In this document: one piece after another, positions 1 through 64,000 of the stretch | Layout of the letters: every line of letters begins with the position of its first letter | Numbering within the stretch: position 1 is the first letter of the stretch | Notes under the pieces: generated by a model | The model's database searches: none | Seen by the model: only the letters and a program-made list of their open reading frames with translations | What the model was told of the DNA's origin: nothing | Translations under genes and position numbers: made by a program | NCBI GenBank assembly: GCA_029100545.1 | Contig: JAQXPH010000016.1 | Location: 10,008-74,007, forward strand | Source of the DNA: a bacterium | GTDB taxonomy: Bacteria; Bacillota_I; Bacilli_A; RF39; UBA660 | Direction: 5' to 3' | DNA: 64,000 bases

Positions 1-177
1 GAAGAAAAAGAAATTACATTAAAAAATTTTTTAGAAAATGTAAGTTTTGTAGTTGAAGATTATACTCCAAGTTGTAAATATTATAAAGATAGTTCTTTAT
101 ATTTAGAAATTACTGCTTTATCAACTGAAGAAAAGGAAGTTATATATAAAATACCTATTGTTTTTGAAGATTGTTAA
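1..177 (+). CDS. 3' end of a hypothetical protein; the 5' part lies outside the window
   Basis: Frame-1 ORF open from position 1 (...EEKEITLKNFLENVSFVVEDYTPSCKYYKDSSLYLEITALSTEEKEVIYKIPIVFEDC) to the TAA at 175-177. Confidence 0.4.
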   Translation, partial: EEKEITLKNFLENVSFVVEDYTPSCKYYKDSSLYLEITALSTEEKEVIYKIPIVFEDC

Positions 178-495
178 ATTTTTTTTATTAAAATTCTTGC
201 TAGAAAATGTTAGAATTTTTTTATAAGGTATGATTCTATTATGGAAGAAAAAAAATATAAAAATGTTATCGTTAATTTTGGTAATAAAATAAAACATAAT
301 ATTAATAAAAAAAATAAGTAAACTATTTACTATTGAAGATATTAATATTCTAAATATTGAAAAGATAATAAATTATTTTAATGATAATAGTTTTAATTAT
401 ATTTATTTAAAAAAAATAAAATTATATATAAATATTAATAAAATATGTTTATTAGTATTTATTAAATTTTAAATAAACATGCTGACATTTTAAGT

Positions 496-1220
496 ATGAG
501 TGATATAATTTTATTAGATGGTGATAGTATGATATATATAACTGGAGATAAACATGCTGATTTTAGTGAAGTCTTTCATTTTTGTTATGCAAATAATACT
601 TCTTTAGATGATATACTAATTGTTTTAGGAGATTCAGGAATAAATTATTATGCTAACGAAAAAGATTATATGCTTAAAAAAACTTATTACAGTATCCAAT
701 AACATTTTTCTGTATTCATGGTAATCATGAAGAAAGACCAGAAAATATAAAGTCATATAAAACAAAAAAATTTCATGAAGGAATTGTATATTATGAAGAA
801 GATTATCCAAATATATTGTTTGCTAAAGATGGAGAAATATATAATTTTAACAATAAAAAGGTATTAGTCATAGGAGAAGCTTATAGTGTTGATAAATATT
901 TTAGACTAGCTAGAGGATATAATTGGTATGAAAGTGAACAACCAAGTGAAGAAACGAAAAATAAAGTAAAGAGTGTTTTAGCAGACTTAAATAATAAAAT
1001 TGATATGATTTTATCTCATACTTGTCCTTATAAATATTTGCCAAGAGAAATGTTTTTAGAAGGAATAGATCAAAGTACAGTTGACAATTCTACCGAATAT
1101 TTTTTAGATGAAATTGAAGAATCTACTGATTATAATTTGTGGTATTGTGGTCATTATCATACTGATAAAGAAACTAATAAATTAGTATTTATGTTTCATA
1201 AAATTGAAAAGTTTAAATGA
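496..1220 (+). pseudogene. Calcineurin-like metallophosphoesterase, frameshifted (or wrongly sequenced) inside an A7 run at 676-682
   Basis: ORF 496..702 (LGDSGINYY...) stops at 700-702. The next frame is open from 678 and reads ...FFCIHGNHEERPENIK... (the GNHE metallophosphoesterase motif), continuing through ORF 816..1220 (HTCPYKY, CGHYHTD). The two frames together make one phosphoesterase. Confidence 0.6.
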
Positions 1221-1367
1221 ATGGATTCAAAAACTATGCATATTTTATTATTTACTAATCTATTTCTATAAATGATGTAATTTGATATAATAAATTGGAA
1301 ATATTTGACATAATTTGACATAATGTATAAGTTATGATATAATTATTTTGTTATTCAGGGGGAAAAG

Positions 1368-2015
1368 ATGAATAAAAATAATTATGTCCTCCACAATAAG
1401 TGGAGAATGATAAAAAAATTAATACAAAAAAATATTAATAATTTAATAAATATAGGAGTGGCTTTAAGTATATTATTTATAGCTATGTTTGCTCCTTCAA
1501 TTGAAAAAAAAGAAGTTATTGAATCTTCAACTAGATTATTTGATTCATATTCTAAAAATATAAGTAAAGAAGATAAAATAAATTATATATTAGAAAAATA
1601 TAATTTAACAAAGTATCAATTTAATGTACTTTCTGCTATAGTATTAACTGAAGCTGAAAGTAATTCATATGATGATGCATATGCTGTAATAAATACAATA
1701 TATAATCGAACTCATGCTAAAAACTGGGTAAAATCTTGTAGTAATTATTTTGGTGAAAAAAATGGTAATAATTTATATTATCAAGCAATAATGCCAAATC
1801 AGTTTGTAGTATATCAACATGGTACATATAAAAAATATTTAAATAATACATCATTAAAAGGATATGATGCAATAATTGACTTTTTATATAATGAAGAAAT
1901 TATGCATAATTATTTATCATTTAGGTCTAATTTTATTAAAATTAATGGATCTGAAAAATTTAGTGATAGAGGAAATAATTATTTTAATATTTTAGATGAT
2001 AGTAATAGAATTTAG
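1368..2015 (+). CDS. SleB/CwlJ-family cell wall hydrolase (Hydrolase_2 domain), membrane-anchored
   Basis: N-terminal TM helix; the segment LSAIVLTEAESNSYDDAYAVINTIYNR matches the conserved spore-cortex-lytic (SleB/CwlJ) signature (EA..E......AV..V..NR). Confidence 0.6.
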   Translation: MNKNNYVLHNKWRMIKKLIQKNINNLINIGVALSILFIAMFAPSIEKKEVIESSTRLFDSYSKNISKEDKINYILEKYNLTKYQFNVLSAIVLTEAESNSYDDAYAVINTIYNRTHAKNWVKSCSNYFGEKNGNNLYYQAIMPNQFVVYQHGTYKKYLNNTSLKGYDAIIDFLYNEEIMHNYLSFRSNFIKINGSEKFSDRGNNYFNILDDSNRI

Positions 2016-2071
2016 AAAATCCTTGTTTTAGGATTTTTTTTGTGCTAGTATACTAATTATTGGTGATAAAT

Positions 2072-2803
2072 ATGGAAATTAAAAGATATGAATTATTACA
2101 AATTCTAAAAAAATCAAAATTTTTAGGTACTGGTGGTGGAGGAACAGCTTATTATAATTCAAAAATTAATAAAGTAATAAAAATTTTTCATTCGTTTAAT
2201 GAACCATGTTTATATAATTCTTATAAAAAGGAAGATATATTAAGATTTAATAACATTCAAACTAAAATATTTATATTTCCAATAGAAGCGGTTATTATTG
2301 ATGACATTGCTGTAGGATATATATGTGATTATGTTAAAGGAAATACACTTCAAAATATAAATTTACTTAGTTTAAATTTAAACAAATTTGTTTATTTTGT
2401 TAATGAAAGTTTACCTGATATAAAAGAAGTAAGTAATAATAAAATTGCATTATATGATATTGCATATAATATTATGTTTGGAGATGATGGATTATTTATT
2501 ATTGATACTGATGATTATTTTTTTTCAAACAAAGATAACTTAGATAAACTAAATAATTATATTTTTAATGATAGTATAAAAACTTTTTTAGTAGATAATT
2601 ATTTTAATGAATTTGTAAATTCGGATAAATTATTAAAAGAAATGTATTCTGATAAAGAGTGTGATATTAATGATTTTATGTTATATTTTATTAATAGTTT
2701 ATCCGAATATATTGGTGTTAAAATTAATACTTTAATTGAGGCATTTCCTGCTTTAAATAAAAATTATTATGAACCTATTTTTATTCGAAAAAGAATAAGA
2801 TAA
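2072..2803 (+). CDS. Hypothetical protein with a protein-kinase-like glycine-rich loop (putative phosphotransferase, kinase-like fold)
   Basis: GTGGGGTAYY followed by a VIKIF lysine; later aspartate-rich segments (YDIAYNIMFGDD, FIIDTDDY). ATG at 2072 preferred over the TTG at 2060 because a GGTGA Shine-Dalgarno precedes it. Confidence 0.35.
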   Translation: MEIKRYELLQILKKSKFLGTGGGGTAYYNSKINKVIKIFHSFNEPCLYNSYKKEDILRFNNIQTKIFIFPIEAVIIDDIAVGYICDYVKGNTLQNINLLSLNLNKFVYFVNESLPDIKEVSNNKIALYDIAYNIMFGDDGLFIIDTDDYFFSNKDNLDKLNNYIFNDSIKTFLVDNYFNEFVNSDKLLKEMYSDKECDINDFMLYFINSLSEYIGVKINTLIEAFPALNKNYYEPIFIRKRIR

Positions 2804-2862
2804 AATATTGTAAGTGCATTGACAAAAAAATATATAAATCTTATAATTAGATACGTGATGTT

Positions 2863-3321
2863 ATGGAAGATAAAAATTTTTTGCGTGAAATTAAAGCATT
2901 AGATCATTTAATAATAAATAGATTAAGTGTAGATTGTATTTCAAATATTAATAGAATAACTCCCTCTCAAATACATATTTTGGAATATATTATTAATAGT
3001 CCTAAAAAAGAGGTATATCAAAAAGATTTAGAAAAAATAATAAATCATTCAAGAGCTACGGTTTCTAGTGTTTTAATAACAATGGAAAAAAATGGTTTAA
3101 TTAAAAGAATTACTGATAATAATGATACTAGAATTAAAAAAATAGTTTTAAGTAATAAAGCGTTAAATGTTTTTGAAAAAAGCAAAAAAAACATTAATTT
3201 AATTGAAAAAGAATGTTTAAATGGTATTAGTCAAAATGACTTATGCATATTTTATAAAGTGCTAAATAAAATGAAAAATAATTTACAAAGAAAGGATGAT
3301 ATATATGATGAAATTATTTAA
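2863..3321 (+). CDS. MarR-family transcriptional regulator
   Basis: 152 aa with a winged-helix core (SQIHILEYI...ATVSSVLITMEKNGLIKR...DTRIKKIVLS). Directly precedes, and overlaps, an ABC exporter pair. Confidence 0.7.
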   Translation: MEDKNFLREIKALDHLIINRLSVDCISNINRITPSQIHILEYIINSPKKEVYQKDLEKIINHSRATVSSVLITMEKNGLIKRITDNNDTRIKKIVLSNKALNVFEKSKKNINLIEKECLNGISQNDLCIFYKVLNKMKNNLQRKDDIYDEII

Positions 3322-5062
3322 AAATATTAATTTAAAAGAATGGTTAATGATATTAATATGCTTAATACTTGTTTTTATTCAAGTTTGGTTAGAACTTAAA
3401 ATGCCTGATTATATGTCACAAATAACTGTTTTACTTCAAGGTGAAGGAAGCAAAATGAAAGATATTTTAACTAATGGTGGGTTTATGCTATTATGTGCAT
3501 TTGGCTCATTAATAAGTGCAATTATAACAAGTTATTTATTAACTATTATATCTTCAAAATTTGCTAAAAGATTAAGAAGGAAAATATTTAGTAAAACTTT
3601 AAATATTTCTCCTGCCGAAGTAAAAAAATTTTCTATAAGTAGTTTAATAACAAGAACAACAAATGATGTTAATCAAGTTGAAATGTTTTTATCTATGGGA
3701 GTAATGCTTTTATTTAAAGCACCAATTACTGCAATTTGGGGTATAAAAAAAATATTAAATAAAAGTTGGCAATGGAGTGCTTTAACAGCAGGTGCAATAG
3801 TAATTATACTTCTTACAATTGGAATTATAGTAAGTATAGTAATGCCAAGATTTAGTATAGTTCAAAAATTAATTGATAAAGTTAATCGTATAATTAGAGA
3901 AAACTTAACTGGTATAAGAGTAATAAGAGCATTTAATGCAGAAAAATATCAAGAAAATAAATTTAATACTGAAAATAAAAAATTAACAAATACACAATTA
4001 TTTAATCAAAAATGTTTTGCAGTTTTACAACCAGTTATGCAAACGTCTATGAATTTATTAACATTAGGTATTTATTTTATTGGAGCTATTTTAATTAAAA
4101 ATTCTTTAATGGCAAACAAACTTACTTTATTCGGAGACATGGTAGTATTTTCATCATATGCTATGCAAATAATAATGTCATTTGTAATGCTTTCTATGAT
4201 TTTTATGATTTTACCTAGAGCAAATGTATCTGCGAAAAGAATTAATGAAGTTCTTGATACTGAAAGTTCAATTATTTATGGTAATTACTCTGGTAAAACT
4301 GCTGAAAGTGGTGTTGTTGAATTTAAAAATGTTTCTTTTAAATATCCAGATGCTGATGAATATTTATTAAAAGATATTTCATTTAAAGTAGAAAAAGGTC
4401 AAACTATTGCATTTATTGGCTCTACTGGTAGTGGCAAAAGTACTTTAATTAATTTAGTACCTAGATTTTATGATGCTACTGAAGGAGAAGTTTTAGTTGA
4501 TGGTGTAAATGTTAAAGATTATAACAAGGATGCTCTTAATAATAAGATTGGATATGTTTCTCAAAAAGCAGTTATGTTTGATGGAACAGTTAAATCAAAT
4601 ATTACTTATGGAAAATCTAAAAATAAAATTACTGATGAAAAAGTTAAAGAAGCAATTAAAGTTGCACAAGCACAGGATTTTGTTTTAAAAATGGATAAAA
4701 CTTATGATTCTCATATTGCATCACGTGGGACAAATATTTCTGGAGGACAAAAACAAAGACTTTCAATTGCTAGAGCTATTGCAAAAGATCCTGAAATATA
4801 CATTTTCGATGATTCATTTTCAGCATTAGATTATAAAACAGATTCAGTTTTACGTAAGGAATTAAAAAAATATACAAAAAATGCAACTACATTAATTGTT
4901 GCTCAAAGAATAGGAACAATTTTAAATGCAGATAAAATTATAGTACTTGATAATGGAAAAGTAGTGGGTTCTGGAACACATAAAGAATTATTAGAAAATT
5001 GTGATGTTTATAAAGAAATTGCATATTCACAACTTTCTAGAAAGGAGTTAGAAAATGCGTAA
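3305..5062 (+). CDS. ABC transporter, fused permease and ATP-binding subunit (exporter half 1)
   Basis: Six-TM N-terminal domain; Walker A GSTGSGKST, signature ISGGQKQRLSIARA, Walker B IYIFDDSFSALD. Start overlaps the MarR stop. Confidence 0.85.
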   Translation: MMKLFKNINLKEWLMILICLILVFIQVWLELKMPDYMSQITVLLQGEGSKMKDILTNGGFMLLCAFGSLISAIITSYLLTIISSKFAKRLRRKIFSKTLNISPAEVKKFSISSLITRTTNDVNQVEMFLSMGVMLLFKAPITAIWGIKKILNKSWQWSALTAGAIVIILLTIGIIVSIVMPRFSIVQKLIDKVNRIIRENLTGIRVIRAFNAEKYQENKFNTENKKLTNTQLFNQKCFAVLQPVMQTSMNLLTLGIYFIGAILIKNSLMANKLTLFGDMVVFSSYAMQIIMSFVMLSMIFMILPRANVSAKRINEVLDTESSIIYGNYSGKTAESGVVEFKNVSFKYPDADEYLLKDISFKVEKGQTIAFIGSTGSGKSTLINLVPRFYDATEGEVLVDGVNVKDYNKDALNNKIGYVSQKAVMFDGTVKSNITYGKSKNKITDEKVKEAIKVAQAQDFVLKMDKTYDSHIASRGTNISGGQKQRLSIARAIAKDPEIYIFDDSFSALDYKTDSVLRKELKKYTKNATTLIVAQRIGTILNADKIIVLDNGKVVGSGTHKELLENCDVYKEIAYSQLSRKELENA

Positions 5063-7037
5063 GAATAATAAATTTGAAAAAGCAAATGATTTTTCTAGTT
5101 CTATAAAAAGATTAATAAAAGAAATAAAACCATTTAAAGTTTTAATAATAATTAGTTTTGTTTTAGCAATATGTGGCTCAATTCTTACAATAATTACTCC
5201 AAAAAGATTAACTAAATTAACTGATACTATTCAAGCTGGATTAACAATAGATAAAAATAATATTAAACTTCTTAATGAAAAAATTGCATTATCACAAGGA
5301 CAAGATATTGTTATTGATGGTAATATAATTACTTTTGAAGACCAAATGATATATATTAATGAATTTAAAAATTTATCTAGTAATTCAAGTGTAACTGAAA
5401 TATATGATCTGATTGATAATCTTCCAGAAAGTATTCAAAATGTTATCAAACCTAAAATGAATATGGAAACTATTAGGAATATATGTTTATTATTGATGTC
5501 ATTTTATTTAATAAGTGCATTATTTTCATATATTCAATCACTATGTATGACAAATGTTTCTAATAAATTTGCTATGAATTTAAGAGATAGAATATCAAAA
5601 AAGATTAATAAATTACCATTAAAATATTTTGATGCTCATCAAAACGGAGATATTTTATCAAGAGTAACAAACGATGTTGATACTTTAGCTCAAACACTTA
5701 ATAATTCACTTAGTTCACTAGCAAGTAATATAACTTTATGTTTAGGATCAATTATTATGATGTTTAAAACTAATTCAATTCTTGCAATTACATCAATTGG
5801 TTCTTCATTATTAGGTTTAAGTATAATGTTTATTATTTTAATAAAATCACAAAAATATTTTGTTCAAAGACAAACTGAACTAGGTGCATTAAATAGTCAT
5901 ATTGAAGAAGTATATTCAAGTTTAAATATAGTAAATACATATAATGGTAAAGAAATAAGTGAGGAAAAATTTGATAAATGTAATGATAGGGTATGTAAAT
6001 GTAGCATAAAAAGTGAGTTTTTATCTGGTTTAATGCAACCTATTATGAGTTTTATTGGTAATTTTGGTTACGTTGCAGTATGTATAACAGGAGCACTTTT
6101 AGCTTACAATAATCATATAACATTTGGTGTAATTATTGCATTTATAACTTATGTTAGACTATTTACAATGCCTCTTTCACAAATTGCCCAAGGATTAACA
6201 TTTATTCAGTCAGCTGCTGCTGCAAGTGAAAGAGTATTTGAATTCTTGGATGAAAAAGAGTTAGAAAATGAAAAAACAAAAACATTAACACTTGATAAGT
6301 CTAAAGTAAAAGGAAATATTGAATTTAAAAATGTTTCTTTCAAATATGATGATAATGGTAAAACTATTATTAATGATTTTTCTGCTTCTGTAAAATCTGG
6401 ACAAAAAATTGCGATAGTTGGACCAACTGGTGCTGGAAAAACAACAATGGTTAATTTACTTATGAAATTTTATGAGATTAATGATGGCTTAATTACTATT
6501 GATGGTATAAATATAAAAGATTTAACAAGAGAAAATATTCATAATTTATTTACGATGGTATTACAAGATACTTGGCTTTTTGAAGGAACTATAAAAGAAA
6601 ATATTAAATTTAATCATAAAGAAATAAACGATGAAGAAGTAAAAAGTGTTTGTAAATATATAGGACTTGATCATTTTATCAAAACACTACCAAATAGTTA
6701 CGATTCAAAAATATCTGAAAATGATAGTATTTCTGCAGGTCAAAAACAACTTCTTACTATAGCACGTGGAATGTGTGAAAAAGCACCTTTATTAATTCTT
6801 GATGAAGCAACAAGCAATGTTGATACAAGAACTGAAGAATTAGTCCAAAAAGCAATGGATAAATTAATGGAAGGAAAAACTTCATTTATAATTGCACATC
6901 GACTTTCAACAATTAAAAATGCAGATTTAATATTAGTTATGAATGAAGGAAATATTATTGAACAAGGAAATCATGAATCTTTAATGAAGAAAAATGGCTT
7001 CTATGCAAAATTATATAACTCTCAATTTGAATTATAA
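5055..7037 (+). CDS. ABC transporter, fused permease and ATP-binding subunit (exporter half 2). Forms a heterodimeric LmrCD/BmrCD-type pair with the upstream gene
   Basis: TM domain, then GPTGAGKTT, signature SAGQKQLLTIARG, Walker B LLILDEATSNVD. Overlaps the upstream gene by 8 nt. Confidence 0.85.
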   Translation: MRKNNKFEKANDFSSSIKRLIKEIKPFKVLIIISFVLAICGSILTIITPKRLTKLTDTIQAGLTIDKNNIKLLNEKIALSQGQDIVIDGNIITFEDQMIYINEFKNLSSNSSVTEIYDLIDNLPESIQNVIKPKMNMETIRNICLLLMSFYLISALFSYIQSLCMTNVSNKFAMNLRDRISKKINKLPLKYFDAHQNGDILSRVTNDVDTLAQTLNNSLSSLASNITLCLGSIIMMFKTNSILAITSIGSSLLGLSIMFIILIKSQKYFVQRQTELGALNSHIEEVYSSLNIVNTYNGKEISEEKFDKCNDRVCKCSIKSEFLSGLMQPIMSFIGNFGYVAVCITGALLAYNNHITFGVIIAFITYVRLFTMPLSQIAQGLTFIQSAAAASERVFEFLDEKELENEKTKTLTLDKSKVKGNIEFKNVSFKYDDNGKTIINDFSASVKSGQKIAIVGPTGAGKTTMVNLLMKFYEINDGLITIDGINIKDLTRENIHNLFTMVLQDTWLFEGTIKENIKFNHKEINDEEVKSVCKYIGLDHFIKTLPNSYDSKISENDSISAGQKQLLTIARGMCEKAPLLILDEATSNVDTRTEELVQKAMDKLMEGKTSFIIAHRLSTIKNADLILVMNEGNIIEQGNHESLMKKNGFYAKLYNSQFEL

Positions 7038-7041
7038 ATTA

Positions 7042-7070
7042 TTGACAATAATAAAACTTTTTATTAGAAT
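7042..7070 (+). promoter_or_regulatory. Sigma-A-type promoter for the trpS leader
   Basis: TTGACA (7042-7047), 17-nt spacer, TAGAAT (7065-7070). Confidence 0.5.
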
Positions 7071-7084
7071 AAAATTGTAAATCT

Positions 7085-7320
7085 TTGATTCAGAGTAGTA
7101 GATATAATTAATTTTTTTAGAAAGTAATTGGTTGATGAAAAATTATAAATAAATTATATTGAATGGACTGATGAGAGGCTACCGAAAGTATTGTAGGCTA
7201 GCACGGAGTACTTACTTCGTTAACAAGGTAGCATGTATATTTGTACATGATTCACTTTTTAGGTGGCATTAATAAGAATTTAAATCTTATCCTAATTGTT
7301 GGGATAAGATTTTTTTAAAG
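7085..7320 (+). promoter_or_regulatory. T-box leader (tRNA-Trp-sensing riboswitch) with an intrinsic terminator just before trpS
   Basis: About 240-nt structured leader upstream of trpS. T-box-like AGGTGGCA at about 7262-7269, a UGG-containing candidate specifier region (gaatggac), a terminator hairpin atcttatcc...ggataagat (7284-7310) and a T6 run at 7311-7316. Confidence 0.6.
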
Positions 7321-7333
7321 AAAGGAAATGATT

Positions 7334-8320
7334 ATGAAAAAAAGAATATTAACAGGATTAAAACCAACTGGAGAACTTACTTTAGGTAATTATATTGGAG
7401 CAATATCACAAATGGTTGAACTTTCTAATGATGAAAATAATGAAGTATACCTTTTTGTCGCAGATCTTCATGCCCTTACTGAATACCAAGATCCTAGTAC
7501 TCTAAGAGAAAGAATTAAAAAATTTATTGCAATGTATATTGCCTGTGGAATGGATCCAGAAAAGGTATCTATTTATATACAATCAGATAATGAATATATT
7601 CCAATGATTTCTTGGATTTTAGAGTGTAATACCTATTATGGTGAAGCTTCAAGGATGATTCAATTTAAGGAAAAATCTAAAGGTAAAGAAAACTTTACTG
7701 TTGGACTTTTAACATATCCAATTTTAATGGCTGCGGATATTTTATATTGTGATGCTGATTTAGTTCCTGTAGGAATAGATCAAAAACAACATGTTGAACT
7801 TGCTCGTGATATAGCCGAAAGATTTAATAATAAGTATGGTAAAACTTTTAAACTTCCAGAACCTCTTATAAGTAAAGAGGGAATTAAAATTAAAGATTTA
7901 AAAGATCCAAGTAAAAAAATGAGTAAGTCTGAAGTAAATCCAAATGGTGTTATATCTTTATTTGATAGTCCAGAAATAGTTAGTAAAAAGATTATGGGAG
8001 CAACAACTGATAGTGAAAACTTAGTTTATTATGATGAAGAAAATAAACCTGGTATTTCAAATTTACTTAATATAGCAAGTGTTATTTCTAAAAGAAGTAT
8101 TGATGATATCGCAAATGAATATAAAGCATCTGGATATGGCAACTTTAAAAAATATGTTGCATCATTAACATCAAATATGATAAATGATATTCAAGGAAAA
8201 TATAATTATATCATTAATTCAGGTAAACTCGAAGAAATTCTAAACAAAGGTAAAGAAAACTCAAGAAAACTTGCTTATGAAAAAATGATCGAAATGAAGA
8301 AAAAAGTTGGACTTAATTAA
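7334..8320 (+). CDS. trpS: Tryptophan--tRNA ligase
   Basis: GLKPTGELTLGNY (HIGH-like region), the KMSKS motif at about residue 196, and the typical roughly 330-aa length. ATG at 7334 sits 9 nt after AAAGG. Confidence 0.9.
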   Translation: MKKRILTGLKPTGELTLGNYIGAISQMVELSNDENNEVYLFVADLHALTEYQDPSTLRERIKKFIAMYIACGMDPEKVSIYIQSDNEYIPMISWILECNTYYGEASRMIQFKEKSKGKENFTVGLLTYPILMAADILYCDADLVPVGIDQKQHVELARDIAERFNNKYGKTFKLPEPLISKEGIKIKDLKDPSKKMSKSEVNPNGVISLFDSPEIVSKKIMGATTDSENLVYYDEENKPGISNLLNIASVISKRSIDDIANEYKASGYGNFKKYVASLTSNMINDIQGKYNYIINSGKLEEILNKGKENSRKLAYEKMIEMKKKVGLN

Positions 8321-8335
8321 AAAAAGTGTTATAAT
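8307..8335 (+). promoter_or_regulatory. Sigma-A promoter with extended -10 for the metK leader, lying in the 3' end of trpS
   Basis: TTGGAC (8307-8312), 17-nt spacer, TGtTATAAT (8327-8335). Confidence 0.5.
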
Positions 8336-8344
8336 TAATATACA

Positions 8345-8470
8345 TCTTATAAAGAGTGATGGAGGGACTAGCCCGTTGAAGTCACACCAACCTATTAAAT
8401 TAGGTGGTAATGCTAGATCTATAAGATAACTTTATCACTCAAGATATTGTTATCTTGGGTGTTTTTTTGA
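8345..8470 (+). promoter_or_regulatory. SAM-I (S-box) riboswitch with rho-independent terminator
   Basis: tcttataaagagtgatggagggactagcccgttgaagtcacaccaacc...ggtggtaatgc...ataagata matches the S-box consensus (CTTATCAAGAG..GGAGGGACTGGCCCGATGAA..CC.GCAACC). Terminator caagata/tatcttg plus a T7 run at about 8440-8468, directly upstream of metK. Confidence 0.85.
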
Positions 8471-8528
8471 AAGGAGGAAAGTTTATTAAGCATTTTCTTT
8501 CAAGGTGTAAAAAAGAAAAGGAGTATAT

Positions 8529-9551
8529 ATGAAATTATATAGTAATGAAATTGTTTTTCGAGGTCATCCAGATAAAGTATGTGACCAAATTAGTGATGCA
8601 CTTTTAGATGCATATTTAAAAGAGGATAAATCCTCAAGATGTGGTATTGAAGTAATGGGAGGAAAAAATAAAATATTTATTACAGGTGAAGTAACAAGTA
8701 AAGCCAAAGTAAATATTGAAAATATTGTCAAAAGAGTTTTAAAAGATGTTGGTTATAACGATAACTTTGAAATAATTAATAATTTAGGTATTCAAAGCAA
8801 AGATATTGCACTTGGAACTAATGATGTAGTATGTGGTGCCGGTGATAATGGTATGATGTTTGGGTATGCTTGCCGTGATACTAAAGAATATCTTCCTACA
8901 TCTATGGTAATACTTCAAAAACTTTCTAAAGCTTATGATAAAATTAGAAAAACTGATAGTAGATTTTTACCAGATGGTAAAGCTCAAATAACAGGATATT
9001 ATGAAAATAATAAATTAATAAAAATAAAAGATTTTGTAATATGCTATCAAAATACTGAAAAAGAGAGAAATATTACCGATAATATTTTAATTAATATTTG
9101 TAATGAAATTTGTAAAAAATATAATATTTCTGTAGAAAAATATATAATTAATCCTACGGGTAAATTTTTAATTGGTGGTTTTGATGCAGATGCAGGTCTT
9201 ACTGGAAGAAAAATTGTCGTTGATTCTTATCAATCTTTTGCACCAGTTGGTGGAGGTGCTTTTTCTGGTAAAGATCCAAGTAAAGTTGATAGATCTGCTT
9301 CATATATGGCAAGAATCATTGCTAAAGATATATTAAAGAAAAATAGCAAACTTTCTTTCGTACTTGTTCAAATATCATATGCAATAGGTCTTAAAAAGCC
9401 ATTAGCAATTTATATTACGTCAAATATTGGAGATTTACCTGTGCCGAATAATTTATATGATAAATGCTCAGTTTCAAATATAATTAAAAGCCTTGATTTA
9501 CTAAATGAAAATTATGAAAAAAGAGCAATGTTTGGTCATTTTATTGACTAA
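8529..9551 (+). CDS. metK: S-adenosylmethionine synthetase (compact, 340 aa)
   Basis: GHPDKVCDQISDA N-terminal motif and the GGGAFSGKDPSKVDRSASYMAR P-loop signature. Preceded by a SAM riboswitch. Confidence 0.85.
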   Translation: MKLYSNEIVFRGHPDKVCDQISDALLDAYLKEDKSSRCGIEVMGGKNKIFITGEVTSKAKVNIENIVKRVLKDVGYNDNFEIINNLGIQSKDIALGTNDVVCGAGDNGMMFGYACRDTKEYLPTSMVILQKLSKAYDKIRKTDSRFLPDGKAQITGYYENNKLIKIKDFVICYQNTEKERNITDNILINICNEICKKYNISVEKYIINPTGKFLIGGFDADAGLTGRKIVVDSYQSFAPVGGGAFSGKDPSKVDRSASYMARIIAKDILKKNSKLSFVLVQISYAIGLKKPLAIYITSNIGDLPVPNNLYDKCSVSNIIKSLDLLNENYEKRAMFGHFID

Positions 9552-9641
9552 ATTTGCTTTTTTTTATGTAGTTTATAATTGATAAAATTAAAAAACATTT
9601 AAAAAATAATTAATATTTGATAAAATTTATATAGATGATAT

Positions 9642-11108
9642 ATGAGTAGATTTGAAAATAAAATTATTAATGAAAGTACAAAATTTTATGAGAAATTAAA
9701 ACTTTTTTATAGTAGTGCTAAAGTAGAAGGAATGTCTCTATCTTCTTTTGATGATGAATTTAAAGATAACAAATCAAGAATAGATTTTATTATTAAATTA
9801 ATAAAACTTGATGAAAACGGAAAACTTTCAAATAAAATGCATCAATTACTTGAAGAAAATTATGAATATTTTACAAGTTTTATAAAAGGGCAGTATTTTC
9901 CAAAACCATTAACTATACCTAAAGAAATAATGAAAAATATTAAAGAAACAGGAATTCCACTTATAGAGGATTTGCCTTCGAAAGATGATTTATCATTATT
10001 ATTAGATTTAATCGAAAGAAATTATACTATGTGTTGTGAAATATTTGCTAATAAAAAGATAATTGTAAAACTTCCTAGTGATAGTATTCATCATGACATA
10101 TATGAACAATTAGAAATAAGAGAAGACAATATTGCTCATCTATTGGGACTTACTAGTTCAAATTCTTTAATAAACCTTTATATTTCTAAAACTGGTAATA
10201 ATAGTCCTGCAATTAATATGCCAAAATATTTTATATCTCATGTAGGAAAAAACATATTAATTGAAGAAAATGAAAAAATAAGAGATTTTGTAAAAATATT
10301 TAGTTCAAAAGATAATGAATTATTTAAACAAGAGTTTAAGAAAAAATTTGGTTATGAGTATCCTCTTATTGAATTTAATAAATTAATAGTAAAAAATACT
10401 AGTTTATTTAATTATGAAAGTTTAAATTTTAATGAAATAATTGTAGATCATATAGAAAAAGATATTAATTGTGATTTATTTGTTCCTCATTATAATGGTA
10501 ATTTTTCTGAAACTAGCTCAAAGTATAAATCTTGGGTTGAAGAATTAATTGATTTATATTATCATTTTGCAAATTTATCAATTGATAAACAAAATGAAGT
10601 GTTAAAAGATTTTCCTCAATTTACAAACTTTTTTTGTAATAAAACAATAATTGAACAATTAAAGGATAATTTAAGTTCAAAATTTTTAACTGATTTTAAT
10701 ATATCAAATCCAGATTTAACTAAACAAATTAATAATTTAAAAAATAAAATTATGTCTTTATTTGATTATGATTTATCAGTAATAGGATTTAGAACTATAA
10801 ATATGCACACATTTAATAATGATAATATAGTTTTTGAAAAAATATGCACTTCAATTTTAACAGAAACAACACCAACAATATTAGAAAGATATTATAAAGA
10901 TGGAAGAGTTTATTTTATAGATAAAATTGTTTCTTCTGATGGAAAAATTTTAAAAATAAGTAATGCTAAAGATGAACTTGAATATTTAGAAAGACATGAT
11001 GAAACAAATAAAGAATATCAAACTTTATATAATAAAATAATTGAACTTGATAATATAACAAAAGAATATTCTATTTTTTTAGATAAAAATCATAATAAAA
11101 CAAGATAA
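9642..11108 (+). CDS. Hypothetical protein (488 aa), no recognisable domain
   Basis: Long clean ORF with AT-rich codon usage matching its neighbours. Function not assigned. Confidence 0.5.
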   Translation: MSRFENKIINESTKFYEKLKLFYSSAKVEGMSLSSFDDEFKDNKSRIDFIIKLIKLDENGKLSNKMHQLLEENYEYFTSFIKGQYFPKPLTIPKEIMKNIKETGIPLIEDLPSKDDLSLLLDLIERNYTMCCEIFANKKIIVKLPSDSIHHDIYEQLEIREDNIAHLLGLTSSNSLINLYISKTGNNSPAINMPKYFISHVGKNILIEENEKIRDFVKIFSSKDNELFKQEFKKKFGYEYPLIEFNKLIVKNTSLFNYESLNFNEIIVDHIEKDINCDLFVPHYNGNFSETSSKYKSWVEELIDLYYHFANLSIDKQNEVLKDFPQFTNFFCNKTIIEQLKDNLSSKFLTDFNISNPDLTKQINNLKNKIMSLFDYDLSVIGFRTINMHTFNNDNIVFEKICTSILTETTPTILERYYKDGRVYFIDKIVSSDGKILKISNAKDELEYLERHDETNKEYQTLYNKIIELDNITKEYSIFLDKNHNKTR

Positions 11109-11149
11109 ATAATAATGTTTTGAAGTTTTTTTTATGTTATACTTAATAT

Positions 11150-13492
11150 ATGAATATTGATGATGTAAAAAATAATACTATTATAATTTGTAGTAATAAT
11201 GATAAAAAAAACATTTTAAAAAAATTAAATAAAATAAATAAATTATTACCTATAAAATTTATAAATAAGAAAGAATTTATTACTTCCTTAACTTTTTCTT
11301 ATGACAATAAAACATTATATTATGTTACTAAAAAATATAATATAAAAAAAAGTATTGCAAGAACTTATTTAGATAATTTATATTACATAGAAAATAAAAA
11401 ATATGATAATGAAAAACTTGATTTTTTAGTAAATTTAAAAAATGATCTTGAAAATAATAATTTACTTATAAAAAATAATTTATTTTTAAAATTTATAGAA
11501 AATAAAGATGTTATATTTTACAATTTAGGTTATATAGATAAATTTCTAATGAATTTAATTAATTTTATTAAGCCAATTTGTAATGTAAAAATTGAAGAAA
11601 AAGAAAATAATAATTTTGAACATGATGTATATGAATTTGTAAATATTAATGATGAAATTTCTTTTGTAGCAAGTCAAATTTGTAAATTAATTAATGATGG
11701 TATTAATATTAATAATATTAAATTAGTGTGCCCAGATAATGATTATTATCATTATATAAAAAGAATATTTAAAATGTATAATATACCTGTAAATATAAAT
11801 AATGAAGATAGCATTTATTTTACAAATGTATGTAAATATTTAATAGATAATTTTACATCTGATTTAACTCATGTAATTAATGAAATGAAGAGTAAATTTG
11901 ATTTAGATTTAGTAAGTAAAATAATTAAAGTTATAAATAATTATACTTTTGAAGAAGACAAGATAAAAGTAAAAGATTTAATAATCGAAGATTTAAAAAA
12001 TACTTATATTAATAATGAAAAATATATTAATGCAGTTGAATTTATTAATTTAAATGAATCTAATGAAGATGATTATGTTTTTTTAATGGGATTTAATGAA
12101 AAGTTTGTTCCTAAGATATATAAAGATGAAGATTATTTAACAGATAATGAAAAGAAAATATTAAATATTTCTACTTCTATAGAAAAAAATAAATATGAAA
12201 AAAAATATACTATTTCATTAATAAAATCTATTAAAAATTTAACTATTACATTCAAATTAGAAAATACGCAAAATACATTTTATCCTTCAGGATTAATAAA
12301 TGAAATGGATTTAAAAATATTACATACTAATGTTAATTATAATTATTCAAACTTAGCTAATAAAATTAAATTATGTTCTTATTTAGATAGATTTTATAAA
12401 TATAATGAAGAAAATAAAGATTTAGCATTACTTTATAATAATTATCATTTAAATTATAGAAATTATGATAATACCTTTAAAAATATAAATTCTGATTTAT
12501 TAAATAAATTATTTAATGATAATTTAAAACTATCATATTCTTCAATGGAAAATTATAATGAATGTTCTTTTAAATTTTTAATAACTAATATTTTGAAATT
12601 AGATGTTTTTGAGGATAATTTTGCAGCTTTTTTAGGATCACTTTTTCATCATATTTTAGAAATTGGTTTAGATAGGGAAATTAATTTAGATGATGAAATT
12701 AATAAATATTTAATCGAAAGTAATAAAGATTTTTCTAATAAAGATTTATTTTATGTTGAGAAAATAAAAAAAGATATTTTATTATCACTTGAAGTTATTA
12801 AAGAACAATCAAAATATTCTACACTTAAAAATATAAAAAATGAAAATGAATTTGATGTTACTTTTGAAGGCAAATTTAATACCATTTTTAAAGGCTTTAT
12901 TGATAAAATAATATATAAGATAATTGATGATAATATATATGTTGCTATAATTGATTATAAAACTTACGATATTGATGCTAAAATGGATTTATTAAAACAT
13001 GGTTTAAAAATCCAATTACCAATTTATTTATATTTAGTTAAGAAAAATATGCCAAATGCTATTATAGTCGGTTTTTATATTCAAAAGGTTTTAAATTTAG
13101 AAAATACATATAATGAAACAGAAAGTTTAGTGGAAAGAAAAAAGAAAAATCTTAAATTATCAGGTTATTCTAATAGTGATGGCCATATAATTGGTTTGCT
13201 TGATTATAACTATAAAGATTCAAATGTAATAAAAGGGTTAAAAGTTAAAAATGATGGTTCATATTATCAATATAGTAAAGTTTTATCTAATGAGCAAATG
13301 GATGAAATTTATAATGATGTAGAAAATGTTATTAAAAATGTAATTAATAATATAGAAAATGGTAAATTTGATATAAATCCTAAAGTATATGAAGAAAAAA
13401 ATATTTCGTGTACATATTGTAAATTTAAAGATTTATGTTATAAAACTAGTAAGGATGAAGTTACTATAGAAAAGGAGGATAAAAATGAGTAA
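11150..13492 (+). CDS. addB: ATP-dependent helicase/deoxyribonuclease subunit B (AddB/RexB)
   Basis: 780 aa directly upstream of, and overlapping, addA. C-terminal RecB-type nuclease segment (VAIIDYKTYDID) plus a Cys cluster (CTYCKFKDLC) typical of the AddB Fe-S nuclease domain. Confidence 0.75.
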   Translation: MNIDDVKNNTIIICSNNDKKNILKKLNKINKLLPIKFINKKEFITSLTFSYDNKTLYYVTKKYNIKKSIARTYLDNLYYIENKKYDNEKLDFLVNLKNDLENNNLLIKNNLFLKFIENKDVIFYNLGYIDKFLMNLINFIKPICNVKIEEKENNNFEHDVYEFVNINDEISFVASQICKLINDGININNIKLVCPDNDYYHYIKRIFKMYNIPVNINNEDSIYFTNVCKYLIDNFTSDLTHVINEMKSKFDLDLVSKIIKVINNYTFEEDKIKVKDLIIEDLKNTYINNEKYINAVEFINLNESNEDDYVFLMGFNEKFVPKIYKDEDYLTDNEKKILNISTSIEKNKYEKKYTISLIKSIKNLTITFKLENTQNTFYPSGLINEMDLKILHTNVNYNYSNLANKIKLCSYLDRFYKYNEENKDLALLYNNYHLNYRNYDNTFKNINSDLLNKLFNDNLKLSYSSMENYNECSFKFLITNILKLDVFEDNFAAFLGSLFHHILEIGLDREINLDDEINKYLIESNKDFSNKDLFYVEKIKKDILLSLEVIKEQSKYSTLKNIKNENEFDVTFEGKFNTIFKGFIDKIIYKIIDDNIYVAIIDYKTYDIDAKMDLLKHGLKIQLPIYLYLVKKNMPNAIIVGFYIQKVLNLENTYNETESLVERKKKNLKLSGYSNSDGHIIGLLDYNYKDSNVIKGLKVKNDGSYYQYSKVLSNEQMDEIYNDVENVIKNVINNIENGKFDINPKVYEEKNISCTYCKFKDLCYKTSKDEVTIEKEDKNE

Positions 13493-16400
13493 TTGGACAC
13501 CAGAGCAAAAGCGAGCAATAAATGAAAGTGGTACTAATATTATTGTTTCCGCAGGCGCTGGATCTGGTAAAACAGCAGTTTTAACTCAAAGAGTTATTAC
13601 CAAGTTAAAAAATGGAATTTCAATTAATAATTTACTTATTTTAACCTTTACTAACGCTGCTGCGATGGAAATGAAAGAAAGAATAAGGGGAGCACTTTCT
13701 TCAGATGAGTCTTTAAGTAGTGAACTTGAACTTCTTGATAGTAGTTATATAACAACATTTGACTCTTTTGCACTTTCTATTGTAAAAAAATATCATTATT
13801 TATTAAATATTTCTAAAGATATTAGTATATTAGATAAAAGCATATGTGATAATGTCCGTAGTCAAATACTAGATGATATTTTCGAAGAAAAATATTATAA
13901 TAAAGATGAAAATTTTCTTAAAATGATTAGTGATTTAACAGTTAAAGATGATACAACTATAAAAAAAGAAATATTATCACTTAATGAACTTTTAGATAGG
14001 TTAATAAATAAAAAAGAATATTTAGAAAGTTTTATAAATAATTTTTATAATGAGAATAACATTCAAAATATTATTAATCAGTTTTATGAATTAATAAATA
14101 AAAAAATTCAAAAAATATCTAAAATATATGAAAATATAAGTAGTTTTTGTGATGAAAAATTTTATCAAAAATTAAGCGAACAAATTCTTCCTTTATTAAA
14201 TAGTAAAACTTATAATGAATTTAAAAATAATTGCAAAGTAAAACTTCCTTCGCTACCAAAAGACTCTGAAGAACAATTAAAAATAAATAAAGAACAATTA
14301 AAAAAAGAAATTGATTATTTACATAATATATTAATTTATAAAGATGAAAATCATTTAAAAAGTACTTTAAAAAGCACTTTACCTTATGCAAGGGCTATAA
14401 TAGATATTATACTTGAGTTAGATGTAAAATTATTAAAATTTAAAAATAATGAAGATGAATATGAATTTAATGATATTGCTAAAATGGCAATTGATGTAGT
14501 AAAAAATAATCCTAAAGTAAAAGAAGAAATAACTTTATCTTTTAAAGAAATAATGGTTGATGAATATCAAGATACCTCTGATATACAAGAAACATTAATT
14601 AATTTAATTTCCAATAATAATGTCTATATGGTAGGAGATATTAAACAATCAATATATCGTTTTCGTAATGCTAATCCACTTATTTTTAAAAATAAATATA
14701 ATGATTATGCAAATGGAATTGGTGGAATAAAAATAGACTTATTAAAAAACTTTAGATCAAGAAATGAAGTAATTAATAATATAAATAAAATTTTTAATTT
14801 ACTAATGGATGAAGATATTGGAGGAGCAGATTATAAAGTATCTCATCAAATGGTATTTGGTAATGATTTATATGAAAAAGAAAAAGTAAGTGATGCAAAT
14901 CTTGATATTTTAATTTATAATAAAGAAAATAAAAAATATAGTGAAAGTGAATATGAAGCTTTTATAATAGCAAATGATATTCAAAATAAACTAAATAATA
15001 ATTATTTAGTTATAGATAAAGATACTAAAACTTTAAGGCCATGTAAACATGATGATTTTTGTATATTACTTGATCGTAAAAATTCATTTGAAACATATAA
15101 AAAAATATTTGAATATTTATCAATTCCTTTAGTAATTTATTATGATGAAAAAATAACAAATGAAAAAGATGTCTTAGTTATAAAAAATATTATAAATCTT
15201 ATAATCAAAATTTATAATAAAGAGTATGACAAAAAATTTAAATATTATTTTTATTCTATTTTAAGAAGTTTTATTTTTAATGAAAGTGATGAAACTTATG
15301 TAAATTATTTTATTAATAATAATTATTATGATAGTGATTTATTTAAAAAATGTGAAACTATAGCTAAAAAGCTTGATAGTTTAACAAATAAATCTTTAAT
15401 TGAAGAAATAGTAAATGAATTTGATTTTTATGAAAAAGGTATTTTAGTCGGAGATATTGATAAAATGATTATTAGAATAGATTATTTAATGTCTTTGGCA
15501 GAAAATCTTTCAAAGCTAGGATATAGTATAAATATGTTTAGTGATTATTTAAATAATTTAATTTTAAATGATAGTGATATTACTTTTTCATTAAATCCTA
15601 AAGTAAGTGGAAGTATAAGACTTATGAATATTCATAAATCTAAAGGGTTAGAATTTCCAATATGTTATTATGCTGGTTTTAATAAATCTTTTAATAAAAC
15701 AGATACTTATAAACTATTTAATTTTGATAAAGATTTAGGAATTATTCTACCATTTTATGATGATGGAGTGGGAAGTACTATTTTAAAAACTTTATATAAG
15801 GAAAAATATTTAAAAGAAGATATTTCGGAAAGAATTAGACTTTTTTATGTAGCACTTACTAGAGCAAAAGAGAAAATGATTATGGTAATGCCAAATAAAG
15901 ATGAAATAATTAATTTTAAAGAAGATTATTATTCTTTTATATCATTTATAGATTCTATTAGTTATGCTTTAAAAGATAATATAAAATATATAGATAACAT
16001 ACTTTTAACTAAAAAATATAATTATTTTAAAGAAAAAAATATACATTTTAAAGATGATAATAATAAAATAAATATTAAAGAAATTAATGTAGATATGACT
16101 AAGACTATTTCAAGTGGCGCCTCTAAAAAAGTGGTAAATTTACTTACTAATGAAGAAGTTAAAATAATGGAATATGGTACTAAAGTTCATGAATTACTAG
16201 AACTATCAGACTTTAATAATTCAGATAATGATATAGTAAATAAACTTATTAATAAAATAGAACCTAATTTTATAAATGTTTATAAGGAATATGAATTTAT
16301 TGATTATATTGATAATGTAGAATATAATGGTATAATAGATTTAATAGTAGAATATAGTGATAAAGTTTTAATAATTGATTATAAATTATCTAATATAGAT

Positions 16401-16517
16401 GATGAAAATTATATAAAACAATTAAGTATATATAAAAAATATATCGAAAATAAAATAAATAAAAATATTGAAACTTATTTATATTCAATTATTAATGATG
16501 AATTAAAATTAGTATAA
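13485..16517 (+). CDS. addA: ATP-dependent helicase/nuclease subunit A (AddA, UvrD/PcrA superfamily)
   Basis: UvrD-type N-terminus TPEQKRAI...AGAGSGKTAVLTQRV, helicase motifs (VDEYQDTS, FRSRNEV), and a C-terminal nuclease motif (LIIDYKLS). Confidence 0.85.
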   Translation: MSNWTPEQKRAINESGTNIIVSAGAGSGKTAVLTQRVITKLKNGISINNLLILTFTNAAAMEMKERIRGALSSDESLSSELELLDSSYITTFDSFALSIVKKYHYLLNISKDISILDKSICDNVRSQILDDIFEEKYYNKDENFLKMISDLTVKDDTTIKKEILSLNELLDRLINKKEYLESFINNFYNENNIQNIINQFYELINKKIQKISKIYENISSFCDEKFYQKLSEQILPLLNSKTYNEFKNNCKVKLPSLPKDSEEQLKINKEQLKKEIDYLHNILIYKDENHLKSTLKSTLPYARAIIDIILELDVKLLKFKNNEDEYEFNDIAKMAIDVVKNNPKVKEEITLSFKEIMVDEYQDTSDIQETLINLISNNNVYMVGDIKQSIYRFRNANPLIFKNKYNDYANGIGGIKIDLLKNFRSRNEVINNINKIFNLLMDEDIGGADYKVSHQMVFGNDLYEKEKVSDANLDILIYNKENKKYSESEYEAFIIANDIQNKLNNNYLVIDKDTKTLRPCKHDDFCILLDRKNSFETYKKIFEYLSIPLVIYYDEKITNEKDVLVIKNIINLIIKIYNKEYDKKFKYYFYSILRSFIFNESDETYVNYFINNNYYDSDLFKKCETIAKKLDSLTNKSLIEEIVNEFDFYEKGILVGDIDKMIIRIDYLMSLAENLSKLGYSINMFSDYLNNLILNDSDITFSLNPKVSGSIRLMNIHKSKGLEFPICYYAGFNKSFNKTDTYKLFNFDKDLGIILPFYDDGVGSTILKTLYKEKYLKEDISERIRLFYVALTRAKEKMIMVMPNKDEIINFKEDYYSFISFIDSISYALKDNIKYIDNILLTKKYNYFKEKNIHFKDDNNKINIKEINVDMTKTISSGASKKVVNLLTNEEVKIMEYGTKVHELLELSDFNNSDNDIVNKLINKIEPNFINVYKEYEFIDYIDNVEYNGIIDLIVEYSDKVLIIDYKLSNIDDENYIKQLSIYKKYIENKINKNIETYLYSIINDELKLV

Positions 16518-16579
16518 AAATAATTTTAAAATGAAATTAATAGTATTAAAAAATAGAAAAGTATAATAGAAAGGTAAAT

Positions 16580-17092
16580 ATGAATAAAAAATTATTATTA
16601 ATAATAGATTTACAAGAAAGTTTTATAAACGAAAGTACAAAATTTCTTCCCCAAAAAATAGAAAAATTATTAATTAGTAATAAATTTGATTACATAGTTT
16701 TTACTAAATTTATAAATGATGATAAAAGTGATTTTTATAGAATTCTTAATTATAAAGGTTGTATGACTGAAAAAGATAGAAATATTGTCATTGATACGAA
16801 AGATTATAGGGTAATAGAAAAAAGAGTTTATACCGCTTATAATGATGAATTAAAATCATATATTGATTCTAATAATATTAAAACAATATATTTATGTGGA
16901 ATTGATACAGATGCATGTGTATTAAAAACAACTCTTGATTTATTTGAAAATAATTTAGATGTAAAAGTAATAGAAGATTGTTCAATGAGCCACTCTGGAA
17001 TTGAATATCATAATTCAGCGATTAATATGTTAAGAAAATTAATTGGAAATCAAAATGTAATTAAAATGTTAGGAAGTGTTAATAATGACTGA
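16580..17092 (+). CDS. Isochorismatase-family cysteine hydrolase (PncA/YcaC-like)
   Basis: LLIIDLQESF ... YLCGIDTDACVLKTTLDL (catalytic Cys context) ... 170 aa. Confidence 0.7.
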   Translation: MNKKLLLIIDLQESFINESTKFLPQKIEKLLISNKFDYIVFTKFINDDKSDFYRILNYKGCMTEKDRNIVIDTKDYRVIEKRVYTAYNDELKSYIDSNNIKTIYLCGIDTDACVLKTTLDLFENNLDVKVIEDCSMSHSGIEYHNSAINMLRKLIGNQNVIKMLGSVNND

Positions 17093-17363
17093 ATATGAAG
17101 AATTATTTAAAAATTTTTCTAAATTGGGATTGGATGAAAAAAGAAATAAGTATAGTGAAGAAATGATTAAAGTAGCATTATTACTTAAATCATTCTTAAA
17201 TCAAAGAAATTTAGAATTAATTGATATGCCTTATAATTATAAAAGTGGTGAAGATAAAAAATTGACGGAAACTGATTTGCTAAATATTAATTTTAGAGAT
17301 TTATATATATTGAAAACTGAATTATTAATGCTTTTTAATTATATAAATGAAGACAGAAAGTAG
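17085..17363 (+). CDS. Small hypothetical protein, translationally coupled to the isochorismatase-like gene (ATGACTGA overlap)
   Basis: AGGAAG Shine-Dalgarno then ATG at 17085; the upstream TGA stop is at 17090-17092. Confidence 0.45.
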   Translation: MTEYEELFKNFSKLGLDEKRNKYSEEMIKVALLLKSFLNQRNLELIDMPYNYKSGEDKKLTETDLLNINFRDLYILKTELLMLFNYINEDRK

Positions 17364-17372
17364 GCGTCATAA

Positions 17373-18368
17373 ATGAATGAATATGTATCAGGAATTAAAA
17401 GTAAATTTGGATATAGTGATGAATTATCAGAGTTTTTAAGTCAGTTAATTCCTAATCTAATTAAGTATTATGGTGAAGAATATAAGGATATTATACTTTC
17501 GGCCTTATCAAATTGTGAAATACATTTTCAAAGTAAAGATGAAGATCCTAAAAGATTTTTAAATTCATACTTTGATATTAATAAAGAATGGGAAATGCCA
17601 GATCTTGGTGGTGCTTTTTATCATAACGAAATTAAAGTAAAAGATAATCAAGTAGTTGCTAAACCTATTGTCTATTTAAAAAGAGTTTATTTTGGTATGT
17701 ATATGCCGTTTGATTTTAATGATGACAAACAAGTTAATACTTTAATTCACGAGATATGCCATTTAATCAAGGGGTATGGTAAATTAAAAGTAGAAAATGG
17801 GAAAATAATTGATTCAACCGGATTAATGAGAGATACCTATTCATATAGTCAGGAAAATGGTGTTGTTGAAGAAAAAAACGATATGGTAGGAATTGAAGAA
17901 GCACTAAATGATGTAGAAACAGCACAAATATTAGAAATGATGACTGGAAGAAAACAAGAAGTTGGTGGATATAAAGCTGCTGGTTATTCTGCTACACGAT
18001 TATTGCAACATAGTGACATTGCAAAAGTAATAAGAATTTCACAATTTCGTGGCGATAATAGTTGGATTCAATATCTTGGTGAAGAACAAAGTAAAATATT
18101 AATAGAAAATTTTGATGTTTTAGTAAATGCAATGTATGTATCTTTTAGTGATATTAATACAAAAGCCAAAAGAGAAGCTTTTTATAATAAAATGGGATTA
18201 GCTCAAGATGTTATAGATGATTTTGTTGATAATTATTGTTCCAAAGAAGACATGGAAGCATTTATACAATCATTAGCTGTTGCAGATAAAAAAACTATTG
18301 AAATGATACAACAAATGAGTGTTGTTAATCATAATACCGAAGAAGTTTCTTCATCAATAATGAGGTGA
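17373..18368 (+). CDS. Putative zinc metalloprotease (HEXXH motif)
   Basis: LIHEICHLIKG (HEXXH), with a downstream glutamate-rich segment (GIEEALNDVE) as a possible third ligand. No signal peptide. Confidence 0.4.
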   Translation: MNEYVSGIKSKFGYSDELSEFLSQLIPNLIKYYGEEYKDIILSALSNCEIHFQSKDEDPKRFLNSYFDINKEWEMPDLGGAFYHNEIKVKDNQVVAKPIVYLKRVYFGMYMPFDFNDDKQVNTLIHEICHLIKGYGKLKVENGKIIDSTGLMRDTYSYSQENGVVEEKNDMVGIEEALNDVETAQILEMMTGRKQEVGGYKAAGYSATRLLQHSDIAKVIRISQFRGDNSWIQYLGEEQSKILIENFDVLVNAMYVSFSDINTKAKREAFYNKMGLAQDVIDDFVDNYCSKEDMEAFIQSLAVADKKTIEMIQQMSVVNHNTEEVSSSIMR

Positions 18369-18374
18369 AAAATT

Positions 18375-18959
18375 ATGAAAGTACCTTTAAGATTCCAAAT
18401 TACTGAATTTGATTGTGGATCAGTTTCGATTTTGAATGCATTTAGCTATTTATATGATAGAGAAGAAATACCAGCTTTATTAATTAAGCAAATTCATAAA
18501 TACACACTAGATTGTTATGATGAAAATGGTAATTTGGGTAATGGTGGAACAAGTAAAGAAGCAATTAATAAACTTACAACTTGGATAACAAATTATGCAA
18601 ATAATAATGATTTTGATGTTTTATGTGAGAGATTAGTAGGAAATTCAGTTTCATTAGAAAAAATGATTAATTGCCTAAATGAAAATGGTGTTATATTTGT
18701 TAGATGTTGGCAAACCAACGAACACTATGTAATTATTACAAAAATTAAAAATAATAAATTGTATATTTTTGATCCATACTATTTTGATAAAACATATTAT
18801 GATAAAGATAAGCAAGTTAAAATAGTATTTAATAAACCATTTACTCACAATCGAATAGTTTCGTTTAAAAGATTTTTTTCAGAAACGCATAAAGATTTTT
18901 CTTTAGGCCCTATTGATAATCGTGAATGTGTATTAATAAAAAGAAAAGGTGAAAAATAA
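18375..18959 (+). CDS. Peptidase C39-like (papain-fold Cys/His) domain protein
   Basis: QITEFDCGSVSILNAF matches the C39 N-terminal Q....DCG..S motif. A downstream NEHYVIITKI...IFDPYY supplies the His/Asp. Confidence 0.5.
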   Translation: MKVPLRFQITEFDCGSVSILNAFSYLYDREEIPALLIKQIHKYTLDCYDENGNLGNGGTSKEAINKLTTWITNYANNNDFDVLCERLVGNSVSLEKMINCLNENGVIFVRCWQTNEHYVIITKIKNNKLYIFDPYYFDKTYYDKDKQVKIVFNKPFTHNRIVSFKRFFSETHKDFSLGPIDNRECVLIKRKGEK

Positions 18960-19672
18960 TGAAAATTCAAGTTATTGGAACTGGTAGTATGTGGACCAAA
19001 TATAATAGTGCTTGTTATTTAATTGATGATAATATAATGATTGATTTTCCAAATGGTGCTTGTAAGTATTTATATAGATTAGATATTATACCAAATACGA
19101 TTAATAATATTGTTTTAACTCATTTTCATGGAGACCATTATTTTGATATGCCATTTTATATATTAAATAAATCCAAAAGTGAAAATAAAGATGTTAATAT
19201 ATTTTGTTCCAAAGAAGGAAAGAAAAAAATTAATAAAATTGGTGTTTTAGCTTTTCCAAACTCATTTAAGGAAGCTTGTAATTCGCTTAATTTAAGGTAT
19301 TATTTTAATGATAATTTTATAATTGAAGATTATAAAGTAGAAAAGGTGTTAGTGAAGCATGGAAGAATGAAACCAGCTTTTGGTTATATTTTTTCAAAAG
19401 GCAATATATGTGTAGGCTTTACTGGTGATACTTCCTTATGTGAAAATGTAGAATTTTTATCATCAAAATGTAAATATTTATTTTGTGATTGTATGCTTAT
19501 TAAAGGCAATGGTAAACATCAAGGAATAGATAATTTAGAGTATTTATCAAAAAAATATCCAAACTGCACTTTTGTTGTTAGTCATTTAGAAGATGTAACT
19601 AGAGAAAAATTAAATGAAATGAATATTCAAAACATTATAGTTCCAGAAGATGGCAAAATAATAAAAATATGA
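18959..19672 (+). CDS. MBL-fold metallo-hydrolase
   Basis: LTHFHGDHYFDM (HxHxDH) motif, C-terminal His (VVSHLED). ATGA overlap with the upstream gene. Confidence 0.7.
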   Translation: MKIQVIGTGSMWTKYNSACYLIDDNIMIDFPNGACKYLYRLDIIPNTINNIVLTHFHGDHYFDMPFYILNKSKSENKDVNIFCSKEGKKKINKIGVLAFPNSFKEACNSLNLRYYFNDNFIIEDYKVEKVLVKHGRMKPAFGYIFSKGNICVGFTGDTSLCENVEFLSSKCKYLFCDCMLIKGNGKHQGIDNLEYLSKKYPNCTFVVSHLEDVTREKLNEMNIQNIIVPEDGKIIKI

Positions 19673-19730
19673 TTACTAATAAATATAGCTTTTATAATAA
19701 TAAAGATAAGAAAGGAATGTGATTCATTTT

Positions 19731-20126
19731 ATGAAAAAATATAATATATTTTATGAAGTAAAAATAGTAAATATAATTCTTATTATTTTAGGATTAGGTT
19801 TAACAATTTTTAGTGTAGTAAGTCAAGGTAAATTAGATTATACTTCTTTAATAATTACAATTTTATTAATTTTAATTTTATTAAAAGATGTTGTAAGATA
19901 CAAAAATATTAAGAATAACGGCAAACTAATTAAAAATGCAAAATATAAAATAGTTACTTTGAATAATAATAAGAAAGTTTTAAGAGTTGAATATAAAGAA
20001 AAAGATAAACCAATTGTTCTTACTGGTAGAATTACATTTAAATATATTGAAGATAGTGGTACTACTGATTTATTAGTAAATAAAAAAGATCCAAATGAAT
20101 TTTACGCATTTGGACCTTCAAAATAA
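19731..20126 (+). CDS. Small membrane protein (hypothetical)
   Basis: Two hydrophobic helices (IVNIILIILGLGLTIFSVV; LIITILLILILL). Confidence 0.4.
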   Translation: MKKYNIFYEVKIVNIILIILGLGLTIFSVVSQGKLDYTSLIITILLILILLKDVVRYKNIKNNGKLIKNAKYKIVTLNNNKKVLRVEYKEKDKPIVLTGRITFKYIEDSGTTDLLVNKKDPNEFYAFGPSK

Positions 20127-20300
20127 CTTTATAATTTCTATTATCATGTAAAGATACATATAATGATGAAAAGATAAAGTTTAATGTAATAGGTAAGCTT
20201 TACTCCTATTACAATATTATTATATGCATTTAAAAATAATTTATACTACCATAATTGCCTTTTGGTAGTATTTATTTTATAATTTAATTGGTGATTGTTT

Positions 20301-21152
20301 ATGAAAGTTTCATATTCTTGGGAAGATTATAAAATTATTAAAGCAAGTAATGGACTTAAACTTGAAAAATGGAAAGATATTACATTGCTAAGACCAGATC
20401 CAATAGTTATTTGGAACAATGGTAATTTAAAAAATGAAAAATATGATGCAATATATCATCGTTCAAGTTCTGGTGGCGGTTATTGGGAAAATATTAATAA
20501 TATTCCTAGTTTATGGCAAGTAAAATATAAAAATTTAACATTTAATATAAAACAAATGGGTTTTAAGCATACAGGTCTTTTTCCTGAACAAGCTGTAAAT
20601 TGGGATAGAATGATTGATAAGATAAAAAATTCTCAAAAAGAGATAAAAGTATTAAATTTATTTGCTTATACAGGAGGAGCAACTGTAGCATGTTTATCTG
20701 CAGGAGCAAGTGTTACACACGTTGATTCTTCAAAAGGAATGAATGAATGGGCTAAAGAAAATGTTAAATCTTCTGGACTTGAAAATAAAAGTGTCCGTTT
20801 TCTAGTGGATGATGTAGTAAAATTTGTAGAAAGAGAAATAAGAAGGAATAATAAATACGATGCAATTATAATGGATCCACCAAGTTATGGAAGGGGTAGT
20901 AATAAGGAAGTTTGGTCAATTGAAAAAGATTTAGATAATTTATTAAGCCTAAGCACAAAAATTTTAAATGATGATTTTTTATTTGTATGTGTAAATACTT
21001 ATACAACTAATTTATCACTTCTTACTTTAGAAAATTTATTAAAGGTGCATTTTAAAAGTTCAAAAATTGAAGTTGATGAAATTGCTTTACCTATCGAGAA
21101 TACTAGTTTATTTTTACCTTGTGGTATAACTGGATGGATTACAAATGACTAG
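20301..21152 (+). CDS. Class I SAM-dependent methyltransferase (RlmI/YwbD-like rRNA methyltransferase)
   Basis: SAM-binding motif I VLNLFAYTGGATVACLSAGA; motif IV DAIIMDPPS. Confidence 0.65.
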   Translation: MKVSYSWEDYKIIKASNGLKLEKWKDITLLRPDPIVIWNNGNLKNEKYDAIYHRSSSGGGYWENINNIPSLWQVKYKNLTFNIKQMGFKHTGLFPEQAVNWDRMIDKIKNSQKEIKVLNLFAYTGGATVACLSAGASVTHVDSSKGMNEWAKENVKSSGLENKSVRFLVDDVVKFVEREIRRNNKYDAIIMDPPSYGRGSNKEVWSIEKDLDNLLSLSTKILNDDFLFVCVNTYTTNLSLLTLENLLKVHFKSSKIEVDEIALPIENTSLFLPCGITGWITND

Positions 21153-21792
21153 ATTAGTTATTTTATATGAAGATAATCACATAATTGTAGTGTATAAATT
21201 TCCTGGTGTTTTATCGCAAAGTGATAATACAAAAGATTTAGATATGCATACAATTATTAAAATGTATTTAAAAGATAGATATCATAAACCAGGAAATGTT
21301 TATTTAGGTCTTGTTCATAGATTAGATCGTCCTACTAAAGGAATAATGGTATTTGCTAAAACATCTAAAGCAGCATCAAGACTTTCTGAGCAAATTAGAA
21401 ATGGTCAAATGCACAAAAAATATTATGCAGTAGTAGATGACATACTAAAAGAAAAAGAAGGCATATTAGAAAATAAAATAGAAAAACTTGATAATAAAAA
21501 GGTATTAATTGATACTCCAAATGGTAAAGAAGCAAAGCTAAAATACAAAGTTATAAAAGAAAAAGATAATTTATCTTTAGTGGACATTACTCTTTTAACA
21601 GGAAGGTATCATCAAATAAGACTTCAGTTTTCTTCAATTAAGCATCCATTATATGGTGATGCATTATATGGTAGTAAACATAAAGGTGATCTTACACTTA
21701 TTTCATATAGTTTATCTTTTATTCATCCAATTACTAAAGAGAAAATGCTTTTTGAAATTGTGCTAAATAGTCAAATTATGACAAATTTTTAA
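21145..21792 (+). CDS. RluA-family pseudouridine synthase
   Basis: Catalytic motif HRLDRPTKGIMVFAKT. Overlaps the upstream methyltransferase gene. Confidence 0.8.
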   Translation: MTRLVILYEDNHIIVVYKFPGVLSQSDNTKDLDMHTIIKMYLKDRYHKPGNVYLGLVHRLDRPTKGIMVFAKTSKAASRLSEQIRNGQMHKKYYAVVDDILKEKEGILENKIEKLDNKKVLIDTPNGKEAKLKYKVIKEKDNLSLVDITLLTGRYHQIRLQFSSIKHPLYGDALYGSKHKGDLTLISYSLSFIHPITKEKMLFEIVLNSQIMTNF

Positions 21793-21849
21793 AAAAACGG
21801 CAATAAAAGTTTACATATAGTAAATTAATGCTTTGTTTTTAATTTTTTG

Positions 21850-22953
21850 ATGTACAATAAAGTTATGGAAGAAGTAGATTTAGAAAAAGTAGGGAGTTTT
21901 ATTGCAAAACTAAGAAAAGAAAAGGGAATGACTCAGGAAGATCTTGCTCAGCACTTAATGGTATCTGATAAAGCAGTATCAAAATGGGAAGGTGGGAAAA
22001 ATTTACCAGATATTGAATGTCAAAGAAAAATATGCAAATTATTTAACATTTCGATGGAAGAATTACATAATGGAGAAAGAAATGTTAAAGAAAGAATAAG
22101 AAAACAAAAATTATTTAAACGATATAAAATATTTAAAATATTATTACTTTCATTAATACCTATTTTTGTATTTTTATTTTCATATTTTATTATTAATTTT
22201 AGATCTATTAAATTATATTATTCTAGAGATATAAGAAATGGTGACAATGATATTGTATTTGTTGATGCAATGATTTTAAAAAATAATAAAAAAATATTTA
22301 TGCTTTTAAATGACATAACTTTAGTTGATTATGAAATACAAGCAACAGATTTTACTACCTTAAATATTTACTCAAATAATAATATAATTTATACAACAAG
22401 TGATATTAGAAATGAGATTTTATTTTATAAAAAAAATCAAGAAATGGATTTGAATAATATAAAAATTGAAATAATAATAACGACAATTGATGAAAAGGTA
22501 AAAAAATATTCAAGCAAATTAAATTTACATGAAGTTAATTTTTATAATAGGGATATTTATACAAATGATTCAAATAATAATCATCAATTACTTACCAAAA
22601 GTGAAATAATTAAAAAACTTGAGAATAATAATTTTATAAAAAAAGACAATAATGTTTATCAAAAAAGTGTTATTACAGAAAAAGGAAATGTTACTATTAA
22701 ATATAATATTAATTTTCAAACAGTAAATATTCATTATGATTATAACGAATATGCCATAAAAATATCAGCCTATTATGATAGTAATAAGTTTAAAGCAGTT
22801 GTGTATAATAAAGATAATTTAAATATTGCAATTGAAAAATATTATTATGATTATATAAATAAAGAATTTAACTGTGAATTTGGTGAATGTACAACTTTTA
22901 AAAAAGTCCATAATTTAGTAGAAAAATATGTAACTCTACCAGAGGTAGAATAA
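21850..22953 (+). CDS. XRE-family HTH regulator with a transmembrane segment and a C-terminal extracytoplasmic domain
   Basis: MTQEDLAQHLMVSDKAVSKWEGGKNLPD (Cro/C1-type HTH), then a TM helix (IFKILLLSLIPIFVFLFSYFIINF) and about 240 aa C-terminal. Confidence 0.65.
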   Translation: MYNKVMEEVDLEKVGSFIAKLRKEKGMTQEDLAQHLMVSDKAVSKWEGGKNLPDIECQRKICKLFNISMEELHNGERNVKERIRKQKLFKRYKIFKILLLSLIPIFVFLFSYFIINFRSIKLYYSRDIRNGDNDIVFVDAMILKNNKKIFMLLNDITLVDYEIQATDFTTLNIYSNNNIIYTTSDIRNEILFYKKNQEMDLNNIKIEIIITTIDEKVKKYSSKLNLHEVNFYNRDIYTNDSNNNHQLLTKSEIIKKLENNNFIKKDNNVYQKSVITEKGNVTIKYNINFQTVNIHYDYNEYAIKISAYYDSNKFKAVVYNKDNLNIAIEKYYYDYINKEFNCEFGECTTFKKVHNLVEKYVTLPEVE

Positions 22954-23023
22954 AGTTCTACTTTATCTAGGTTGCCAAAAATTGCCAATTTATGATATGT
23001 TTTTCTCGGAAAGGAGGAAAGTA

Positions 23024-23908
23024 TTGAAAAAAAGATTTGTTGTTATTATACTTCTTATGATTTTATTTATACCATTTATAGTTAGTGCTGATGAACTGGA
23101 AAGTGATATGACAGTTCTACCAGTTTATACTAATAAATTAGGTGTAAATTTTTCACAGGAAGATTATAATTTAATAACAAAAATATATGGTGATGGCTAT
23201 ATTGATTATATGACGCAAGAAAAATATCAAGCATTTAAAAATCGTAATCTTAGTATGGATGATATTGTCAGTTACAGTCAAACAAAGAAATATTTTAAAA
23301 CTATAATTAATAATGTAACTAACGAAATTACAACTACAGAAGTATCAGAACAAGAATATACTAATTATAATCAAGAAAATAGAAGTTTAAATCCCTTTGT
23401 TGAAACAGAATATAAATATATGCAACTAAGTTTAGCAGCTTATACAGATGGTTATGGTGATGTTTCTTTAGGACTTATTTGGAAAAAGATTCCTGCGACA
23501 AGATCATTTGATGTTTTAGCAATTAGACTTATTGCTATTGAAGTTATTAATGGCTCACAAGAAGGAAGACAAGCTTATGAAATTAATGGTACAGCAAATT
23601 ATGTCGATTATGCTTGGAATGGAACAAATATAAATGATCTTGATAATGGTTTTGGAATATCCATGAATTTGATTAATTCAACTGATGTAAATTACTTTCA
23701 AATGAATATTTCAGCGGCTATAAGAGTAACTAATCCTAATGCAGCGCCAACAGCTTATGGTTCTTATCAACATGCGTGTAGTTCAGTTACTTTAGCACAA
23801 TCTAAAAACTACACATTATCATCAGCAGGATTAGGAAACGTAATACACTGGCCATCAAATATTGCGTCAAAGTATGATGGTATGCCAGGATTAGCAGCCT
23901 ATATTTAA
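23024..23908 (+). CDS. Secreted hypothetical protein (signal peptide)
   Basis: Strong Shine-Dalgarno GGAAAGGAGGAAAG then a TTG start at 23024 giving MKKRFVVIILLMILFIPFIVSA/DELES. The ORF-track start at 22982 is also TTG but has no Shine-Dalgarno. Confidence 0.5.
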   Translation: MKKRFVVIILLMILFIPFIVSADELESDMTVLPVYTNKLGVNFSQEDYNLITKIYGDGYIDYMTQEKYQAFKNRNLSMDDIVSYSQTKKYFKTIINNVTNEITTTEVSEQEYTNYNQENRSLNPFVETEYKYMQLSLAAYTDGYGDVSLGLIWKKIPATRSFDVLAIRLIAIEVINGSQEGRQAYEINGTANYVDYAWNGTNINDLDNGFGISMNLINSTDVNYFQMNISAAIRVTNPNAAPTAYGSYQHACSSVTLAQSKNYTLSSAGLGNVIHWPSNIASKYDGMPGLAAYI

Positions 23909-23982
23909 CAAATCTAAAATAACATTTTAAATTACAACATAGAAAATATTTTAGATATTACATCTTAGATAAAACAAAAATT

Positions 23983-24113
23983 CAACATAGATTTTGCAAA
24001 AAATATTGAAATTTATAAAACAACGTAGATTTTACAAAAAAATATCACAATTCACAAATCAACAAAGATTTTGCAAAATTAATTTACTGATGTACAACTA
24101 GATTTTACAGTAT
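23983..24113. repeat. Array of four about 19-bp direct repeats, CAAC-N-(A/T)AGATTTT(G/A)CAAAA, at about 40-bp spacing. Contains the palindrome TTTTGCAAAA
   Basis: Units begin at 23983 (caacatagattttgcaaaa), 24022 (caacgtagattttacaaaa), 24062 (caacaaagattttgcaaaa) and 24095 (caactagattttacag). A degenerate copy sits at 23936. The last unit abuts a TATAAT at 24110-24115. Confidence 0.7.
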
Positions 24114-24315
24114 AATCCATAATATACACTTAACTATCTTCTTTTGAATTAACTTTAAAATGTTGAAATATACATAAAATTATGAATGCTAGTGATTAAA
24201 TTAATAAAAAAAAATATATGAGAAATATACAACATTACACGCTATTTAATTTAATCATTTTACTAGCAATATATATTATTTTAAAATAAAAGTAAAAGAA
24301 ACAGTTAAAAACCGA

Positions 24316-24344
24316 TTGACATTTGAGGAATTATTTACTATAAT
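24316..24344 (+). promoter_or_regulatory. Consensus sigma-A promoter for tRNA-Asn
   Basis: TTGACA (24316-24321), 17-nt spacer, TATAAT (24339-24344), 20 nt upstream of the tRNA 5' end. Confidence 0.7.
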
Positions 24345-24364
24345 TTTATTTGTAGCAAGGAAAT

Positions 24365-24440
24365 GCCCAATTAGCTCAGTCGGTAGAGCGCACGGCTGTT
24401 AACCGTTAGGTCGTAGGTTCGAGTCCTACATTGGGCGCCA
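24365..24440 (+). tRNA. tRNA-Asn (anticodon GTT), CCA encoded
   Basis: Acceptor stem GCCCAAT/ATTGGGC; D-arm AGCTCAGTCGGTAGAGC; anticodon loop CTGTTAA; T-arm GGTTCGAGTCC; ends GCCA. Confidence 0.9.
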
Positions 24441-24478
24441 ATTTGTTGTTTATAACACAAAATTTATCATCTACATAT

Positions 24479-24512
24479 GCTCAGAAGGTGTGAAAACACC
24501 TTCTTTTTATTA
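24479..24512 (+). terminator. Rho-independent terminator after tRNA-Asn
   Basis: gaaggtgt-gaaa-acaccttc hairpin followed by a TTTTTATT run. Confidence 0.7.
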
Positions 24513-24579
24513 TTTGAAAATATTACTTTTAAAAAAAATAATATAATGTTATACTAGTAATTGAAAGGTGTTTTTTAAT

Positions 24580-25497
24580 ATGAATGATAAAATAAGTATG
24601 ATTGAACGTTATGGTGATGATTTAACAAAAAAAGAATATATTACAGATCCTGCTATTGCAAGAGATAAAGAAATAAAAGATTGTATATTAATTTTACTTA
24701 CTCCTGAAAAAAGTGCTCTTTTAGTAGGTAAGGCTGGTATTGGTAAAACAGCCATAGTTGAGGGAATAGCTTATCGTATTCAAAAAGGAATGGTGCCTAA
24801 TGCATTAATTGGTTGGTCAATAATAAAAATAAATATAACTAGTTTAATGGGTGAAACTCAAAGTGAAGGACAAATTGAAAATCGTATTGATTTACTTGTT
24901 CAAGAACTTGCACAAAGACCTAAAACAATTTTATTTATTGATGAAACTCATCTTCTTGTAAATAGACAAGGTGGATTAGATTTTGCAAATATGTTAAAAT
25001 CTGGTCTTGATCGAGGAACAATTAAAATGATTGGTGCTACAACTACAGAAGAATATGAAGCATACATATTAAGAGATCGTGCTTTTTTACGACGTTTTCA
25101 GAAAGTTGATGTTTTTGAAGCATCTCAAGATGATTGTGTAAAAATTTTAATGGGAACATACCCAAAACTTGAAAAACAAATTGGTGTAAAATTAAATTAT
25201 ACTTCATTTATAATTGAAAAAATTATGCGTTTTATTGTTGAAATGACAGATGAATATAAAAGAATATATGAAATATCAAATAGATATCCAGACATATGTT
25301 TAACAATTATTTCTAATGCATTTACTTATGCTTTATATGATAATAGTAATATAGTGACAATTAAACATTTTTATAAAGCAGTTTGCAATGCTAGAAGTAT
25401 ATATCCAGATGCACTTATTAAAGAAAAACAAAGATTTATTACAGTATTTAATGATATGTTAAAAAATGAAAATGTTGACTTAAATGATACAAAATAG
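24580..25497 (+). CDS. Orphan Clp/Hsp100 D1-type AAA+ ATPase domain protein (about 305 aa, no N-domain, M-domain or D2)
   Basis: [48 protein letters not shown]..., [38 protein letters not shown] all line up with ClpA/ClpB D1 motifs (Walker A, Walker B, sensor, arginine finger). The ORF ends at the end of the D1 small domain. Confidence 0.6.
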
Positions 25498-25566
25498 TTG
25501 CATTTTTTAAATAAATAGTGTATATTATAAATGAGCACGAAAAAGTGTTTTTTTATTGGAGGAAAA

Positions 25567-25800
25567 ATGGCAATAAAAGAAAAAAATAAGAAAGTTAATA
25601 AAACAAAAAATGAAAAGCCAAAAGTAAAAAAAGAAAATTATTTTAAAGGTGTAATTAAAGAAATGAAACTTGTTAAATGGCCAACACCTAAAGAAGCTCT
25701 TAAATATACGATTGCAACACTCGCATTATGTGTCATTATATGTGGATTTTTCTTATTACTTAATTTATTATTATCTATAATAAAAGGATGGTTTGTATAA
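25567..25800 (+). CDS. secE: Preprotein translocase subunit SecE
   Basis: Lys-rich N-terminus, then EMKLVKWPTPKEALKYTIATLALCVIICGFFLLLN (the conserved SecE C-terminal TM). GGAGGAAAA Shine-Dalgarno before the ATG at 25567. Directly precedes nusG. Confidence 0.75.
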   Translation: MAIKEKNKKVNKTKNEKPKVKKENYFKGVIKEMKLVKWPTPKEALKYTIATLALCVIICGFFLLLNLLLSIIKGWFV

Positions 25801-25801
25801 T

Positions 25802-26344
25802 ATGGAAGAAAATCAAAAACAATGGTATGTAGTAAATACATATTCTGGTCATGAATTAGCAGTTAAAGAAAAACTTGAAATGCGTACTGAATCAATGGGT
25901 ATGCAAGATTACATTTTTAGAGTAATTATTCCTGAAACTACTGAGGTTGAAGTAAAAGATGGCGTAAAAAAGGAAAAAGTAAAAAAAATGTTTCCAGGTT
26001 ATGTATTAGTTGAAATGATTATGACTGATGAAGCATGGTATATTGTACGTAATACTCCAGGAGTAACTGGCTTTATTGGTTCAAGTGGAAAAGGAGCAAA
26101 ACCAACACCTTTATTACCTCAAGAAATTGATAGAATCTTAGCATCAATGGGTATGAGTCGTGTAAATATTGATTCAGAAATGAAAGTTGGAGATGTAGTT
26201 AGTATTATAGATGGTCCATTTAAAGGTATGTCTGGAAAAATTGATACTATTGACAGTGAAAATAATCGTTTGACAATTATCATTGACTTATTTGGTCAAG
26301 AGACATCTGTAGATGTAGAAAATTATCAAGTTAGTAAATATTAA
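25802..26344 (+). CDS. nusG: Transcription termination/antitermination factor NusG
   Basis: WYVVNTYSGHE...MFPGYVLVEM (NGN domain) and a C-terminal KOW (GDVVSIIDGPFKGMSGKI). Confidence 0.9.
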   Translation: MEENQKQWYVVNTYSGHELAVKEKLEMRTESMGMQDYIFRVIIPETTEVEVKDGVKKEKVKKMFPGYVLVEMIMTDEAWYIVRNTPGVTGFIGSSGKGAKPTPLLPQEIDRILASMGMSRVNIDSEMKVGDVVSIIDGPFKGMSGKIDTIDSENNRLTIIIDLFGQETSVDVENYQVSKY

Positions 26345-26349
26345 AACAA

Positions 26350-26385
26350 AAAATTAATCGCTTTTGATTAATTTTTTTTCTATTT
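26350..26385. terminator. Bidirectional intrinsic terminator between nusG and the convergent ABC permease gene
   Basis: aaaaattaatcgcttttgattaatttttttt hairpin with A/T runs on both sides. Confidence 0.6.
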
Positions 26386-27148
26386 TAGAAATAATAAAGT
26401 ATAGTAAGTAAGATATAATAATTAAAATAAATATTGATGCCATTACAAGATCTAAATTAAATACTTGAGTCCCATAAATAATTAAATATCCTAAACCTTT
26501 TTTACTTACTAAAAATTCTCCAGTAATTATTCCTATCAAAGTTAAAGAAATATTTAATTTTAAACTAGAAATAATTGTATTATAAGAACTAGGAATAACT
26601 AATTTAAATAGTATATCTTTTTTCGTGGCATTAAATGTTTTAAACATTTTTAATTTAATTTGGTCAGTATTTAAAAAACCATTATATATTGTCATCATAC
26701 TAACAATTAAGTTAATAAGTAATGCCATAATTATTATACTTTTTGTATTGGCCCCGAAAATTATTATTATAATTGGTCCTAATGCTACTTTAGGAAGTGC
26801 ATTTAAAATAGTTAAAAATGGTTCAAATATTTTAGCTATAAAAGGATATTCGTAAAAAATAACCGCTATTAAAAAACCTAAAATTATACCTAAAATAAAT
26901 GCAATTAATACTTCATATAAAGTAGTAAAAATATGTGGAAATAGATTATTTGTAATTATAAGATTTTCAATTGTTTTAATCATTTGTGAAGGGCTTGAAT
27001 AAATAAATGAGTTTAATATTTCTTTTTTAGTGAGTATTTCCCAACTGAGAAATAAAATTATTATTAAAGATATTTGAATTATTTTAATAATTATATTTTC
27101 TTTCTTCTTTTTCCTTAAAAATTTTTTTTGATTTTCAGATTGATACAT
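26354..27148 (-). CDS. ABC transporter permease, NitT/TauT (SsuC/TauC-like) family
   Basis: Six TM segments; EAA-like loop region (LNALPKVALGPIIIIIFG). Start overlaps the 3' end of the ATPase gene fragment. Confidence 0.75.
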   Translation of the reverse strand: MYQSENQKKFLRKKKKENIIIKIIQISLIIILFLSWEILTKKEILNSFIYSSPSQMIKTIENLIITNNLFPHIFTTLYEVLIAFILGIILGFLIAVIFYEYPFIAKIFEPFLTILNALPKVALGPIIIIIFGANTKSIIIMALLINLIVSMMTIYNGFLNTDQIKLKMFKTFNATKKDILFKLVIPSSYNTIISSLKLNISLTLIGIITGEFLVSKKGLGYLIIYGTQVFNLDLVMASIFILIIISYLLYFIISKIEKKLIKSD

Positions 27149-27476
27149 CCAAATCCCTCCATATCATATCATAATATGTAGAAAATTCTTTACATTTACG
27201 ATTGTTAATTGGTGATGTTTTATTTTCCATTTCAATATTATATATTTTCTTTATATGAGATGGCCTTTTTGAGCAAACAATAATTTTATCACTCAATGAA
27301 ATTGCTTCGGCAATATCATGCGTAATCATAATAACTGTTTTTTTTTCGTTTTTTATTATATTATATACATCATCTGAAACTTTTAATCTTGATTGATAAT
27401 CTAATGCAGAAAATGGCTCATCTAATAGAAGAATATCTGGTTTAATTGCTAGTGTTCTGATTAAAGCAACTCTTTG
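27135..27476 (-). pseudogene. 3' portion of an ssuB/tauB-like ABC ATPase gene cut by the integrative element (Walker B and H-loop half)
   Basis: Reverse-strand reading of 27330-27476 gives ...QRVALIRTLAIKPDILLLDEPFSALDYQSRLKVSDDVYNIIKNEKKTVIMITHDIAEAI... with no start. It is continuous in sequence logic with the 5' fragment that ends ...LSGGMKQRVA. Confidence 0.8.
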
Positions 27477-27562
27477 AATACAGTAAAGACACTAATGCCT
27501 TATCAAAGCCTTAAAAAATAAGGCTTTTTAAATTTTTGTTTTTTTACGTTTAACTTGGATTT

Positions 27563-27802
27563 TTAAGATTTTTTTAAAATTTTATTTATTTTATTCTTTA
27601 TCCATTCTTCCAAATATCCCATTGCTCTCCAACAACATATTGCTCTTTCTAAACCAAGTGATGGATTAAATAATTCATTAATTCTTTCACTACCTAATTT
27701 AGCAAGCCAATCTTTTATTTCATTATTACCATTACTATTAATTAGATTATATAAATCTTCTTCAGTTAATGATTTTAAATCATCTATATTAGTTATTATT
27801 TC
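27563..27802 (-). other. 79-codon open frame with no start codon, overlapping the 3' end of the RhuM-Doc gene in the +1 frame. Either a C-terminal extension reached by frameshift or a gene remnant
   Basis: Reads EIITNIDDLKSLTEEDLYNLINSNGNNEIKDWLAKLGSERINELFNPSLGLERAICCWRAMGYLEEWIKNKINKILKKS; no ATG/GTG/TTG until codon 61. Confidence 0.3.
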
Positions 27803-28730
27803 TTAAAAAATTCATTACTAAATCAATTAGTATATCCTTTTCTTTCGGATTAGACTGTGCTATAAGTAGTGTGATTGCAACAAGTGTATTATTGTCAATA
27901 ACCTGTTCGTTTTCTTTATATAGAATATTATAGAATTCTAGGAAATATATGAATAATGTTGCAGCAATTCTTTTATTACCATCTATAAAAGTATGATTTT
28001 TAGTAATTAAATACAAGAAATTGGCTGCTTTTTCCTCTGTTGTAGGGTATAAGTCTTTTCCATCAAAAGATTGATATATATTACCGATAATAGCTTTTAA
28101 ACCTTTATCTCTTTCTAATGCAAATAAATCACTATTGCTATTAAATTTTAATTTACTTATAATATCCATACAATCTTCATATACAATTTTATTATTGTTA
28201 ATAGTTCCACTTGGTTTAGTTATTCTTTTATGGTCATAATCATCAAGTAAATTTAAAGCATTTGAATAATAATTTATAACTTTTATAATTTCTTGAGCTT
28301 CACTACCTTTTAATTCTGTATCAATTCTACCAGCTATATTTATTAATTTAATAGTCTTTTCAAGATATTCTAATCTTTTTTGATTAACTGCATAACCTTT
28401 AATCATGTAATCTTTTAAAACTTTTGTAGCCCATTTTCTAAAAATAACACCATTTTTACTTTTAACACGATAACCAATACTAATTACCATATCTAAATTA
28501 TAGTAATCAACTTGATAAGTTTTACCATCTTTGGCAGTTGTTGCAAAATTTGCAACAACTGAATTATCCACTTCTTCTTCAAGTGCATTTTTTATATGCC
28601 TGGAAATAACAGATTTATCTCTACCAAATAATTTTGCCATTTGATCTAGAGACAACCATACTGTTTCATCTTTCATATTTACTTCTAATTTTACATTTTG
28701 ATTTTCAAATAATATAATTTCATTTTTCAT
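27789..28730 (-). CDS. RhuM-family N-terminal domain fused to a Doc-type Fic domain (Fic/DOC family protein)
   Basis: N-terminus KNEIILFENQNVKLEVNMKDETVWLSLDQMAKLFGRDKSVISRHIKN is RhuM-like. C-terminus KNHTFIDGNKRIAATLFIYFLEF matches the Doc active-site motif H-x-F-x-D-G-N-K-R (P1 Doc: NHPFIDGNKRTA). Confidence 0.75.
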   Translation of the reverse strand: MKNEIILFENQNVKLEVNMKDETVWLSLDQMAKLFGRDKSVISRHIKNALEEEVDNSVVANFATTAKDGKTYQVDYYNLDMVISIGYRVKSKNGVIFRKWATKVLKDYMIKGYAVNQKRLEYLEKTIKLINIAGRIDTELKGSEAQEIIKVINYYSNALNLLDDYDHKRITKPSGTINNNKIVYEDCMDIISKLKFNSNSDLFALERDKGLKAIIGNIYQSFDGKDLYPTTEEKAANFLYLITKNHTFIDGNKRIAATLFIYFLEFYNILYKENEQVIDNNTLVAITLLIAQSNPKEKDILIDLVMNFLRNNN

Positions 28731-28840
28731 TAATTATCACATCCTTTACTATGAATTTATATAAAAGGTTTAGAAGTACACCTTTCACTTATATTATTGT
28801 AAAAAACTTTTAAATTTCCTTTTGTTTTTCAAAATTTTTT

Positions 28841-30436
28841 TCAAAATTTGTTAAATTTCCATTTAATTTGAATATTTCGAATATTATTATTAATTTTGCC
28901 TATATAAATTTTTTCAATAAAATCTTCAATAATTATTCTATTTAATTTTTTAAATTCTTGATATTTATGAAAATCTTTTGGCTTTTTTATAATATTTTCT
29001 TTTTTTTGATAAAAGTTTAATTCATTTTTAATAGACTTAATTTGTTTATTATATATAATTTCATTTTTATTATATTCTTCTATTAAATTTTTAAATTGCT
29101 TTTTTGTAATTATTCCATCAACTTTATCTTCATATATTTTTTTAAAATATTTTTTAATTTTTTTTAATTGATTTTCAACATTTTGTTTTTGACTTTCTAA
29201 TATTTTAATTTTATTTAATAAATTACTATTTTTATTATTCTTTCTTTCTAATATTAAAAGTTTTTCATCAAAATATTTTCTTATTTTCTTATTTATTTCA
29301 TCCAATATAATTTTTTCTAAAACATCATATCTAATTGAACTTTTATTAATACAATCATTGTAATCATCTTTATTATTAGAACAAACTAAGTATTCATATT
29401 TGGAAGAATTTTTCTTTCTCATATAGCAACCACATTCTTCACAAAATACTTTGCCAGAGAAGTTATGAACAATACCTTTTACTTTCATAGGTTTTGTTCT
29501 TTCTTTTAGAGCAATTTGAACTTTTGTAAATGTTTCTTTATCTATTATTGCTTCGTGCATATTTTCTCTACGAATCCATTTATCTTCAGGTTTGTTTATT
29601 ATTTTATGATTTTTATAACTAATTGTAGTTCTTTTACCTTGTACAAGATTACCTAAATATATTTCATTTGTAAGAATTCTTTTAATGGCACCAGCATTCC
29701 ATTTTATTTGCTCCCTAGGTCTATTACTAATTATATTTAATTTACACCCTTTTTGATATTTATAAAGTGATGGGGAAGGAATATTTTTGTCATTTAAATA
29801 TTTTGCTATTTTTGTAAAACCAAACCCATTTAAATATAAATTAAATATTTCTTTAACTATTTCTGAGGCAATTGGATCAATAATTAATTTATTGTTATTT
29901 TTTTTAGATATTTCAAATCCAAATGGTGCAAATGGGGAAATAAATTCTCCGTTTTTCATTTTAGCATTAAAAGCACTACGAATATTATTTGATACATCTT
30001 CTAAAAACCATTCATTTACAAGTCCATTGATTTGTCTTGATTTTTTATTTCCAGTATTTGCTGTATCAGCATTATCTGCTAATCCTATAAATCTTACATT
30101 CCATTCTTTAAATTTATTATTGATATATCTTTCTACAATTTCCATGTCTCTTGAAAATCTTGATTGACTTTTACACAAAACAATATCAAGTTTGTGATTT
30201 TCACAATCTTTAATTAATCTTTCGAATTCAGGTCTAAATGTTCCTGCACCAGATAAGTCTTCATCACAATATTCTTGGGTTAATATTAATTCAGAATGTT
30301 TATTAATGTAATCAATTAGCATATTTCTTTGGTTTTTAATGGATTCACTTGTCTCGTCCTTACTTATCTTATCTTTGTCTTCATTTGATAATCTTAAATA
30401 TATGCCAACTTTATAATATTTTTTTTCTTTATTCAT
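28841..30436 (-). CDS. Large serine recombinase (resolvase/invertase catalytic domain + recombinase domain + zinc ribbon + coiled coil)
   Basis: VGIYLRLSNEDKD (catalytic Ser region), DEDLSGAGTFRPEFERLIKD...IVLCKSQSRFSRD (resolvase core), Cys-rich zinc-ribbon segment CEECGCYMRKK...YLVCSNNKDDYNDC, and a long C-terminal coiled coil. Confidence 0.85.
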   Translation of the reverse strand: MNKEKKYYKVGIYLRLSNEDKDKISKDETSESIKNQRNMLIDYINKHSELILTQEYCDEDLSGAGTFRPEFERLIKDCENHKLDIVLCKSQSRFSRDMEIVERYINNKFKEWNVRFIGLADNADTANTGNKKSRQINGLVNEWFLEDVSNNIRSAFNAKMKNGEFISPFAPFGFEISKKNNNKLIIDPIASEIVKEIFNLYLNGFGFTKIAKYLNDKNIPSPSLYKYQKGCKLNIISNRPREQIKWNAGAIKRILTNEIYLGNLVQGKRTTISYKNHKIINKPEDKWIRRENMHEAIIDKETFTKVQIALKERTKPMKVKGIVHNFSGKVFCEECGCYMRKKNSSKYEYLVCSNNKDDYNDCINKSSIRYDVLEKIILDEINKKIRKYFDEKLLILERKNNKNSNLLNKIKILESQKQNVENQLKKIKKYFKKIYEDKVDGIITKKQFKNLIEEYNKNEIIYNKQIKSIKNELNFYQKKENIIKKPKDFHKYQEFKKLNRIIIEDFIEKIYIGKINNNIRNIQIKWKFNKF

Positions 30437-30575
30437 CTTTATCTATTACATCTAACTTATAATCTATTTCTTGATTATTTATAATATTATATAATTTTTT
30501 ATTAATAATTTTTTTTAATTGATTATCAGTCATATTATTGTCATAAATTTCCTTAACATTATAAGTTATCATCAT
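30429..30575 (-). CDS. Small ORF (48 aa) translationally coupled to the serine recombinase (ATGAATAA overlap). Candidate recombination directionality factor or regulator
   Basis: Shine-Dalgarno TTAGGAGTTGAT then ATGATG...; MMITYNVKEIYDNNMTDNQLKKIINKKLYNIINNQEIDYKLDVIDKDE. Its stop overlaps the recombinase ATG. Below the ORF-track length cut-off. Confidence 0.35.
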   Translation of the reverse strand: MMITYNVKEIYDNNMTDNQLKKIINKKLYNIINNQEIDYKLDVIDKDE

Positions 30576-30690
30576 ATCAACTCCTAATTAAATATATTAA
30601 TAAAATATAAATTTAAACTATAGAAAATGAATTGTATACTTCTAAATGATTTAATATAATAATTTTTATTTGTGTCTATACTGCATTCAT

Positions 30691-31109
30691 GCAACTCTTT
30701 GCTTCATACCACCAGAAAGTTCTTTAGGATATTTATTCATAAAGTCTTTCAATCCATAGGTAGTTAATAAATTCTTAACATATTCAATATTTTCCTTAGT
30801 TTTAATTTTTTTTATTTCTAGTCCCAAAAGTGCATTGTCTAAAATTGTTAGGTAGGGTAGTAATGCATCTTCTTGTAACATGTATCCTATTATAGTATTT
30901 TTTTTATAAAATGTAATATTACCATTACTTGGTTTATCTAAACCTGCTATAATATTTAATAAAGTTGATTTTCCACAACCGGATGAACCAACAATACATA
31001 TAAAATCATTTTTATTTACATCAAAAGATACTTTATCAATTGCTTTAATTTCTCCCTCTTTTGTATAAAATACTTTAGATAAATTTTCTACGCTTAATAT
31101 TTTATGCAT
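30691..31109 (-). pseudogene. 5' portion of the ssuB/tauB-like ABC ATPase gene (Walker A, Q-loop and signature motif), cut after LSGGMKQRVA by the element
   Basis: MHKILSVENLSKVF...GSSGCGKSTLLNIIAG...LSGGMKQRVA then a stop created at the element boundary (TGA at 30687-30689). Confidence 0.8.
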
Positions 31110-31276
31110 TTAATAGTCACCTATGATATTTTATGCATATCATTTTTCCTAGATATTTAATTAGTTTAGATAATTAAATTTTTTTTTATATTTGAAAAAA
31201 TAAAATATAAAATAGTAGGTTAATATAATTACATAATTATTTATTTTTTCATATATTACATGGAAAGGAGTTTCAA

Positions 31277-32533
31277 GTGAATAATAATTTAGATAGAATT
31301 CGATGTAGAATAGAAAGAGAACGCAAAAACTGTCCTCAAAGTATATGTTGTTTCGGTCCGACAGGCCCAACTGGTCCAACTGGTCCATCAGGGGGTCCAA
31401 CAGGTCCAACGGGTGCAACAGGACCAACAGGTCCAACAGGTCCAACAGGAGCAACCGGCTCAACAGGTCCAGCTGGTTTAATTGGTCTAACAGGAGCAAC
31501 AGGACCAACGGGTGCAACAGGCCCAACAGGAGCAACAGGTCCAACGGGTGCAACAGGAGCAACAGGTCCAACAGGAGCAACAGGAGCAACAGGCCCAACA
31601 GGTGCAACAGGTCCAACGGGTGCAACAGGCCCAACAGGTGCAACAGGACCAACGGGTGCAACAGGTCCAACAGGAGCAACAGGACCAACGGGTGCAACAG
31701 GTCTAACAGGAGCAACAGGTCCAACGGGTGCAACAGGTCCAACAGGAGCAACAGGTCCAACAGGAGCAACAGGTCCGACAGGAGCAACAGGTCCAACGGG
31801 TGCAACAGGTCCAACGGGTGCAACAGGACCAACTGGTCCAGCAGGAAGTGATGGAACAGCAGACACTATAACAATAAGAAATACTACTACTGGAGATCCA
31901 GGAACTAATGCAACTGTAACTGATACTTCTAGAAGTCCAAATCATATATTAGATTTTGTTATACCACGTGGTGCAGATGGAGATATTGGCCCAATGGGTC
32001 CAACAGGCCCAACTGGACCTGCAGGTAAAGATGCAGAATCATGTTGCATATGCATTAATCAAATGCGAAATATTATTGAACAAATTATAACATTATATCC
32101 AAATGATAATTTATTTATTTCATTGGAAAGTGGAAATAATGTTAGTGGTAGACCTGGTATGTTAATTCCTGGCCCAAATAGCAATCCTAACTCTGGCCTT
32201 TTCCAACTTATAAATAACGTTGGAACACTAGAAGAAACAGTATCACTAAGTAAAATAGTATCAATAAGAATTACAAGTGCAGCTTATAATGATGAGATTA
32301 CTTATCTGCCTATTTCTGATGAAACATCTAATGGATGTGATTGTGTATTTGAAAATGCAATTAGAACTTTATTACCAGAAAATACATGTTGTGTAAGTAT
32401 TAAAGCCGGAGGACAAACAATTGCCCAAGGAACAGTTAAAAAAAGTGAATATGGTATGATTGTTATTGTAGATAATAATGATAATAATCCAACATTTATT
32501 TCAACTTGTAATATAGAAGTAATAAGTAAATAA
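31277..32533 (+). CDS. Collagen-like triple-helix repeat protein, BclA-like (exosporium-type) with a C-terminal globular domain
   Basis: GTG start after GGAAAGGAG. About 165 residues of uninterrupted Gly-X-Y triplets ([16 protein letters not shown]...), the GPT repeats typical of Bacillus/Clostridioides BclA proteins, then a roughly 230-aa non-collagenous C-terminal domain. No LPXTG. Confidence 0.7.
31357..31851. repeat. Tandem 9/18-bp repeats (GGTCCAACAGGAGCAACA-like) encoding the (GPT/GAT)n collagen region. Locally GC-rich
   Basis: Visible periodic repetition of ggtccaacaggagcaaca / ggtgcaacaggcccaaca units throughout. Confidence 0.9.
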
Positions 32534-32668
32534 ATCTAAAAGTAGACAAATAGTAGACAAATTATAATGTCTACTTTTTTCTTTTAATTAAGAATAATTT
32601 TTATTTTTAATAATATAAAAATATATATAATTATCTTTTTGTGGTAAAATAGTAACAAAGAGGGAAAA

Positions 32669-33403
32669 ATGAAAAAAAATAATAAAGTAAAAAACATAAT
32701 TATAATTATTTTATGTAGTATTCTAGTTTTATTATCTATATATTTTTTATTAGATTATTATAATATTGATAAATATGATAAATTTATATTAAATGAAAAT
32801 GAAGTGCCAGCTTTAAAAGAAGAAATCTATGAACAGCAAATTAGTTTTTTAAAAGAAAAATATAATAATGATGATATTGTTGGAACAATTTCTATAAGTG
32901 ATACTGATTTTAATACAATAGTTTTACAAGGAAAAGACAATGAATATTATTTAAATCATTTACCAGATAAAACTTATAATATTAATGGTTCAATTTTTTT
33001 AGATTATAGAGTAGACATAGATAATAGTGATAAACTATTAATATTTGGTCATAGCTCTCCAAACTATACATTACCTATAATGATTATTGAAAATTATAAT
33101 TCAAAAGAATACTATGATAAGCATCCTTACATTTATATTTCCACAGAAAAAAGCGTTAGAAAATATCAAATATTTTCAGCATATGTTGAAGTTAGTGATT
33201 GGGATTATATGAAAATAAAATATCAATCAAATGAAGAAAAATTAGAACATTATCAAAAACTTAAAAATAAATCATTTTATGAAACAAATATAGATGTAAA
33301 TGAAAATGATAATATTTTAATTGTACAAACTTGTAGTAATTTAAAAGAATATAGTAAATATTCTAAAAAATATATGTTAGTAATTGCTAAAGAAGTAAAA
33401 TAA
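32669..33403 (+). CDS. Sortase B-like protein (divergent paralog)
   Basis: N-terminal membrane anchor; LIFGHSSPNYTLPIM (His region), ILIVQTCSN (TLxTC-like catalytic Cys) in sortase-B order. The C-terminal conserved segment diverges from its neighbour. Confidence 0.45.
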   Translation: MKKNNKVKNIIIIILCSILVLLSIYFLLDYYNIDKYDKFILNENEVPALKEEIYEQQISFLKEKYNNDDIVGTISISDTDFNTIVLQGKDNEYYLNHLPDKTYNINGSIFLDYRVDIDNSDKLLIFGHSSPNYTLPIMIIENYNSKEYYDKHPYIYISTEKSVRKYQIFSAYVEVSDWDYMKIKYQSNEEKLEHYQKLKNKSFYETNIDVNENDNILIVQTCSNLKEYSKYSKKYMLVIAKEVK

Positions 33404-33439
33404 TAAAAACTTCATTAATTATAAATGAAGTTTTTTGCT

Positions 33440-34261
33440 TTATTTATTATTATATTTAATAAGTTTTGCATGAACAACCATTTTTTCATCATCATTATAG
33501 CAAGTTGATAAAGTTAATATTTTATCATTAATATTTACATTAGTATTAAAATTAAACATTGTTCTTCCTTTAATTAAATCAATAAAATTTTGATATTCTT
33601 CATCACTTGTAAATGATATTTTTAAATAATCACTTGTTGTAGGTATTTTATAAATACTAAATATTTGCCATATTGAATTCATATTCTGAGTAGAAAGTCT
33701 AATTATATAGTTATTTGAATTACTTTGCCATGAAGAGTTTAAAGTGTCTTTTAAAGATCCAAACATAGTTTTATTTAATCTTCCATGACCATAAATAATA
33801 GTATTTTTATCAAGATTATTAATATTATTTCTATAATCTAAGAAAATCCAACCAGCATCATTATTTTTTTTATCGAATGATTTTGTTAAATAATAACTAT
33901 TATCACTTGTTTGAACAAAAGGATAATTTATATTTGTACCTTCAACTTTTATCCAACCAACTGTATCAGAATTAAATGTTTTTAAATTATTAAGATCAAC
34001 TTCAATAAGTTTCATTTTTATATATTCAAAATATGCTGAATTTTGTTCATCTTCATTTTCTACTATCTGAGCATCGTCAGTATCAATCTCTAGTACTTGA
34101 ACTTTTTCAGAAACAGTTTTAATAATATTATTTGTTTTACTATTATCTATTGCCCAAAAAATTAATTTTATAATGCAAATTATAAAGATAATAAATAAAA
34201 TTAATATAGTTAATAATATACATAGATTTTTTTTATTTAATTTTCTTCTTTTATTTTTCAT
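33440..34261 (-). CDS. Class B sortase
   Basis: Membrane anchor; TVGWIKVEGTNINYPFVQ, IIYGHGRLNKTMFGSL, KILTLSTCYNDDEKMVVHAKLI, all classic SrtB motifs. Confidence 0.7.
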   Translation of the reverse strand: MKNKRRKLNKKNLCILLTILILFIIFIICIIKLIFWAIDNSKTNNIIKTVSEKVQVLEIDTDDAQIVENEDEQNSAYFEYIKMKLIEVDLNNLKTFNSDTVGWIKVEGTNINYPFVQTSDNSYYLTKSFDKKNNDAGWIFLDYRNNINNLDKNTIIYGHGRLNKTMFGSLKDTLNSSWQSNSNNYIIRLSTQNMNSIWQIFSIYKIPTTSDYLKISFTSDEEYQNFIDLIKGRTMFNFNTNVNINDKILTLSTCYNDDEKMVVHAKLIKYNNK

Positions 34262-34343
34262 ACTTTAAAGTATATCATTTAGTAATAAAAAATCATAGAC
34301 TTTAAAAAGATTTTTTGTTATATTAAAAGTGGTAGGTGAGCAA

Positions 34344-34577
34344 ATGAATAATGGAATTAATAATTATTTAGAGAGAATAAAAAATCCTAATTTGCCTTTA
34401 ATTGATTTTGAATTTTTGATGAATCATCCTGAATTTATAAGTTATGTATGGGAAAAATATGTAACTGATATGACTTTTAAAAATATGGTTAATGAAAAAA
34501 TAATGTTGGATGTAAATTTTAAATATAAATTTTTAAATACTTTTAAAAGTTTTATTGATAAAGGAAAAAGTAGATAA
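34344..34577 (+). CDS. Small hypothetical protein
   Basis: 77-aa ORF in the sortase / SBP intergenic block; no recognisable motif. Confidence 0.3.
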   Translation: MNNGINNYLERIKNPNLPLIDFEFLMNHPEFISYVWEKYVTDMTFKNMVNEKIMLDVNFKYKFLNTFKSFIDKGKSR

Positions 34578-34605
34578 TATAAAAAATGCTATAAGTTAGC
34601 ATTTT

Positions 34606-35586
34606 TTAGTTTATTTTTTGTTTTAATATTAATTTATTATATGGTACATAATCATTAATTAAATCATAATCAATTAATAAATCTTCAAGGTTTGTAAGTA
34701 ATTTTTCACTAATATAGTAATTATCTAAATATGAGTCAGCATCTTTATATCTTTTAATTATTTTTGCTAAATCATTAAGTGATGTATCAGGAAATTGTTT
34801 AAGTATAATTTTTGCAATAGTGTATTCGTCATTATCTTTAACAAACTTTAGACCTCTATTTATTGCTTTTGTAAAGCCTTTTATAATATCATGGTTTTCC
34901 TCAATAAAACTTTTTCTTGCATAAAATGTAGTATATGGCATTTCTCCAGAAAGTATACCAATGCTTGCTACAACATGTCCATATCCTTCTTGTTCAAGTT
35001 TTAAGGCATTTGGTTCGAATAAGTTTACATAGTCACCAGTTCCACCAATAAAAGCTCCAGATAAAGATGCAAAATCAATATTATAATTTATTTTAATTTT
35101 ACTTGAATCAATATTCTCATTTTTTAAAGCATTAAGAAAATTTAACGCAGGCATTCCAGAAGATCTTCCAACAAGTATTTCTTTACCATAAAGATTTTCT
35201 AATGTAAAATTATCTTCTTTATTTTTAGATATAATAAATTGGCCATCTCTTTTAGTTAGTCCACAAAAAATTTGTAAGTAATCTTTTTTATTTTTTTCGT
35301 AAACATATATTGCACTTTCCGCTCCAGCTAGACCAATTTGAACATCTTTTGATAGTACTGCTGTGCTAACTTTATCAGCACCTGGTGTTAAAATTAGTTC
35401 AATATCAATGTTTTCATCTTGAAAATATCCTTTTTCAATTGCAACATATAATGGACTATAAAATACTGAGTGTGTAACTTCTGCTAATTTAATTTTATTA
35501 TTTTGTTTTTCTTTTTTAGGTAATAATAAAAATATAGAAAAAAGAATAATTAAAGATATTAGTATAATATAAAATGTTTTTTTCAA
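34606..35586 (-). CDS. ABC transporter substrate-binding protein, NMT1/SsuA/TauA-like (sulfonate/nitrate/taurine family)
   Basis: Signal/anchor N-terminus, then KLAEVTHSVFYSPLYVAIEKGYFQDENIDIELI...GLAG, typical of SsuA/NMT1-family periplasmic binding proteins. Same family as the downstream permease and ATPase. Confidence 0.65.
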   Translation of the reverse strand: MKKTFYIILISLIILFSIFLLLPKKEKQNNKIKLAEVTHSVFYSPLYVAIEKGYFQDENIDIELILTPGADKVSTAVLSKDVQIGLAGAESAIYVYEKNKKDYLQIFCGLTKRDGQFIISKNKEDNFTLENLYGKEILVGRSSGMPALNFLNALKNENIDSSKIKINYNIDFASLSGAFIGGTGDYVNLFEPNALKLEQEGYGHVVASIGILSGEMPYTTFYARKSFIEENHDIIKGFTKAINRGLKFVKDNDEYTIAKIILKQFPDTSLNDLAKIIKRYKDADSYLDNYYISEKLLTNLEDLLIDYDLINDYVPYNKLILKQKIN

Positions 35587-35730
35587 AATTATTTCCTCCT
35601 TATTATTTCTATGTATTATATTCTTTTTTTTAAGTTAAGTGATTTTTATTGCAAAATAATTAAAAGGTAGTTTACATATGTCCTTTTTTTGTGCTATAAT
35701 TTTTTATATGATAAAGGGTGTGAAAACAAA

Positions 35731-36951
35731 ATGAAAAATTTGAATTCTGAAATGAAGTTGCTTTTAGATAAACTATATAATCTTAGAGGTGAAGATAGTA
35801 TAGTACTTGTTTCAATAGAAGAAGAAAGACAAGAATCTATAAAGACTAAAGAAAGAACATTTAAACAAACTGCTGAACTTCAAGATAAATTATCAAAACT
35901 TGAAAGTGAAGGTCAAATACTTGCTAAAGAAGGTGAGAGTTTTAAAAATGCTCTACAAACTATTAGAAAAGATGAGTTTGTAAATGTATTAAAAGAATTA
36001 AATATTTCTTTTGATCCAAATAAAATTAAAGCAGAACTTGATGATAAATTGCCAAAAACATTAAATGAAATTGCAAGTGAAAAAACAAAGGCAGAAGAAG
36101 AACTTGTTAATGCTAAAGATGAAATGAATAAAGCTGCAACTAAAATTGAAGAATTAGGCATTAGAAAAGATGAGGCTATAAAAAATCAAGAAATGCTTAA
36201 TAGATATTTTTCTTTAGCATTAGAAGGAAATATTAGTATTACAAGAGATGAACTTACTTCACTACTTGCTAAGTTTAATTTTACAGAGGAAGAACAAAGA
36301 GAAGCAGCAAAACTTATAATGTTCCCAGAAGATGGATTATATGAGTATGAGGATGAATTAAAAAATAAACATAATGGAAAAAGTATAAGTGATGTATTTA
36401 AAGATGCAAGAGAAAATCTAGATTCAATTATTGTAGAAAACCCTGTTATAGAACCAGAAAAAACTGAAGATTTTCATTTTGATTTTATGAAGGATATAAC
36501 ACCTTTTGCACAAAAAAATGATGCACAAAAACTAGAAGTTAAAGTTGAAGATACAAAAGAAGAAAAAGTTGAATCAAAAAAAGAAGAAATTACTAAAGAT
36601 GAACTTATTAAAGTATTAAGTTCTTTAGGTTATGATTATTTAAATTTCACAAGTAATGATTTTGAGAAAATTTTAGAAAATTATGATGAAAAAACAATTA
36701 AAGATAATACTGAATTTATAAAATCTTTAAATATTTCTCTTGATTTTTTCTCTGATAATATAGAATTATTATATGATAAGGAAATGAAAGAAAAGATTGA
36801 AAAATTAACTAGTATTGGTAAGTTACCACAAGATATATATTTAAATCCAAATATTTTAATTAAATATGATTTGAATGGTTTAAATAGTGCAATTGAATTA
36901 CTTAGTCAAAGTGGTTTAGAACCTAAAAATGTACCATTAATAGCTTATTAG
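35731..36951 (+). CDS. Hypothetical coiled-coil / helical-repeat protein
   Basis: ATG at 35731 after an AGGGTG Shine-Dalgarno. Highly charged, helical; the C-terminal third carries LG-containing helical repeats. Confidence 0.45.
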   Translation: MKNLNSEMKLLLDKLYNLRGEDSIVLVSIEEERQESIKTKERTFKQTAELQDKLSKLESEGQILAKEGESFKNALQTIRKDEFVNVLKELNISFDPNKIKAELDDKLPKTLNEIASEKTKAEEELVNAKDEMNKAATKIEELGIRKDEAIKNQEMLNRYFSLALEGNISITRDELTSLLAKFNFTEEEQREAAKLIMFPEDGLYEYEDELKNKHNGKSISDVFKDARENLDSIIVENPVIEPEKTEDFHFDFMKDITPFAQKNDAQKLEVKVEDTKEEKVESKKEEITKDELIKVLSSLGYDYLNFTSNDFEKILENYDEKTIKDNTEFIKSLNISLDFFSDNIELLYDKEMKEKIEKLTSIGKLPQDIYLNPNILIKYDLNGLNSAIELLSQSGLEPKNVPLIAY

Positions 36952-36960
36952 GAGGTATCC

Positions 36961-37863
36961 ATGAATAATAATATTGCAGCTAAAATTAAGGCTTTATCAC
37001 TTAACGAAGATTCATATAAAACAGTTTGTAAGTTTTATGCTAGTCTTACTGATGATGTAATAACTTTAGAAGATTTTGTTGCTAAAGTAAATTATTTAAA
37101 TAGTAAAGGAATAAATATAACAAAATCCTCTCAAATTAAAGTATTAGCTAATTCATTAGATTTTATTAAAAATCAAGTTGAACAAATGGAAAAAATAGGT
37201 TTTTTAGATGCATTTGTTGAAAATCCCCTTAGAATTAATTCTAAAGAATGTATCAAAAGAATAGAGTATTTACTATCAATTAACAAAAGTATTAAGGATG
37301 AAAATGGAAAATATAACAAAATCATTTTTAATAAAAAAGAATTTGATCGTAAATATGGAGTTACATATTTAGAAAACAAATCTGATATTCAAAAACTAGA
37401 AGTAAAAACTGATAATATAATAGAAGCTAAAGAAGAAGTAAAACCAATTGAATCTGTAACTTCTCCAGAAGAAAATAAAATAGAAAAAAAAGAAAATGAA
37501 ATAATAAATGATGAACAAGTTATTGAAACTAATCCATATATACTTGCACTTTCAAAAGATCAAACAATACGTCTAACTGATGAAATGCTTGCTAAATATG
37601 AAGACATTAGTTTACATTTAAAACATGTATTAGAATCACTTAATTATGGAAGTGAAATTGATGGAACTAAATCTGATAATTTAATTAAACTTTTAACAAG
37701 TGGTATTACAGATGAAAGGGAAATAATATATTATTCGTTAACGTATAATAAAAAATTAACAGATGAAGAAAAAGTCAGAATATATAAAGCAATTGATAAT
37801 GAACTTCAATTAGTAAATGACGAAATTAATATAATAAATTTTAATTTAGGGAGTGTAAAATGA
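36961..37863 (+). CDS. Hypothetical helical-repeat protein
   Basis: GGAGG Shine-Dalgarno then ATG; shares the EKIGF-type repeat motif with its neighbours (MEKIGFLDAFVEN). Confidence 0.45.
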   Translation: MNNNIAAKIKALSLNEDSYKTVCKFYASLTDDVITLEDFVAKVNYLNSKGINITKSSQIKVLANSLDFIKNQVEQMEKIGFLDAFVENPLRINSKECIKRIEYLLSINKSIKDENGKYNKIIFNKKEFDRKYGVTYLENKSDIQKLEVKTDNIIEAKEEVKPIESVTSPEENKIEKKENEIINDEQVIETNPYILALSKDQTIRLTDEMLAKYEDISLHLKHVLESLNYGSEIDGTKSDNLIKLLTSGITDEREIIYYSLTYNKKLTDEEKVRIYKAIDNELQLVNDEINIINFNLGSVK

Positions 37864-38147
37864 AGTTTTTAGAAAAAATAGGATTTAGTAAAGATGATAT
37901 ATCTTTTTTAGAAGAAAATACTCCAGAAAAATTATTAGATTTAATTAAAGAACAAAAAAAATTAGTAACAGAAAATATTACTTATTTAAAAGATTTAGGT
38001 GTTACTAATTATCAAGATATATTTTTAAGATTTTATGATATGTTTTTAATGGATAATAGTAATTTTATAGCAATTTTCTCTAAATATGAAAAAGAAGATT
38101 TAATTGCTAAATTAAAGAAAAATATAAACATAGTAGAATATTTATAA
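37860..38147 (+). CDS. Small hypothetical helical-repeat protein (ATGA overlap with the upstream gene)
   Basis: MKFLEKIGFSKDDISFLEEN...LKDLGVTNYQDIFLRFYDMFLMD. Confidence 0.4.
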   Translation: MKFLEKIGFSKDDISFLEENTPEKLLDLIKEQKKLVTENITYLKDLGVTNYQDIFLRFYDMFLMDNSNFIAIFSKYEKEDLIAKLKKNINIVEYL

Positions 38148-38160
38148 ACTACTATGTTTT

Positions 38161-38949
38161 TTATTTACTTTTTAATCGATATAAATTAAAAGACGGTTTG
38201 TTTAAAAATCTTAAGTTAGTTTTTTCAGTACCTATTCCATAACTTACATACATTTGACTATTATTATCATTATAATAATTATCAATATAAATTTTTGCAC
38301 CATCTTTTTTTATTATAGCTCCCCAAAAAGGTATTCTAATTTGACCACCTAAAGAATGACCTGCAAAGATTACATCAATATTATAATTTTTTAATGTTTG
38401 AAAATCATCTGGTTTATGTAAAAGTCCAATTACAAAACTTGGATTAATATCTTCTTCATTTTCTAATAAAGAAGTATCAAAATTATTTGCATCTAGTATT
38501 TTAATTGGATCTATATCTTTGTTATATACATAAACGTAATTACCATTTAATACTGTAAAACCATTATTTAATAGAGTTTCTTTTATGTTTTCATTATCAT
38601 TGTCTCCTAAAATAGCATATTTATAATCTGCATTAATTTTATTAAAAAGTTCACCTAGTTTATTTAAATCATTATTATTTGCATTTTTAATAACATCTCC
38701 AGTAAAAACTACCATATTAACATTTTCATCATTTATTTTGTTTATAATATTTAAAGTATTTTCATAATCAAGTTCATTTTGATATAAAATATCAGAAAAA
38801 TGAGCTATTTTAAAACCATTAAAACCATTTGTAATTTTACTTGATTTAATTTCGTATTCATTAATTTTATAACCTTTAACATTAATATATTTTGCATATA
38901 AAAATATTAAAGTAAAAAACAAAATAATTATACATAAAAATTTTTTCAT
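38161..38949 (-). CDS. Calcineurin-like metallophosphoesterase (YkuE-like), with signal/anchor
   Basis: NMVVFTGDVI (motif), GHSLGGQIRIPFWG (GH and GxxR motifs). Confidence 0.7.
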   Translation of the reverse strand: MKKFLCIIILFFTLIFLYAKYINVKGYKINEYEIKSSKITNGFNGFKIAHFSDILYQNELDYENTLNIINKINDENVNMVVFTGDVIKNANNNDLNKLGELFNKINADYKYAILGDNDNENIKETLLNNGFTVLNGNYVYVYNKDIDPIKILDANNFDTSLLENEEDINPSFVIGLLHKPDDFQTLKNYNIDVIFAGHSLGGQIRIPFWGAIIKKDGAKIYIDNYYNDNNSQMYVSYGIGTEKTNLRFLNKPSFNLYRLKSK

Positions 38950-39626
38950 ATACTACCTGCCAACATAAGTAATAAAATACTTCCAAAATTATTAAAAAAA
39001 TGATATGTAATTGAAGTAAAAATATTATCAGTATCATAGAAAATATAACTTAAGGCAAATCCCATAATTGAGTAGGGAATAATATGTAATAGTTCAATTG
39101 AAGATTTAGCTACTAGTAAATGCATTGAACCAAAAAATAATCCTGTTATTATCGAAAAAATAATTTTGTTTTTAAATAAGTTTTTAAAATTTAATCTAAA
39201 TAAAATCTCTTCATAAAATGGAGCTAAAAAACACATTTCAATAACTGAATATAGTAATTTATATTTTACAAGTTCTCTATTTAATGATTCGTTTGTAGCA
39301 ATATCACCAGTAAATTGAGTTATAATTATATTAGATATATACATTAAAAATAAACAAATAATAAATATTTTAAAACTTTTAGAAATATATTTTTTATAAT
39401 TTTTTTTAAAGTCTTTTAAGTCATTTATTAAATTTTTTTTGTAAATTAAAAATAAGTATAGACACATTATTAAATAAATAATTATTGAAAATAAACTATT
39501 ATGTTTATTTAAATAGGATTTAAATAAAATAACTAAAATTTGCATAATTAAAAAAAATGATATAAATATTACTATATCTTTAATAATATTAAAAAAGATG
39601 TTTTTATTTTTTAATTTTATATTCAT
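38946..39626 (-). CDS. CPBP-family intramembrane metalloprotease (CAAX protease-like)
   Basis: Multiple TM segments; motifs EEILFR, FGSMHL, HFFNN in the canonical order. ATGA overlap with the downstream phosphoesterase gene. Confidence 0.7.
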   Translation of the reverse strand: MNIKLKNKNIFFNIIKDIVIFISFFLIMQILVILFKSYLNKHNSLFSIIIYLIMCLYLFLIYKKNLINDLKDFKKNYKKYISKSFKIFIICLFLMYISNIIITQFTGDIATNESLNRELVKYKLLYSVIEMCFLAPFYEEILFRLNFKNLFKNKIIFSIITGLFFGSMHLLVAKSSIELLHIIPYSIMGFALSYIFYDTDNIFTSITYHFFNNFGSILLLMLAGSI

Positions 39627-39718
39627 AATAAAAATATATCATAATTAATCATTTGTTTCAATTTTTATTGAAAAAAAATTGTCAATATGTTACTATTTTA
39701 ATAGTAGGGATGGTGCTA

Positions 39719-40444
39719 ATGAAAAAAAGTAAATATTGTTTATTTTTATTTATAATACTATTTATAGGTAAAAATGTTTTTGCTGAGTGTACATATGAAG
39801 AACAAGCAAAGCTTAATAGTGAAGCAGCAACTATTAAGGCAATTTATGAGGAACAAAAGGGTAATTTAGATTTATCAAATTATATATGTGCAGATGGTCA
39901 GGAAGATTGTAATACTGAGTATTCATATTTTAAAGTGGCTGTATTAAATTTAAGTGAAAACTTTTATGTAAAAATAAGTGAAGGTAAAAAAACTATAACA
40001 ACATTAACTTACAGTAATGTAGTAGATGGAATTGCAAGTTTTGATGTTGAAGATATAACTGAAACACACACATATAAATTTGATGTTTATACAAGTGATA
40101 AAACGAATTGCAAAAGTAAATTAAATCGTTCTTTTTATCTAACAACTCCAAGATTAAACGAGTATGCAAATTATTCAATTTGTGATGAACTTCCAGATTA
40201 TTATTTGTGCCAACAATATGTAACTTTTACTGACATGGGTTTTTCTGATTTTGTTGATAAAATTGAAAGTTATAAAAAAGAAGAGGAAGAAAAAGAAAAA
40301 GAGAGGAATAAATCTTTTTTTGAAAAAATAGGTGATTTTGTAAAAGAACATAAGACTATTTTTATTACAGGTGGGGTAGTAATTATAGTTGGTGTTGCTG
40401 GTGTGATTATAATAAAACAAAAAAGAAGAAAGGATATAATATAA
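39719..40444 (+). CDS. Secreted Cys-containing protein with a C-terminal TM anchor and KRRK tail
   Basis: AGGGATGG Shine-Dalgarno, MKKSKYCLFLFIILFIGKNVFA signal peptide; acidic EEEEKEKE linker; C-terminal IFITGGVVIIVGVAGVIIIKQKRRKD. Confidence 0.5.
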   Translation: MKKSKYCLFLFIILFIGKNVFAECTYEEQAKLNSEAATIKAIYEEQKGNLDLSNYICADGQEDCNTEYSYFKVAVLNLSENFYVKISEGKKTITTLTYSNVVDGIASFDVEDITETHTYKFDVYTSDKTNCKSKLNRSFYLTTPRLNEYANYSICDELPDYYLCQQYVTFTDMGFSDFVDKIESYKKEEEEKEKERNKSFFEKIGDFVKEHKTIFITGGVVIIVGVAGVIIIKQKRRKDII

Positions 40445-40445
40445 T

Positions 40446-43400
40446 ATGAAAAGAATATTTAAATATTTTATTGCATTTATTTTTATTATAATTCTAATAC
40501 CTAAAGCAAATGCATTTGAAGTTGGTGAAGAGTTTACGGTAATTAATAATGGTTCAGGTCAGTCATCTGGAGTTGGCTTTCCATATGGCTTTTCAACTTC
40601 AAGTGCAACTCAAGTATCTACTGGAAAAACATTTGAAGCATTTTGCCTTGAACGTAATAAAAGTGCTCCAACTTCTAGTACTACGTATTTAGTTGATAGA
40701 ACAATGCCATCCGAAACAAGTGAATCTGTTGCAAAATATGATTATGCTGCACTTTATATTATTAATAGTGAAGCAACATATGAAGAAAAACACCTTGCTA
40801 TAAGATTTCTTACTGATGTAATAGTAGGCTATAGTAATACTCAAACTGTAGCACCTGATTATTATTACCAAGAAGAAGCAGCTGTTAGTGAATTTATGAA
40901 AGATAGTTCGTTCTCAGCAGCTTATAATGATTTTACTACAAAAAGTTTTTCTTCATCACATACTTTTAATGGAAATATAAGCCAAATGTCAGGAGTAAAA
41001 AGTGTTTTACGTGATGGAATGATTTTTGCTAATGAAATGATGAAAGATAATCAAAATCAAACTAAAGTTGAAAAAGGTGAATCTGGAGAAATTAGCAAAG
41101 AATCAAGTGGTGGAATGGTTACATATAAAAAAATTGTTTCAATAAAACTTGATATATATAATATATTAAACGATAGTGATGATGAATATTTCAAAATAAT
41201 AAGTGAACCAGAAGTTGAGGCTTATAGTGACCAAGTTGAAGTTAAAATGCTTGGCGTATCTGAAACATTTATTGATAGTGAAAATGGTTGGAATTCTATA
41301 AGTGTTGGTGAAGATATATCAAAGAAACTTGATGATAGAAAAGGAACATTATATTTGGGATTTTTAGTTACTTTAACAACAGAAGAACAAAGTGAAAGTG
41401 CTGAAGAAGAGGAAGAAGAAGATTGCACTGTTAAAATAACGATAAATTATGAATATACTAGTCCTTATTCTGGAGCTGTTTTAAAACATTCAAATGCAAG
41501 TTATAGGCAAAGTGCTCAAAAATTTATAGTTGCTTCAACTGATCCAATAAAAGGTAAGTTTACATTAGAAACTAATTTATGTAGTGAAGCAACATGTGAT
41601 CCTACGATTTCCGTTCCAACATTATGTGAACCTGGTGAAGATGAGAAAGTTAATGAAGATGGATTAATAGAGTATGAATTTAGAGAAGCATATAATCCAG
41701 ATACAGGAAAGTATAATATTAAGAAATGTTTATTAAAGAAAAATAGCAATGATATAGCGGAAAATTCTTATAAATATGTAGATTCTGAAAATGCTCAAAT
41801 GGTAGTTGATAATCCATATTGTGAAGTTAAATGTAAAGAAGATTATAAATTTGGAGTGCCATATAAGAAAACAACTGAAGCAGGAAGGTATTTCCAAATT
41901 AGTACATCTATTAAAGGAGAACAAGATTGTTATACTACTAAACTTGATTACAATAAGTACACAGAAGATGTAGTAAAAAAACAAGCAGAAATTATAGATA
42001 CATATAATGAATGGCTATTAAATTATGAAAATCATATGAAAACACCAGAACAAGGTTTACCAGCAGAGTGTAAAAAATGTGGTACAAACGAAGATGGAGG
42101 TTGTGATGAAAATCTTGAAACAATAGACTATTATGATAAAATTGAACATAGTAATAACTTCATATACAAGACAATAATATCATCAGAAGATGGACCATGG
42201 AGTATTGAAGCAGGGGTTGGAGATAGTAGAGGCCCTGAAAAATATGGTAAATGGGATGGCGATGGAAAGACTTGCTCAAGTAATGGTAGTACATGTACTT
42301 CAAGTGGAACATGCGATTGGGAAATAACTCCAGAAGACGACTATGAAGAAAAAGATAAAGAATATAAACAAAAAATACAATCTACAAAACAAAAATTAAA
42401 ACAATTGCTTGAAGATCTTCGTATGATAGTTGATGAATATAACTCTTGTGTTGCTGATCATGATTATGCTTCAAAACAAAAAGATAAATCAAAAACTTAT
42501 GGAGATTCAGCATTTTGGGATATGGTATATATTTATGACCCAGAAGTTTATTATAGTTATGATGAACCAGAACCTAATAATACAAGTATAAGTAAGTGGA
42601 TAGAAGAAGTAAAAAGTATTAGTTCATGTGATAATGGAACTTGTGATATTATGATTAGTCCTGATGAATTAATAAAAGCTGAAAAATGTTCTGATAAATG
42701 TTCCGTTGATTGTGATGAACTTGGCCATAGTGGAAATGTTGAGGATATAGATGAAAATATGCATCCAGTAACTTGGTATTGTGATGGCGAAGTTGATAAT
42801 GAATATAAGGAATGTAAAGGAAATGAAATAAATAACATTTTAAGTGTTGGTGATTATAATGAAGAATATCACTGGATGGTTCTTGATGAAGATTTAGATA
42901 CTGGTATTGAAGCAGAAGTTCATATTGGAAATAATTTAAAAAATTCAAAACATTTGATAACAAAAATGGATTATTTACATAAGATTGCACAGTCTGAAGG
43001 TAATTATACTACAGCAAGGGTTTATTTTTCAGGACACGATAATGGAGATATAAAAATTGAAAATACTGATAAAATAGAAAACTATGATGTAGTAGATGGG
43101 TTACCAGTAAGTATTAATACACCACAAGGAGTATATAATTATACATTAACTTTGAAAAATATGGGTACATATTATTCTACAACACCTAATTTAGGAAGAA
43201 TATTTGATGATGAAGGAAATACAATGGCTAATTTATATATTGAAAAAGGAATTAGACCTTCAGCAACAAAAGAAAATGGTGAAGAAATAAAAGGAAATGA
43301 ATATGTATGTACATATGAAGTTTCAGCCAATGAATGTACTGATAGTTCTGGAACAAAACATTATAAAACAGAATGTAATTTAGAAAATGAAACTTGGGAT

Positions 43401-44291
43401 CAATGTAAAGAAAGATTATGTCCAAATTCTGCAGGACCATATTGTGTACATGATTCTAATGGTTACTATGTATGTGATAATAATTATTATAACGAAAGTT
43501 GTCAAAAACAAGGATCTAGGGAAGAAGCACTAGCAGCAGTAGGATGTACACTAGGTGAACCTTGTGAAAAAAATTATAATTGCTGTCCAGATTGTACAGT
43601 AGAATGTATTGGTGAATGTGTAGTTAAATCCGAATGTACTTCAACTGGTTGTACAGGAAATCCAAATTCAAAACCTCAGTACAATTTTAAACCAATAAGT
43701 CCAGGTAATATGTTTCCAACAGATCGTGAAATAGGTTTTAACTGGGATATAAGTGGCAAATATAAAAATTCATTAGTTGCTAGAAAAGCAAAAGATACTA
43801 GAGAAGAAATAACAGCAAGAGCAAATGATGTAACATCAGAAAGTGGAAGTAGTGGTATACCAAAAGTTGAAGACTATTCACTTAAAGTTACAATGGACAC
43901 TAATATGATTAATAAAATTAGGGAATATAATCAAGAACAAGGAACTTATAATAATGATACGATGTCATGTTATGATTACAAGTTAGATTATGATGAAGAT
44001 CATTGTAAGAAAAATGGTTATGCATATGTTAACAATGAGTGTATTATGTCAAATATATTTTGCTATAGTGAATTTGTTGATGACCTTCTTGATGGCAATT
44101 TTGGTGGAGAAGTTGATATGACAAATAAAGAAGGAAGAACGAAAACAAAAGAAGCATTTAATAAACAATATACTGGTATAACTGGAACACTTGATAATGT
44201 GGTAACTAATGATTATTGGACAATATATAGTTTTACGTCACTAGATACAAATGGTGATAGTATACCAGATATTGGACCATCTTGGAAATAA
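40446..44291 (+). CDS. Giant (1281 aa) secreted Cys-rich protein of unknown function
   Basis: Signal peptide MKRIFKYFIAFIFIIILIPKANA. Many Cys, densest near the C-terminus (e.g. CPNSAGPYCVHDSNGYYVCDNNYY...CCPDCTVECIGECVVKSECTSTGC). Acidic tract EEQSESAEEEEEED. No LPXTG and no repeats. Confidence 0.6.
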   Translation: MKRIFKYFIAFIFIIILIPKANAFEVGEEFTVINNGSGQSSGVGFPYGFSTSSATQVSTGKTFEAFCLERNKSAPTSSTTYLVDRTMPSETSESVAKYDYAALYIINSEATYEEKHLAIRFLTDVIVGYSNTQTVAPDYYYQEEAAVSEFMKDSSFSAAYNDFTTKSFSSSHTFNGNISQMSGVKSVLRDGMIFANEMMKDNQNQTKVEKGESGEISKESSGGMVTYKKIVSIKLDIYNILNDSDDEYFKIISEPEVEAYSDQVEVKMLGVSETFIDSENGWNSISVGEDISKKLDDRKGTLYLGFLVTLTTEEQSESAEEEEEEDCTVKITINYEYTSPYSGAVLKHSNASYRQSAQKFIVASTDPIKGKFTLETNLCSEATCDPTISVPTLCEPGEDEKVNEDGLIEYEFREAYNPDTGKYNIKKCLLKKNSNDIAENSYKYVDSENAQMVVDNPYCEVKCKEDYKFGVPYKKTTEAGRYFQISTSIKGEQDCYTTKLDYNKYTEDVVKKQAEIIDTYNEWLLNYENHMKTPEQGLPAECKKCGTNEDGGCDENLETIDYYDKIEHSNNFIYKTIISSEDGPWSIEAGVGDSRGPEKYGKWDGDGKTCSSNGSTCTSSGTCDWEITPEDDYEEKDKEYKQKIQSTKQKLKQLLEDLRMIVDEYNSCVADHDYASKQKDKSKTYGDSAFWDMVYIYDPEVYYSYDEPEPNNTSISKWIEEVKSISSCDNGTCDIMISPDELIKAEKCSDKCSVDCDELGHSGNVEDIDENMHPVTWYCDGEVDNEYKECKGNEINNILSVGDYNEEYHWMVLDEDLDTGIEAEVHIGNNLKNSKHLITKMDYLHKIAQSEGNYTTARVYFSGHDNGDIKIENTDKIENYDVVDGLPVSINTPQGVYNYTLTLKNMGTYYSTTPNLGRIFDDEGNTMANLYIEKGIRPSATKENGEEIKGNEYVCTYEVSANECTDSSGTKHYKTECNLENETWDQCKERLCPNSAGPYCVHDSNGYYVCDNNYYNESCQKQGSREEALAAVGCTLGEPCEKNYNCCPDCTVECIGECVVKSECTSTGCTGNPNSKPQYNFKPISPGNMFPTDREIGFNWDISGKYKNSLVARKAKDTREEITARANDVTSESGSSGIPKVEDYSLKVTMDTNMINKIREYNQEQGTYNNDTMSCYDYKLDYDEDHCKKNGYAYVNNECIMSNIFCYSEFVDDLLDGNFGGEVDMTNKEGRTKTKEAFNKQYTGITGTLDNVVTNDYWTIYSFTSLDTNGDSIPDIGPSWK

Positions 44292-44305
44292 GGAGGGTAT
44301 AATAT

Positions 44306-45439
44306 ATGAAAGAATCCTATTGGGGTTATTGGCTAATGGTTTTAGGAGTATTCATTATTGTAGTACTCCTTCTCATCCAAAGCTTTACTTCAACCAATAC
44401 TCAAGACTATTATTTAATTAAAGAAATTACTGAGTCATCATTGGTAGATGCAATAGATTATGGTTATTATCGTGAGTATGGTGAACTTAAAATTAATAAA
44501 GAAAAATTTTATGAAGTATTTTTAAGAAGATTTGCTGAGGAAGCGTCACTTACAACTACTTATACAATAGAATTTACTGAAATATATGAAGCACCACCTA
44601 AAGTTGGTGTTAAAGTATCAAGTAAATCATCAACTTTTACAGTTGGAGGAGATACAACAACATTTGATATAGTAAATAAACTTGATGCAATTCTTGAGTC
44701 AAAAAATAGTGCAAATATTGGCGAAGGTGAAGGATCAATCGTAGATGATTTTACAGGTGATGATGAAATTATAAATCCATCAACTGGTGAAGAAGAAACT
44801 CCTGAAGGAAGATTTGATGTGCTGATTGGTAATCCAGCAAGTATTGTACAACAATCAGAGTATGTTACTGTAAATGGCGTTAGTGTTAATATGTTTTGTG
44901 CCTGTGGTCCAATTGCGATTACTGAAGCGGCAATTATATTAGGAAAGACAAATACTTTAAAATCGGGTGTAAATTATAGTGGAAGTAATAATAAAGAACT
45001 TGCTGCAGCAACATACATTAAAATGCATGATTATGGTTTAAATGGTGATCCAACAACTAGCAATTATGATTCAAGTAGTCCATCATTTTGTGGAAGAACA
45101 GGTAATTATTCCTCAGGAAATGGATTTTATAGTACTATTGGTATAAGTGTAGCAGGAAGTGGTGGAAGTTTTGGTAGTAAATCTGGTGGATATGCAGATG
45201 AAATATTTAAACAATTAGCAAGTGGAAATGTTGTTATTGCCTCATTACCTCCGAACACATCAAATGTACCATCAGATTCAGGTTTAAAAAATACAAATAG
45301 TGGACATTATTATACAATTTATGGTTATGATGCTAATAATGGTTGCTTTAAGGTATATAATCCTATGGCTGGTAATTCATGTGTATCGGATGCAAATGTA
45401 GATAAATATTTTACTGAATACATTTCATATTCAGGCTAA
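44306..45439 (+). CDS. Membrane-anchored Peptidase_C39_2-like (YvpB-like) cysteine peptidase domain protein
   Basis: N-terminal TM (WLMVLGVFIIVVLLLI); C-terminal MFCACGPIAITEAAIIL (catalytic Cys context) and GHYYTIYGYDANNGCFKVYNPM (His/Asp region), matching the C39_2 family pattern. Confidence 0.5.
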   Translation: MKESYWGYWLMVLGVFIIVVLLLIQSFTSTNTQDYYLIKEITESSLVDAIDYGYYREYGELKINKEKFYEVFLRRFAEEASLTTTYTIEFTEIYEAPPKVGVKVSSKSSTFTVGGDTTTFDIVNKLDAILESKNSANIGEGEGSIVDDFTGDDEIINPSTGEEETPEGRFDVLIGNPASIVQQSEYVTVNGVSVNMFCACGPIAITEAAIILGKTNTLKSGVNYSGSNNKELAAATYIKMHDYGLNGDPTTSNYDSSSPSFCGRTGNYSSGNGFYSTIGISVAGSGGSFGSKSGGYADEIFKQLASGNVVIASLPPNTSNVPSDSGLKNTNSGHYYTIYGYDANNGCFKVYNPMAGNSCVSDANVDKYFTEYISYSG

Positions 45440-45551
45440 AAAGAACGTAAAAAAAATTATGTTCTTTTTTTTAATAGATAATCTTGAAATTGTTAATAAA
45501 AGTTGCTATAATTTTAATTGATAATAAAAGATTAACATATGGAGGATAAAA

Positions 45552-46322
45552 ATGGGAAATATTATTAATTTTTTTAAAAAAACAATTGCTAACAAAAATA
45601 CTGTTACAATACTTTTAGTTTTAGCAGGTATTGTTGTATTATGGGTATTTTACTCAATGAGAGTAAAAGAGGCTACTTCTCCAATAAAAGTGCCTTATGC
45701 AAAGGAAGAAATTCAGGCAACTGAAGAAATAACTGAAGATAAAATAGGCTATGTCGAAGTTAATAGTAAACTTTTAAAAACAGTGGATATTATTCAAAGT
45801 CAAAGTGCACTTATTGGTTATTATGTAACGACTGGTACATCTATTCCTAAAGGTGGATTATTTTATAAATCTCAGATAGTTACTAAAGCAGAATTACCAA
45901 ATTCAGTTTTTGATAATATTCCAGATAAACACACAATTTATAGTATGTCTGTTAATAATCATACTACTTTTGGAAATTCAATTTATCCTGGGGATAAAAT
46001 AGACCTTTATTTAAAAGCTACTGATGATAGTGGTAAAATAATGTTTGGAAAATTTATTGAAAGTATTACAGTTTTAGGAGTACGTGATTCAAGTGGTAAA
46101 GATGTTTTTGGAACTACTACTACTAGAACTCCTGCAGAACTTTTATTTGCTGTACCAAATGATATGTACGAATTATTAATGAAAGCAGGTTATATTTCTG
46201 GCATTACACTAGTTCCTGTACCACGTAACAAAGCATATACTGAACTTAATGCAGATACTGTTACTATAGAATATTTGAAAAACTTTATATTAGCAAAAAC
46301 TGCAACATTACCAACAGAATAA
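45552..46322 (+). CDS. Flp pilus assembly protein CpaB/RcpC-like
   Basis: N-terminal TM, a SAF-like beta-rich segment, and a C-terminal TPAELLFAVPNDMYELLMKAGYISGITLVPVPRN resembling the CpaB C-terminal module. Confidence 0.5.
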   Translation: MGNIINFFKKTIANKNTVTILLVLAGIVVLWVFYSMRVKEATSPIKVPYAKEEIQATEEITEDKIGYVEVNSKLLKTVDIIQSQSALIGYYVTTGTSIPKGGLFYKSQIVTKAELPNSVFDNIPDKHTIYSMSVNNHTTFGNSIYPGDKIDLYLKATDDSGKIMFGKFIESITVLGVRDSSGKDVFGTTTTRTPAELLFAVPNDMYELLMKAGYISGITLVPVPRNKAYTELNADTVTIEYLKNFILAKTATLPTE

Positions 46323-46345
46323 AAGAATAAAGGGAGTGATTATTT

Positions 46346-47485
46346 GTGAAAGAATCTATATTTTCACAATTAGATTTTGGACCTATAACTGAGTTTTTAA
46401 ATGATGATAATATTACCGATATTTCATATTCAAATGGTGGTAATGTATGGCTTAAAACTTTAGATAAAGGTATTTATATGGTCAATAGACCTGAAATAAA
46501 CAATGCATTAATGGAAAAATTAGCATTTCAATGTTCAAATGTTATGGGTACAACTTTTAATATGGCTCATCCTTTTCTAGATGCTGAAAGTACTGAACTT
46601 CGTCTTAACTTTGTTCATGAATCAATAGCCACAAATGGAATTGCCTGTGTTATAAGAAAAACACCTGCTAAGATTAGGTTAAATAAAGAAAAATTATTAA
46701 ATGAAAAATATGTTACTGAAAATATTCATAGTTTTTTAATATCATGTGTTAAGGCACATTGTAATATATTAATTTCTGGTGAAACTGGTTCAGGTAAAAC
46801 AGAACTTGCTAAATATTTAGCCTCTAATACTGAAGAAAATGAAAAAATTATTACGATTGAGGATACATTGGAACTTCATTTAGATAGAATTTTTCCACAT
46901 CGAGATATAGTTGCTATGAAAACAAATAATATTGCTTCGTATTCTGATGTTCTAGTAACATGTATGAGACAAAATCCTAAATGGATTTTACTTTCCGAAG
47001 TTCGTTCAGCAGAAGCAGTTACTGCTGTTAGAAACTCAATTTCGTCAGGTCATAATATTATTTCTACTATCCATTCAGATAGTGCTAGTAATATACCAAT
47101 GCGTATGTATTCTTTGCTTGAAAGTAATCAAGATATTGAGCAATTTTTAAAATCTATTCATAGATATGTTCAAATTGGAATACACGTAAAAGGATATATG
47201 AGTGCTGAACTTCAAAGATTTCAACGTGAAATTGTCGAAGTTGTAGAATTTTATGTAGATGATAATAATGAATCAAAAACAAATACAATATTTTATAAAA
47301 GTTTAGATGGTACTATTGCTTATAATAAACCAACAAAATATTTAGAAAATTATTTTGGTGCTCAAGGAAAAGTCCTTGATTATAGTTTATTTGATGAACA
47401 AAATAATTCAGATATAATTGAAAAAAAAGAAAATAGTAATGGACAAATTGAATTACCTATTATAGGAGCAATTGATTCATTATAG
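46346..47485 (+). CDS. TadA/CpaF/VirB11-family secretion ATPase
   Basis: Walker A ILISGETGSGKTE; TIEDTLEL (Asp box); WILLSEVRSAEA (Walker B region); GHNIISTIHSDSA (His box). Confidence 0.8.
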   Translation: MKESIFSQLDFGPITEFLNDDNITDISYSNGGNVWLKTLDKGIYMVNRPEINNALMEKLAFQCSNVMGTTFNMAHPFLDAESTELRLNFVHESIATNGIACVIRKTPAKIRLNKEKLLNEKYVTENIHSFLISCVKAHCNILISGETGSGKTELAKYLASNTEENEKIITIEDTLELHLDRIFPHRDIVAMKTNNIASYSDVLVTCMRQNPKWILLSEVRSAEAVTAVRNSISSGHNIISTIHSDSASNIPMRMYSLLESNQDIEQFLKSIHRYVQIGIHVKGYMSAELQRFQREIVEVVEFYVDDNNESKTNTIFYKSLDGTIAYNKPTKYLENYFGAQGKVLDYSLFDEQNNSDIIEKKENSNGQIELPIIGAIDSL

Positions 47486-47497
47486 AAAGGAATAAAT

Positions 47498-48394
47498 ATG
47501 GTAGAACTTATAATATTATTGATTTTAGGTATAATAATAATTTTATATCGAAGAAATCCAGGCGAAAATGTATATAAGTTTTTTGTAACTACAGTATCCG
47601 ATGCATATGATAAATATGCTCCTTATTCATTTAAAACAGTTAGAGCAAAAGCAAAAGAACTTGGTCAAGAATATTCTACTAGGCAATATATTTCTCAAAT
47701 TGTTTTATTTGCCGGTTTTGCTGGCGTTGTAGCATATTTATATTTTTATAATATCTTGATTTCTGTTTTATATGCTGTTGTTGCTATTTCATTTATTCCT
47801 TATCTTGCATATTTAAGATGTCAAAGAATTTATTCAGAATTTATTTTTGAACAAATTGAAACATATACAACAAATGTTATAATGGAATTTAATACAACCC
47901 AAAGTTTTGTTAAATCTCTCGAAGGTGTTAGAGATTCTGGAATTATTGAAGAACCTGTATTAGGTGATTTAAAAAAAATGATTGATATGTCATATCAAAA
48001 TGGTACAATAGATGAATCAATTGATTATTTTAACAAAAAGTATCCATTTTATATGGTTAAAAACATGCATCAATTGTTTTTCCAAATTACTAAAGAAGGT
48101 GCTCGTGATGCAGGACAATCTCTTGAGAATATGGCGCTTGATATAGATGCACTAGTTGAGGGTGTTTATCGAGATCAAATGGATCGTAAACAATTTCATG
48201 GTAAATTTATAAAATTTGGTCTAGCATTATTTTTTCTTATTTTAGCAGTCCAATATATGTATGGAACTGAAAGATATATTGAACTTTTAGATATATGGTA
48301 CGTACGAATTATACTTCATGCAATAATTATAATAAATGCGTTATTCCTTTTAAAGGGTGAAAAATATTATAACGAAGATGTGGGGGTAGAGTAA
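47498..48394 (+). CDS. TadB-like (T2SS-F domain) inner membrane protein
   Basis: N-terminal TM, a central cytoplasmic roughly 110-aa domain, C-terminal TM pair. Position right after the ATPase. Confidence 0.5.
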   Translation: MVELIILLILGIIIILYRRNPGENVYKFFVTTVSDAYDKYAPYSFKTVRAKAKELGQEYSTRQYISQIVLFAGFAGVVAYLYFYNILISVLYAVVAISFIPYLAYLRCQRIYSEFIFEQIETYTTNVIMEFNTTQSFVKSLEGVRDSGIIEEPVLGDLKKMIDMSYQNGTIDESIDYFNKKYPFYMVKNMHQLFFQITKEGARDAGQSLENMALDIDALVEGVYRDQMDRKQFHGKFIKFGLALFFLILAVQYMYGTERYIELLDIWYVRIILHAIIIINALFLLKGEKYYNEDVGVE

Positions 48395-48395
48395 T

Positions 48396-49187
48396 ATGTA
48401 TTATGAAATATTTATACTTGGTGTTATTATTTTTGGAATAATGTTTGCTACTGGTCAGATAAGCTTTAGTAAATTAATTAGTGATAATGAAGTATTATTT
48501 AGAAAACTTAAAGAAAGTGATTGGGACTTTTATGTAAAAGCCAAATATGGTAATGCTGTAAATCCAGATATTTTATTTAATAAAAGAATAAGAAATGGTT
48601 TAATTGCAATGCTAGTTGCATTTTTCTGGGGACTTACGAGTGGACTTTCAGCAATAAAAATTGTTATTGTTGTGGCAGCGGGATATTTTACTTTTAAAAT
48701 TACATATAGTGATTTAAAAAATTATTATAAAAAACATATTTTTGAAATAGATCAATTATTGCCACATTATTTAAAAAGTATTGAAATATTAATTCAACAC
48801 TATACAGTTCCTGTTGCAATAGGTAAATCAATAAATGATGCTCCAGAAATATTTAAACCTGGTCTTGAAGATTTAATAAATGCTATTAATTCTGGTGATG
48901 ATACAATAAATCCATATATGGAATTTGCTAAAACGTATCCTGTACGTGATAGTATGAGAATGATGAGACTATTATTTCGTTTAAGTTTAGGACGACAAGA
49001 AAGAAAACAAGAACAGTTATTAACATTTTCAAAATCAATTTCATCATTGCAACAAAAAGCAAGAGAAACTCGTTATAAAAATCGTTTAGATAAAATGGAA
49101 AGTATGACAATGAAAATGCTTATTACAACTGGTGTTGGTGTAATGATTATTTTAATTCTTGCAGTTTTACAAATGATAAATTTATAA
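48396..49187 (+). CDS. TadC-like (T2SS-F domain) inner membrane protein
   Basis: LPHYLKSIEILIQHYTVPVAIGKSINDAPEIF...MRMMRLLFRL resembles the T2SSF consensus (LP..L..l...aG.sl..Al). TM helices at both ends. Confidence 0.55.
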   Translation: MYYEIFILGVIIFGIMFATGQISFSKLISDNEVLFRKLKESDWDFYVKAKYGNAVNPDILFNKRIRNGLIAMLVAFFWGLTSGLSAIKIVIVVAAGYFTFKITYSDLKNYYKKHIFEIDQLLPHYLKSIEILIQHYTVPVAIGKSINDAPEIFKPGLEDLINAINSGDDTINPYMEFAKTYPVRDSMRMMRLLFRLSLGRQERKQEQLLTFSKSISSLQQKARETRYKNRLDKMESMTMKMLITTGVGVMIILILAVLQMINL

Positions 49188-49261
49188 AAATGTCAAATAT
49201 ATTGATAAAAAATAAAAATATTGTTATAATAAAAATATAAGATAAAGGAGGAGTAAATTAT

Positions 49262-49507
49262 ATGAAGGAAGCTACAGGTGAATTAAGTAACACTGTTATA
49301 ACTGTTGTTGCAATAGCTGCAATATTATCATTATTTACAGTATTCTTATATCCATCATTAAAAGCAGCTATTAGAGCTAGAACTTATTGTCAATCATCAG
49401 TACAGTGTGGTGACTGTGATGGTAATAAAATGGAATGCCATTATTATAATGATGATATGTCTGTAAGTGAAGATACAATTATGTGTGATTGTGAAACAAA
49501 TGAATAA
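49262..49507 (+). CDS. Pilin-like small protein with a Cys-rich C-terminal domain (non-canonical Flp/TadE-like N-terminus)
   Basis: MKEATG/ELSNTVITVVAIAAILSLF (short charged leader ending in Gly, then a hydrophobic helix), followed by a 45-aa Cys-rich tail (7 Cys). AGGAGG Shine-Dalgarno. Confidence 0.45.
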   Translation: MKEATGELSNTVITVVAIAAILSLFTVFLYPSLKAAIRARTYCQSSVQCGDCDGNKMECHYYNDDMSVSEDTIMCDCETNE

Positions 49508-49528
49508 AGTTAATTAAAAGGAGTAGAA

Positions 49529-49750
49529 ATGAAAAATGCTACGGGAAATCTAGCAAATTTAGTTGTTGTATGTGTTTGTGTGGCTATTCTCGTAGCTTTT
49601 TTTTACTTTACATTATGGCCAATGATTAAAAATAATTATATTTCGCAAACAAGTTGTGAAAAAGCTAAATGCCTTCCAAAACCTGATCAAAATGGTATGG
49701 TAACATGTTATTTGGATGGGCAAGAGTTTTTATGTAAGTTTAAGGGGTAA
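49529..49750 (+). CDS. Pilin-like small protein paralog with a Cys-rich C-terminus
   Basis: MKNATG/NLANLVVVCVCVAILVAFFYF then a Cys-containing tail. The N-terminus is paralogous to the upstream gene (MK-ATG-L-N-V). Confidence 0.45.
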   Translation: MKNATGNLANLVVVCVCVAILVAFFYFTLWPMIKNNYISQTSCEKAKCLPKPDQNGMVTCYLDGQEFLCKFKG

Positions 49751-49753
49751 TTT

Positions 49754-50260
49754 ATGAGAGAAGGAATAGGCGGAATACAATTATTTTTAATTGTTGTAAT
49801 ATTAGTATTAATTTTTGCGGGTATTATGTCACTTACAATTAATCATTCAAATGCTTTTGCAATAAAAGATCAACTTGTCTCAATAATTGAGGATGCTGGT
49901 GGTCTAGATATTACAGCTGAATGTAGATTAGGTGATTGTAATGATGATATAAAAGATCAACAAACACTTCAAAATATTGTTGATGCTCTTGATAGTTATT
50001 CTTACCGTCAAACTGGTAATTGTGATTCAATAACTGTAAGTGATACTGCAACAATGGTTGGATATCAAAGAACTGGAGAAATTACAATGACGGGGAAAAA
50101 AAGTTCTTTTTGTATTGCAAAAATTGATGCTAATAAAGATGATGGAACATTAAGAGGGTATTACTATAAAGTTTATGTTTTTTATCAACTAGATATACCT
50201 GTATTACATTCAATTTTTAATTTTCGTTCCATTGGAGAAACAAAACTATTATATAGATAA
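49754..50260 (+). CDS. TadE-like pseudopilin candidate
   Basis: MREGIGGIQLFLIVVILVLIFAGI N-terminal helix, then a roughly 140-aa globular domain with Cys residues. Confidence 0.35.
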   Translation: MREGIGGIQLFLIVVILVLIFAGIMSLTINHSNAFAIKDQLVSIIEDAGGLDITAECRLGDCNDDIKDQQTLQNIVDALDSYSYRQTGNCDSITVSDTATMVGYQRTGEITMTGKKSSFCIAKIDANKDDGTLRGYYYKVYVFYQLDIPVLHSIFNFRSIGETKLLYR

Positions 50261-50269
50261 GGAGTGTTT

Positions 50270-51268
50270 ATGAACGTAATTATTTCAAATAAAAATCAAG
50301 CATTACTTGCAAATTTAACTATTGATGTTATTAAAACATTAAATGGTGTTTTTACTGTAGATGATTTAGCATCACAATTTAAAAATTTTTATTTTAATAA
50401 AATGATTATTGATATAACAGCACTTGATAATTATGAAGATATTAATACAATTCAAAACTTGTCAGTAGCTTTAGATATGAGCAAAGTAATTTTACTTTTA
50501 GATGATTCACCTAGAGTTAATTCACCGGTGTATTTATCTAGTTTGGTATCAATGGGCATATATAATTTTACCAAAAATGTTGATGCAATTTTATTTTTAA
50601 TAGAAAATCCTAATACATATAAAGATGTTGCAAGTTATCAAAATTTAAATTTATCAGCTGATGATATGAAATTAAATGATAATAGTGTTGATAATACAGT
50701 TGGATATATTGGTCAAAGAATAATTGGAATTAAAAATGTTACTGACCATGCTGGAGCAACAACACTTACTTATTTATTAAAAAAACATTTAGAAAAGCAA
50801 TATAAAGTAAAGGCTGTAGAGATTGATAATAGTGATATGGTTTATTTTAATGATAATAATATTGATACTAATGTTAATAGTTTTGAAGTTAGTAAATATT
50901 TAAATAATTTAAATAACAATGAAACTGAGGTTATTTTAATTGATATGAATAAAGCTGATATTGAAAAATATTGTACAGATGTTTTATATTTAATTGAACC
51001 TGGTTTAATACAACTAAATAAACTGATTAAAACTGATAAACAAATATTTAATAAATTAAAAGGTAAAAAAATTATTTTAAATCGAAGTGTATTAAATGAT
51101 ACGGATGTTAGTGATTTTGAAAAAGAGTCTGGTAGTAAAGTCTTTTATAATATGCCAAATATTGATGATAAATTAAATGATAATAAATATATAATTAAAT
51201 TATTAAAAGATTTGGGATTTACTAGAATAAATGAAAAAGAATCATTTGGATTTAGTATTTTTAGGTAA
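50270..51268 (+). CDS. TadZ/CpaE-like protein: receiver-like N-domain plus MinD/ParA-like domain with a degenerate Walker A
   Basis: AAGGAG then ATG at 50270. N-terminal roughly 120 aa with receiver-like beta-alpha pattern (VIISN...IIDITALD...VILLLDD). Then IIGIKNVTDHAGATTLTYLLKKHL in the place of KGGVGKTT, and VILIDMNKAD in the Walker-B-like position. Confidence 0.45.
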   Translation: MNVIISNKNQALLANLTIDVIKTLNGVFTVDDLASQFKNFYFNKMIIDITALDNYEDINTIQNLSVALDMSKVILLLDDSPRVNSPVYLSSLVSMGIYNFTKNVDAILFLIENPNTYKDVASYQNLNLSADDMKLNDNSVDNTVGYIGQRIIGIKNVTDHAGATTLTYLLKKHLEKQYKVKAVEIDNSDMVYFNDNNIDTNVNSFEVSKYLNNLNNNETEVILIDMNKADIEKYCTDVLYLIEPGLIQLNKLIKTDKQIFNKLKGKKIILNRSVLNDTDVSDFEKESGSKVFYNMPNIDDKLNDNKYIIKLLKDLGFTRINEKESFGFSIFR

Positions 51269-51339
51269 AATAGATGTTTAATATATTGACAGTTTTTAAA
51301 TAAAAAGGTAAAATATAAATATGTGAAGGAGTGTTATAT

Positions 51340-51666
51340 ATGTTAATTTTGGATGGTTTTTGTACAGAAACTAGTGATATTTGGATTTTTCTTGGAAAGA
51401 TCATATTTATATTAAAAATACTTATTCCTGTAATTTTACTTGTTTTAGGTATTGTTGGTCTTGCAAAAGCTGTTATTGCTGATGATGACAAAGAAATTAA
51501 GACACAAGTAGGTAAATTAGTAACAAAATTTATTGCTGCAGTATGTATTTTCTTTTTACCATCAATAGTAAAAGCTTGTTTTGGTTTAGTTGATCAATTT
51601 AGTGAAGTTGAAGAAGAATACGTAAATTGCGTAAATTATATTACTGATCCATATAATAGTAATTAA
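51340..51666 (+). CDS. Small two-TM membrane protein, paralog A
   Basis: GAAGGAG then ATG at 51340. Shares DGFCTET...IW...IPVILLVLGIVGLAKAVIADDDKEIK...KFIAAVCIFFLPSI with the downstream paralog. Confidence 0.45.
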   Translation: MLILDGFCTETSDIWIFLGKIIFILKILIPVILLVLGIVGLAKAVIADDDKEIKTQVGKLVTKFIAAVCIFFLPSIVKACFGLVDQFSEVEEEYVNCVNYITDPYNSN

Positions 51667-51692
51667 AGATGATTTATCATCTTTTTTTAGTT
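51665..51692 (+). terminator. Intrinsic terminator
   Basis: aagatgat-ttat-catctt hairpin plus a T7 run. Confidence 0.55.
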
Positions 51693-51769
51693 ATCTAGAT
51701 TGATTTTTCATTTAGATTTGTATTTTTTTATTAAATATGCTATAGTATTCTTACTGGAGGGGTAATTTT

Positions 51770-52144
51770 ATGGGTGAAATTGGAACAAGTGAAGGTTTTT
51801 GTGCAAGTACTATTACAATATGGCAAGCTTTAGGTTATGCCCTATTAATTGTTAAAATAGTTATTCCAATTGTTTTAATTATTATTGGTATTATTGCTTT
51901 AGGTAAGGCAGTTATTTCTGATGATGATAAAGAAGTTAAAAAAGGCATTAGTTCTCTTATTAAAAAATTTATTATTGCAGTATTAATATTTTTCTTACCA
52001 ACGATAATGAGCGCTATATATCCATTAATTACTGGATTTAATCAAGTAAAAAGTGATTATGATGTATGTATGGAGTGTATTACAAAACCTAAAGGAATTA
52101 ACTGTATAAGAAGAGTTGAAGAATTTAATCAAAATAATGAATAA
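51770..52144 (+). CDS. Small two-TM membrane protein, paralog B
   Basis: GGAGGGG Shine-Dalgarno. EGFCAST...IW...IPIVLIIIGIIALGKAVISDDDKEVK...KFIIAVLIFFLPTI. Confidence 0.45.
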   Translation: MGEIGTSEGFCASTITIWQALGYALLIVKIVIPIVLIIIGIIALGKAVISDDDKEVKKGISSLIKKFIIAVLIFFLPTIMSAIYPLITGFNQVKSDYDVCMECITKPKGINCIRRVEEFNQNNE

Positions 52145-52196
52145 ATCATTATTTTTTTTTTATTTTTGTGGTAAAATATTAGGGCATGGAGGAAGT

Positions 52197-54998
52197 ATGG
52201 ATAAAATAATTATAAAGGGAGCAAGAGAAAATAATTTAAAAAATATTGATTTAACTTTACCTAAAAATAAATTAATTGTAATGACTGGTGTTTCTGGCAG
52301 TGGAAAAAGTAGTCTTGCTTTTGATACAATTTATGCTGAGGGACAAAGAAGATATGTTGAAAGTTTGTCAGCTTACGCTCGTCAATTTATCGGTGGAACT
52401 GAAAAACCTGATGTAGATTCCATTGAAGGATTATCTCCATCCATAAGTATTGATCAAAAATCTACTAATAAAAATCCTCGTTCAACAGTAGGAACAATTA
52501 CTGAAATATATGATTATTTACGTCTTTTGTTTGCTAGAATTGGTATTCCATATTGTCCTATTCATAAAGAACCTATAAAAAGTCAATCTATTGAAGAAAT
52601 GACCAATAAAATAATGAGTTATGAAGGCCAAAAAATAGAAATATTATCGCCAATAATTCATGGTGAAAAAGGAATGCATGCTGAGAAAATCGAAGAAGTA
52701 AAGAAAAGTGGTTATACTCGTTTAAGAGTAAATGGAGTGTATTATAATATTGATGATGATATTCCATTAGAAAAAAATATTAAGGATAATATTGATATTG
52801 TTATTGATAAATTAACTGTTTCTTTAGAAGAAAGAAGTAGAATATTCGAAGATATTGAAGCATCTTGTAATATGGCAAGTGGCAAGGTAGTTATAATTAT
52901 TAATAACGAAGAAATTGTTATGAGTGAAAAATATGCTTGTGTTAAATGTAATTATTCTATTCCAGAACTTGAGCCAAGACTATTTTCATTTAATTCACCA
53001 TATGGAGCTTGTGAAGAATGTAAAGGCATTGGAACAAAATTAAAAATCAGTGAAGATCTAATTATGCCTGATAAAGAAAAAACATTAAATCATGGTGCTC
53101 TTTTACCAATAAATAATGATAACAATTTATATTTTAGTGCACTTAAACAAGTATGCCAAAAATATGATATTGATATGGACATTCCAGTTAAAAATATACC
53201 TAGAGAAAAACTTAATATTATATTTTATGGAACAAAAGAAAAAGTAGATTTTAAATATACTTCGAAAACTGGAAGTACAAGATTTGTAACAGATTATTAT
53301 GAAGGCGTTGTAAATTTACTTCAACGAAGATATATTGAAACAACTGCATCGTGGGTTCGTGAATGGCTTTCAAATTATATGGTTGAAAGTACATGTGAGA
53401 AATGTAAAGGTACTAGATTAAAAAAGGAAGTATTATCAATTTATATTAACAAAAAAAACATATATGATTTAACTGATATGAATTTATCAAAATTAAAAAA
53501 TTTTTTAATAGATTTAAAACTAAATGAAGAAGAAAAAAATATTAGTAATTTAGTTTTAAAAGAAATTATTAATAGATTAACATTTTTAGAAAATGTCGGC
53601 CTCAATTATTTAACATTAAATAGAAGTGCTGAAACTCTTTCTGGTGGCGAAGCACAACGAATTAGACTTGCTACACAAATTGGCAGTAAACTTTCTGGAG
53701 TTTTATATGTTTTAGATGAACCATCAATAGGACTTCATCAAAGAGATAATCAACGTCTTATAGATTCACTAAAAGAAATGCGCGATTTAGGTAATACTTT
53801 AGTAGTGGTAGAACATGATGAAGATACAATGCGTCAGTGTGACTTTTTAGTTGATATTGGTCCTGGTGCAGGTGAAAATGGTGGTAATGTTGTAGCATTT
53901 GGAACGCCTCAGGAAGTAATGGACAATCCTAATAGTTTAACAGGAAAATATTTAAATGGTACTTTAAAAATAGATGTTCCAACTTCAAGAAGAAAAGGAA
54001 ATGGTAAATTTTTAAAAATTATTGGTGCAAAAGAAAATAATTTAAAAAATATTGATATAGATATTCCCCTTAATAAATTTGTTTGTGTTACTGGAGTAAG
54101 TGGTTCAGGAAAAAGTACTTTAATTAATGAAATACTTTATAAAACACTTCAAAATTATGTTTATAAATCTAAAGTTATTCCTGGAAAATGTAAAGAAGTA
54201 AAAGGTCTTGAAAATATTGATAAAGTTGTCATGATTACTCAAGATGCAATAGGTCGAACTCCAAGAAGTAATCCATCAACTTATGTAGGAGTATTTGACG
54301 ATATTAGAGATTTATTTACTAATACTAAAGAAGCAAAAATAAAAGGTTATGATAAAGGAAAATTCTCATTTAATGTAAAAGGTGGAAGATGTGAAGCATG
54401 TCAAGGTGATGGCGTTAAAAAAATTGAAATGCATTTTTTACCAGATGTATATGTGACTTGTGATGTATGTAAAGGAAAAAGATATAATAAGGAAACATTA
54501 AGTATTACTTATAAAGGTAAAAGTATTGCTGATGTTTTAGATATGCGTGTATCTGAAGCATTAGAATTTTTCAAAAATGTTCCAAAAATTTATAATAAAC
54601 TTAAAGTTTTAAATGATGTTGGACTTTCATATATTAAGTTAGGTCAAAGTGCACCTACACTTTCTGGTGGTGAAGCTGGAAGAGTAAAACTTTCAAAAGA
54701 ACTTCAGAAAAAAGCAACAGGAAAAAGTATATTTATTCTTGATGAACCTACTACAGGACTTCATACAGATGATATAAAAAAACTTTTAACAATACTTAAT
54801 AATATTGTTGATAATGGGGATACAGTTATTGTTATTGAACACAATTTAGATGTCATTAAGGTTGCTGATTATATCATAGATTTAGGCCCTGAAGGTGGCG
54901 ATGATGGTGGAAAAATTGTTGCTACAGGTACTCCTGAAGAAGTTGCAAAAATAAAAAAATCATATACAGGTTATTATTTAAATAAAATATTAAAATAA
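52197..54998 (+). CDS. uvrA: Excinuclease ABC subunit A
   Basis: Two ABC modules (GVSGSGKSSLAFDTIYAEGQRRYVESLS; LSGGEAQRIRLAT; second GVSGSGKSTLINE; LSGGEAGRVKLSKEL). Zinc-finger Cys pairs (CVKCNYS...CEEC; CEACQGDG...CDVC). GGAGGAAGT then ATG at 52197. Confidence 0.95.
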   Translation: MDKIIIKGARENNLKNIDLTLPKNKLIVMTGVSGSGKSSLAFDTIYAEGQRRYVESLSAYARQFIGGTEKPDVDSIEGLSPSISIDQKSTNKNPRSTVGTITEIYDYLRLLFARIGIPYCPIHKEPIKSQSIEEMTNKIMSYEGQKIEILSPIIHGEKGMHAEKIEEVKKSGYTRLRVNGVYYNIDDDIPLEKNIKDNIDIVIDKLTVSLEERSRIFEDIEASCNMASGKVVIIINNEEIVMSEKYACVKCNYSIPELEPRLFSFNSPYGACEECKGIGTKLKISEDLIMPDKEKTLNHGALLPINNDNNLYFSALKQVCQKYDIDMDIPVKNIPREKLNIIFYGTKEKVDFKYTSKTGSTRFVTDYYEGVVNLLQRRYIETTASWVREWLSNYMVESTCEKCKGTRLKKEVLSIYINKKNIYDLTDMNLSKLKNFLIDLKLNEEEKNISNLVLKEIINRLTFLENVGLNYLTLNRSAETLSGGEAQRIRLATQIGSKLSGVLYVLDEPSIGLHQRDNQRLIDSLKEMRDLGNTLVVVEHDEDTMRQCDFLVDIGPGAGENGGNVVAFGTPQEVMDNPNSLTGKYLNGTLKIDVPTSRRKGNGKFLKIIGAKENNLKNIDIDIPLNKFVCVTGVSGSGKSTLINEILYKTLQNYVYKSKVIPGKCKEVKGLENIDKVVMITQDAIGRTPRSNPSTYVGVFDDIRDLFTNTKEAKIKGYDKGKFSFNVKGGRCEACQGDGVKKIEMHFLPDVYVTCDVCKGKRYNKETLSITYKGKSIADVLDMRVSEALEFFKNVPKIYNKLKVLNDVGLSYIKLGQSAPTLSGGEAGRVKLSKELQKKATGKSIFILDEPTTGLHTDDIKKLLTILNNIVDNGDTVIVIEHNLDVIKVADYIIDLGPEGGDDGGKIVATGTPEEVAKIKKSYTGYYLNKILK

Positions 54999-55068
54999 AA
55001 TTAGTCTAATGGCTAATTTTTTTCTAAATACATAGATTTTTATTATCTTTTTTGCTATAATAATTACT

Positions 55069-55881
55069 ATGAATGAATATGTTTTTAAAATTGGTGATTT
55101 TGCTATAAGATGGTATTCACTTCTTATTTTAATTGGGGTGATTGTTGGTATTTATTTGCTTGAAAAAGAAGGAAAAAGATTTAATCTAAATAATGATTTG
55201 CTTTTTAATTTAGCTTTTTGGGCAATAACGATGGGTATACTTGGTGCAAGAATTTATTATGTTATATTTAATTTTAATTTATATAAAAATGACTTATTAT
55301 CGATATTTAGAATATGGGAAGGTGGACTTGCAATACATGGTGGATTAATTGCTGGTATTATTACAATTGCTATATTTTGTAAAAAAAATAAACTGCGTAT
55401 AATGAGAATTACTGATATGTGTATAGCACCACTTTTATTTGCTCAGGCAATCGGTAGATGGGGAAATTTTTTTAATGGGGAAGCACATGGTGCCGCTACT
55501 AGTCTTGAACATTTACAAAGTATGCATCTTCCTAATTTCATTATTGAAGGTATGAAAATATCAGGAATATATTACGAGCCTACATTTTTATATGAATCAT
55601 TACTATGTTTTATAGGCTTTATAGGAATATTAATAATAAGAAGACTTAAATATGTAAAAATTGGAACACAGACTGGACTTTATTTAATGTATTATTCAGT
55701 AATAAGATTTTTTATTGAAAGTATGCGAACTGATTCGTTAATGCTTGGTGGATTTAAAGTTGCACAAATAATATCAATTATTTTATTTATAATAGGTCTT
55801 GGTATTGTAATGTTAGTTTCGCGTAAATCTAAATTTGAAGATTTATATAATAATGTATATACAAATGAAATAAAATATTAG
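55069..55881 (+). CDS. lgt: Prolipoprotein diacylglyceryl transferase
   Basis: FKIGDFAIRWYSLLILIGVIVG N-terminus, the G(R)WGNFFNGE signature, seven TM segments, 270 aa. Confidence 0.85.
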   Translation: MNEYVFKIGDFAIRWYSLLILIGVIVGIYLLEKEGKRFNLNNDLLFNLAFWAITMGILGARIYYVIFNFNLYKNDLLSIFRIWEGGLAIHGGLIAGIITIAIFCKKNKLRIMRITDMCIAPLLFAQAIGRWGNFFNGEAHGAATSLEHLQSMHLPNFIIEGMKISGIYYEPTFLYESLLCFIGFIGILIIRRLKYVKIGTQTGLYLMYYSVIRFFIESMRTDSLMLGGFKVAQIISIILFIIGLGIVMLVSRKSKFEDLYNNVYTNEIKY

Positions 55882-55894
55882 AAAGAGGTAAAGT

Positions 55895-56785
55895 ATGTTA
55901 GATGTTATTATTATTGGAATGGGTATTGGTGGAATTACTGCAGGTATATATGCAAAAAGAGCTGGATTAAATGTTTTAATGTTTGAAAAAAGTGCTCCAG
56001 GAGGAATTTTACAAAATATTGACAAAATAACTAACTATCCTGGTTTTGAAGAAGTTGGAGGTGCACAGCTTGCAACTCATTTATTTAATCAAGTTAAAAA
56101 ACTTAATATTCCATATAAAATGGAAGAAGTAATTGATATTGAACTTAGTGATGAAAAAAAGATAGTAATTACTAAAAATGGTAGATATGAAACACAAAAT
56201 ATTATCGTTGCTACAGGTAGAATTCCTAAATACTTAGGACTAGACAATGAAAAAGATTTTTTAGGTAGAGGTATAAGTACATGTGCTACATGTGATGGCT
56301 TTTTATATAAAGGAGAAGATATTGCTGTAGTAGGTTCTGGAAATTCTGCATTACAGGAAAGTCTTCACCTTGCTAAACTGGCTAGCAAAGTATATTTACT
56401 TCATCGTGGTGTTGAATTTAAAGCTGAAGATGCTTTAGTTGAAGCGGTAAAAAATACTCCAAATATTGAAATTATTGGTGGAGTTAATATAAAGAAAATA
56501 AATGAAAAAGATGGTAAAATAGAAAGCGTACTTCTTGATAATGAAAAAGTAATTAATGTTAAAGGAGTATTTATATATATTGGTTATCGTCCAAATACAG
56601 ATTTATTTAAAAAATTTGACATAACTAATATAAATGGTGATATTATAGTAGATGAAAATTTTGAAACTGAAATTGCTGGTCTTTATGCAATTGGTGATTG
56701 TGCCAAAAAGGGTGTTTATCAGCTTGTTACAGCGGCATCTGATGGTGCTATCGCTGTATCAAATATAGAAAAATTTTCAAAGTAG
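55895..56785 (+). CDS. Thioredoxin-disulfide reductase-like flavoprotein (TrxB family)
   Basis: N-terminal FAD-binding Gly-rich segment (IIGMGIGGITAG), redox-active CATCDG, NADPH-binding GSGNSA, and the C-terminal FAD motif (GLYAIGDC). Confidence 0.75.
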   Translation: MLDVIIIGMGIGGITAGIYAKRAGLNVLMFEKSAPGGILQNIDKITNYPGFEEVGGAQLATHLFNQVKKLNIPYKMEEVIDIELSDEKKIVITKNGRYETQNIIVATGRIPKYLGLDNEKDFLGRGISTCATCDGFLYKGEDIAVVGSGNSALQESLHLAKLASKVYLLHRGVEFKAEDALVEAVKNTPNIEIIGGVNIKKINEKDGKIESVLLDNEKVINVKGVFIYIGYRPNTDLFKKFDITNINGDIIVDENFETEIAGLYAIGDCAKKGVYQLVTAASDGAIAVSNIEKFSK

Positions 56786-56794
56786 GAGGTTTAA

Positions 56795-58216
56795 ATGAAA
56801 GTAAGAACAAGATTTGCTCCATCACCAACAGGTTATATGCATATAGGTAATCTAAGAAGTGCATTATTTGCGTATTTAACTGCAAAAAGTATGGATGGAG
56901 ATTTTATTTTAAGAATTGAGGATACAGATCAAGAAAGAAAAGTTGATGGTGCTGTTGAATTTATTTTAAATACCCTTAATATGATGGGATTAAATCCTGA
57001 TGAAGGGGCTGAAAAAGGTGGAAATTTTGGACCATATTATCAAAGCCAAAGATTAGATATTTATAAAAAATATGCTGAGAAACTTGTTGAAGATGGTTAT
57101 GCATATTATTGTTTTTGTGATGAAGAAAGACTTGAAAAATTACGTGAGATAGCAAATGCTCGAAAAGTGCCTTTTACATATGACGGACATTGTTCTCATA
57201 TTCCTTTAGAAGAAGCAAAAAAAAGAATTGCTAATGGTGAAAAATATGTTATTCGCCAAAAAATGCCTAAAGAAGGGGTAACATCATATGTTGATACTGT
57301 ATATGGTGAAATAAAAGTTGAAAACTCAACTTTAGAAGATCAAATTCTAATTAAAAGTGATGGATTTCCAACTTATAATTTTGCAAATGTAATTGATGAT
57401 CATTTAATGGAAATTACTCATGTTAATAGGGGTAATGAATATTTATCTAGTACCCCAAAATATTTACTTCTTTATGAAGCATTTGGTTGGGAAAGTCCAA
57501 TATATATTCATCAACCTCTGGTTATTAAGGCTGATGGCACAAAAATAAGTAAAAGAAACAAAGATGATAATTTAATGGATTTAATATCAAGAGGTTTCTT
57601 ACCTGAAGCAATTATTAATTATATTGCATTAATTGGTTGGGCACCAAAAGATAATCAAGAATTCTTTTCTTTAAAAGAACTAGAAAAGGCATTTGATATT
57701 CATCGAATTTCAACTGCTCCGGGATGTTATGATATTAAAAAACTTGAGTGGTTTAATTCCCATTATATTAAAGAAATGGATGATGAAAAATATTTAAATT
57801 GGATAAAACCATTTTTAAAATTTGATATAAGTAATAAAAGCGATGATTGGATTAATAAATTACTTTTAACATATAAAACTCATATTAATTGTGGTGAAAT
57901 GATTAATGATGTTGTAAAAAATTTCTTCGCAAAAAGTTATGAACTTGATGATGAATGTAAAAATTTCTTAGCAAGTGATGAAATAATTCCTCTTGTTATT
58001 GAAAAATTTGCAAGTGAAATAGAACAAATTAATGATTGGAATACTGATAATATTAATATTGCTATTGAAAATACAAAAAATGGTTTAAATGTAAAAGGAA
58101 AACTTTTATATATGCCTTTAAGAATTAAAGCAAGTGGATTTATGCATGGCCCTGAACTTGATGCTTGTATTTATCTGCTTGGGAAAGAAAAAACATTAGA
58201 AAATTTAAGAAAATAA
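56795..58216 (+). CDS. gltX: Glutamate--tRNA ligase
   Basis: RFAPSPTGYMHIGNLRSALF (HIGH) and the KISKR motif; 473 aa. Confidence 0.9.
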   Translation: MKVRTRFAPSPTGYMHIGNLRSALFAYLTAKSMDGDFILRIEDTDQERKVDGAVEFILNTLNMMGLNPDEGAEKGGNFGPYYQSQRLDIYKKYAEKLVEDGYAYYCFCDEERLEKLREIANARKVPFTYDGHCSHIPLEEAKKRIANGEKYVIRQKMPKEGVTSYVDTVYGEIKVENSTLEDQILIKSDGFPTYNFANVIDDHLMEITHVNRGNEYLSSTPKYLLLYEAFGWESPIYIHQPLVIKADGTKISKRNKDDNLMDLISRGFLPEAIINYIALIGWAPKDNQEFFSLKELEKAFDIHRISTAPGCYDIKKLEWFNSHYIKEMDDEKYLNWIKPFLKFDISNKSDDWINKLLLTYKTHINCGEMINDVVKNFFAKSYELDDECKNFLASDEIIPLVIEKFASEIEQINDWNTDNINIAIENTKNGLNVKGKLLYMPLRIKASGFMHGPELDACIYLLGKEKTLENLRK

Positions 58217-58232
58217 GAAATGAGTGATAAAA

Positions 58233-59621
58233 ATGAAAATTTATAATACACTAACTCATAAATGTGAAGTATTTATTCCCTGGGAAGAAGGGAAAGTAAC
58301 ATTTTATACATGTGGGCCTACTGTTTATCATTATGCTCATATAGGAAATATGCGTAATTACATTGGTCATGATATTTTAGACAAAACTTTAAGATATTTA
58401 GGTTTTGATGTTAAAAGATGTATGAATATTACGGATGTTGGTCATTTAACTTCAGATTCTGATTCTGGAGATGATAAAATGGTAGAAAGCGCAAAAAAAG
58501 AACACAAAACTGTTCTTGAAATTGCAAAGTTTTATACTGATGCATTTTTTAAAGATTTTAATGCTTTAAATTGCCGCATGCCAGATATAGTTAGTAATGC
58601 CTCTGACAATATAAATGAATATATTAAGATAATTAGTACTCTTTTAGAAAAAGGGTATGCTTATAAATCTGGAGGTAACATTTACTTTGATGTTTCTAAA
58701 CTAAATGATTATTATGTATTAACTAATCATAAAGAAGATGAAATGGTTGTTGGTGCAAGGGAAGGTGTAGATTTTGATGATAATAAAAAAAATCAAGCAG
58801 ACTTTGCTTTATGGTTTACTAAATCAAAATTTGATAGTCAAGAATTAAAATGGGATTCACCTTTTGGAGTAGGTTATCCTGGTTGGCATATTGAATGCAC
58901 TGGCATATCCCTTAATTTTTTAGGAGAGCATCTTGATATTCATGGTGGAGGTGTTGATAATATTTTTCCCCATCATACTAATGAAATTGCTCAAAGTGAA
59001 AGTTATTTAGGACATAAATGGTGTAATTATTGGTTTCATAATGAACATTTAAATGATGAAAGTGGAAAGATGAGTAAAAGTAAAGGGGAAATATTAACTG
59101 TTTCAACTTTAATAAATAAAGGATATGATCCACTTGCTTTTAGATATATGTGCCTTCTTTCTCATTATCGAAGACAACTTACTTTTTCATATAGTTCTCT
59201 TGATGGAGCACAAAGTGCATACATAAAATTAAAAAACAAAGTTTTAAATTTAAATAAAGAAGGATCAATTAATAATGATTCATATCAGTTTTATAATGAT
59301 AAATTTATTTCATATTTAAAAGATGATTTAAATACTGCGAATGCGATTACTTTAATATTTGATTTACTTAAAGATGACCATTTAAATGATTATACTAAAT
59401 ATGAACTTATCAAAAAATGGGATGAAGTATTGTCACTTAATTTAACTAAAGAAAAATCACATAATTTAGATGAAAATTATATTAAAGATATGATTGAAAA
59501 AAGAAATGAAGCTAAAAAAAATAAAGATTATGCTTTAGCAGATTCTATTCGTGATGAACTTAATAGTAAAGGTATTATATTAAAAGATACAAAAGACGGA
59601 ACAATATATGAGGTAAAATAA
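58233..59621 (+). CDS. cysS: Cysteine--tRNA ligase
   Basis: YTCGPTVYHYAHIGNMRNY (HIGH) and the KMSKSKGE motif; zinc-binding Cys/His residues; 462 aa from the ATG at 58233. Confidence 0.9.
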   Translation: MKIYNTLTHKCEVFIPWEEGKVTFYTCGPTVYHYAHIGNMRNYIGHDILDKTLRYLGFDVKRCMNITDVGHLTSDSDSGDDKMVESAKKEHKTVLEIAKFYTDAFFKDFNALNCRMPDIVSNASDNINEYIKIISTLLEKGYAYKSGGNIYFDVSKLNDYYVLTNHKEDEMVVGAREGVDFDDNKKNQADFALWFTKSKFDSQELKWDSPFGVGYPGWHIECTGISLNFLGEHLDIHGGGVDNIFPHHTNEIAQSESYLGHKWCNYWFHNEHLNDESGKMSKSKGEILTVSTLINKGYDPLAFRYMCLLSHYRRQLTFSYSSLDGAQSAYIKLKNKVLNLNKEGSINNDSYQFYNDKFISYLKDDLNTANAITLIFDLLKDDHLNDYTKYELIKKWDEVLSLNLTKEKSHNLDENYIKDMIEKRNEAKKNKDYALADSIRDELNSKGIILKDTKDGTIYEVK

Positions 59622-59622
59622 A

Positions 59623-60288
59623 ATGGATTTATTATTAATTATAATTATTTTAGTAGTACCATTTATCGCAGATATTTTTGTTAAAACTACTTATCGTAAA
59701 TATTTAAAAATAGAAAATAATAAAAGATTAACAGGACAAGAAGTAGCAAGAAAAATACTTGATAAAAATGGTTTAGATAATGTTTATGTTGTTGAAACCG
59801 GAGGCTTTTTGTCAGATCACTATGATCCAAAAAGAAAAGTTGTAAGGCTTTCACATGCAGTGTATACAGGACAAAGCGTTGCATCTCTTGCAATTGCTTC
59901 ACATGAATGTGGACACGCTATTCAAGATAAAGAAGGATACTTTTTCTTAAAATTACGTTCTTTTATTTATCCTGTTGTAAACATTGCTACTTCAATTTCA
60001 TATTATATTATTTTAATTGGATTTATATTTGAACTTCTTGATTTAGTATATGTTGGAATAGCGCTTACTTCACTTGGACTTTTATTTCAAATTATTACTT
60101 TACCAGTTGAATTTAATGCAAGTAAAAGAGCAGGTAAAGAAATTGATAAATTAAAAATTGCTTCACTTGATGAAAAAAAAGGTGTAAAAAAAGTATTAAC
60201 AAGTGCAGCATTTACTTATGTAGCAGGAGTGCTTGCAAGTGCAGTTCAAATATTAAGACTTTTATTTATTGCAAGTGATAGAGATTAA
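59623..60288 (+). CDS. Putative membrane zinc metallopeptidase (Zn_peptidase_2 / YugP-like)
   Basis: N-terminal TM, HECGHAIQ (HEXXH), C-terminal TM helices; 221 aa. Confidence 0.6.
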   Translation: MDLLLIIIILVVPFIADIFVKTTYRKYLKIENNKRLTGQEVARKILDKNGLDNVYVVETGGFLSDHYDPKRKVVRLSHAVYTGQSVASLAIASHECGHAIQDKEGYFFLKLRSFIYPVVNIATSISYYIILIGFIFELLDLVYVGIALTSLGLLFQIITLPVEFNASKRAGKEIDKLKIASLDEKKGVKKVLTSAAFTYVAGVLASAVQILRLLFIASDRD

Positions 60289-60350
60289 AAATATATTGAA
60301 AAAAAATATAATTTTTGATATCATTAATATGAAAATAAAGGGATGCTAGT

Positions 60351-60632
60351 ATGATGAAAAAAGATTATATTGTAATAGAGGATAAAAATAAAAAAATTAA
60401 AGAAGTTTTTCTGATGGGAATGAAACACTCTAAAAAATATAATTATGATTATATTGCTTGTATTGAAAATTCTAGAGTAGTAATTTATCCTTTAATAAAA
60501 ATAAATGGAATAATATATTGTAATAATGTTACAAATAAAAAAGTATTAAATACTTTATATGAAGAATTTATGGATAATAATAATCAGCTATTAGATATAG
60601 CTATATTACCTGAAATAATAAAAACATATTAA
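60351..60632 (+). CDS. Small hypothetical protein
   Basis: 93-aa ORF after a GGGATG Shine-Dalgarno-like sequence; no motif. Confidence 0.35.
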   Translation: MMKKDYIVIEDKNKKIKEVFLMGMKHSKKYNYDYIACIENSRVVIYPLIKINGIIYCNNVTNKKVLNTLYEEFMDNNNQLLDIAILPEIIKTY

Positions 60633-60639
60633 CGAAAAA

Positions 60640-61704
60640 TTAATATGTTTTTTTGTATAAATCAATATATTCTTCTAAAGTAAGATTATTTTCATGTATT
60701 ATTTTAGCATTATCTTTTCCAACATATCTAATATGCCAATTTTCAAATTGATAACCTGTAATAAATTCTTTATTTTTAGGATATCTTATAATAAAACCAT
60801 ATTTGTAAGCATTTTTTTCAAGCCATGCATAGTTTTCATCGGTAAGTCTTAATGAACTATTTAGACTTATATTTTTTAAATCCATAGCAAGTCCAGTTTG
60901 ATGTTCAGAATATCCAGGTCTTGCGGAAAAAGTATCTGCTTGGATAGTTCCATAATTATTTACATAATTATCATATAAAGTTTTTTGAAAACTTTCTTCA
61001 CGAAATGCAGTGGTAGGCATAAAAGTTACATTAATTTCTTCTTTAGCTTTTTGTTGAAGGGACAAAAAATCTTCTTTTAAAACTCCTTTAATAGGTACCT
61101 TATTACCATAAGCTCCATCAATATAATCTAAATCTTTTGGTTTATAATTACTTGGTAAATAATAATATTTATTTACTAAAACAAGTAAATCATCTGGATT
61201 ATCAATTTGATTAGTTGTTTCATAATAAGGTATATCAATATTTATATTTACATATGTTATAACATTTTCATAACTATAATTAGTTTTATCTTTATAATTA
61301 TTATATCTATTTATTTTACTTACATCGAAATTTTTGTATTTATAATAATTTTTAATATCAACATAATCAATTTCTTTTAAAATATTTATATTTTTATCGC
61401 TTAATTTAAGTATATAATTAATTTCTTTTCCAGTATATCCTTTTGGTAAAAATGTAGTTAATATATTTTCAAAATTATCATTATCATTAAAAATAATATC
61501 TTTATATTCATTTAAATATTTTTCATCATAAATACCATTTAAAAGTACATATTCTAATGTTTTTGAATATAAACTTTCATCAATGTTATTTTCTTTCATA
61601 ACTCTTAAAGTAGTATTATCTTCTTTATTAAAATATTTATTTAAGAAAAAACAAATTAACAAAATTATTATTAAAATTACTATTATTTTAAATATTTTTT
61701 TCAT
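60640..61704 (-). CDS. D-alanyl-D-alanine carboxypeptidase, VanY/M15B family, membrane-anchored
   Basis: Signal/anchor; SARPGYSEHQTGLAMDL (the SxHxxGxAxD zinc-binding motif of VanY-type peptidases); C-terminal ENWH. Confidence 0.75.
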   Translation of the reverse strand: MKKIFKIIVILIIILLICFFLNKYFNKEDNTTLRVMKENNIDESLYSKTLEYVLLNGIYDEKYLNEYKDIIFNDNDNFENILTTFLPKGYTGKEINYILKLSDKNINILKEIDYVDIKNYYKYKNFDVSKINRYNNYKDKTNYSYENVITYVNINIDIPYYETTNQIDNPDDLLVLVNKYYYLPSNYKPKDLDYIDGAYGNKVPIKGVLKEDFLSLQQKAKEEINVTFMPTTAFREESFQKTLYDNYVNNYGTIQADTFSARPGYSEHQTGLAMDLKNISLNSSLRLTDENYAWLEKNAYKYGFIIRYPKNKEFITGYQFENWHIRYVGKDNAKIIHENNLTLEEYIDLYKKTY

Positions 61705-61735
61705 AATTATCTCAATATTATTTTACCATATTTTT

Positions 61736-63685
61736 TTATTTTAAACCTTTTAATTCAAAAATAATATCTCTTAGTTCCATTGCTTTTTCAAAATCTAAAT
61801 TTTTTGCGGCTTCTTTCATTTCATTTTCCATTTTATTTATCATTTTAATTTTATCATTTTTACTTAATTTAGTTTTAGTTTTTCCACTTTCATCAATAGT
61901 AGTAGGAGTATCTTTAATTGTTTTAATAATTGTTTTTGGAATTATATTATGATCTTTATTATACTTTTCTTGAATAGTTCTTCTTCTTTTAGTTTCTTTA
62001 ATTGCCTCATTCATAGCTTCGCTTATACTATCAGCATACATAATAATATGACCATTTTTATTCCTAGCGGCTCTTCCGATAGTTTGAATTAAACTACGCG
62101 AACTTCTTAAAAATCCTTGTTTATCAGCGTCAAGAATACATATTAAACTTACTTCAGGAATATCTAAGCCTTCTCTTAAAAGATTTATTCCAACAATACA
62201 ATCATATTTTCCACATCTTAAATCATGAATTATTTGAAGTCTTTCTAAAGTTTTAATTTCATTATGTAAATAGGCTACTTTAATATTTAAATTTTTTAAA
62301 TAATCGGTTAATTCTTCACTCATTTTAATAGTAAGTGTTGTAATTAATACTCTTTCATTTTTTTCTTTTAAAGTATTTATTTGACTAACAATATCATCAA
62401 TTTGACCTAAAGTAGGTTTAACTTCAATAGTGGGATCTAAAAGTCCTGTTGGTCTAATTATTTGTTCAATATATTTATTATTAGTTAACTCTAATTCATA
62501 ATCTCCTGGGGTAGCAGAAACGTATATAACTTGATTAATTTTATCATTAAACTCTTCGAATTTTAAAGGTCTATTATCAAGAGCACTTGGAAGACGAAAA
62601 CCATAATCTACTAAAGTTTGTTTACGTATTCTATCACCATTATACATGGCTCTTACTTGAGGTAAAGTAACATGACTTTCATCAATTACAAGTAAATAAT
62701 CTTTTGGAAAAAAGTCCATTAATGTAGTAGGAGTTTCACCCGCTTTTTTAAGTGATAAATGCCTTGAATAATTTTCTATGCCATTACAAAATCCTGTTTC
62801 TCTAAGCATTTCAATATCATAATTTGTTCTTTCTTTTAAACGTTGTTCCTCTACAAGTTTATTTTCATTGTGAAGTTCAGTAAGTCTTTGTTCAAGTTCT
62901 TCTTCAATATTTTTTATTGCTTTATCCATTGTTTCTTTACTTGTAACAAAAAGTGATGCTGGTGAAATAATTACTGTTTGTTTTCTTTTTAAAACACTTC
63001 CAGTTAATGGATCAAATATAGTAATAGATGAGACAATATCGTCTTCTAAAGTAATTTTTATTGCTTCACTTTTTTCATTAATTGGAACTATATCAATGCT
63101 ATTACCACGTACTCTAAATGTACCACGATGAAAATCAATTTCATTTCTTTCATAAGTCATGTCAACAAGTTTAGAAATAATAAAATTACGAGTAAAGTGA
63201 TCATTTAAATTAATAACAAACATATTTTTTTCATAATCTTCTTTTTGTCCAATATTATATATACAAGACACACTAGATACAACTATGACATCATCATAAT
63301 TAATAAGAGCAGATGTTGCTTTATGTCTAAGTTCATCTATTTCATCATTTATTGAAGAATCTTTTTCAATATAGGTATCTGATGATGGTACATATGCTTC
63401 AGGTTGATAATAATCATAATAAGAAACAAAATATTCAACATGATTTTCAGGAAACATTTCTTTAAGTTCAGCATAAAGTTGTCCTGCAAGTGTTTTATTA
63501 TGTGATAAAACTAGTGTTGGTTTATTAACTTCTTTTATTACATTTGCTATAGTAAATGTTTTTCCAGTACCTGTTGCTCCTAAAAGAACTTGATTTTTTT
63601 CTTTATTATTAATACCCTCAACTAATTTTTCAATAGCCTGAGGTTGATCTCCATTTGGTTTATATTCTGATACTAATTTAAACAT
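61736..63685 (-). CDS. uvrB: Excinuclease ABC subunit B
   Basis: QPQAIEKL...[17 protein letters not shown] (Walker A), helicase motifs (VIDESHVT; GRAARN) and the C-terminal UvrB/UvrC interaction motif ([11 protein letters not shown]). Confidence 0.95.
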
Positions 63686-63807
63686 AGATTTTTTCCTTTC
63701 TAAAGTATTTTATCATAAAAATATTTTTAATAAAACTTTTATTAGTATATTTATTTTTTTAATATTTATAAATTAAATAAATTGTGTTATATTTAATATG
63801 GTGATGA

Positions 63808-64000
63808 TATGAAAACTATTTATATATTTGGTCATAAAAATCCAGATACTGATTCAGTATGTAGTGCAATAGCTCTTGCTTATTTAAAAAATGCTCAAGG
63901 AATAAATGTAGCTCCTAAAGTAATTGGCCAAATTAATAATGGAACAAAATATGTCTTAAATAAATTTAATACACCATGCCCATCTTATATAAATGATGTT
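63808..64000 (+). CDS. DHH-family phosphoesterase, probably manganese-dependent inorganic pyrophosphatase (5' part; runs past the window edge)
   Basis: MKTIYIFGHKNPDTDSVCSAIALAYLKNAQG matches the PpaC/DHH N-terminal motif (FGHKNPDTDS.CS). Confidence 0.6.

What the first reader, a model, noticed from the sequence alone, without database searches (positions are those of the whole stretch)
27135..31109. A 3.2-kb serine-recombinase element splits an ABC ATPase gene exactly at the Walker-B boundary; excision would restore the gene (possible skin-like switch)
Read directly from the sequence. The ssuB/tauB-like ATPase is in two pieces, ...LSGGMKQRVA* (30691..31109) and (no start)QRVALIRTLAIKPDILLLDEPFSALD... 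(27135..27476). Between them lies 27477..30690, which encodes a large serine recombinase, a RhuM-Doc fusion and a small coupled ORF. An 11-bp direct repeat, GCAACTCTTTG, flanks it (27466-27476 and 30691-30701). Imperfect inverted repeats sit at the element ends (AATACAGTAAAGACAC against the reverse complement of GTGTCTATACTGCATTCAT). Removing the insert and one repeat copy rebuilds an uninterrupted GMKQRVALIRTL frame. This geometry matches known gene-interrupting elements that excise through a large serine recombinase (sigK skin, active-lysogeny islands). Here the cargo is a sulfonate/nitrate-family transporter, and the element carries only a Doc-type Fic domain protein. An 11-bp shared core is longer than the 2-bp crossover expected for serine recombinases, so the att-site architecture is itself unusual.
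Basis: partly seen in the sequence, partly recalled or inferred. Interest (0 to 1): 0.72.

Follow-up and report, generated by a model that had tools for sequence, protein, structure and literature searches.

The report
Serine-recombinase mini-element splitting a transporter gene
A 3.2-kb mobile element that carries its own cut-and-paste enzyme sits inside an ABC transporter ATPase gene of an uncultured gut bacterium; it belongs to a large, undescribed family that always inserts at the same two bases of this gene, and the split gene still evolves as if it were in use.

Summary
Removing 27477..30701 rebuilds a 249-aa ABC ATPase. A public contig (L001) carries that exact protein at an empty site, 98% identical in DNA.

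The insert is a minimal member of a large serine recombinase (LSR) element family. It holds a 48-aa ORF, the LSR, a RhuM-Fic/Doc gene and a BRO-N gene remnant. Of 81 loci from gut Bacilli MAGs, 61 show the junction at the same codon. Of the 20 without it, 16 are cut by a contig end within 2.3 kb of the LSR.

Fuller relatives carry a MobV relaxase, an AAA_25 protein and cargo, so the family looks like integrative mobilizable elements. Near-identical LSRs sit in hosts that differ by 34-45%, which shows horizontal transfer.

The att sites are canonical: imperfect palindromes around a GT crossover dinucleotide, with the outer motif shifted 5 bp between attP and attB. The 11-bp repeat is only extended identity (3-13 bp across the family). 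The "unusual att site" claim is rejected.

A skin-like developmental switch is not shown. In the window's own lineage the insertion looks ancestral. Both gene halves and the permease stay under strong purifying selection (omega 0.02-0.10). An intact allele nests among inserted ones. Reversible, functionally relevant excision is therefore plausible (about 0.35).

Verdict: new member of a known kind, moderate interest.

The parts
30687..31109 (-). N-terminal fragment of the ABC ATPase gene (140 aa: Walker A, Q-loop, signature LSGGM, then QRVA and a stop). Host sequence runs to about 30696; the TGA stop comes from the element's P' arm.
   Evidence: ORF list and translation. PF00005 hit on the rebuilt protein. 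NCBI names the identical fragment an ATP-binding cassette domain protein (MDD5865383.1).
30668..30721 (-). attL: B arm 30696-30721, crossover dinucleotide 30694-30695 (AC on the + strand, GT on the gene strand), P' arm 30668-30693.
   Evidence: Half-site consensus from 24 attL and 61 attR junctions. GT is central in 24/24 and 60/61.
30429..30575 (-). orf48: a 48-aa ORF whose stop overlaps the LSR start by 8 nt. It is the conserved partner of the LSR and a candidate recombination directionality factor or regulator.
   Evidence: A homologue lies directly upstream of the LSR in 74 of 81 loci, with motif YN(I/V)xDIxDKxLTDxxLKxIINKKLYxIIE. No match in Pfam, PHROGs or PADLOC.
28841..30436 (-). Large serine recombinase, 531 aa.
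   Evidence: Resolvase, Recombinase and Zn_ribbon_recom domains. phrog_95 integrase at 5e-101. Best solved relative is the SPbeta integrase SprA, 9dxh. S17, R15 and C332/C335/C352/C362 are invariant in 63 family members. It departs from 17 of 280 conserved columns, mostly conservatively and none catalytic or Cys.
27789..28730 (-). RhuM-N plus Fic/Doc fusion protein, 313 aa, with Doc-type motif HTFIDGNKR. Candidate toxin or defence cargo.
   Evidence: PF13310 at 1e-24 and PF02661 at 3e-10. TIGR01550 at 7e-7, below cutoff. phrog_577 Doc-like toxin. PADLOC PDC-S23 at 2e-120, full length. NCBI name: RhuM/Fic/DOC family protein.
27566..27802 (-). Start-less remnant (about 78 codons) of the 285-aa BRO-N family gene that fills this slot in most relatives.
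   Evidence: Three-frame translation. 48% identity to residues 99-156 of the BRO-N protein at E 8e-18. Relatives L091, L095 and L118 have a 65-81-aa ORF here.
27505..27527 (+). G+C-containing hairpin followed by a T run, terminator-like on the + strand, just inside the right end. Conserved in several relatives. Role unknown.
   Evidence: Terminator scan. The same hairpin sequence appears in the attR flanks of L004-L012, L114 and L115.
27443..27496 (-). attR: P arm 27471-27496, crossover dinucleotide 27469-27470, B' arm 27443-27468.
27135..27476 (-). C-terminal fragment of the ABC ATPase gene (QRVALIRTL..., with Walker B, D-loop and H-loop). It has no start codon of its own.
   Evidence: Translation. 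100% identical to residues 137-249 of P0001.
26354..27148 (-). Partner permease (264 aa, BPD_transp_1, TauC/SsuC-like), overlapping the ATPase stop.
34606..35586 (-). SsuA/NMT1-like substrate-binding protein, probably the third transporter subunit, 3.5 kb upstream of the ATPase gene.
   Evidence: TIGR01728 at 3e-13, below cutoff. The orthologue in L091 carries precomputed NMT1/NMT1_2 hits.

Best explanation
The insert is an integrated, stripped-down member of a large family of site-specific integrative elements driven by a large serine recombinase.

The family targets one site in the ATPase gene of a NitT/TauT-type ABC importer in uncultured gut Bacilli. That site is the GT at the start of codon V139 (CAA AGA GTT), just after the signature motif.

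Integration is attP x attB recombination by the element's LSR at this dinucleotide. It always has the same orientation. It truncates the ATPase after ...QRVA, because the P' arm supplies an in-frame TGA. It also leaves the Walker-B half without a start codon.

The reverse reaction, attL x attR, would remove 3,225 bp and restore the gene exactly.

The conserved recombination module is orf48 plus the LSR. Fuller relatives add an XRE regulator, an AAA_25 protein and a MobV relaxase, so they are mobilizable (IMEs). They also carry cargo such as metal-efflux ATPases.

The window copy has lost the mobilization genes. It keeps one candidate defence or toxin gene (RhuM-Fic/Doc) and a remnant of another (BRO-N).

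Shown here: the anatomy, the att architecture, the site specificity, horizontal spread across species, a natural empty site, and selection on the LSR and on the split transporter.

Inferred: that this copy can still excise, and that orf48 controls direction.
For: Rebuild and empty site:
- The ORF rebuilds in silico.
- P0001 is 100% identical over 249 aa, and contig L001 is collinear with the rebuilt locus at 98% nt over 2,233 bp.

LSR integrity:
- Domains, catalytic Ser and the Zn ribbon are intact.
- The LSR has omega of about 0.18 within its clade.

Site specificity:
- Of 81 loci, 61 show the C-terminal fragment starting at residue Q137 downstream of the LSR.
- Of the 20 without it, 16 are cut by a contig end within 2.3 kb of the LSR.

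Att sites:
- P and P' arms share TGTGTCT..A.....ATTCA.
- B and B' share GTG.T.T five bp closer to the centre.
- GT is central in 84 of 85 junctions.
- Identity runs are 3-13 bp and their intersection is GT. This is as in the A118 model (PMC3783163).

Family backbone and cargo:
- Mob_Pre relaxase in 24 loci, AAA_25 in 9, BRO-N in 37, RhuM-Fic in 19, and P-type ATPase/ArsR/HMA cargo.
- Sizes are 2.8-8.6 kb where both ends are seen.

Horizontal transfer:
- The Mantel correlation between LSR and host distances is r = 0.15.
- LSRs 98-99% identical sit in hosts 34-46% divergent.

Other:
- orf48 is linked to the LSR in 74 of 81 loci.
- The same minimal element at the same locus appears in independent assemblies (L091, L095, L104, L105, L114, L115, L118).
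Against: - No excised circle or attP junction of this clade was found. One attP-type palindrome on a 1-kb metagenome contig (L083) has unrelated flanks.
- The window copy has no relaxase or recognisable oriT, so how it would transfer is unknown.
- Canonical LSRs do not excise without an RDF, and orf48 has no detectable similarity to any known RDF.
- Within the window's own clade the element behaves as a long-term resident rather than a frequent mover.
Confidence: 0.85

Rival explanations
1. Regulated gene integrity, or a reversible switch. This extends the best explanation rather than excluding it. In the window's lineage the element would be a resident that keeps the importer off. Excision in some cells or conditions would rebuild the ATPase gene, so the host still uses and needs the transporter. 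This would resemble the comK phage of Listeria, or skin, SPbeta and gin, but in a gut bacterium with no known differentiation.
For: - Among insertion-bearing alleles only: ATP_N shows at least 43 synonymous versus 17 nonsynonymous changes (omega 0.10, P 8e-18 against neutrality). ATP_C shows 7 versus 1 (P 9e-5). The permease shows 26 versus 2 (P 3e-16). None of the 24 N-terminal or 5 C-terminal fragments scored has a stop or gap, and the scoring filter admitted only gap-free, near-full-length matches.
- Omega between WIN and L091 is 0.03-0.04, as low as nusG.
- Synonymous divergence of the LSR and ATP_N is of the same scale and correlated (r = 0.94), so the element is about as old as the clade.
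- Both intact alleles nest inside a clade of 24 inserted alleles whose outgroups are also inserted. This implies precise loss in L001.
- The truncated fragment is far commoner than the intact gene in this clade: 32 variants, with about 70 contigs across the 15 members listed, against 1-2 intact contigs.
- It meets the TIGER criterion for putative RGI: one tight integrase clade repeatedly disrupts the same domain at the same position (PMC7192596).
- The recombination module is co-oriented with the ATPase gene and directly downstream of its promoter. No terminator is predicted between them.
Against: - Across the wider family the elements move horizontally, carry relaxases and varied cargo, and stack in tandem. 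This is typical selfish IME behaviour.
- 18 of 61 loci have a second interruption elsewhere in the operon, so restoring function there would need two excisions.
- No regulatory signal, riboswitch or sporulation link was found.
- The selection signal could come from repeated re-insertion into pre-existing alleles, or from recombination with intact alleles.
- One of the two intact alleles (L002) is mosaic and may be an assembly chimera.
Confidence: 0.35
2. Dead relic. The element is an immobile remnant of a larger IME, and the ATPase gene is permanently knocked out because the importer is dispensable. The IME literature describes this for serine-recombinase IMEs that disrupt dispensable genes.
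For: - There is no relaxase or replication gene, and the BRO-N gene has decayed to a start-less remnant.
- The review PMC5704250 states that site-specific serine-recombinase IMEs disrupt genes dispensable for the host.
- The operon is hit by other elements in 30% of related loci.
Against: - The LSR and orf48 are intact and under purifying selection.
- Both att sites match every strongly conserved consensus position.
- The gene halves and the permease show no decay and very low omega.
- An empty site exists in the closest relative.
Confidence: 0.1
3. Assembly artefact: a chimeric join of a mobile element into a transporter gene in a metagenome-assembled contig.
For: The window comes from a MAG. 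Some related short contigs (L002, L117) do look mosaic at conserved motif codons.
Against: The same junctions occur in many independent assemblies from different studies, and in two closed long-read MAG chromosomes for family members (OZ006970.1, OZ006981.1).
Confidence: 0.01

Closest known systems
Site-specific serine-recombinase IMEs of Firmicutes (for example the rumA-targeting streptococcal IMEs; review PMC5704250)
   Same: A single LSR, a MobV-type relaxase in full-length members, insertion inside a conserved protein gene that is thereby disrupted, short flanking repeats, tandem accretion, and variable cargo.
   Different: New target (codons after the ABC signature motif of a NitT/TauT-type ATPase). 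New host clade (uncultured, small-genome gut Bacilli). The LSR is at most 42% identical to anything in the plasmid or phage collections. A conserved small ORF is coupled to the LSR, whereas the review notes that no RDF has been proposed for serine-integrase IMEs. The window copy lacks the relaxase.
Tn4451/Tn4453 mobilizable transposons (TnpX + TnpZ)
   Same: An LSR with a C-terminal DUF4368 (62 of 63 family members) plus a Mob_Pre/MobV relaxase on a small element of a few kb.
   Different: TnpX has low target specificity and uses 2-bp identities, and it needs no RDF. This family is strictly site-specific at GT. Identity to DUF4368 recombinases on plasmids is only about 29%. Durrant et al. found DUF4368 in 63% of the multi-targeting clade but only 0.73% of site-specific LSRs, so this family is an exception.
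Gene-intervening elements that excise by LSR: skin (SpoIVCA), SPbeta (SprA/SprB), gin (GirC/GirX)
   Same: The LSR element sits inside a coding sequence, and precise excision rebuilds the ORF. The attP-type palindrome shares several bp with the target (9 bp in gin). gin is likewise a small non-phage element. SprA is the closest solved structure.
   Different: Those interrupt sporulation genes and excise in the terminal mother cell under sporulation sigma factors. Here the target is a nutrient importer. No developmental programme is known, and the family is clearly horizontally mobile.
Diverse LSRs converging on one conserved site in a coding sequence (Durrant et al. 2022, PMC10083194: comM/Mg-chelatase, prolyl isomerase)
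   Same: Many divergent LSRs (62-100% identity here) use one conserved attB inside a gene across species.
   Different: A different target gene. My text search of that paper found no mention of 'ABC'.

Membership tests
Large serine recombinase (serine integrase) | N-terminal resolvase catalytic domain with the nucleophilic serine in an R-x-S context | tested here: met
   PF00239 at 1e-21. YLRLS17 aligns with SprA YLRRS22. R15 and S17 are invariant in 63 sequences.
Large serine recombinase (serine integrase) | Recombinase domain plus a zinc-ribbon domain with four Cys | tested here: met
   PF07508 at 9e-27 and PF13408 at 9e-14. C332, C335, C352 and C362 are invariant.
Large serine recombinase (serine integrase) | Coiled-coil insertion in the zinc-ribbon domain that controls directionality | tested here: inconclusive
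   Residues of about 385-480 align with the coiled-coil region of SprA in the phmmer alignment. No structure was predicted.
Large serine recombinase (serine integrase) | Attachment sites of 40-50 bp, imperfect palindromes around a non-palindromic central dinucleotide, with the distal (ZD) motif 5 bp closer to the centre in attB than in attP | tested here: met
   Half-site consensus from 24 and 61 junctions. GT is central. AGTGT starts at -23 in P and at -18 in B'. ATT(C/A)A lies at -9..-5 in both. Model from PMC3783163.
Large serine recombinase (serine integrase) | Catalyses attP x attB integration and, with an RDF, attL x attR excision | not testable with these tools
   Indirect only: a natural empty site and spread of near-identical LSRs to divergent hosts.
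Integrative mobilizable element (IME) | Own integration and excision module, with flanking att sites | tested here: met
Integrative mobilizable element (IME) | Own relaxase and/or oriT but no mating-pore genes | tested here: not met
   The window copy has no relaxase. 24 related loci carry a Mob_Pre relaxase. The window copy is therefore at best a relaxase-less derivative. An oriT was not searched for.
Regulated gene integrity / gene-intervening element (skin, SPbeta, gin, comK phage) | Insertion inactivates a conserved domain, and the attP side does not restore it | tested here: met
   ABC_tran is split after the signature motif. The N fragment stops after QRVA, and the C fragment has no start.
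Regulated gene integrity / gene-intervening element (skin, SPbeta, gin, comK phage) | Several independent elements of one tight integrase clade disrupt the same domain at the same position (TIGER criterion, PMC7192596) | tested here: met
   61 junctions at one codon across dozens of species.
Regulated gene integrity / gene-intervening element (skin, SPbeta, gin, comK phage) | Excision is triggered by a developmental or environmental programme and restores function in vivo | not testable with these tools
   Only indirect evidence: purifying selection on the split gene and an intact allele nested among inserted ones.
Regulated gene integrity / gene-intervening element (skin, SPbeta, gin, comK phage) | A cognate recombination directionality factor | tested here: inconclusive
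   orf48 is linked to the LSR in 74 of 81 loci but matches no family. No interaction test was possible.
Tn4451/Tn4453 family (TnpX) | Low target specificity, with insertion at sites resembling the element joint | tested here: not met
   All informative loci use one site in one gene.
Doc-type Fic toxin (Phd-Doc) | Fic fold with the Doc variant of the active-site motif, HxFx(D/N)(A/G)NKR | tested here: met
   The motif HTFIDGNKR is read directly in the sequence. PF02661 at 3e-10, and TIGR01550 at 7e-7 (29.5 bits, below the 38.65 cutoff).
Doc-type Fic toxin (Phd-Doc) | Adjacent Phd-type antitoxin gene | tested here: not met
   No such ORF lies next to it. The N-terminal RhuM domain is fused instead. 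The fusion is a known architecture (PMC3710099).

The most novel reading that the evidence does not exclude
In a clade of small-genome, probably non-sporulating gut Bacilli, a resident mini-element of about 3 kb (an LSR plus a 48-aa partner) acts as a reversible on/off switch for a nutrient ABC importer. The split gene is kept under selection because excision regularly rebuilds it. The same operon is a contingency locus, targeted at four or more conserved-motif codons by different LSR families. This would extend regulated gene integrity beyond sporulation, heterocyst and competence genes. It would also supply the first RDF candidate for a serine-integrase IME.
Probability: 0.25. Interest if true: 0.75.

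Novelty: new member of a known kind. Interest (0 to 1): 0.45.

Why it matters
- It defines a previously undescribed, abundant family of serine-integrase elements in uncultured gut Bacilli. There are thousands of homologues in metagenomes, and 114 of the stretches matched in the species-representative genome collection encode a relative.
- The attP and attB sites are fully inferred, with a GT core. Together with a compact two-gene recombination module, this is useful raw material for integrase tool development.
- The family is a clean natural data set for how LSRs read their sites.
- It is an exception to the rule that DUF4368-bearing LSRs are multi-targeting.
- The population-genetic signal, a split importer gene that still evolves under strong constraint, makes a concrete and cheaply testable case for reversible gene inactivation outside the classical developmental systems.

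Tried and rejected
1. Prophage origin: rejected. Two scans of viral contigs with the LSR, as a single protein and as a profile, found only 30-42% relatives. The phage collection gave at most 38%. Elements with both ends are 2.8-8.6 kb and have no phage structural genes.
2. RhuM-Fic frameshifted into the downstream frame: rejected. L091 ends at the same place, and the downstream frame is a remnant of a separate BRO-N gene.
3. The 11-bp core as an unusual crossover: rejected.
4. Search for an excised circle or free attP. One metagenome scan and one viral scan used a 24-specified-base degenerate attP pattern. There was a single hit (L083, 1 kb) with flanks unrelated to any fetched element, which is inconclusive. 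Contigs of close LSR relatives (L092, L093, L118) are all integrated.
5. Riboswitch or other RNA near the transporter: none. The window holds only one tRNA and one SAM riboswitch, both elsewhere.
6. The promoter scan is uninformative in 24% G+C DNA, with fewer hits than in shuffles.
7. orf48 was searched in Pfam, NCBIfam, PHROGs and PADLOC with no hit.
9. The TIGER supplement lists only singleton IGEs disrupting ABC_tran (Fal1.18 ykoD, Lcr1.2 ytrE). I have no evidence that they are this family.

Full report
**1. Observation**

The sequence is as described. GCAACTCTTTG occurs only at 27466-27476 and 30691-30701. On the minus strand, 30687-31109 encodes MHKIL...LSGGMKQRVA followed by a stop. On the same strand, 27135-27476 encodes QRVALIRTLAIKPDILLLDEPFSALD...DVSI with no start codon.

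Deleting 27477-30701 gives a 750-nt open frame for a 249-aa ABC ATPase. It scores PF00005 at 1.5e-30. Its nearest NCBIfam models are SaoA, nitrate, taurine and sulfonate type ATPases, all below their cutoffs. The partner permease (26354-27148) overlaps the ATPase stop. An SsuA/NMT1-like binding protein lies at 34606-35586.

The break falls in codons R138/V139, immediately after the signature motif. That is about 14 codons before Walker B, so "Walker-B boundary" is imprecise.

**2. Content of the insert**

All genes are on the minus strand, co-oriented with the ATPase gene:
- orf48 (30429-30575), which overlaps the LSR start by 8 nt.
- A 531-aa large serine recombinase (28841-30436) with Resolvase, Recombinase and Zn_ribbon_recom domains. 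It matches phrog_95 integrase at 5e-101. Its best solved relative is the SPbeta integrase SprA.
- A 313-aa RhuM-N plus Fic protein (27789-28730) with the Doc-type motif HTFIDGNKR.
- A start-less frame of about 78 codons (27566-27802).

I first suspected that the last frame was a frameshifted tail of the Fic gene. It is instead 48% identical to the middle of a 285-aa BRO-N protein that occupies this slot in most relatives. The orthologous Fic gene in L091 ends at the same place, so the frame is a gene remnant.

The RhuM-Fic protein matches PADLOC PDC-S23 over its full length at 2e-120. The BRO-N protein matches PDC-S13 at 6e-109. Both are untested "guilt-by-embedding" defence candidates. The RhuM-Doc fusion is a known architecture, proposed to be a toxin in defence loci (PMC3710099).

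**3. A natural empty site**

A search with the rebuilt ATPase found P0001, 100% identical over all 249 aa. Its contig L001 (Logan ERR12318434, 2,233 bp) is collinear with the rebuilt locus at 98% nucleotide identity. It carries ...GGTATGAAACAAAGAGTTGCTTTAATCAG... at the junction.

A second intact allele, L002, is 97.6% identical up to the core and only about 80% identical after it. It may be a recombinant or an assembly chimera, so I do not rely on it.

**4. The element belongs to a large, strictly site-specific family**

The LSR has thousands of metagenomic homologues. A scan of one genome per species returned 80 loci with LSRs 62-72% identical to the window's. Almost all come from "Bacilli bacterium", "Tenericutes" or "Mycoplasma sp." gut MAGs of humans, rabbits, ruminants, chickens and mice. 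They include Ca. Scybalousia and Ca. Onthousia (Bacilli incertae sedis).

In 61 of 81 loci, counting the window, the LSR is followed at 27-4,863 bp by the C-terminal ATPase fragment, starting exactly at Q137, and then the permease. Of the other 20 loci, 16 are cut by a contig end within 2.3 kb of the LSR. One has the N-terminal junction instead. One is the upstream partner of a tandem pair.

Twenty-four loci show the N-terminal junction. Elements with both ends measure 2.8-8.6 kb.

**5. Attachment sites**

I aligned all junctions on the gene strand and read each half-site toward the centre:

| Half-site | Consensus |
|---|---|
| P | aaaagTGTCTtcActa.ATTCAaAGA |
| P' | attTGTGTCTatActatATTCAtcCA |
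| B | a.tTaTCtGGtGGtATGAgaCAAAGA |
| B' | TagTaGCaAGtGT.CT.ATTAaaGCa |

- The central dinucleotide is GT in 60 of 61 attR and 24 of 24 attL junctions.
- The run of identity between attL and attR ranges from 3 bp (L008, GTT) to 13 bp (L063). L053 shares CAAAGAGT and L008 shares GTT, so the only bases common to all runs are GT. That is therefore the crossover.
- The proximal motif ATT(C/A)A sits at -9..-5 in both attP and attB arms.
- The distal motif AGTGT starts at -23 in P and at -18 in B'. This is the 5-bp inward shift of the zinc-ribbon-domain motif described for A118-family integrases (PMC3783163).
- The P' arm motif TGAAT supplies the in-frame TGA that ends the N fragment one or two codons after the crossover.
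- The window's four half-sites match every strongly conserved position.

The att architecture is therefore textbook. The 11-bp repeat is attP mimicry of attB. The gin element shares 9 bp with its target (PMC5595907).

**6. What kind of element**

I clustered the ORFs inside the elements. The backbone is:

attL - [variable cargo] - (XRE regulator, small HTH-like ORF, AAA_25/DnaB-like protein, Mob_Pre relaxase) - orf48 - LSR - (BRO-N protein or RhuM-Fic) - attR

- The relaxase is present in 24 loci and AAA_25 in 9.
- Cargo includes ArsR-HMA-P-type ATPase cassettes, Sua5, ABC exporters and sigma factors.
- This is the gene set of integrative mobilizable elements with a serine integrase (PMC5704250).
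- No close relative exists in phage or plasmid collections.
- Two family members lie in tandem in the closed MAG OZ006970.1 (L074 and L025). The IME literature describes this as accretion.
- The window copy is the minimal form. It has the recombination module and one cargo gene, with no relaxase.

**7. Horizontal mobility**

For 36 loci I compared LSR distances with host distances (C-terminal fragment plus permease). The Mantel r is 0.15. LSRs 98-99% identical sit in host genes 34-46% divergent (for example L024/L016 and L017/L025). Nearly identical hosts (L025/L082) carry LSRs 33% divergent. At the family level, the interruption is therefore not an anciently co-inherited, domesticated feature.

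**8. The recombination module**

All 63 aligned LSRs keep R15, S17 and the four zinc-ribbon cysteines. Mean column identity is 78%. The window protein differs at 17 of 280 highly conserved columns. The changes are mostly conservative (for example Y/F, S/A, E/D), and none is catalytic or Cys.

Sixty-two of 63 carry DUF4368. The window copy scores only E 0.0036 for that domain. Durrant et al. report this domain in 63% of their multi-targeting clade and only 0.73% of site-specific LSRs. This family is therefore an exception. Tn4451's TnpX, an IME integrase with low target specificity, needs no RDF.

A homologue of orf48 (36-54 aa, with core motif YN(I/V)xDIxDKxLTDxxLKxIINKKLYxIIE) lies directly upstream of the LSR in 74 of 81 loci, whatever the cargo. 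It is the obvious RDF or regulator candidate, but it has no detectable homology to anything named. The IME review notes that no RDF has been proposed for serine-integrase IMEs.

**9. The window's own lineage tells a different story from the family at large**

Prevalence:
- The truncated 140-aa fragment forms a 90%-identity cluster of 32 distinct sequences. The 15 members listed add up to about 70 contigs, from many human and pig gut studies.
- The intact gene in this clade is represented only by P0001 and P0002.
- All contigs long enough show the same minimal element: small ORF, 531-aa LSR, RhuM-Fic, BRO-N remnant.
- A look-up by the exact permease sequence is blind to insertion state. It gave L114, L115 and the window as inserted. 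L001 is empty. L117 has an intact junction, but its 5' part is foreign and G+C-richer. L116 is uninformative.

Age of the insertion:
- In a neighbour-joining tree of the N-terminal fragment DNA, both intact alleles nest inside the 24 inserted alleles.
- The successive outgroups (L093, L092, L062, L018) are also inserted. L001 is the window's sister at 0.74% distance.
- Synonymous divergence of the LSR and of ATP_N is of the same size and correlated (r = 0.94, driven partly by L092).
- The simplest reading is one old insertion, inherited vertically in this clade, with a precise loss in L001.

Selection, counted only among inserted alleles:

| Region | Synonymous | Nonsynonymous | omega | P against neutrality |
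|---|---|---|---|---|
| ATP_N | at least 43 | 17 | about 0.10 | 8e-18 |
| ATP_C | 7 | 1 | 0.04 | 9e-5 |
| Permease | 26 | 2 | 0.02 | 3e-16 |
| LSR | 130 | 107 | 0.18 | not relevant |

- None of the 24 N-terminal or 5 C-terminal fragments scored has a stop or gap. The scoring filter admitted only gap-free, near-full-length matches.
- Between the window and L091, the transporter omega (0.03-0.04) equals that of nusG.
- A permanently dead importer should drift. This one does not.

Either the gene is regularly rebuilt by excision and used, or closely related elements re-invade intact alleles often enough to mimic that signal.

Caveats:
- The C-terminal and permease samples are small (5 sequences).
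- Synonymous divergence is heterogeneous along the locus (0.07-0.24).
- L097 shows signs of element replacement.

**10. Verdict on mechanism**

With high confidence (0.85), this is a canonical LSR integrative element of an IME family, inserted at its dedicated attB. Excision at GT would restore the gene.

A sporulation-type developmental switch is not supported. I found no such link. The family's closed long-read MAG chromosomes are only 1.3-1.5 Mb, and I infer that genomes this small are unlikely to belong to spore-formers. This was not tested.

A reversible inactivation that matters to the host is a live possibility (about 0.35), given section 9 and the TIGER criterion for regulated gene integrity. 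Against it stand the family's horizontal mobility and the frequent second hits in the same operon.

**11. Novelty**

Known kinds cover this finding:
- site-specific serine-integrase IMEs that disrupt genes;
- many LSRs converging on one conserved site in a coding sequence;
- LSR gene-intervening elements.

I found no description of this family, target or host clade in the searched literature.

New points are the target, the host clade, a DUF4368 family that is nonetheless site-specific, the conserved orf48 partner, and the selection signal on the split gene. I file it as a new member of a known kind, with moderate interest.

Noticed in passing
Related loci L010, L032, L056, L063, L067, L069, L073, L079, L080 (permease gene, residue about 207-209): The partner permease gene is itself cut at one conserved spot (...IG|..GEFLVSK). 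A distant LSR (23-25% identical, about 400-480 aa, YVRVSTD motif) lies on the opposite strand just beyond the cut in eight of the nine loci (none was detected in L056). This is a second LSR element family with its own site in the same operon.
   Followed up: partly
Related loci L004, L054, L009, L023, L020 (ATPase residue about 193-204, after THDIAE) and L008, L031 (after the Walker B LLLDEPF): There are two further insertion points inside the C-terminal half of the same ATPase gene. In L004, L054 and L020 an LSR of 360-510 aa (25-27% identical) sits inside the insert. In L004 and L054 the gene is in three pieces. Overall, 18 of 61 loci carry a second interruption in the operon.
   Followed up: partly
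L002 (SRR24151123) and L117 (XIAO16 scaffold_32766): Two short contigs have intact junctions but are mosaics. Their identity breakpoints coincide with att sites: L002 at QRVA, and L117 at HDIAEA with a G+C-richer 5' part. They could be assembly chimeras at conserved motif codons, real recombinants, or an element end that carries a replacement 5' gene part.
   Followed up: partly
L074 and L025 (both from closed MAG OZ006970.1, about 14 kb apart): Two members of the LSR family (63% and 70% identical to the window LSR) lie in tandem in one ATPase gene. This is accretion of elements at one att site.
   Followed up: partly
L094 1-6900 (ERZ27280449 k141_1570421): In one close relative, another LSR (523 aa) with an AAA_25/DnaB_C protein and a group II intron-type reverse transcriptase lies immediately upstream of the ATPase N-terminal fragment.
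   Followed up: no
L083 980-1024 (metagenome contig OGPS01042906.1): A free attP-type palindrome (GTGTCTTCATCACTCTCAAAGA-GT-TCTTTGAATGTTTTATAGACAC) sits on a 1-kb contig. Its flanks match none of the fetched elements. It could be an unintegrated relative.
   Followed up: partly
L035, last about 30 bases: The contig of this public MAG ends in what translates as RSEEHTSEL. I recognise this from memory as an Illumina adapter (AGATCGGAAGAGCACACGTCTGAACTC). It looks like untrimmed adapter in a deposited assembly.
   Followed up: no
window 31277-32533 (+), 32669-33403 (+), 33440-34261 (-): A 418-aa collagen-like protein with long G-P-T/G-A-T triplet repeats, and two class B sortase genes, lie between the transporter's binding-protein gene and its ATPase gene. 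The repeat region differs in length between the window and L091.
   Followed up: no
window 8344-8427 (+) and 24365-24437 (+); 24568-25497 (+): A SAM riboswitch and a tRNA are the only Rfam hits in the window. The 309-aa ORF at 24568-25497 matches only the first AAA module of ClpA/ClpB-type proteins, so it looks like a short or truncated Clp-like ATPase.
   Followed up: no
Related loci, slot between the LSR and attR: Two alternative single-gene PADLOC defence candidates, PDC-S13 (BRO-N, 285 aa) and PDC-S23 (RhuM-Fic), occupy the same slot. Where RhuM-Fic is present, a BRO-N remnant often follows it (window, L035, L037, L091, L118). This suggests cassette replacement.
   Followed up: partly

Follow-up and report, generated by a model that had tools for sequence, protein, structure and literature searches.

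Judged from its sequence, the interval 39719-52144 of the window (the whole 64,000-nucleotide stretch that was analysed) encodes a strongly conserved, almost unannotated machine of the pilus (Tad-like) type. We consider it rather probable that the locus encodes a type IV filament machine of RF39-type gut Bacilli that is chromosomal, lineage-wide and Tad-like, though strongly diverged; an ATPase closest to CpaF and the presence of a CpaB-like protein support the divergent type IVc system of a monoderm proposed in the preliminary description. The sequence and an ORF check defined 13 co-oriented genes, g01-g13. All the ORFs previously described were found again at the same coordinates on the + strand, and the last two of the interval, both conserved, are added here. 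The genes are the following:

g01, 39719..40444, + strand: 241-aa type I membrane protein, partner of the giant g02
g02, 40446..44291, + strand: 1281-aa secreted giant with 44 Cys, proposed displayed adhesin or cargo
g03, 44306..45439, + strand: DUF5411 plus Peptidase_C39_2, proposed pilin-tethered cell-wall peptidase
g04, 45552..46322, + strand: CpaB/RcpC-like bitopic protein
g05, 46346..47485, + strand: secretion ATPase of the TadA/CpaF-VirB11 group
g06, 47498..48394, + strand: polytopic membrane protein and platform candidate, resembling TadB/PilC by fold only
g07, 48396..49187, + strand: polytopic membrane protein, candidate second platform subunit on the basis of its TM layout
g08, 49262..49507, + strand: pilin-like protein A, which begins with MKEATGEL and continues with a hydrophobic helix and a variable domain containing 4 or 6 Cys
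g09, 49529..49750, + strand: pilin-like protein B, with the C-terminal end C-x-[FYW]-K-G
g10, 49754..50260, + strand: 168-aa pilin-like protein that starts with M[RK]E[SA]IGGTW and contains a TM helix, candidate minor pilin
g11, 50264..51268, + strand: cytoplasmic 332/334-aa protein, putatively TadZ-like
g12, 51331..51666, + strand: small two-TM protein, VirB2/T4SS_pilin-like (PF18895, E 0.02)
g13, 51770..52144, + strand: paralogue of g12 (PF18895, E 5.9e-4)

Comparison of 84 related loci showed that the order from g01 to g13 recurs in RF39-type gut MAGs down to about 40% identity, indicating that the arrangement is not due to chance. The synteny check in relatives suggested by the preliminary description thus had a positive outcome, as gene order and flanking genes are kept. 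The locus occupies a fixed chromosomal position between metallophosphoesterase and UvrA genes, and its machinery is better conserved than the flanking genes. RF39 is an uncultured order and the hosts are small-genome gut bacteria; reduced genomes and auxotrophies have been reported for the order (PMC12306168). The sortase genes in the window, together with FtsW/RodA in one related locus (L004), indicate that a cell wall is present.

The g05 protein gave a T2SSE match with an E value of 5.9e-29 in the Pfam search, and the Walker A (GETGSGKT), Asp box, Walker B and His box are readable in its sequence. Its best solved relative was CpaF (3.4e-18), followed by VirB11 and the archaeal GspE2/FlaI, confirming the TadA/CpaF ATPase described earlier. 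It stayed under every NCBIfam equivalog cut-off, the top matches being VirB11, TrbB and TadA-family proteins, and showed a median identity of 78% across loci. The CpaB-like assignment of g04 held in part: RcpC in Pfam (5e-6, 26.8 bits against a cut-off of 28.8) and TIGR03177 (6e-8) were matched, all below cut-off in the window, and weak or faint RcpC matches were repeatedly obtained in the relatives, where g04 is often duplicated.

The g06 and g07 proteins share the same TM layout and are always adjacent in related loci, and the soluble domain of g06 resembles PilC/GspF in a low-confidence model. We infer a platform role for both proteins. The g07 protein matched no family in profile searches and neither protein was matched by the T2SSF HMM, leaving the earlier names TadB and TadC with no HMM in their favour. 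This result and the lack of detectable similarity between g06 and g07, which differs from TadB/TadC, count against a Tad-like reading. The TadZ label of g11 was also not substantiated by any HMM and derives from shape and motifs; neither the single protein nor the family profile returned a Pfam or PDB-sequence match. Its alignment reveals a beta-alpha domain at the N-terminus and a degenerate segment resembling a P-loop, GIKNVTxHAG(A/S)TT, and the protein is encoded in 51 of the 62 loci whose downstream sequence is long enough. The start of the 334-aa ORF is probably at 50270.

The proteins g08, g09, g10 and the DUF5411 protein g03 all start with a leader of the type M-[KR]-E-x-x-(x)-G, after which comes a hydrophobic helix. 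In the window, the N-termini read MKEATG/ELS for g08 and MKNATG/NLA for g09, in agreement with the short Gly-ending leaders reported previously; both the Flp signature G/XXXXEY and Glu at +5 are absent, which counts against a Tad-like reading, as does the lack of a Flp HMM match for either protein. The two proteins are paralogues (hhalign E 1e-30). Residues 1-8 of g08 (MKEATGEL) are invariant in 53 distinct sequences, and such invariance before the Gly is odd for a discarded leader and counts against the main reading. No Pfam domain was found in 892 g08 relatives and no Flp_Fap or N_methyl match in the g08 family; the commonest weak Pfam match of the pilin family was the archaeal Pilin_N (7 of 53, best E 0.047). 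Over its N-terminal 29-33 residues, g10 is alignable to g09 (E 4e-4) as well as to DUF5411 (E 1e-3). The g10 family, present in one or two copies per locus, gave only faint DUF4320 matches (3/46), and the TadE label, drawn from shape and motifs, found no HMM match. As for g12 and g13, PF18895 was matched by 30 of the 41 members of their family (best 1e-5) and T4SS_CagC by 4; these VirB2-like genes have no place in the classical Tad model and count against the main reading. Both the pilins and g12/g13 have even Cys counts, which fits an extracellular location. In some relatives, the two-TM module of g12/g13 forms the end of larger Cys-rich secreted proteins.

The g03 protein consists of DUF5411 (aa 1-133, E 1.3e-54 in the Pfam search), an acidic, disordered linker (aa ~126-165) and a C39_2 domain with a papain fold (aa ~170-377). 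The Peptidase_C39_2 match (E 2.4e-7, 31.9 bits, cut-off 24) bears out the C39_2-like peptidase of the preliminary description; the catalytic residues are conserved and the peptidase is apparently active. DUF5411 is the sole conserved part of the orthologues and stands alone in 46 of 81 proteins. Its C-terminal partner in orthologous positions is C39_2, confined to one subclade of related loci, or VanY/M15, M23, Flg_new or none. The closest solved fold of the peptidase domain was pseudomurein endoisopeptidase (PeiR), a cell-wall enzyme. The DUF5411 model shows a 46-residue N-terminal helix and a small alpha/beta domain; its pilin fold was not confirmed because the peptidase domain dominated both fold searches with g03. 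Since the peptidase domain follows a pilin-like N-in/C-out anchor and an acidic linker, it should be located outside the cell, and the fusion partners agree with this prediction. The cysteine peptidase is thus most likely an exchangeable module that cuts the cell wall and is carried by a pilin-like anchor. Envelope-spanning machines have specialised wall hydrolases, among them the VirB1, FlgJ and EtgA types; here the enzyme differs from these and from PeiR in being fused to a pilin-like anchor and could therefore travel with the filament. To our knowledge, no such fusion has been described.

The signal peptide, C-terminal TM helix and KRRK tail previously noted in g01 were confirmed in the sequence, which also contains a Cys-containing ectodomain and an acidic/Lys-rich linker; profile searches matched no Pfam or NCBIfam family. 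In the relatives, g01 lies directly 5' of the giant gene with a 1-nt gap or overlap, and its median identity to the window protein is 37%. Likewise, g02 is, as first reported, a 1281-aa protein with a Sec-type signal peptide and a Cys-dense C-terminal part, 17 of its 44 Cys falling between residues 955 and 1069; its acidic tract lies around residue 320. No Pfam domain was detected in the window protein or in 35 diverse relatives. The family is highly divergent (mean column identity 13%, lengths 720-1972 aa) and keeps conserved Cys and the C-terminal end IGGPSWK. Both genes occur in 72 of the 73 loci with enough upstream sequence, so that both the giant and its small partner are taken to be parts of the system, and they are duplicated as a cassette in five loci (L023, L033, L051, L065, L068), in some loci with g03 included. 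As the g01-g02 pair is universal, translationally coupled, hypervariable and at times duplicated, g02 is most likely a displayed adhesin.

In the Tad-like machine proposed here, the CpaF-like hexameric ATPase g05 would act on a membrane platform of g06 and g07, with the CpaB-like g04 and the cytoplasmic accessory protein g11, and would lift g08, g09, g10 and the DUF5411 protein g03 from the membrane into a filament. The DUF5411 protein would be a pilin-like subunit bearing at its outer end an enzyme that differs between lineages, a papain-fold peptidase here and VanY/M15, M23 or none in relatives; this enzyme may open wall peptide cross-links locally and let the filament pass. The g02 protein, made with its membrane partner g01, would be a variable payload, most likely an adhesin, held at the filament via DUF5411 and minor pilins. 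An A24-type peptidase whose gene lies elsewhere in the genome would most likely cut the leader after Gly6. Filament formation, wall cleavage, tip display with adhesion, and leader processing are proposals.

The absence of a prepilin peptidase from the locus, pointed out in the preliminary description, was confirmed: no Peptidase_A24 match was found in the locus proteins or the tested smaller polytopic membrane ORFs of the window, and the GxGDxK motif is absent from every frame of the window and from the ORFs of the 84 related loci within 10 kb of the DUF5411 gene. This absence counts against the main reading. As an oddity, it carries less weight, since type IV filament (TFF) loci lacking their own peptidase gene are documented, the peptidase then being encoded away from the locus and serving more than one system (PMC6668835). 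These results and the lack of a Flp or N_methyl signature would also fit pilins whose N-termini stay intact or are cut by a non-A24 enzyme, in RF39 genomes devoid of A24; the invariance of MKEATGEL on both sides of the putative cleavage site and the genome reduction point the same way. We regard this as unlikely, because such sharing of peptidases is well documented, the search covered ~64 kb of this genome and 20-kb neighbourhoods of relatives, and the conserved Gly followed by a hydrophobic helix corresponds to the classic A24 site; a neighbouring Rce1-like protease is absent from ~19 related loci. The suggestion that the adjacent C39_2 peptidase replaces TadV and removes the leaders after Gly is close to refuted. 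Its gene lies inside the locus, its catalytic residues are conserved and C39-type peptidases cut after Gly-Gly/Gly-Ala type motifs, but most orthologous loci do not have the domain although their pilins show the same invariant N-termini, and peptidoglycan peptidase domains take its place. Moreover, its best fold match is a cell-wall endoisopeptidase, and it is predicted on the side opposite the cytoplasmic leaders. With 46 of 81 DUF5411 proteins lacking any extra domain, it was rejected as the pilin-processing enzyme.

A different destination of g02 is also conceivable, though improbable: a type II-secretion-like pseudopilus of a monoderm would push g02, and perhaps its complexes with g01, through an opening created by the hydrolase linked to DUF5411, and release it into the medium. 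The Sec signal peptide, the lack of an anchor motif of its own and the constant association with the machine agree with release, and pilin-like proteins that are short and numerous, one bearing a wall hydrolase, recall pseudopili. However, co-translation with the membrane-anchored g01 suggests retention, joint duplication of the g01-g02(-g03) cassette fits a tip complex, and hypervariability fits an exposed, selected surface. Wall hydrolases are typical parts of type IV secretion systems. A remnant or derivative of such a conjugation-type system, in place of a Tad-type filament, would account for these, for VirB11 and TrbB as best NCBIfam matches of the ATPase and for the VirB2-type pilin resemblance of g12/g13, but it is extremely improbable, as neither the locus nor the 84 relatives contain VirB4, VirD4, VirB6, VirB8 or a relaxase, the chromosomal position is fixed, CpaF is the best solved relative of the ATPase, and the locus has proteins like CpaB and PilC/GspF as well as N-termini of the class III type. 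Very unlikely, too, is a DNA-uptake (competence) filament serving transformation or nucleotide supply in these auxotrophic bacteria with reduced genomes. The very strong conservation of the machinery would suit it, and Tad pili are reported to be needed for DNA uptake in Liberibacter (PMC8513845), but the locus has no ComEA/ComEC/DprA-type gene, a hypervariable giant Cys-rich protein would be unexpected, and the g01-g02 cassette would be left unexplained.

The Tad-like reading was finally compared with known systems. The locus shares with Tad/Flp (type IVc) systems (Caulobacter Cpa, Aggregatibacter Tad, and the monoderm loci of Bifidobacterium breve and Bulleidia extructa) a CpaF/TadA-like ATPase, a CpaB/RcpC-like protein, a cytoplasmic accessory protein and, 3' of the ATPase, two separate ~260-300-aa polytopic membrane proteins followed by several small pilin-like genes; as expected for a monoderm, it lacks a secretin. 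Unlike these systems, its pilins lack the Flp signature and have Cys-rich C-terminal domains, T2SSF, TadE and TadZ HMMs match none of its proteins, and it adds the DUF5411-hydrolase, the g01-g02 cassette and the VirB2-like genes. It also has no tadV, the gene with which the Bulleidia operon starts (PMC12786226). The very short charged leaders, the Gly directly before the hydrophobic helix and no requirement for Glu+5 recall the class III signal peptides of archaeal type IV pili, as do the weak Pilin_N matches and the archaeal relatives of the ATPase; however, the Pilin_N matches are not significant, CpaF outscores the archaeal ATPases and the host is a bacterium. In concept only, the variable, sometimes duplicated g01-g02(-g03) cassette resembles the interchangeable minor-pilin 'Tip' complexes of the Myxococcus Kil Tad pilus, a filament functionalised by minor pilins exposing variable domains; the Kil system differs in possessing a dedicated prepilin peptidase, KilA, and in acting together with a T3SS-like complex (PMC12075869). 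By gene content, the locus resembles a 'secretion-related' operon with DUF5411 that Miller et al. 2022 (PMC9523054) predicted in the Clostridia Roseburia, Ruminococcus and Eubacterium and that has never been characterised experimentally. In that operon, too, a CpaF-type ATPase and a DUF5411 protein are encoded together with a membrane protein resembling PilC/GspF, several small proteins without annotation and one large protein of the cell-surface or invasion type. The clostridial operon encodes a 434-aa PilC and an internalin-like protein, whereas the RF39 locus has two shorter platform-like proteins and a Cys-rich giant in which no domain is recognised, and it also includes VirB2-like genes and hydrolases fused to DUF5411.

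The window has a G+C content of about 24% and, between 39719 and 52144, carries 13 co-oriented and tightly spaced ORFs (g01 to g13), each preceded by a Shine-Dalgarno-like sequence. All the ORFs of the preliminary description, which had read them as a Tad/Flp-type pilus locus, were found in the sequence; the last two genes, g12 and g13, had been left undescribed there. The features of the locus are the following.

39719-40444, + strand: g01, 241 aa, with signal peptide, C-terminal TM helix and KRRK tail
40446-44291, + strand: g02, giant protein of 1281 aa, with signal peptide, an acidic tract, and 44 Cys (17 within residues 955-1069)
44306-45439, + strand: g03, DUF5411 (E 1.3e-54) and Peptidase_C39_2 (E 2.4e-7, above the gathering score)
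45552-46322, + strand: g04, sub-threshold CpaB/RcpC matches
46346-47485, + strand: g05, T2SSE ATPase (E 5.9e-29), in which Walker A, Asp box, Walker B and His box are all recognisable
47498-48394 and 48396-49187, + strand: g06 and g07, polytopic membrane proteins
49262-49507 and 49529-49750, + strand: g08 and g09, pilin-like proteins A and B
49754-50260, + strand: g10, candidate minor pilin
50264-51268, + strand: g11, cytoplasmic protein
51331-51666 and 51770-52144, + strand: g12 and g13, two-TM proteins with weak T4SS_pilin matches

Pfam and NCBIfam searches with the 13 proteins returned only DUF5411, C39_2, T2SSE, weak RcpC/CpaB and weak T4SS_pilin matches, and the T2SSF, Flp, TadE, TadZ-type and A24 (prepilin peptidase) models matched none of the other locus genes. 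Family-wide Pfam scans of the giant protein, g10, g11, g12/g13, the pilins and the remote g06 relatives likewise gave no T2SSF, Flp, TadE or TadZ, and the family profiles of g06, g07, g10 and g11 had zero matches to PDB sequences. The three larger intergenic gaps, located before g04, g08 and g12, contain promoter-like sites (45484-45512, 49202-49230 and 51286-51314) that are three of the five top scorers in the region (11 of 12); their position suggests sub-operons, with a total number of sites not above that of shuffled controls.

Relatives of the g03 protein were found by homologue search only in MAG proteins of unnamed 'Bacilli/Firmicutes bacterium'. A scan of one genome per species yielded 331 stretches encoding a relative, from which 78 distinct loci were kept. 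Most of these come from gut MAGs carrying labels of uncultured Bacilli or Tenericutes; Mycoplasma sp. CAG:472 and Clostridium sp. CAG:609 are also represented. Judging from these names, we take the hosts to belong to the order RF39. The exact ATPase sequence of the window also occurs in pig-gut metagenome contigs with identical gene order. ORFs were called in 84 loci and assigned by phmmer and hmmsearch, and the synteny raised as a question in the preliminary description was indeed observed, the g01-g13 genes recurring across the loci compared. Both g01 and g02 were present in 72 of the 73 loci having enough upstream sequence, while among the 62 loci extending 8 kb or more downstream g04-g07 occurred in 59, the pilins and g10 in 52, g11 in 51 and g12/g13 in 48. 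Many loci have two CpaB-like and two g10-type genes. In L004, L012 and L014, which form a clade of about 40% identity, and in L006 and L018, g07 is not directly followed by the pilin, g10 and g11 genes, indicating that the system can be split; these genes are displaced by about 4 kb in L006, behind inserted RelB, BipA and phosphoesterase genes, and were absent from the 10 kb searched in L004.

Since the locus occupies in many genomes a fixed position between a metallophosphoesterase gene and uvrA/lgt, it is chromosomal and ancestral to the clade, and an origin as a mobile element was ruled out. Median identity to the window proteins was 78% for the ATPase, 72% for g06, 68% for g07, 64% for the DUF5411 domain and 61% for g11, to be compared with 42% for the flanking metallophosphoesterase, 38% for the flanking Rce1-like gene, 37% for g01 and 31% for the giant protein. 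In short, the motor is unusually strongly constrained, whereas the exposed parts diversify.

The closest known kind of machinery is the Tad pilus of monoderms, although several Tad-defining features fail or are undetectable in this locus. A TadA/CpaF-type ATPase, as in Tad/Flp systems, is provided by g05, whose best solved relatives are CpaF chains (3.4e-18), with VirB11, archaeal GspE2 and FlaI ranking behind; among the NCBIfam models, VirB11 and TrbB score as high as the TadA-family model, all below the equivalog cut-off. The g04 protein reached 26.8 bits with Pfam RcpC (cut-off 28.8) and 32 bits with TIGR03177 (cut-off 71), covering 206 of 262 profile positions, and weak or faint RcpC matches recur in its orthologues. 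Both g06 and g07 have one TM helix at the N-terminus followed by a TM hairpin; next comes a soluble helical domain of about 125 aa, and further TM helices lie at the C-terminus. No sequence method linked either of them to T2SSF and hhalign detected no paralogy between the two. The g06 homologue search returned close relatives only among the matches listed, and an exhaustive profile search retrieved 297 representatives, mostly fragments, among 1.84 billion cluster representatives; the 13 remote full-length relatives had no T2SSF match. These observations are suggestive of a platform protein, without amounting to proof.

Other machineries sharing single components were considered and rejected. 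A type IV secretion system (VirB/VirD4) would find support in the VirB11-like scores of the ATPase and in the weak VirB2/T4SS_pilin likeness of g12/g13 only, and no VirB4, coupling protein or VirB6/VirB8-type part was detected in the locus or its relatives. For a ComG pseudopilus, the ComGA model gave 82 bits against a cut-off of 300, and the pilins gave no N_methyl match; moreover, ComG of Bacilli has a single long ComGB and ComGC-type pilins bearing an N-methylation motif, whereas this locus has two short platform-like proteins. A spoIIIA operon was rejected as well, as the SpoIIIAA ATPase and the SpoIIIAB-AH set were not recognised.

By hhalign, the pilin-like g08 and g09 are paralogous (E 1e-30). 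In the g08 family, 53 distinct sequences, from the window and from orthologues in L001-L084, share residues 1-8 (MKEATGEL, the first eight codons of the gene at 49262-49285 in the window) without exception, the five positions ahead of the presumed cleavage-site Gly included. Beyond this N-terminus the family is highly variable, with a C-terminal part containing 4 or 6 Cys. The lack of the G/XXXXEY motif, noticed in the preliminary description, was confirmed, since the sequences read MKEATG/ELNMTV. None of the 53 pilin-family members matched Flp_Fap, so that no Flp pilin was recognised, nor did any match N_methyl; the commonest weak Pfam match was archaeal Pilin_N (7 of 53, best E 0.047, not significant). 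The extreme C-terminus of the g09 family is conserved as C-x-[FYW]-K-G (49739-49750).

Pilins of one system are usually similar at the N-terminus only. Comparable N-termini, each followed by a hydrophobic helix, were found in g10 (M[RK]E[SA]IGGTW) and in the DUF5411 proteins (MKE[SA]xWGYW), and g10 residues 1 to 29-33 can be aligned both to g09 (E 4e-4) and to DUF5411 (E 1e-3). The earlier labelling of g10 as TadE-like found no support: its family has no TadE match, and DUF4320 (3 of 46 members) and 'Tad' PF13400 (1 of 46) gave weak matches throughout. The protein is pilin-like through its N-terminus only and no TadE/TadF pseudopilin was identified.

The DUF5411 assignment of g03 (PF17424) is solid, with 184 bits against a cut-off of 30 and a full-length match (1-133 of 134). 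In the AF2 model this part shows one helix at residues 4-49 leading into a pair of short helices, three strands and a closing helix; the predicted outline is pilin-like, both g03 fold searches being dominated by the peptidase domain. The conserved unit of the loci is DUF5411 and not C39_2, as the domain occurs alone (<165 aa) in 46 of the 81 DUF5411 proteins. In the protein database, the same DUF5411 anchor (60-80% identical) is followed by Peptidase_C39_2, by Peptidase_M15/VanY (in some cases with SH3), by Peptidase_M23, by Flg_new repeats or by no further domain, and in L005 (no extra domain) and L006 (VanY) the remaining locus is otherwise the same.

The C-terminal domain of g03 scored 31.9 bits with Peptidase_C39_2 (cut-off 24) and was modelled with pLDDT >90 as a papain-like fold, matching C39-like 3erv, staphopain and the PCAT1/ComA peptidase domains. 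Since 17 orthologues retain Q182, C198/C200, H334 and N352 without variation, the domain is predicted to be probably active. An assignment to Peptidase C39 proper, the double-glycine leader peptidases that form a cytoplasmic N-terminal domain of bacteriocin ABC exporters, was discarded (Pfam Peptidase_C39 E 0.15, below cut-off), the g03 domain being fused to a DUF5411 membrane anchor instead of an ABC transporter and predicted extracellular. VanY and M23 enzymes cut peptidoglycan peptides outside the membrane. The interchange of C39_2 with these domains places it outside the cell and suggests a substrate of the same kind. These bacteria do possess a wall, as two sortase genes occur in the window and FtsW/RodA in L004.

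The absence of TadV from the locus, stated in the preliminary description, was corroborated, no locus protein matching Peptidase_A24. A24 was likewise not matched by the smaller polytopic membrane ORFs scanned in the window, of which the real ones encode an ABC permease and a Zn peptidase; both large 6-TM proteins are ABC exporters. The GxGDxK motif was absent from all frames of the window and from the ORFs of 84 related 20-kb neighbourhoods, and thus no TadV/CpaA was recognised in the locus, the window membrane ORFs tested or these neighbourhoods. The proposal that the C39_2 enzyme replaces TadV is close to refuted, because the pilin leaders lie on the cytoplasmic side, opposite to the predicted extracellular placement of the enzyme, and loci devoid of C39_2 show no change in the invariant pilin N-termini. 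Divergently beside the locus, many relatives encode an Rce1-like CPBP intramembrane protease, located in the window at 38946-39626 (- strand). It was rejected as the processing enzyme: absent from about 19 loci otherwise keeping the arrangement, it is not an obligatory partner.

Loci of the type IV filament superfamily (TFF) without their own peptidase are known, as tadV has been modelled as a possibly separate gene and all MSH loci are without one (PMC6668835); in a related Tad operon from Erysipelotrichales, tadV does come first (PMC12786226). We consider it probable that the leader is cut after Gly6 by an A24 enzyme encoded elsewhere. The invariance of the five residues before this Gly leaves room for a non-A24 alternative. 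In its most far-reaching form, which we regard as unlikely, RF39 would build its type IV filament with no A24 prepilin peptidase at all, and the filament would also bear its own wall-cutting enzyme on the pilin-like DUF5411 subunit. MKEATGEL would then be either a retained functional part of the subunit or a segment cut by an unrelated enzyme. If true, this alternative would describe a TFF machine minus one of the four components considered universal and the first pilin-tethered peptidoglycan hydrolase, thus giving a direct answer on how filaments cross the Gram-positive wall.

The genes of the giant protein g02 and of its partner g01 are translationally coupled, with a 1-nt gap in the window and overlaps in relatives. 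The g02 family ranges from 720 to 1972 aa, and 78 of its proteins fall into 55 groups below 50% identity; 36 diverse members had no Pfam domain, and the family retains a set of Cys and the C-terminal end IGGPSWK (44274-44291). The g01-g02 cassette occurs twice in L023, L033, L051, L065 and L068, with an own DUF5411 gene for each copy in L023 and L051. A conserved motor combined with a variable, duplicating, Cys-rich exposed protein tied to a pilin-like gene would fit a filament with a variable adhesive tip. This putative arrangement resembles the interchangeable tips proposed for the Myxococcus Tad system (PMC12075869). The main rival is a pseudopilus that releases g02 instead of displaying it.

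As for the remaining genes, g11 and its 19-member family had no Pfam or PDB-sequence match, apart from one member with CbiA at E 0.02. The family alignment suggests a receiver-like N-domain with a degenerate P-loop, and a visual resemblance to TadZ/CpaE, which combines a receiver-like domain with an atypical ParA/MinD ATPase, may serve only as a lead. The 334-aa g11 ORF (start region 50264-50272) probably starts at the ATG at 50270, which gives 332 aa, as orthologues begin with MNVI and independent gene calls also give 332 aa. The operon ends with g12 and g13, small two-TM paralogues with four or five Cys in most members, whose family matched T4SS_pilin PF18895 in 30 of 41 cases (best 1e-5) and CagC in 4. 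In some relatives this module ends larger (240-510 aa) secreted Cys-rich proteins. As no other T4SS component is present, we treat g12/g13 as an unexplained accessory.

For Roseburia, Ruminococcus and Eubacterium, a gene-embedding study (PMC9523054) predicted an operon that combines DUF5411 with CpaF and PilC-like genes, as a secretion-related system still uncharacterised, so the general class had already been noticed, without a mechanism. Our literature search found nothing specific on pili or competence in RF39. To our knowledge, the RF39 form of the locus is new, as are the interpretation of DUF5411 as a pilin-like anchor on which wall peptidases are swapped, the non-canonical pilin N-terminus with its invariance, the hypervariable cassette formed by g01 and g02, and the VirB2-like genes. 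For pilus biology, the locus represents a Tad-like lineage almost completely missed by current HMMs, with a non-canonical, invariant pilin N-terminus, and a pilin-like anchor with interchangeable wall peptidases offers a testable idea on crossing a thick wall.

RF39 is a widespread, uncultured gut order with small genomes. The locus is among its best-conserved non-housekeeping regions and, because its machinery outconserves the flanks and carries a hypervariable giant surface protein, is the prime candidate for attachment to host, mucus or partner cells.

Finally, the surroundings of the locus showed some further features. Three K/E-rich ORFs (420, 300 and 95 aa) with no Pfam family lie upstream at 35689-38147; the order of this trio is kept in L001, L005, L006 and L085, with two divergent genes between it and the locus. 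Further upstream are a large serine recombinase (28841-30436, - strand), a collagen-triple-helix-repeat protein (31277-32533), in whose stretch the G+C rises to 0.33, and the sortase genes (32669-33403, + strand; 33440-34261, - strand). The segment 28841-34261 may represent either an integrated element or an island of sortase-dependent surface proteins.

Follow-up and report, generated by a model that had tools for sequence, protein, structure and literature searches.

The gene at positions 40446..44291 of the 64,000-nucleotide stretch of DNA analysed here (the window) encodes a secreted protein of 1281 aa, and the N-terminal domain of this protein is very probably a diverged homologue of the thioester domain (TED) of Gram-positive adhesins. 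A TED on a stalk of new Cys-rich modules would be a covalent-adhesin warhead in a new setting. The best explanation of the locus as a whole, which we hold with modest confidence, is a covalently binding TED adhesin that is retained by its operon partners, possibly at the tip of a pilus.

The gene and its product

The gene lies on the + strand, starts with ATG and is given with its stop codon. An earlier note, made from the sequence without database searches, had described a secreted protein here; the ORF is confirmed, as is a Sec signal peptide comprising residues 1-23 (40446..40514, + strand), read from the sequence as MKRIFKYFIAFIFIIILIPKANA|FEV with cleavage at ANA|FEV. A hydrophobic N-terminus is present in every full-length homologue. 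The start codon follows the upstream stop as closely as had been noted: the TAA ends at 40444 and the ATG is at 40446, leaving a 1-nt spacer, and AAGGA is found 11 nt upstream. From this arrangement, translational coupling to the upstream anchor gene is plausible. The absence of LPXTG and of internal repeats is likewise borne out, the former by reading the sequence, which has no C-terminal TM segment either, and the latter by self-BLAST, which returned the identity match alone. The acidic run EEQSESAEEEEEED, placed by the earlier note near residue 300, is real and spans residues 313-326, so that its position had been approximate.

A probable N-terminal thioester domain

Which part of the protein holds the clue to its function? 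Pfam and NCBIfam searches with the 1281-aa protein itself gave zero matches, the TED included, and it had been described as having no recognisable domain. That description does not survive remote homology searches, by which a diverged class II TED makes up the N-terminal third (aa 24-376; 40515..41573, + strand); the functional clue therefore lies at the N-terminus and not in the C-terminal Cys-dense stretch. The evidence comes from homologues. The Pfam TED family PF08341, which has a cut-off of 22 bits, matches L052 (22.8 bits) and L062 (22.2 bits); it is the sole recurrent family (6 of 45 members matched, best E 1.1e-5), and homologue P0401 has a precomputed match to it. When an AF2 model of the full-length homologue P0286 (mean pLDDT 83.3) was searched with Foldseek, the sole significant PDB match was 6fwy, the class II TIE86-TED of E. 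faecium (E 5.6e-6, probability 1.0, 378 columns). The N-terminal domains of the window clade are in turn joined to those of the L052/P0286 clade by hhalign (probability 99.0, E 2e-18), and the AF2 model of the window protein contains a confident beta-sandwich at aa ~205-315. The assignment thus draws on homologues at about 24% identity together with conserved motifs. In the predicted layout, a head made up of a beta lobe and a helical lobe (aa 24-199) is followed by an inserted beta-sandwich (aa ~207-350), which bears the acidic loop, and then by a Gln-bearing hairpin. In long homologues the sandwich carries a Cys-rich insertion of ~300 aa.

Two of the three TED motifs (defined in PMC6194298 and PMC8092201) can be recognised. 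The predicted thioester Cys is Cys67 (codon 40644..40646, + strand), whose context F-C-L-E fits [YFL]-C-hydrophobic-hydrophilic; it is invariant in all alignments and is the single Cys in aa 24-326. Its predicted partner, on grounds of conservation and motif, is Gln358 (codon 41517..41519, + strand), whose context A-Q-K-F-I fits hydrophobic-Q-hydrophilic-hydrophobic-hydrophobic. Gln358 is invariant in alignments A1 and A13, at least 90% conserved in A3, A5, A6 and A7, and maps to Q363 of P0286, which the model places beyond the sandwich, in the loop that joins strands E349-356 and E365-370. It is Q355 rather than Q358 that hhalign pairs with Q363, at the margin of its local alignment; we regard Q355 as the less likely thioester partner. 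The spacing from Cys67 to Gln358 is comparable to that of class II TEDs, where the known pairs include C88/Q292 in EfmTIE86 and C71/Q266 in BaTIE (PMC6194298). The third motif, TQxx-hydrophobic-W, is degenerate: it reads K-H-L-A-I-R in the window protein and T-x-x-A-[IL]-R across the family, with an invariant Arg replacing the Trp.

Could Cys67 instead be the catalytic nucleophile of a surface enzyme, such as a protease, transglutaminase or amidase? An invariant Cys that follows an aromatic residue, an invariant Arg120 and the degeneracy of the classical TQxxW motif would all suit an enzyme. However, no peptidase or transglutaminase family or fold was matched, the TED being the sole match in both sequence and structure; the N-terminal domain shows no conserved His in its invariant columns, and an invariant Gln occupies the position expected of class II TEDs. 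An enzyme is accordingly very improbable, and it is reasonably likely that the 1281-aa protein is an adhesin that forms a thioester.

The putative Cys-rich stalk

The protein contains 44 Cys (3.4%), compared with 1.3% in the long ORFs of the window (24.4% GC). The earlier note had remarked on a Cys-dense C-terminus that was unusual for such a proteome. Both strings that it quoted are present (residues 992 and 1046) and the enrichment is genuine, but Cys are spread from residue 327 onwards (residues 955-1069 account for 17 of them, the final 351 residues for 21), and Cys richness is common to the whole set of extracellular products of the locus; it is a property of the system and not of this protein alone. 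The Cys pattern is not due to chance, because nearly all Cys are conserved across homologues; the family count of conserved Cys is 23 (22 plus Cys67).

The stalk begins with Cys module 1 (aa 377-498; 41574..41939, + strand), which has the signature YCEVKCKEDY...GRYFQI...DCYTTK and seven near-invariant Cys, and which is one of the three stretches that the most distant homologues match. There follow a long antiparallel helical hairpin (aa ~502-531 and ~634-670; 41940..42455, + strand) with a beta-rich insert at its tip, confident in the AF2 models of both the window protein and P0286, and a beta-rich region (aa 671-952; 42456..43301, + strand) with a clade-specific Cys-bearing insertion (aa 728-756). 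The Cys-dense module (aa 953-1069, 17 Cys; 43302..43652, + strand) is a conserved family module with the core Y.C.Y.V.CP.C...C.G..C....C....C...C..CI, enlarged in the window clade by two insertions. A check of this C-terminal stretch for remote homology, as the earlier note had proposed, gave no detectable homologue or fold match: the module matches nothing in Pfam or the PDB, and Foldseek with the P0286 model found no structural match for the Cys-rich stalk. The equivalent of the module in P0286 (about aa 874-940) is modelled mostly at pLDDT <50 (883-891 and 914-940) despite a deep alignment. Disulfides among the stalk Cys have to be assumed, since the organism lives anaerobically and the window showed no thiol oxidoreductase motif; the knotted or disulfide-rich module suggested by the earlier note is one candidate reading of the Cys-dense stretch, and metal ligation is another.

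The protein ends in a conserved alpha/beta domain (aa 1070-1281; 43653..44288, + strand) with invariant aromatics (NW, Y, Y, W) and a D-x-N-x-D-x-x-x-D loop at aa 1267-1275. A weak FG-GAP match, found in two other members of the clade and not in the window protein, is attributed to this loop.

Hypervariable cassettes

Comparison of alleles demonstrates that the gene is a mosaic. Cassette 1a covers the TED head (aa ~17-225; 40494..41120, + strand): compared with L092, an allele from the same species, it is 51-73% identical at the nucleotide level against a background of 97-100%, and its protein identity to P0002 and P0003 is 41%, compared with 93-100% elsewhere. Cassette 1b, the Gln-bearing hairpin (aa ~317-376; 41394..41573, + strand), co-varies with the head (nucleotide identity 70-72%; protein identity to P0002 and P0003 55-58%), and the sandwich between the two is 86-90% identical to the same two proteins. 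Cassette 2 is the insert at the hairpin tip (aa 531-636; 42036..42353, + strand). Between same-species strains blastn fails to align it: for L092 as well as L095, the alignment leaves out exactly 42037-42353. Since its protein identity is 29% in P0001 and P0003 and 92% in P0002, cassette 2 assorts independently of cassette 1. In strains that are otherwise 97-100% identical, the cassettes are 25-58% identical. Between species, the Tad-like machinery encoded nearby is 80-93% identical and the big proteins just 47-53%; judged by these identities, the big protein evolves much faster than this machinery.

A widespread family with a conserved C-terminus

A homologue search with the 1281-aa protein gave 240 matches, and the family to which it belongs comprises at least 299 clusters at 50% identity. 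The presence of the gene across related genomes, which had been put forward as a check, is thereby established: the family occurs in CAG:472-like gut Bacilli. The hosts are uncultured gut Bacilli with small genomes (contigs of 1.1-1.3 Mb; PMC7301438).

Across the family the N-terminus is variable and the C-terminus is conserved. The final pentapeptide, G-P-S-W-K-COOH (44274..44288, + strand), terminates 120 of 120 close homologues, and GP[SA][WY][KR] terminates nearly all of about 150 distant family representatives. Within 1.52 Mb of fetched loci, a GPSWK-type end is exclusive to this family (92/92). The earlier statement that the protein has no anchoring motif therefore holds for known motifs, but the family does have this conserved end.

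Constant partners of the probable adhesin

The gene directly upstream (39719..40444, + strand) encodes a tail-anchored partner of 241 aa, in agreement with the anchored neighbour that had been described. Besides a signal peptide it has an ectodomain containing 7 Cys, a linker of acidic and basic residues and, at the C-terminus, a TM segment (aa 211-229); its tail reads KQKRRKDII. The mechanical ORF starts at TTG 39653 (263 aa); the true start is probably ATG 39719. The partner has no match in Pfam or the PDB. Its architecture is conserved in alignment A12, its gene adjoins the big gene upstream in 68 of 69 evaluable loci, and locus L049 carries two copies of this gene pair.

Directly 3' of the big gene, in 82 of 82 loci, is a gene for a DUF5411 protein. 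In the window (44306..45439, + strand) it encodes a fusion of DUF5411 with a C39_2-like cysteine peptidase (Pfam DUF5411, 1.3e-54; Peptidase_C39_2, 2.4e-7), and in most loci a protein of ~136-150 aa without the peptidase domain. The N-terminus, MKESYWG|YWLMVLG..., is pilin-like, and its leader resembles those of the pilins of the locus; the size of the protein, too, is that of a pilin. DUF5411 proteins are components of uncharacterised Tad-like operons in Clostridia (PMC9523054).

The Tad genes do follow, as the earlier note had said, with the DUF5411 gene intervening. The Tad-like machinery (45552..51268, + strand) comprises a CpaB/RcpC-like protein, a T2SSE-family ATPase and two polytopic membrane proteins in the TadB/TadC positions; it also includes a pair of prepilin-like proteins rich in Cys (81 and 73 aa), a protein of 168 aa that resembles a pseudopilin and a protein of 334 aa.

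Is the adhesin displayed on a pilus?

Synteny at this locus is well established. The order of the anchor-adhesin-DUF5411 trio is kept even at 23-33% identity, and so is the order with the Tad genes. Among the 63 loci with enough downstream sequence, Tad-like genes follow in 38; the Tad ATPase is not adjacent in the remaining 25, and therefore a pilus role is not universal, unless the genes are located elsewhere in those genomes. In a CAG:472-like clade the trio is found with the same upstream genes, and the Tad genes are replaced by genes for a sortase, a VWA protein and an ABC/FtsX transporter. The pilus tip, one of the sites originally suggested, is plausible for the 1281-aa protein, although the persistence of the trio in this clade weakens the idea; display on a pilus is a tentative proposal that we hold to be somewhat doubtful.

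That same persistence of the trio has a further implication: it may be a self-contained surface complex, or the C-terminal domain a new non-covalent wall-binding module, the Tad-like pilus being a mere neighbour. The invariant C-terminal aromatics, as in many wall-binding modules, would be in keeping with this, as would a strong promoter-like site (45484-45512) that parts the trio from the CpaB-like gene. However, the promoter scan as a whole was not above shuffled controls, and the 1281-aa protein does not match known wall-binding families. Moreover, DUF5411 is otherwise known solely from Tad-like operons (PMC9523054) and has a pilin-like leader here, and the order with the Tad genes is conserved over great divergence. 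A pilus-independent surface adhesin is, on balance, rather unlikely.

The earlier note had also named a secreted effector as a candidate. In that case the Tad-like machine would act as a type II-secretion-like piston that expels the protein across the wall into the medium, as TcpF is exported via the TCP pilus. Its Sec signal, the absence of a known anchor and the position of the gene within a type IV filament locus would allow this, and pilus-dependent export of non-pilin proteins has precedent (PMC12075869). Against it, an N-terminal TED on a long conserved body is the architecture of a surface adhesin, and what varies is the N-terminus and an internal tip rather than a toxin-like module at the C-terminus. 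The constant pairing and co-duplication with a membrane-anchored partner argue for retention, and the trio is kept where Tad genes are not adjacent. A released protein is thus improbable, and an adhesin is the better reading.

A related question is whether the adhesin, acting by the same mechanism, binds another bacterium and not the host, for example in aggregation, mating or episymbiosis. There is a parallel in TIEpLS20, a class II TED adhesin that promotes mating-pair formation, is encoded in a DNA-transfer operon and is described as lacking an obvious wall anchor (PMC8092201). For the ATPase of the locus the best-scoring models are VirB11 and TrbB, and a pair of small 3-TM proteins match T4SS_pilin weakly, but all of these scores fall far short of the family cut-offs. 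The locus, which is flanked by housekeeping genes within the conserved core of the chromosome, contains no relaxase, coupling protein or VirB4. In uncultured Bacilli with such small genomes (PMC7301438) a reliance on partner cells can be imagined, but we consider a bacterial target rather unlikely.

A model for covalent adhesion and its parallels

How might the favoured adhesin work? After export by Sec, the TED would be distal, and an internal thioester is predicted to arise autocatalytically between Cys67 and Gln358. Attack by an amine of the target, usually that of a Lys side chain, would turn this bond into a covalent isopeptide link, a reaction established for SfbI and other TED adhesins. 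The remaining ~900 residues, from Cys module 1 to the alpha/beta domain, would serve as the stalk; where classical TIE proteins have isopeptide or ester cross-links, this stalk probably owes its stability to up to 11 conserved Cys pairs. As there is no sortase signal, we infer that the C-terminal domain and its GPSWK end are retained non-covalently by one or both constant neighbours, the tail-anchored membrane protein and the pilin-like DUF5411 protein; the latter could position the adhesin on a Tad-like pilus where the machinery is present. Strains swap the two exposed parts as cassettes, one being the TED head plus its Gln hairpin and the other the tip of the helical hairpin, and such exchange would alter specificity, antigenicity or both.

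The closest parallels are the class II TIE adhesins, including BaTIE of B. anthracis (6FWV), EfmTIE86 (6FWY), SaTIE and TIEpLS20 of plasmid pLS20. These share a signal peptide followed by a TED with a Gln-donating beta-sandwich insert, a Cys in [YFL]C-hydrophobic-hydrophilic with the Gln about 200-290 residues further on, and a long multi-domain body with the TED at its distal end. In contrast, the stalk here is built from new Cys-rich modules plus a helical hairpin instead of CnaB, isopeptide or ester domains; the end is GPSWK and not LPXTG; TQxxW is replaced by T/K-x-x-A-[IL]-R; the sandwich has an acidic loop and, in long homologues, the Cys-rich insertion; and the gene is found in a Tad-like pilus locus and not beside a sortase.

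Thioester adhesins encoded with a pilus by a highly strain-variable gene have a counterpart in Cpa/Spy0125, the tip adhesin of the sortase-assembled pilus of Streptococcus pyogenes. Cpa is displayed on its pilus, has class I TEDs and is covalently polymerised by sortase, whereas the pilus genes here are of type IV (Tad-like) and attachment is presumably non-covalent. PilY1/PilC of type IVa pili are large Sec-exported non-pilin adhesins encoded among pilus and minor-pilin genes; they bind through a variable N-terminal part and dock on minor pilins through a conserved C-terminal one. The likeness to the 1281-aa protein is one of analogy: the two resemble each other in neither sequence nor fold, the PilY1 beta-propeller is absent, and the system here is Tad-like and monoderm.

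At the level of the operon, the DUF5411 'secretion-related' Tad-like operon of Roseburia, Ruminococcus and Eubacterium (Miller et al. 2022, PMC9523054) shares with this locus a CpaF-type ATPase, a PilC/GspF-type membrane protein, DUF5411 and a large adhesin-like protein, although the membrane proteins of the present locus matched no T2SSF model. In the Miller et al. operon the large protein is internalin-like and not a TED protein, and the hosts are Clostridia; both sets of hosts are gut Firmicutes.

A secreted, cysteine-rich protein and its immediate neighbours

The open reading frame at 40446..44291 (+) encodes a secreted protein of 1281 aa, as the earlier note on this DNA had stated. Its signal peptide is of the ordinary Sec type, occupies residues 1-23 and has the cleavage site ANA|FEV. 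The cysteine richness described for the protein was also borne out: it contains 44 Cys (3.4%), compared with 1.3% in the long ORFs of the 24.4% GC window. Seventeen of these lie within residues 955-1069 and 21 within the final 351 residues. The acidic run was located at residues 313-326. LPXTG and internal repeats are absent, as claimed, and so is a C-terminal hydrophobic segment. The full-length protein gave nothing useful against Pfam and NCBIfam.

The upstream gene ends 1 nt before the ATG of the large gene. Its product has a signal peptide, a C-terminal transmembrane segment and a basic tail, and is 241 aa long if translation begins at the likely start, ATG 39719. Tad genes had been said to follow the large gene; Tad-like genes are present downstream, but one gene intervenes (44306-45439), which encodes a protein with DUF5411 and Peptidase_C39_2 domains. 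Everything extracellular that the locus encodes is rich in Cys.

A predicted class II thioester domain in the N-terminal third

Does this protein contain a recognisable domain? The earlier note held that it does not. Pfam matches in homologues, Foldseek, hhalign and motif residues instead identify its N-terminal third, by homology and modelling, as a class II thioester domain (TED). The profiles in question are Pfam PF08341 and PF20610 and TIGR03934; the window protein itself has no TED match in Pfam or NCBIfam. When members of its family were scanned one by one, PF08341 (the Pfam TED) was the sole recurrent family, matching 6 of 45 members at E values up to 0.05 (best E 1.1e-5). Scores reach 22.8 bits for the homologue at locus L052 and 22.2 bits for that at L062, the cut-off being 22. 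A further homologue, P0401, carries a precomputed PF08341 match, and TED_2 matches weakly in one member. Among PDB sequences, a profile of close homologues found nothing, and the TED structures were not recovered with two N-domain profiles (A4, A8) or with a fragment of one homologue.

[quoted passage not shown] 2018, PMC6194298). Three residues stand out in the family alignments: a Cys (motif [YF]-C-[LIVR]-[DEN]) and an Arg (T-x-x-A-[IL]-R), both invariant, and a nearly invariant Gln (Q-[RKN]-F-[YIV]) that lies ~200-290 residues past the Cys. In the window protein, the TED Cys motif ([YFL]-C-hydrophobic-hydrophilic) is present as F-C67-L-E, and this Cys, the sole one in residues 24-326, is invariant in every alignment. 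The Gln motif (hydrophobic-Q-hydrophilic-hydrophobic-hydrophobic) is present as A-Q358-K-F-I. Q358 is invariant in two of the alignments (A1, A13) and at least 90% conserved in the others; in one local hhalign alignment it is Q355, not Q358, that stands opposite the Gln of the homologue. The TQxx-hydrophobic-W motif of TEDs sits on a helix beside the bond, and the bond can form without it (PMC6194298). The window protein has K-H-L-A-I-R120 and the family T-x-x-A-[IL]-R, with no Gln or Trp. From motifs and homology, a thioester bond is predicted between Cys67 and Gln358. A Cys-dependent enzyme is a far less likely reading, for which the invariant Cys67 would also serve; the accompanying Gln motif and the fold point to a TED.

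The structural evidence comes mainly from P0286, a homologue of 1093 aa with 99% identity to the L052 ORF and about 24% to the window protein. An AF2 model of full-length P0286, built from a diverse alignment of 70 sequences, has a mean pLDDT of 83.3 and a pTM of 0.60. Its only significant PDB match in Foldseek is 6fwy, the class II TED of E. faecium TIE86 (E 5.6e-6, probability 1.0, 378 columns). In class II TEDs an inserted beta-sandwich donates the Gln via a hairpin (PMC6194298), and the P0286 model fits this arrangement of a head and an inserted, Gln-donating sandwich. Profile-profile comparison by hhalign links the N-domains of the window clade to those of the P0286 clade (probability 99.0, E 2e-18, 318 columns). 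An AlphaFold model of window residues 186-1281, based on a shallow alignment of 34 sequences, has a mean pLDDT of only 54, yet it is still confident for a beta-sandwich at residues ~205-315 and also shows a long helical hairpin; Foldseek with this model returned only beta-sandwich noise (E 0.014 or worse). The class II fold is assigned to the window protein because of the hhalign link and its own sandwich, which falls between Cys67 and Q358. Q358 corresponds to Q363 of P0286, which the model puts in a loop joining two strands beyond the sandwich. Known class II pairs are C71/Q266 in BaTIE and C88/Q292 in EfmTIE86 (PMC6194298), and C68/Q256 in TIEpLS20 (PMC8092201). The best-supported reading is that the protein is an adhesin, which would bind its target covalently.

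Homologues of 1400-1650 aa (P0007-P0120) carry a Cys-rich, low-complexity insertion of ~300 aa within the TED. The insertion point follows window residue ~185 (nt ~41000), between the helical lobe and the sandwich.

A cysteine-rich stalk

The remainder of the protein was divided into modules by mapping the P0286 model onto it. The first Cys module (residues 377-498, YCEVKCKEDY...) is the most conserved part. It is followed by an antiparallel helical hairpin, whose arms correspond to residues ~502-531 and ~634-670, with a beta-rich insert at the tip (residues 541-629). A beta-rich region (residues 671-952) leads to the Cys-dense module that the earlier note had highlighted (residues 953-1069), and the protein closes with an alpha/beta C-terminal domain ending in GPSWK (residues 1070-1281).

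At its core the Cys-dense module has a motif of ~45 residues, Y.C.Y.V.CP.C...C.G..C....C....C...C..CI, and in the window clade the module is enlarged by two Cys-bearing insertions. In the equivalent part of P0286 the pLDDT falls below 50 at 883-891 and 914-940 despite the depth of the alignment, so that disulfides and metal sites are indistinguishable there. Twenty-three Cys positions are kept by 79% or more of the family, an odd number that is consistent with 11 pairs plus an unpaired Cys67. The stalk is probably stabilised by disulfides.

Beyond the TED, there is no significant structural match in PDB or BFVD. The remote-homology search that had been proposed for the C-terminal part was equally barren, as a profile of the last 330 aa (A11) found no PDB or Pfam relative. 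Cna and ester domains are absent from Pfam scans of the window protein and 45 homologues. A wall anchor of the WxL, GW, SLH or choline-binding type was considered and dropped, as neither matches nor motifs were found.

Directly ahead of GPSWK, the loop D-T-N-G-D-S-I-P-D (window 44244-44270, aa 1267-1275) resembles the calcium-binding motif DxNxDxxxD and is confined to window-type clades. Two other members of these clades have a weak FG-GAP match; the window protein has none.

A large, unnamed family with a common C-terminal end

The protein belongs to a large family that has no name. A word-indexed search gave 240 relatives, of which the top 120 range from 90% down to 50% identity; none of those 120 has a Pfam domain. 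One relative is recorded as 'unknown [Mycoplasma sp. CAG:472]'. An exhaustive search with residues 82-1281 gave 299 clusters at 50% identity, with typical lengths of 950-1900 aa. The most distant homologues align in three stretches, at about residues 380-530, 830-1010 and 1040-1281. The named records are metagenome-assembled genomes labelled 'Mollicutes bacterium', 'Bacilli bacterium' or 'uncultured Mycoplasma sp.', and the loci come mostly from gut metagenomes (human, pig and other). Genomes of the CAG:472 type are presumably members of the GTDB order RF39. Every full-length member begins with a signal peptide, and Cys makes up 2-5% of the residues.

The family shares an exact C-terminal end, G-P-[SA]-[WY]-[KR], which is found in 120/120 close homologues and in nearly all distant representatives; the window protein ends in ...DIGPSWK. 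Within 1.52 Mb of fetched loci, all 92 proteins with such an ending belong to this family. The idea that GPSWK is a genome-wide sorting signal was dropped because of this restriction within the 1.52 Mb. The searchable literature yielded no relevant mention of the motif.

A conserved locus with Tad-like machinery

Gene order was compared over 91 loci, representing at least 34 distinct sequences. The order begins with the gene for the tail-anchored 241-aa protein, the adhesin gene, the DUF5411 gene, one or two copies of a CpaB-like gene, an ATPase and two polytopic membrane proteins. It continues with prepilin-like genes, one or two pseudopilin-like genes, a 334-aa gene and small proteins with three transmembrane segments. 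This order, including the upstream genes, is kept even where the homologues are 23-33% identical. The anchor gene lies directly ahead of the adhesin gene in 68 of 69 evaluable loci, and the DUF5411 gene is next after it in 82 of 82. At locus L049 (7132-16100) there is a tandem duplication of the pair, in the order anchor-adhesin-anchor-adhesin-DUF5411; the two adhesin copies (1244 and 1085 aa) are divergent.

Which of these neighbours might hold the adhesin at the surface? A profile of the anchor protein (A12) found no relative among PDB sequences or in Pfam. The DUF5411 protein is only ~136-150 aa long in most loci; the C39_2-like cysteine-peptidase domain (conserved CACGP...GHYYT...YNP) has been added in the window and CAG:472 clades and gives the protein the look of a 'modular minor pilin'. 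Its leader, MKESYWG|YWLMV..., resembles the MKEATG|EL... of the locus pilins and the leader of the 168-aa pseudopilin-like protein; all of these share an MKE..G leader. On the strength of this likeness, the DUF5411 protein is read as a minor pilin. A single earlier report has DUF5411 as part of a Tad-like operon, itself uncharacterised, in gut Clostridia (PMC9523054).

After export via Sec, one or both of its constant neighbours would retain the adhesin, holding it by the conserved C-terminal domain with its GPSWK end, while the class II TED would lie distally on the new stalk; the DUF5411 minor pilin may place the protein on a Tad-like filament. Much less probably, the adhesin is a released substrate of the machine, a reading that agrees with the Sec signal peptide and the lack of a known anchor; the constant pairing with the membrane-anchored neighbour, and their joint duplication at L049, are more in keeping with retention.

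Several candidates for related roles were rejected. The adhesin lacks the class III leader and hydrophobic alpha1-N helix of a type IV/Tad minor or modular pilin. The C39-like peptidase is not an obligatory adhesin processor, since the domain is missing from most loci, and an Rce1-like protease, considered as the C-terminal processing enzyme, is undetected in many.

The label 'Tad' is only partly supported for this locus. The ATPase belongs to the T2SSE family (5.9e-29), with an ambiguous subfamily (VirB11, TrbB and TadA models all match below cut-off), and the CpaB/RcpC matches are likewise below cut-off. Two polytopic proteins with no match to T2SSF or another family fill the TadB/TadC positions. 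The Flp motif G|xxxxEY is absent from the prepilin-like proteins, and no prepilin peptidase motif was found within the window. A Tad ATPase lies downstream in only 38 of 63 loci, and a CAG:472-like clade has a sortase, a VWA protein and an ABC/FtsX transporter in place of the Tad-like machinery. These loci would suit a pilus-independent surface complex or a wall-binding protein; on the other side stand the pilin-like leader of the DUF5411 protein, whose gene is a neighbour at every evaluated locus, and the lack of any known wall-binding module. Display on the filament is a possible part of the adhesin reading. A conjugation/T4SS element was rejected, as relaxase, VirB4 and VirD4 are all missing from the locus, which occupies a chromosomal-core position.

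In the CAG:472-like loci (L001 16071-19409; also L008, L014 and others), the sortase is small and the VWA protein, of 824 aa, has repeats, a C-terminal hydrophobic segment and a KKREN tail. At the end of the window locus, two paralogous small proteins (51331-51666 and 51770-52144) each have three hydrophobic segments and four Cys. They match T4SS_pilin (PF18895) weakly and below cut-off (E 0.02 and 6e-4), and their position is conserved across the family. Upstream, within 35689-39626, three genes encode helical, repeat-like proteins without a family match (420, 300 and 95 aa); together with a metallophosphoesterase gene transcribed in the opposite direction and an Rce1-like (CPBP) intramembrane protease, they are syntenic with the adhesin locus across distant species.

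Promoter-like sites with 11/12 matches are found in the intergenic gaps ahead of three genes: at 45484-45512 for the CpaB-like gene, at 49202-49230 for the first pilin gene and at 51286-51314 for the first small three-segment gene; the first two sites have an extended -10. These suggest that the trio of anchor, adhesin and DUF5411 genes and the machinery may be separate transcription units. Overall, promoter and terminator scans did not exceed shuffled controls in this AT-rich DNA, and Rfam gave no regulatory RNA near the locus.

Mosaic alleles within one species

Two contigs of the same species, 97-98% identical in nucleotide sequence over tens of kb, both carry alleles of the adhesin gene. 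Against a background of 97-100% identity, the gene contains three divergent blocks: the TED head (residues ~17-225, 51-73% nucleotide identity), the Gln hairpin (residues ~317-376, 70-72%) and the tip of the helical hairpin (residues 531-636), which blastn cannot align (the gap runs from 42037 to 42353 exactly). The cassettes assort independently. Allele P0001 is close to the window protein in the head and Gln hairpin (98% each) and distant at the tip (29%); P0002 shows the reverse (head 41%, Gln hairpin 55%, tip 92%), and P0003 differs in all three (41%, 58% and 29%). The head and Gln hairpin co-vary, while the intervening sandwich is 86-90% identical. This pattern is as predicted by the class II topology, in which the hairpin reaches into the head.

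Between species, the adhesin is 47-53% identical compared with 80-93% for the machinery proteins, a difference of the kind expected where surfaces are exposed for binding or as antigens. A less likely variant of the adhesin reading is that the protein joins bacterium to bacterium, like TIEpLS20, with which it shares its predicted class of TED.

An 81-aa Cys-rich prepilin-like gene (49262-49507) is absent from the same-species contig L095, where its flanks are 97-98% identical; pilin gene content thus differs among strains.

Relation to known adhesins

The closest known proteins are the TIE adhesins with class II TEDs, which have the TED in common with the window protein. TIE proteins differ in their stalk of isopeptide (CnaB-type) or ester domains and in their LPXTG, transmembrane segment and basic tail, all of which the window protein lacks. 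Cpa is functionally similar, being a TED adhesin on a pilus, but its pilus is built by sortase. PilY1 is a large non-pilin adhesin that docks on minor pilins. The resemblance to PilY1 is functional only, and there is no homology: the C-terminal beta-propeller of PilY1 has no Pfam match in the window protein, whose C-terminal domain is modelled, via P0286, as a small alpha/beta fold. The warhead is already known. What is new is the body that carries it, together with its C-terminal signature, its partners and its genomic setting.

TEDs are the only known means by which bacteria bind a target covalently, and descriptions of them so far cover sortase-anchored TIE proteins, sortase pili and one conjugation operon. 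Here the same predicted warhead sits on an unrelated Cys-rich body within a conserved type IV (Tad-like) filament locus. The host lineage consists of very prevalent, uncultured gut bacteria with small genomes. No report linking a TED with type IV or Tad pili was found in the literature searched, and a comparative genomics study of RF39/RFN20 does not mention pili or adhesins (PMC7301438).

A bolder proposal, speculative and improbable as it stands, is that this is the first covalent TED adhesin on a type IV (Tad-like) filament. Either its GPSWK-COOH end would dock onto the DUF5411 minor pilin, or the tail-anchored partner would pass this end on, giving a new sortase-independent form of display, and its strain-specific cassettes would latch small-genome, uncultured gut Bacilli covalently to host or partner cells. 

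If the main reading, a covalently binding adhesin retained by its neighbours, is right, residues 24-376 would give a handle on how the bacteria that host this locus attach, and the two swappable cassettes would suggest why strains differ. That reading would further imply a way of display for which neither sortase nor a known wall-binding module is required, and a first putative role for the DUF5411 protein and the 241-aa anchor protein.

Other features of the window

A SAM riboswitch (66 bits) lies at 8344-8427 (+), upstream of an ORF that starts at 8529, and a tRNA-Asn gene is found at 24365-24440 (+). The DNA at ~31355-31845 is internally repetitive, with many offset blastn matches to the same-species contig L095, and overlaps ORFs on both strands.
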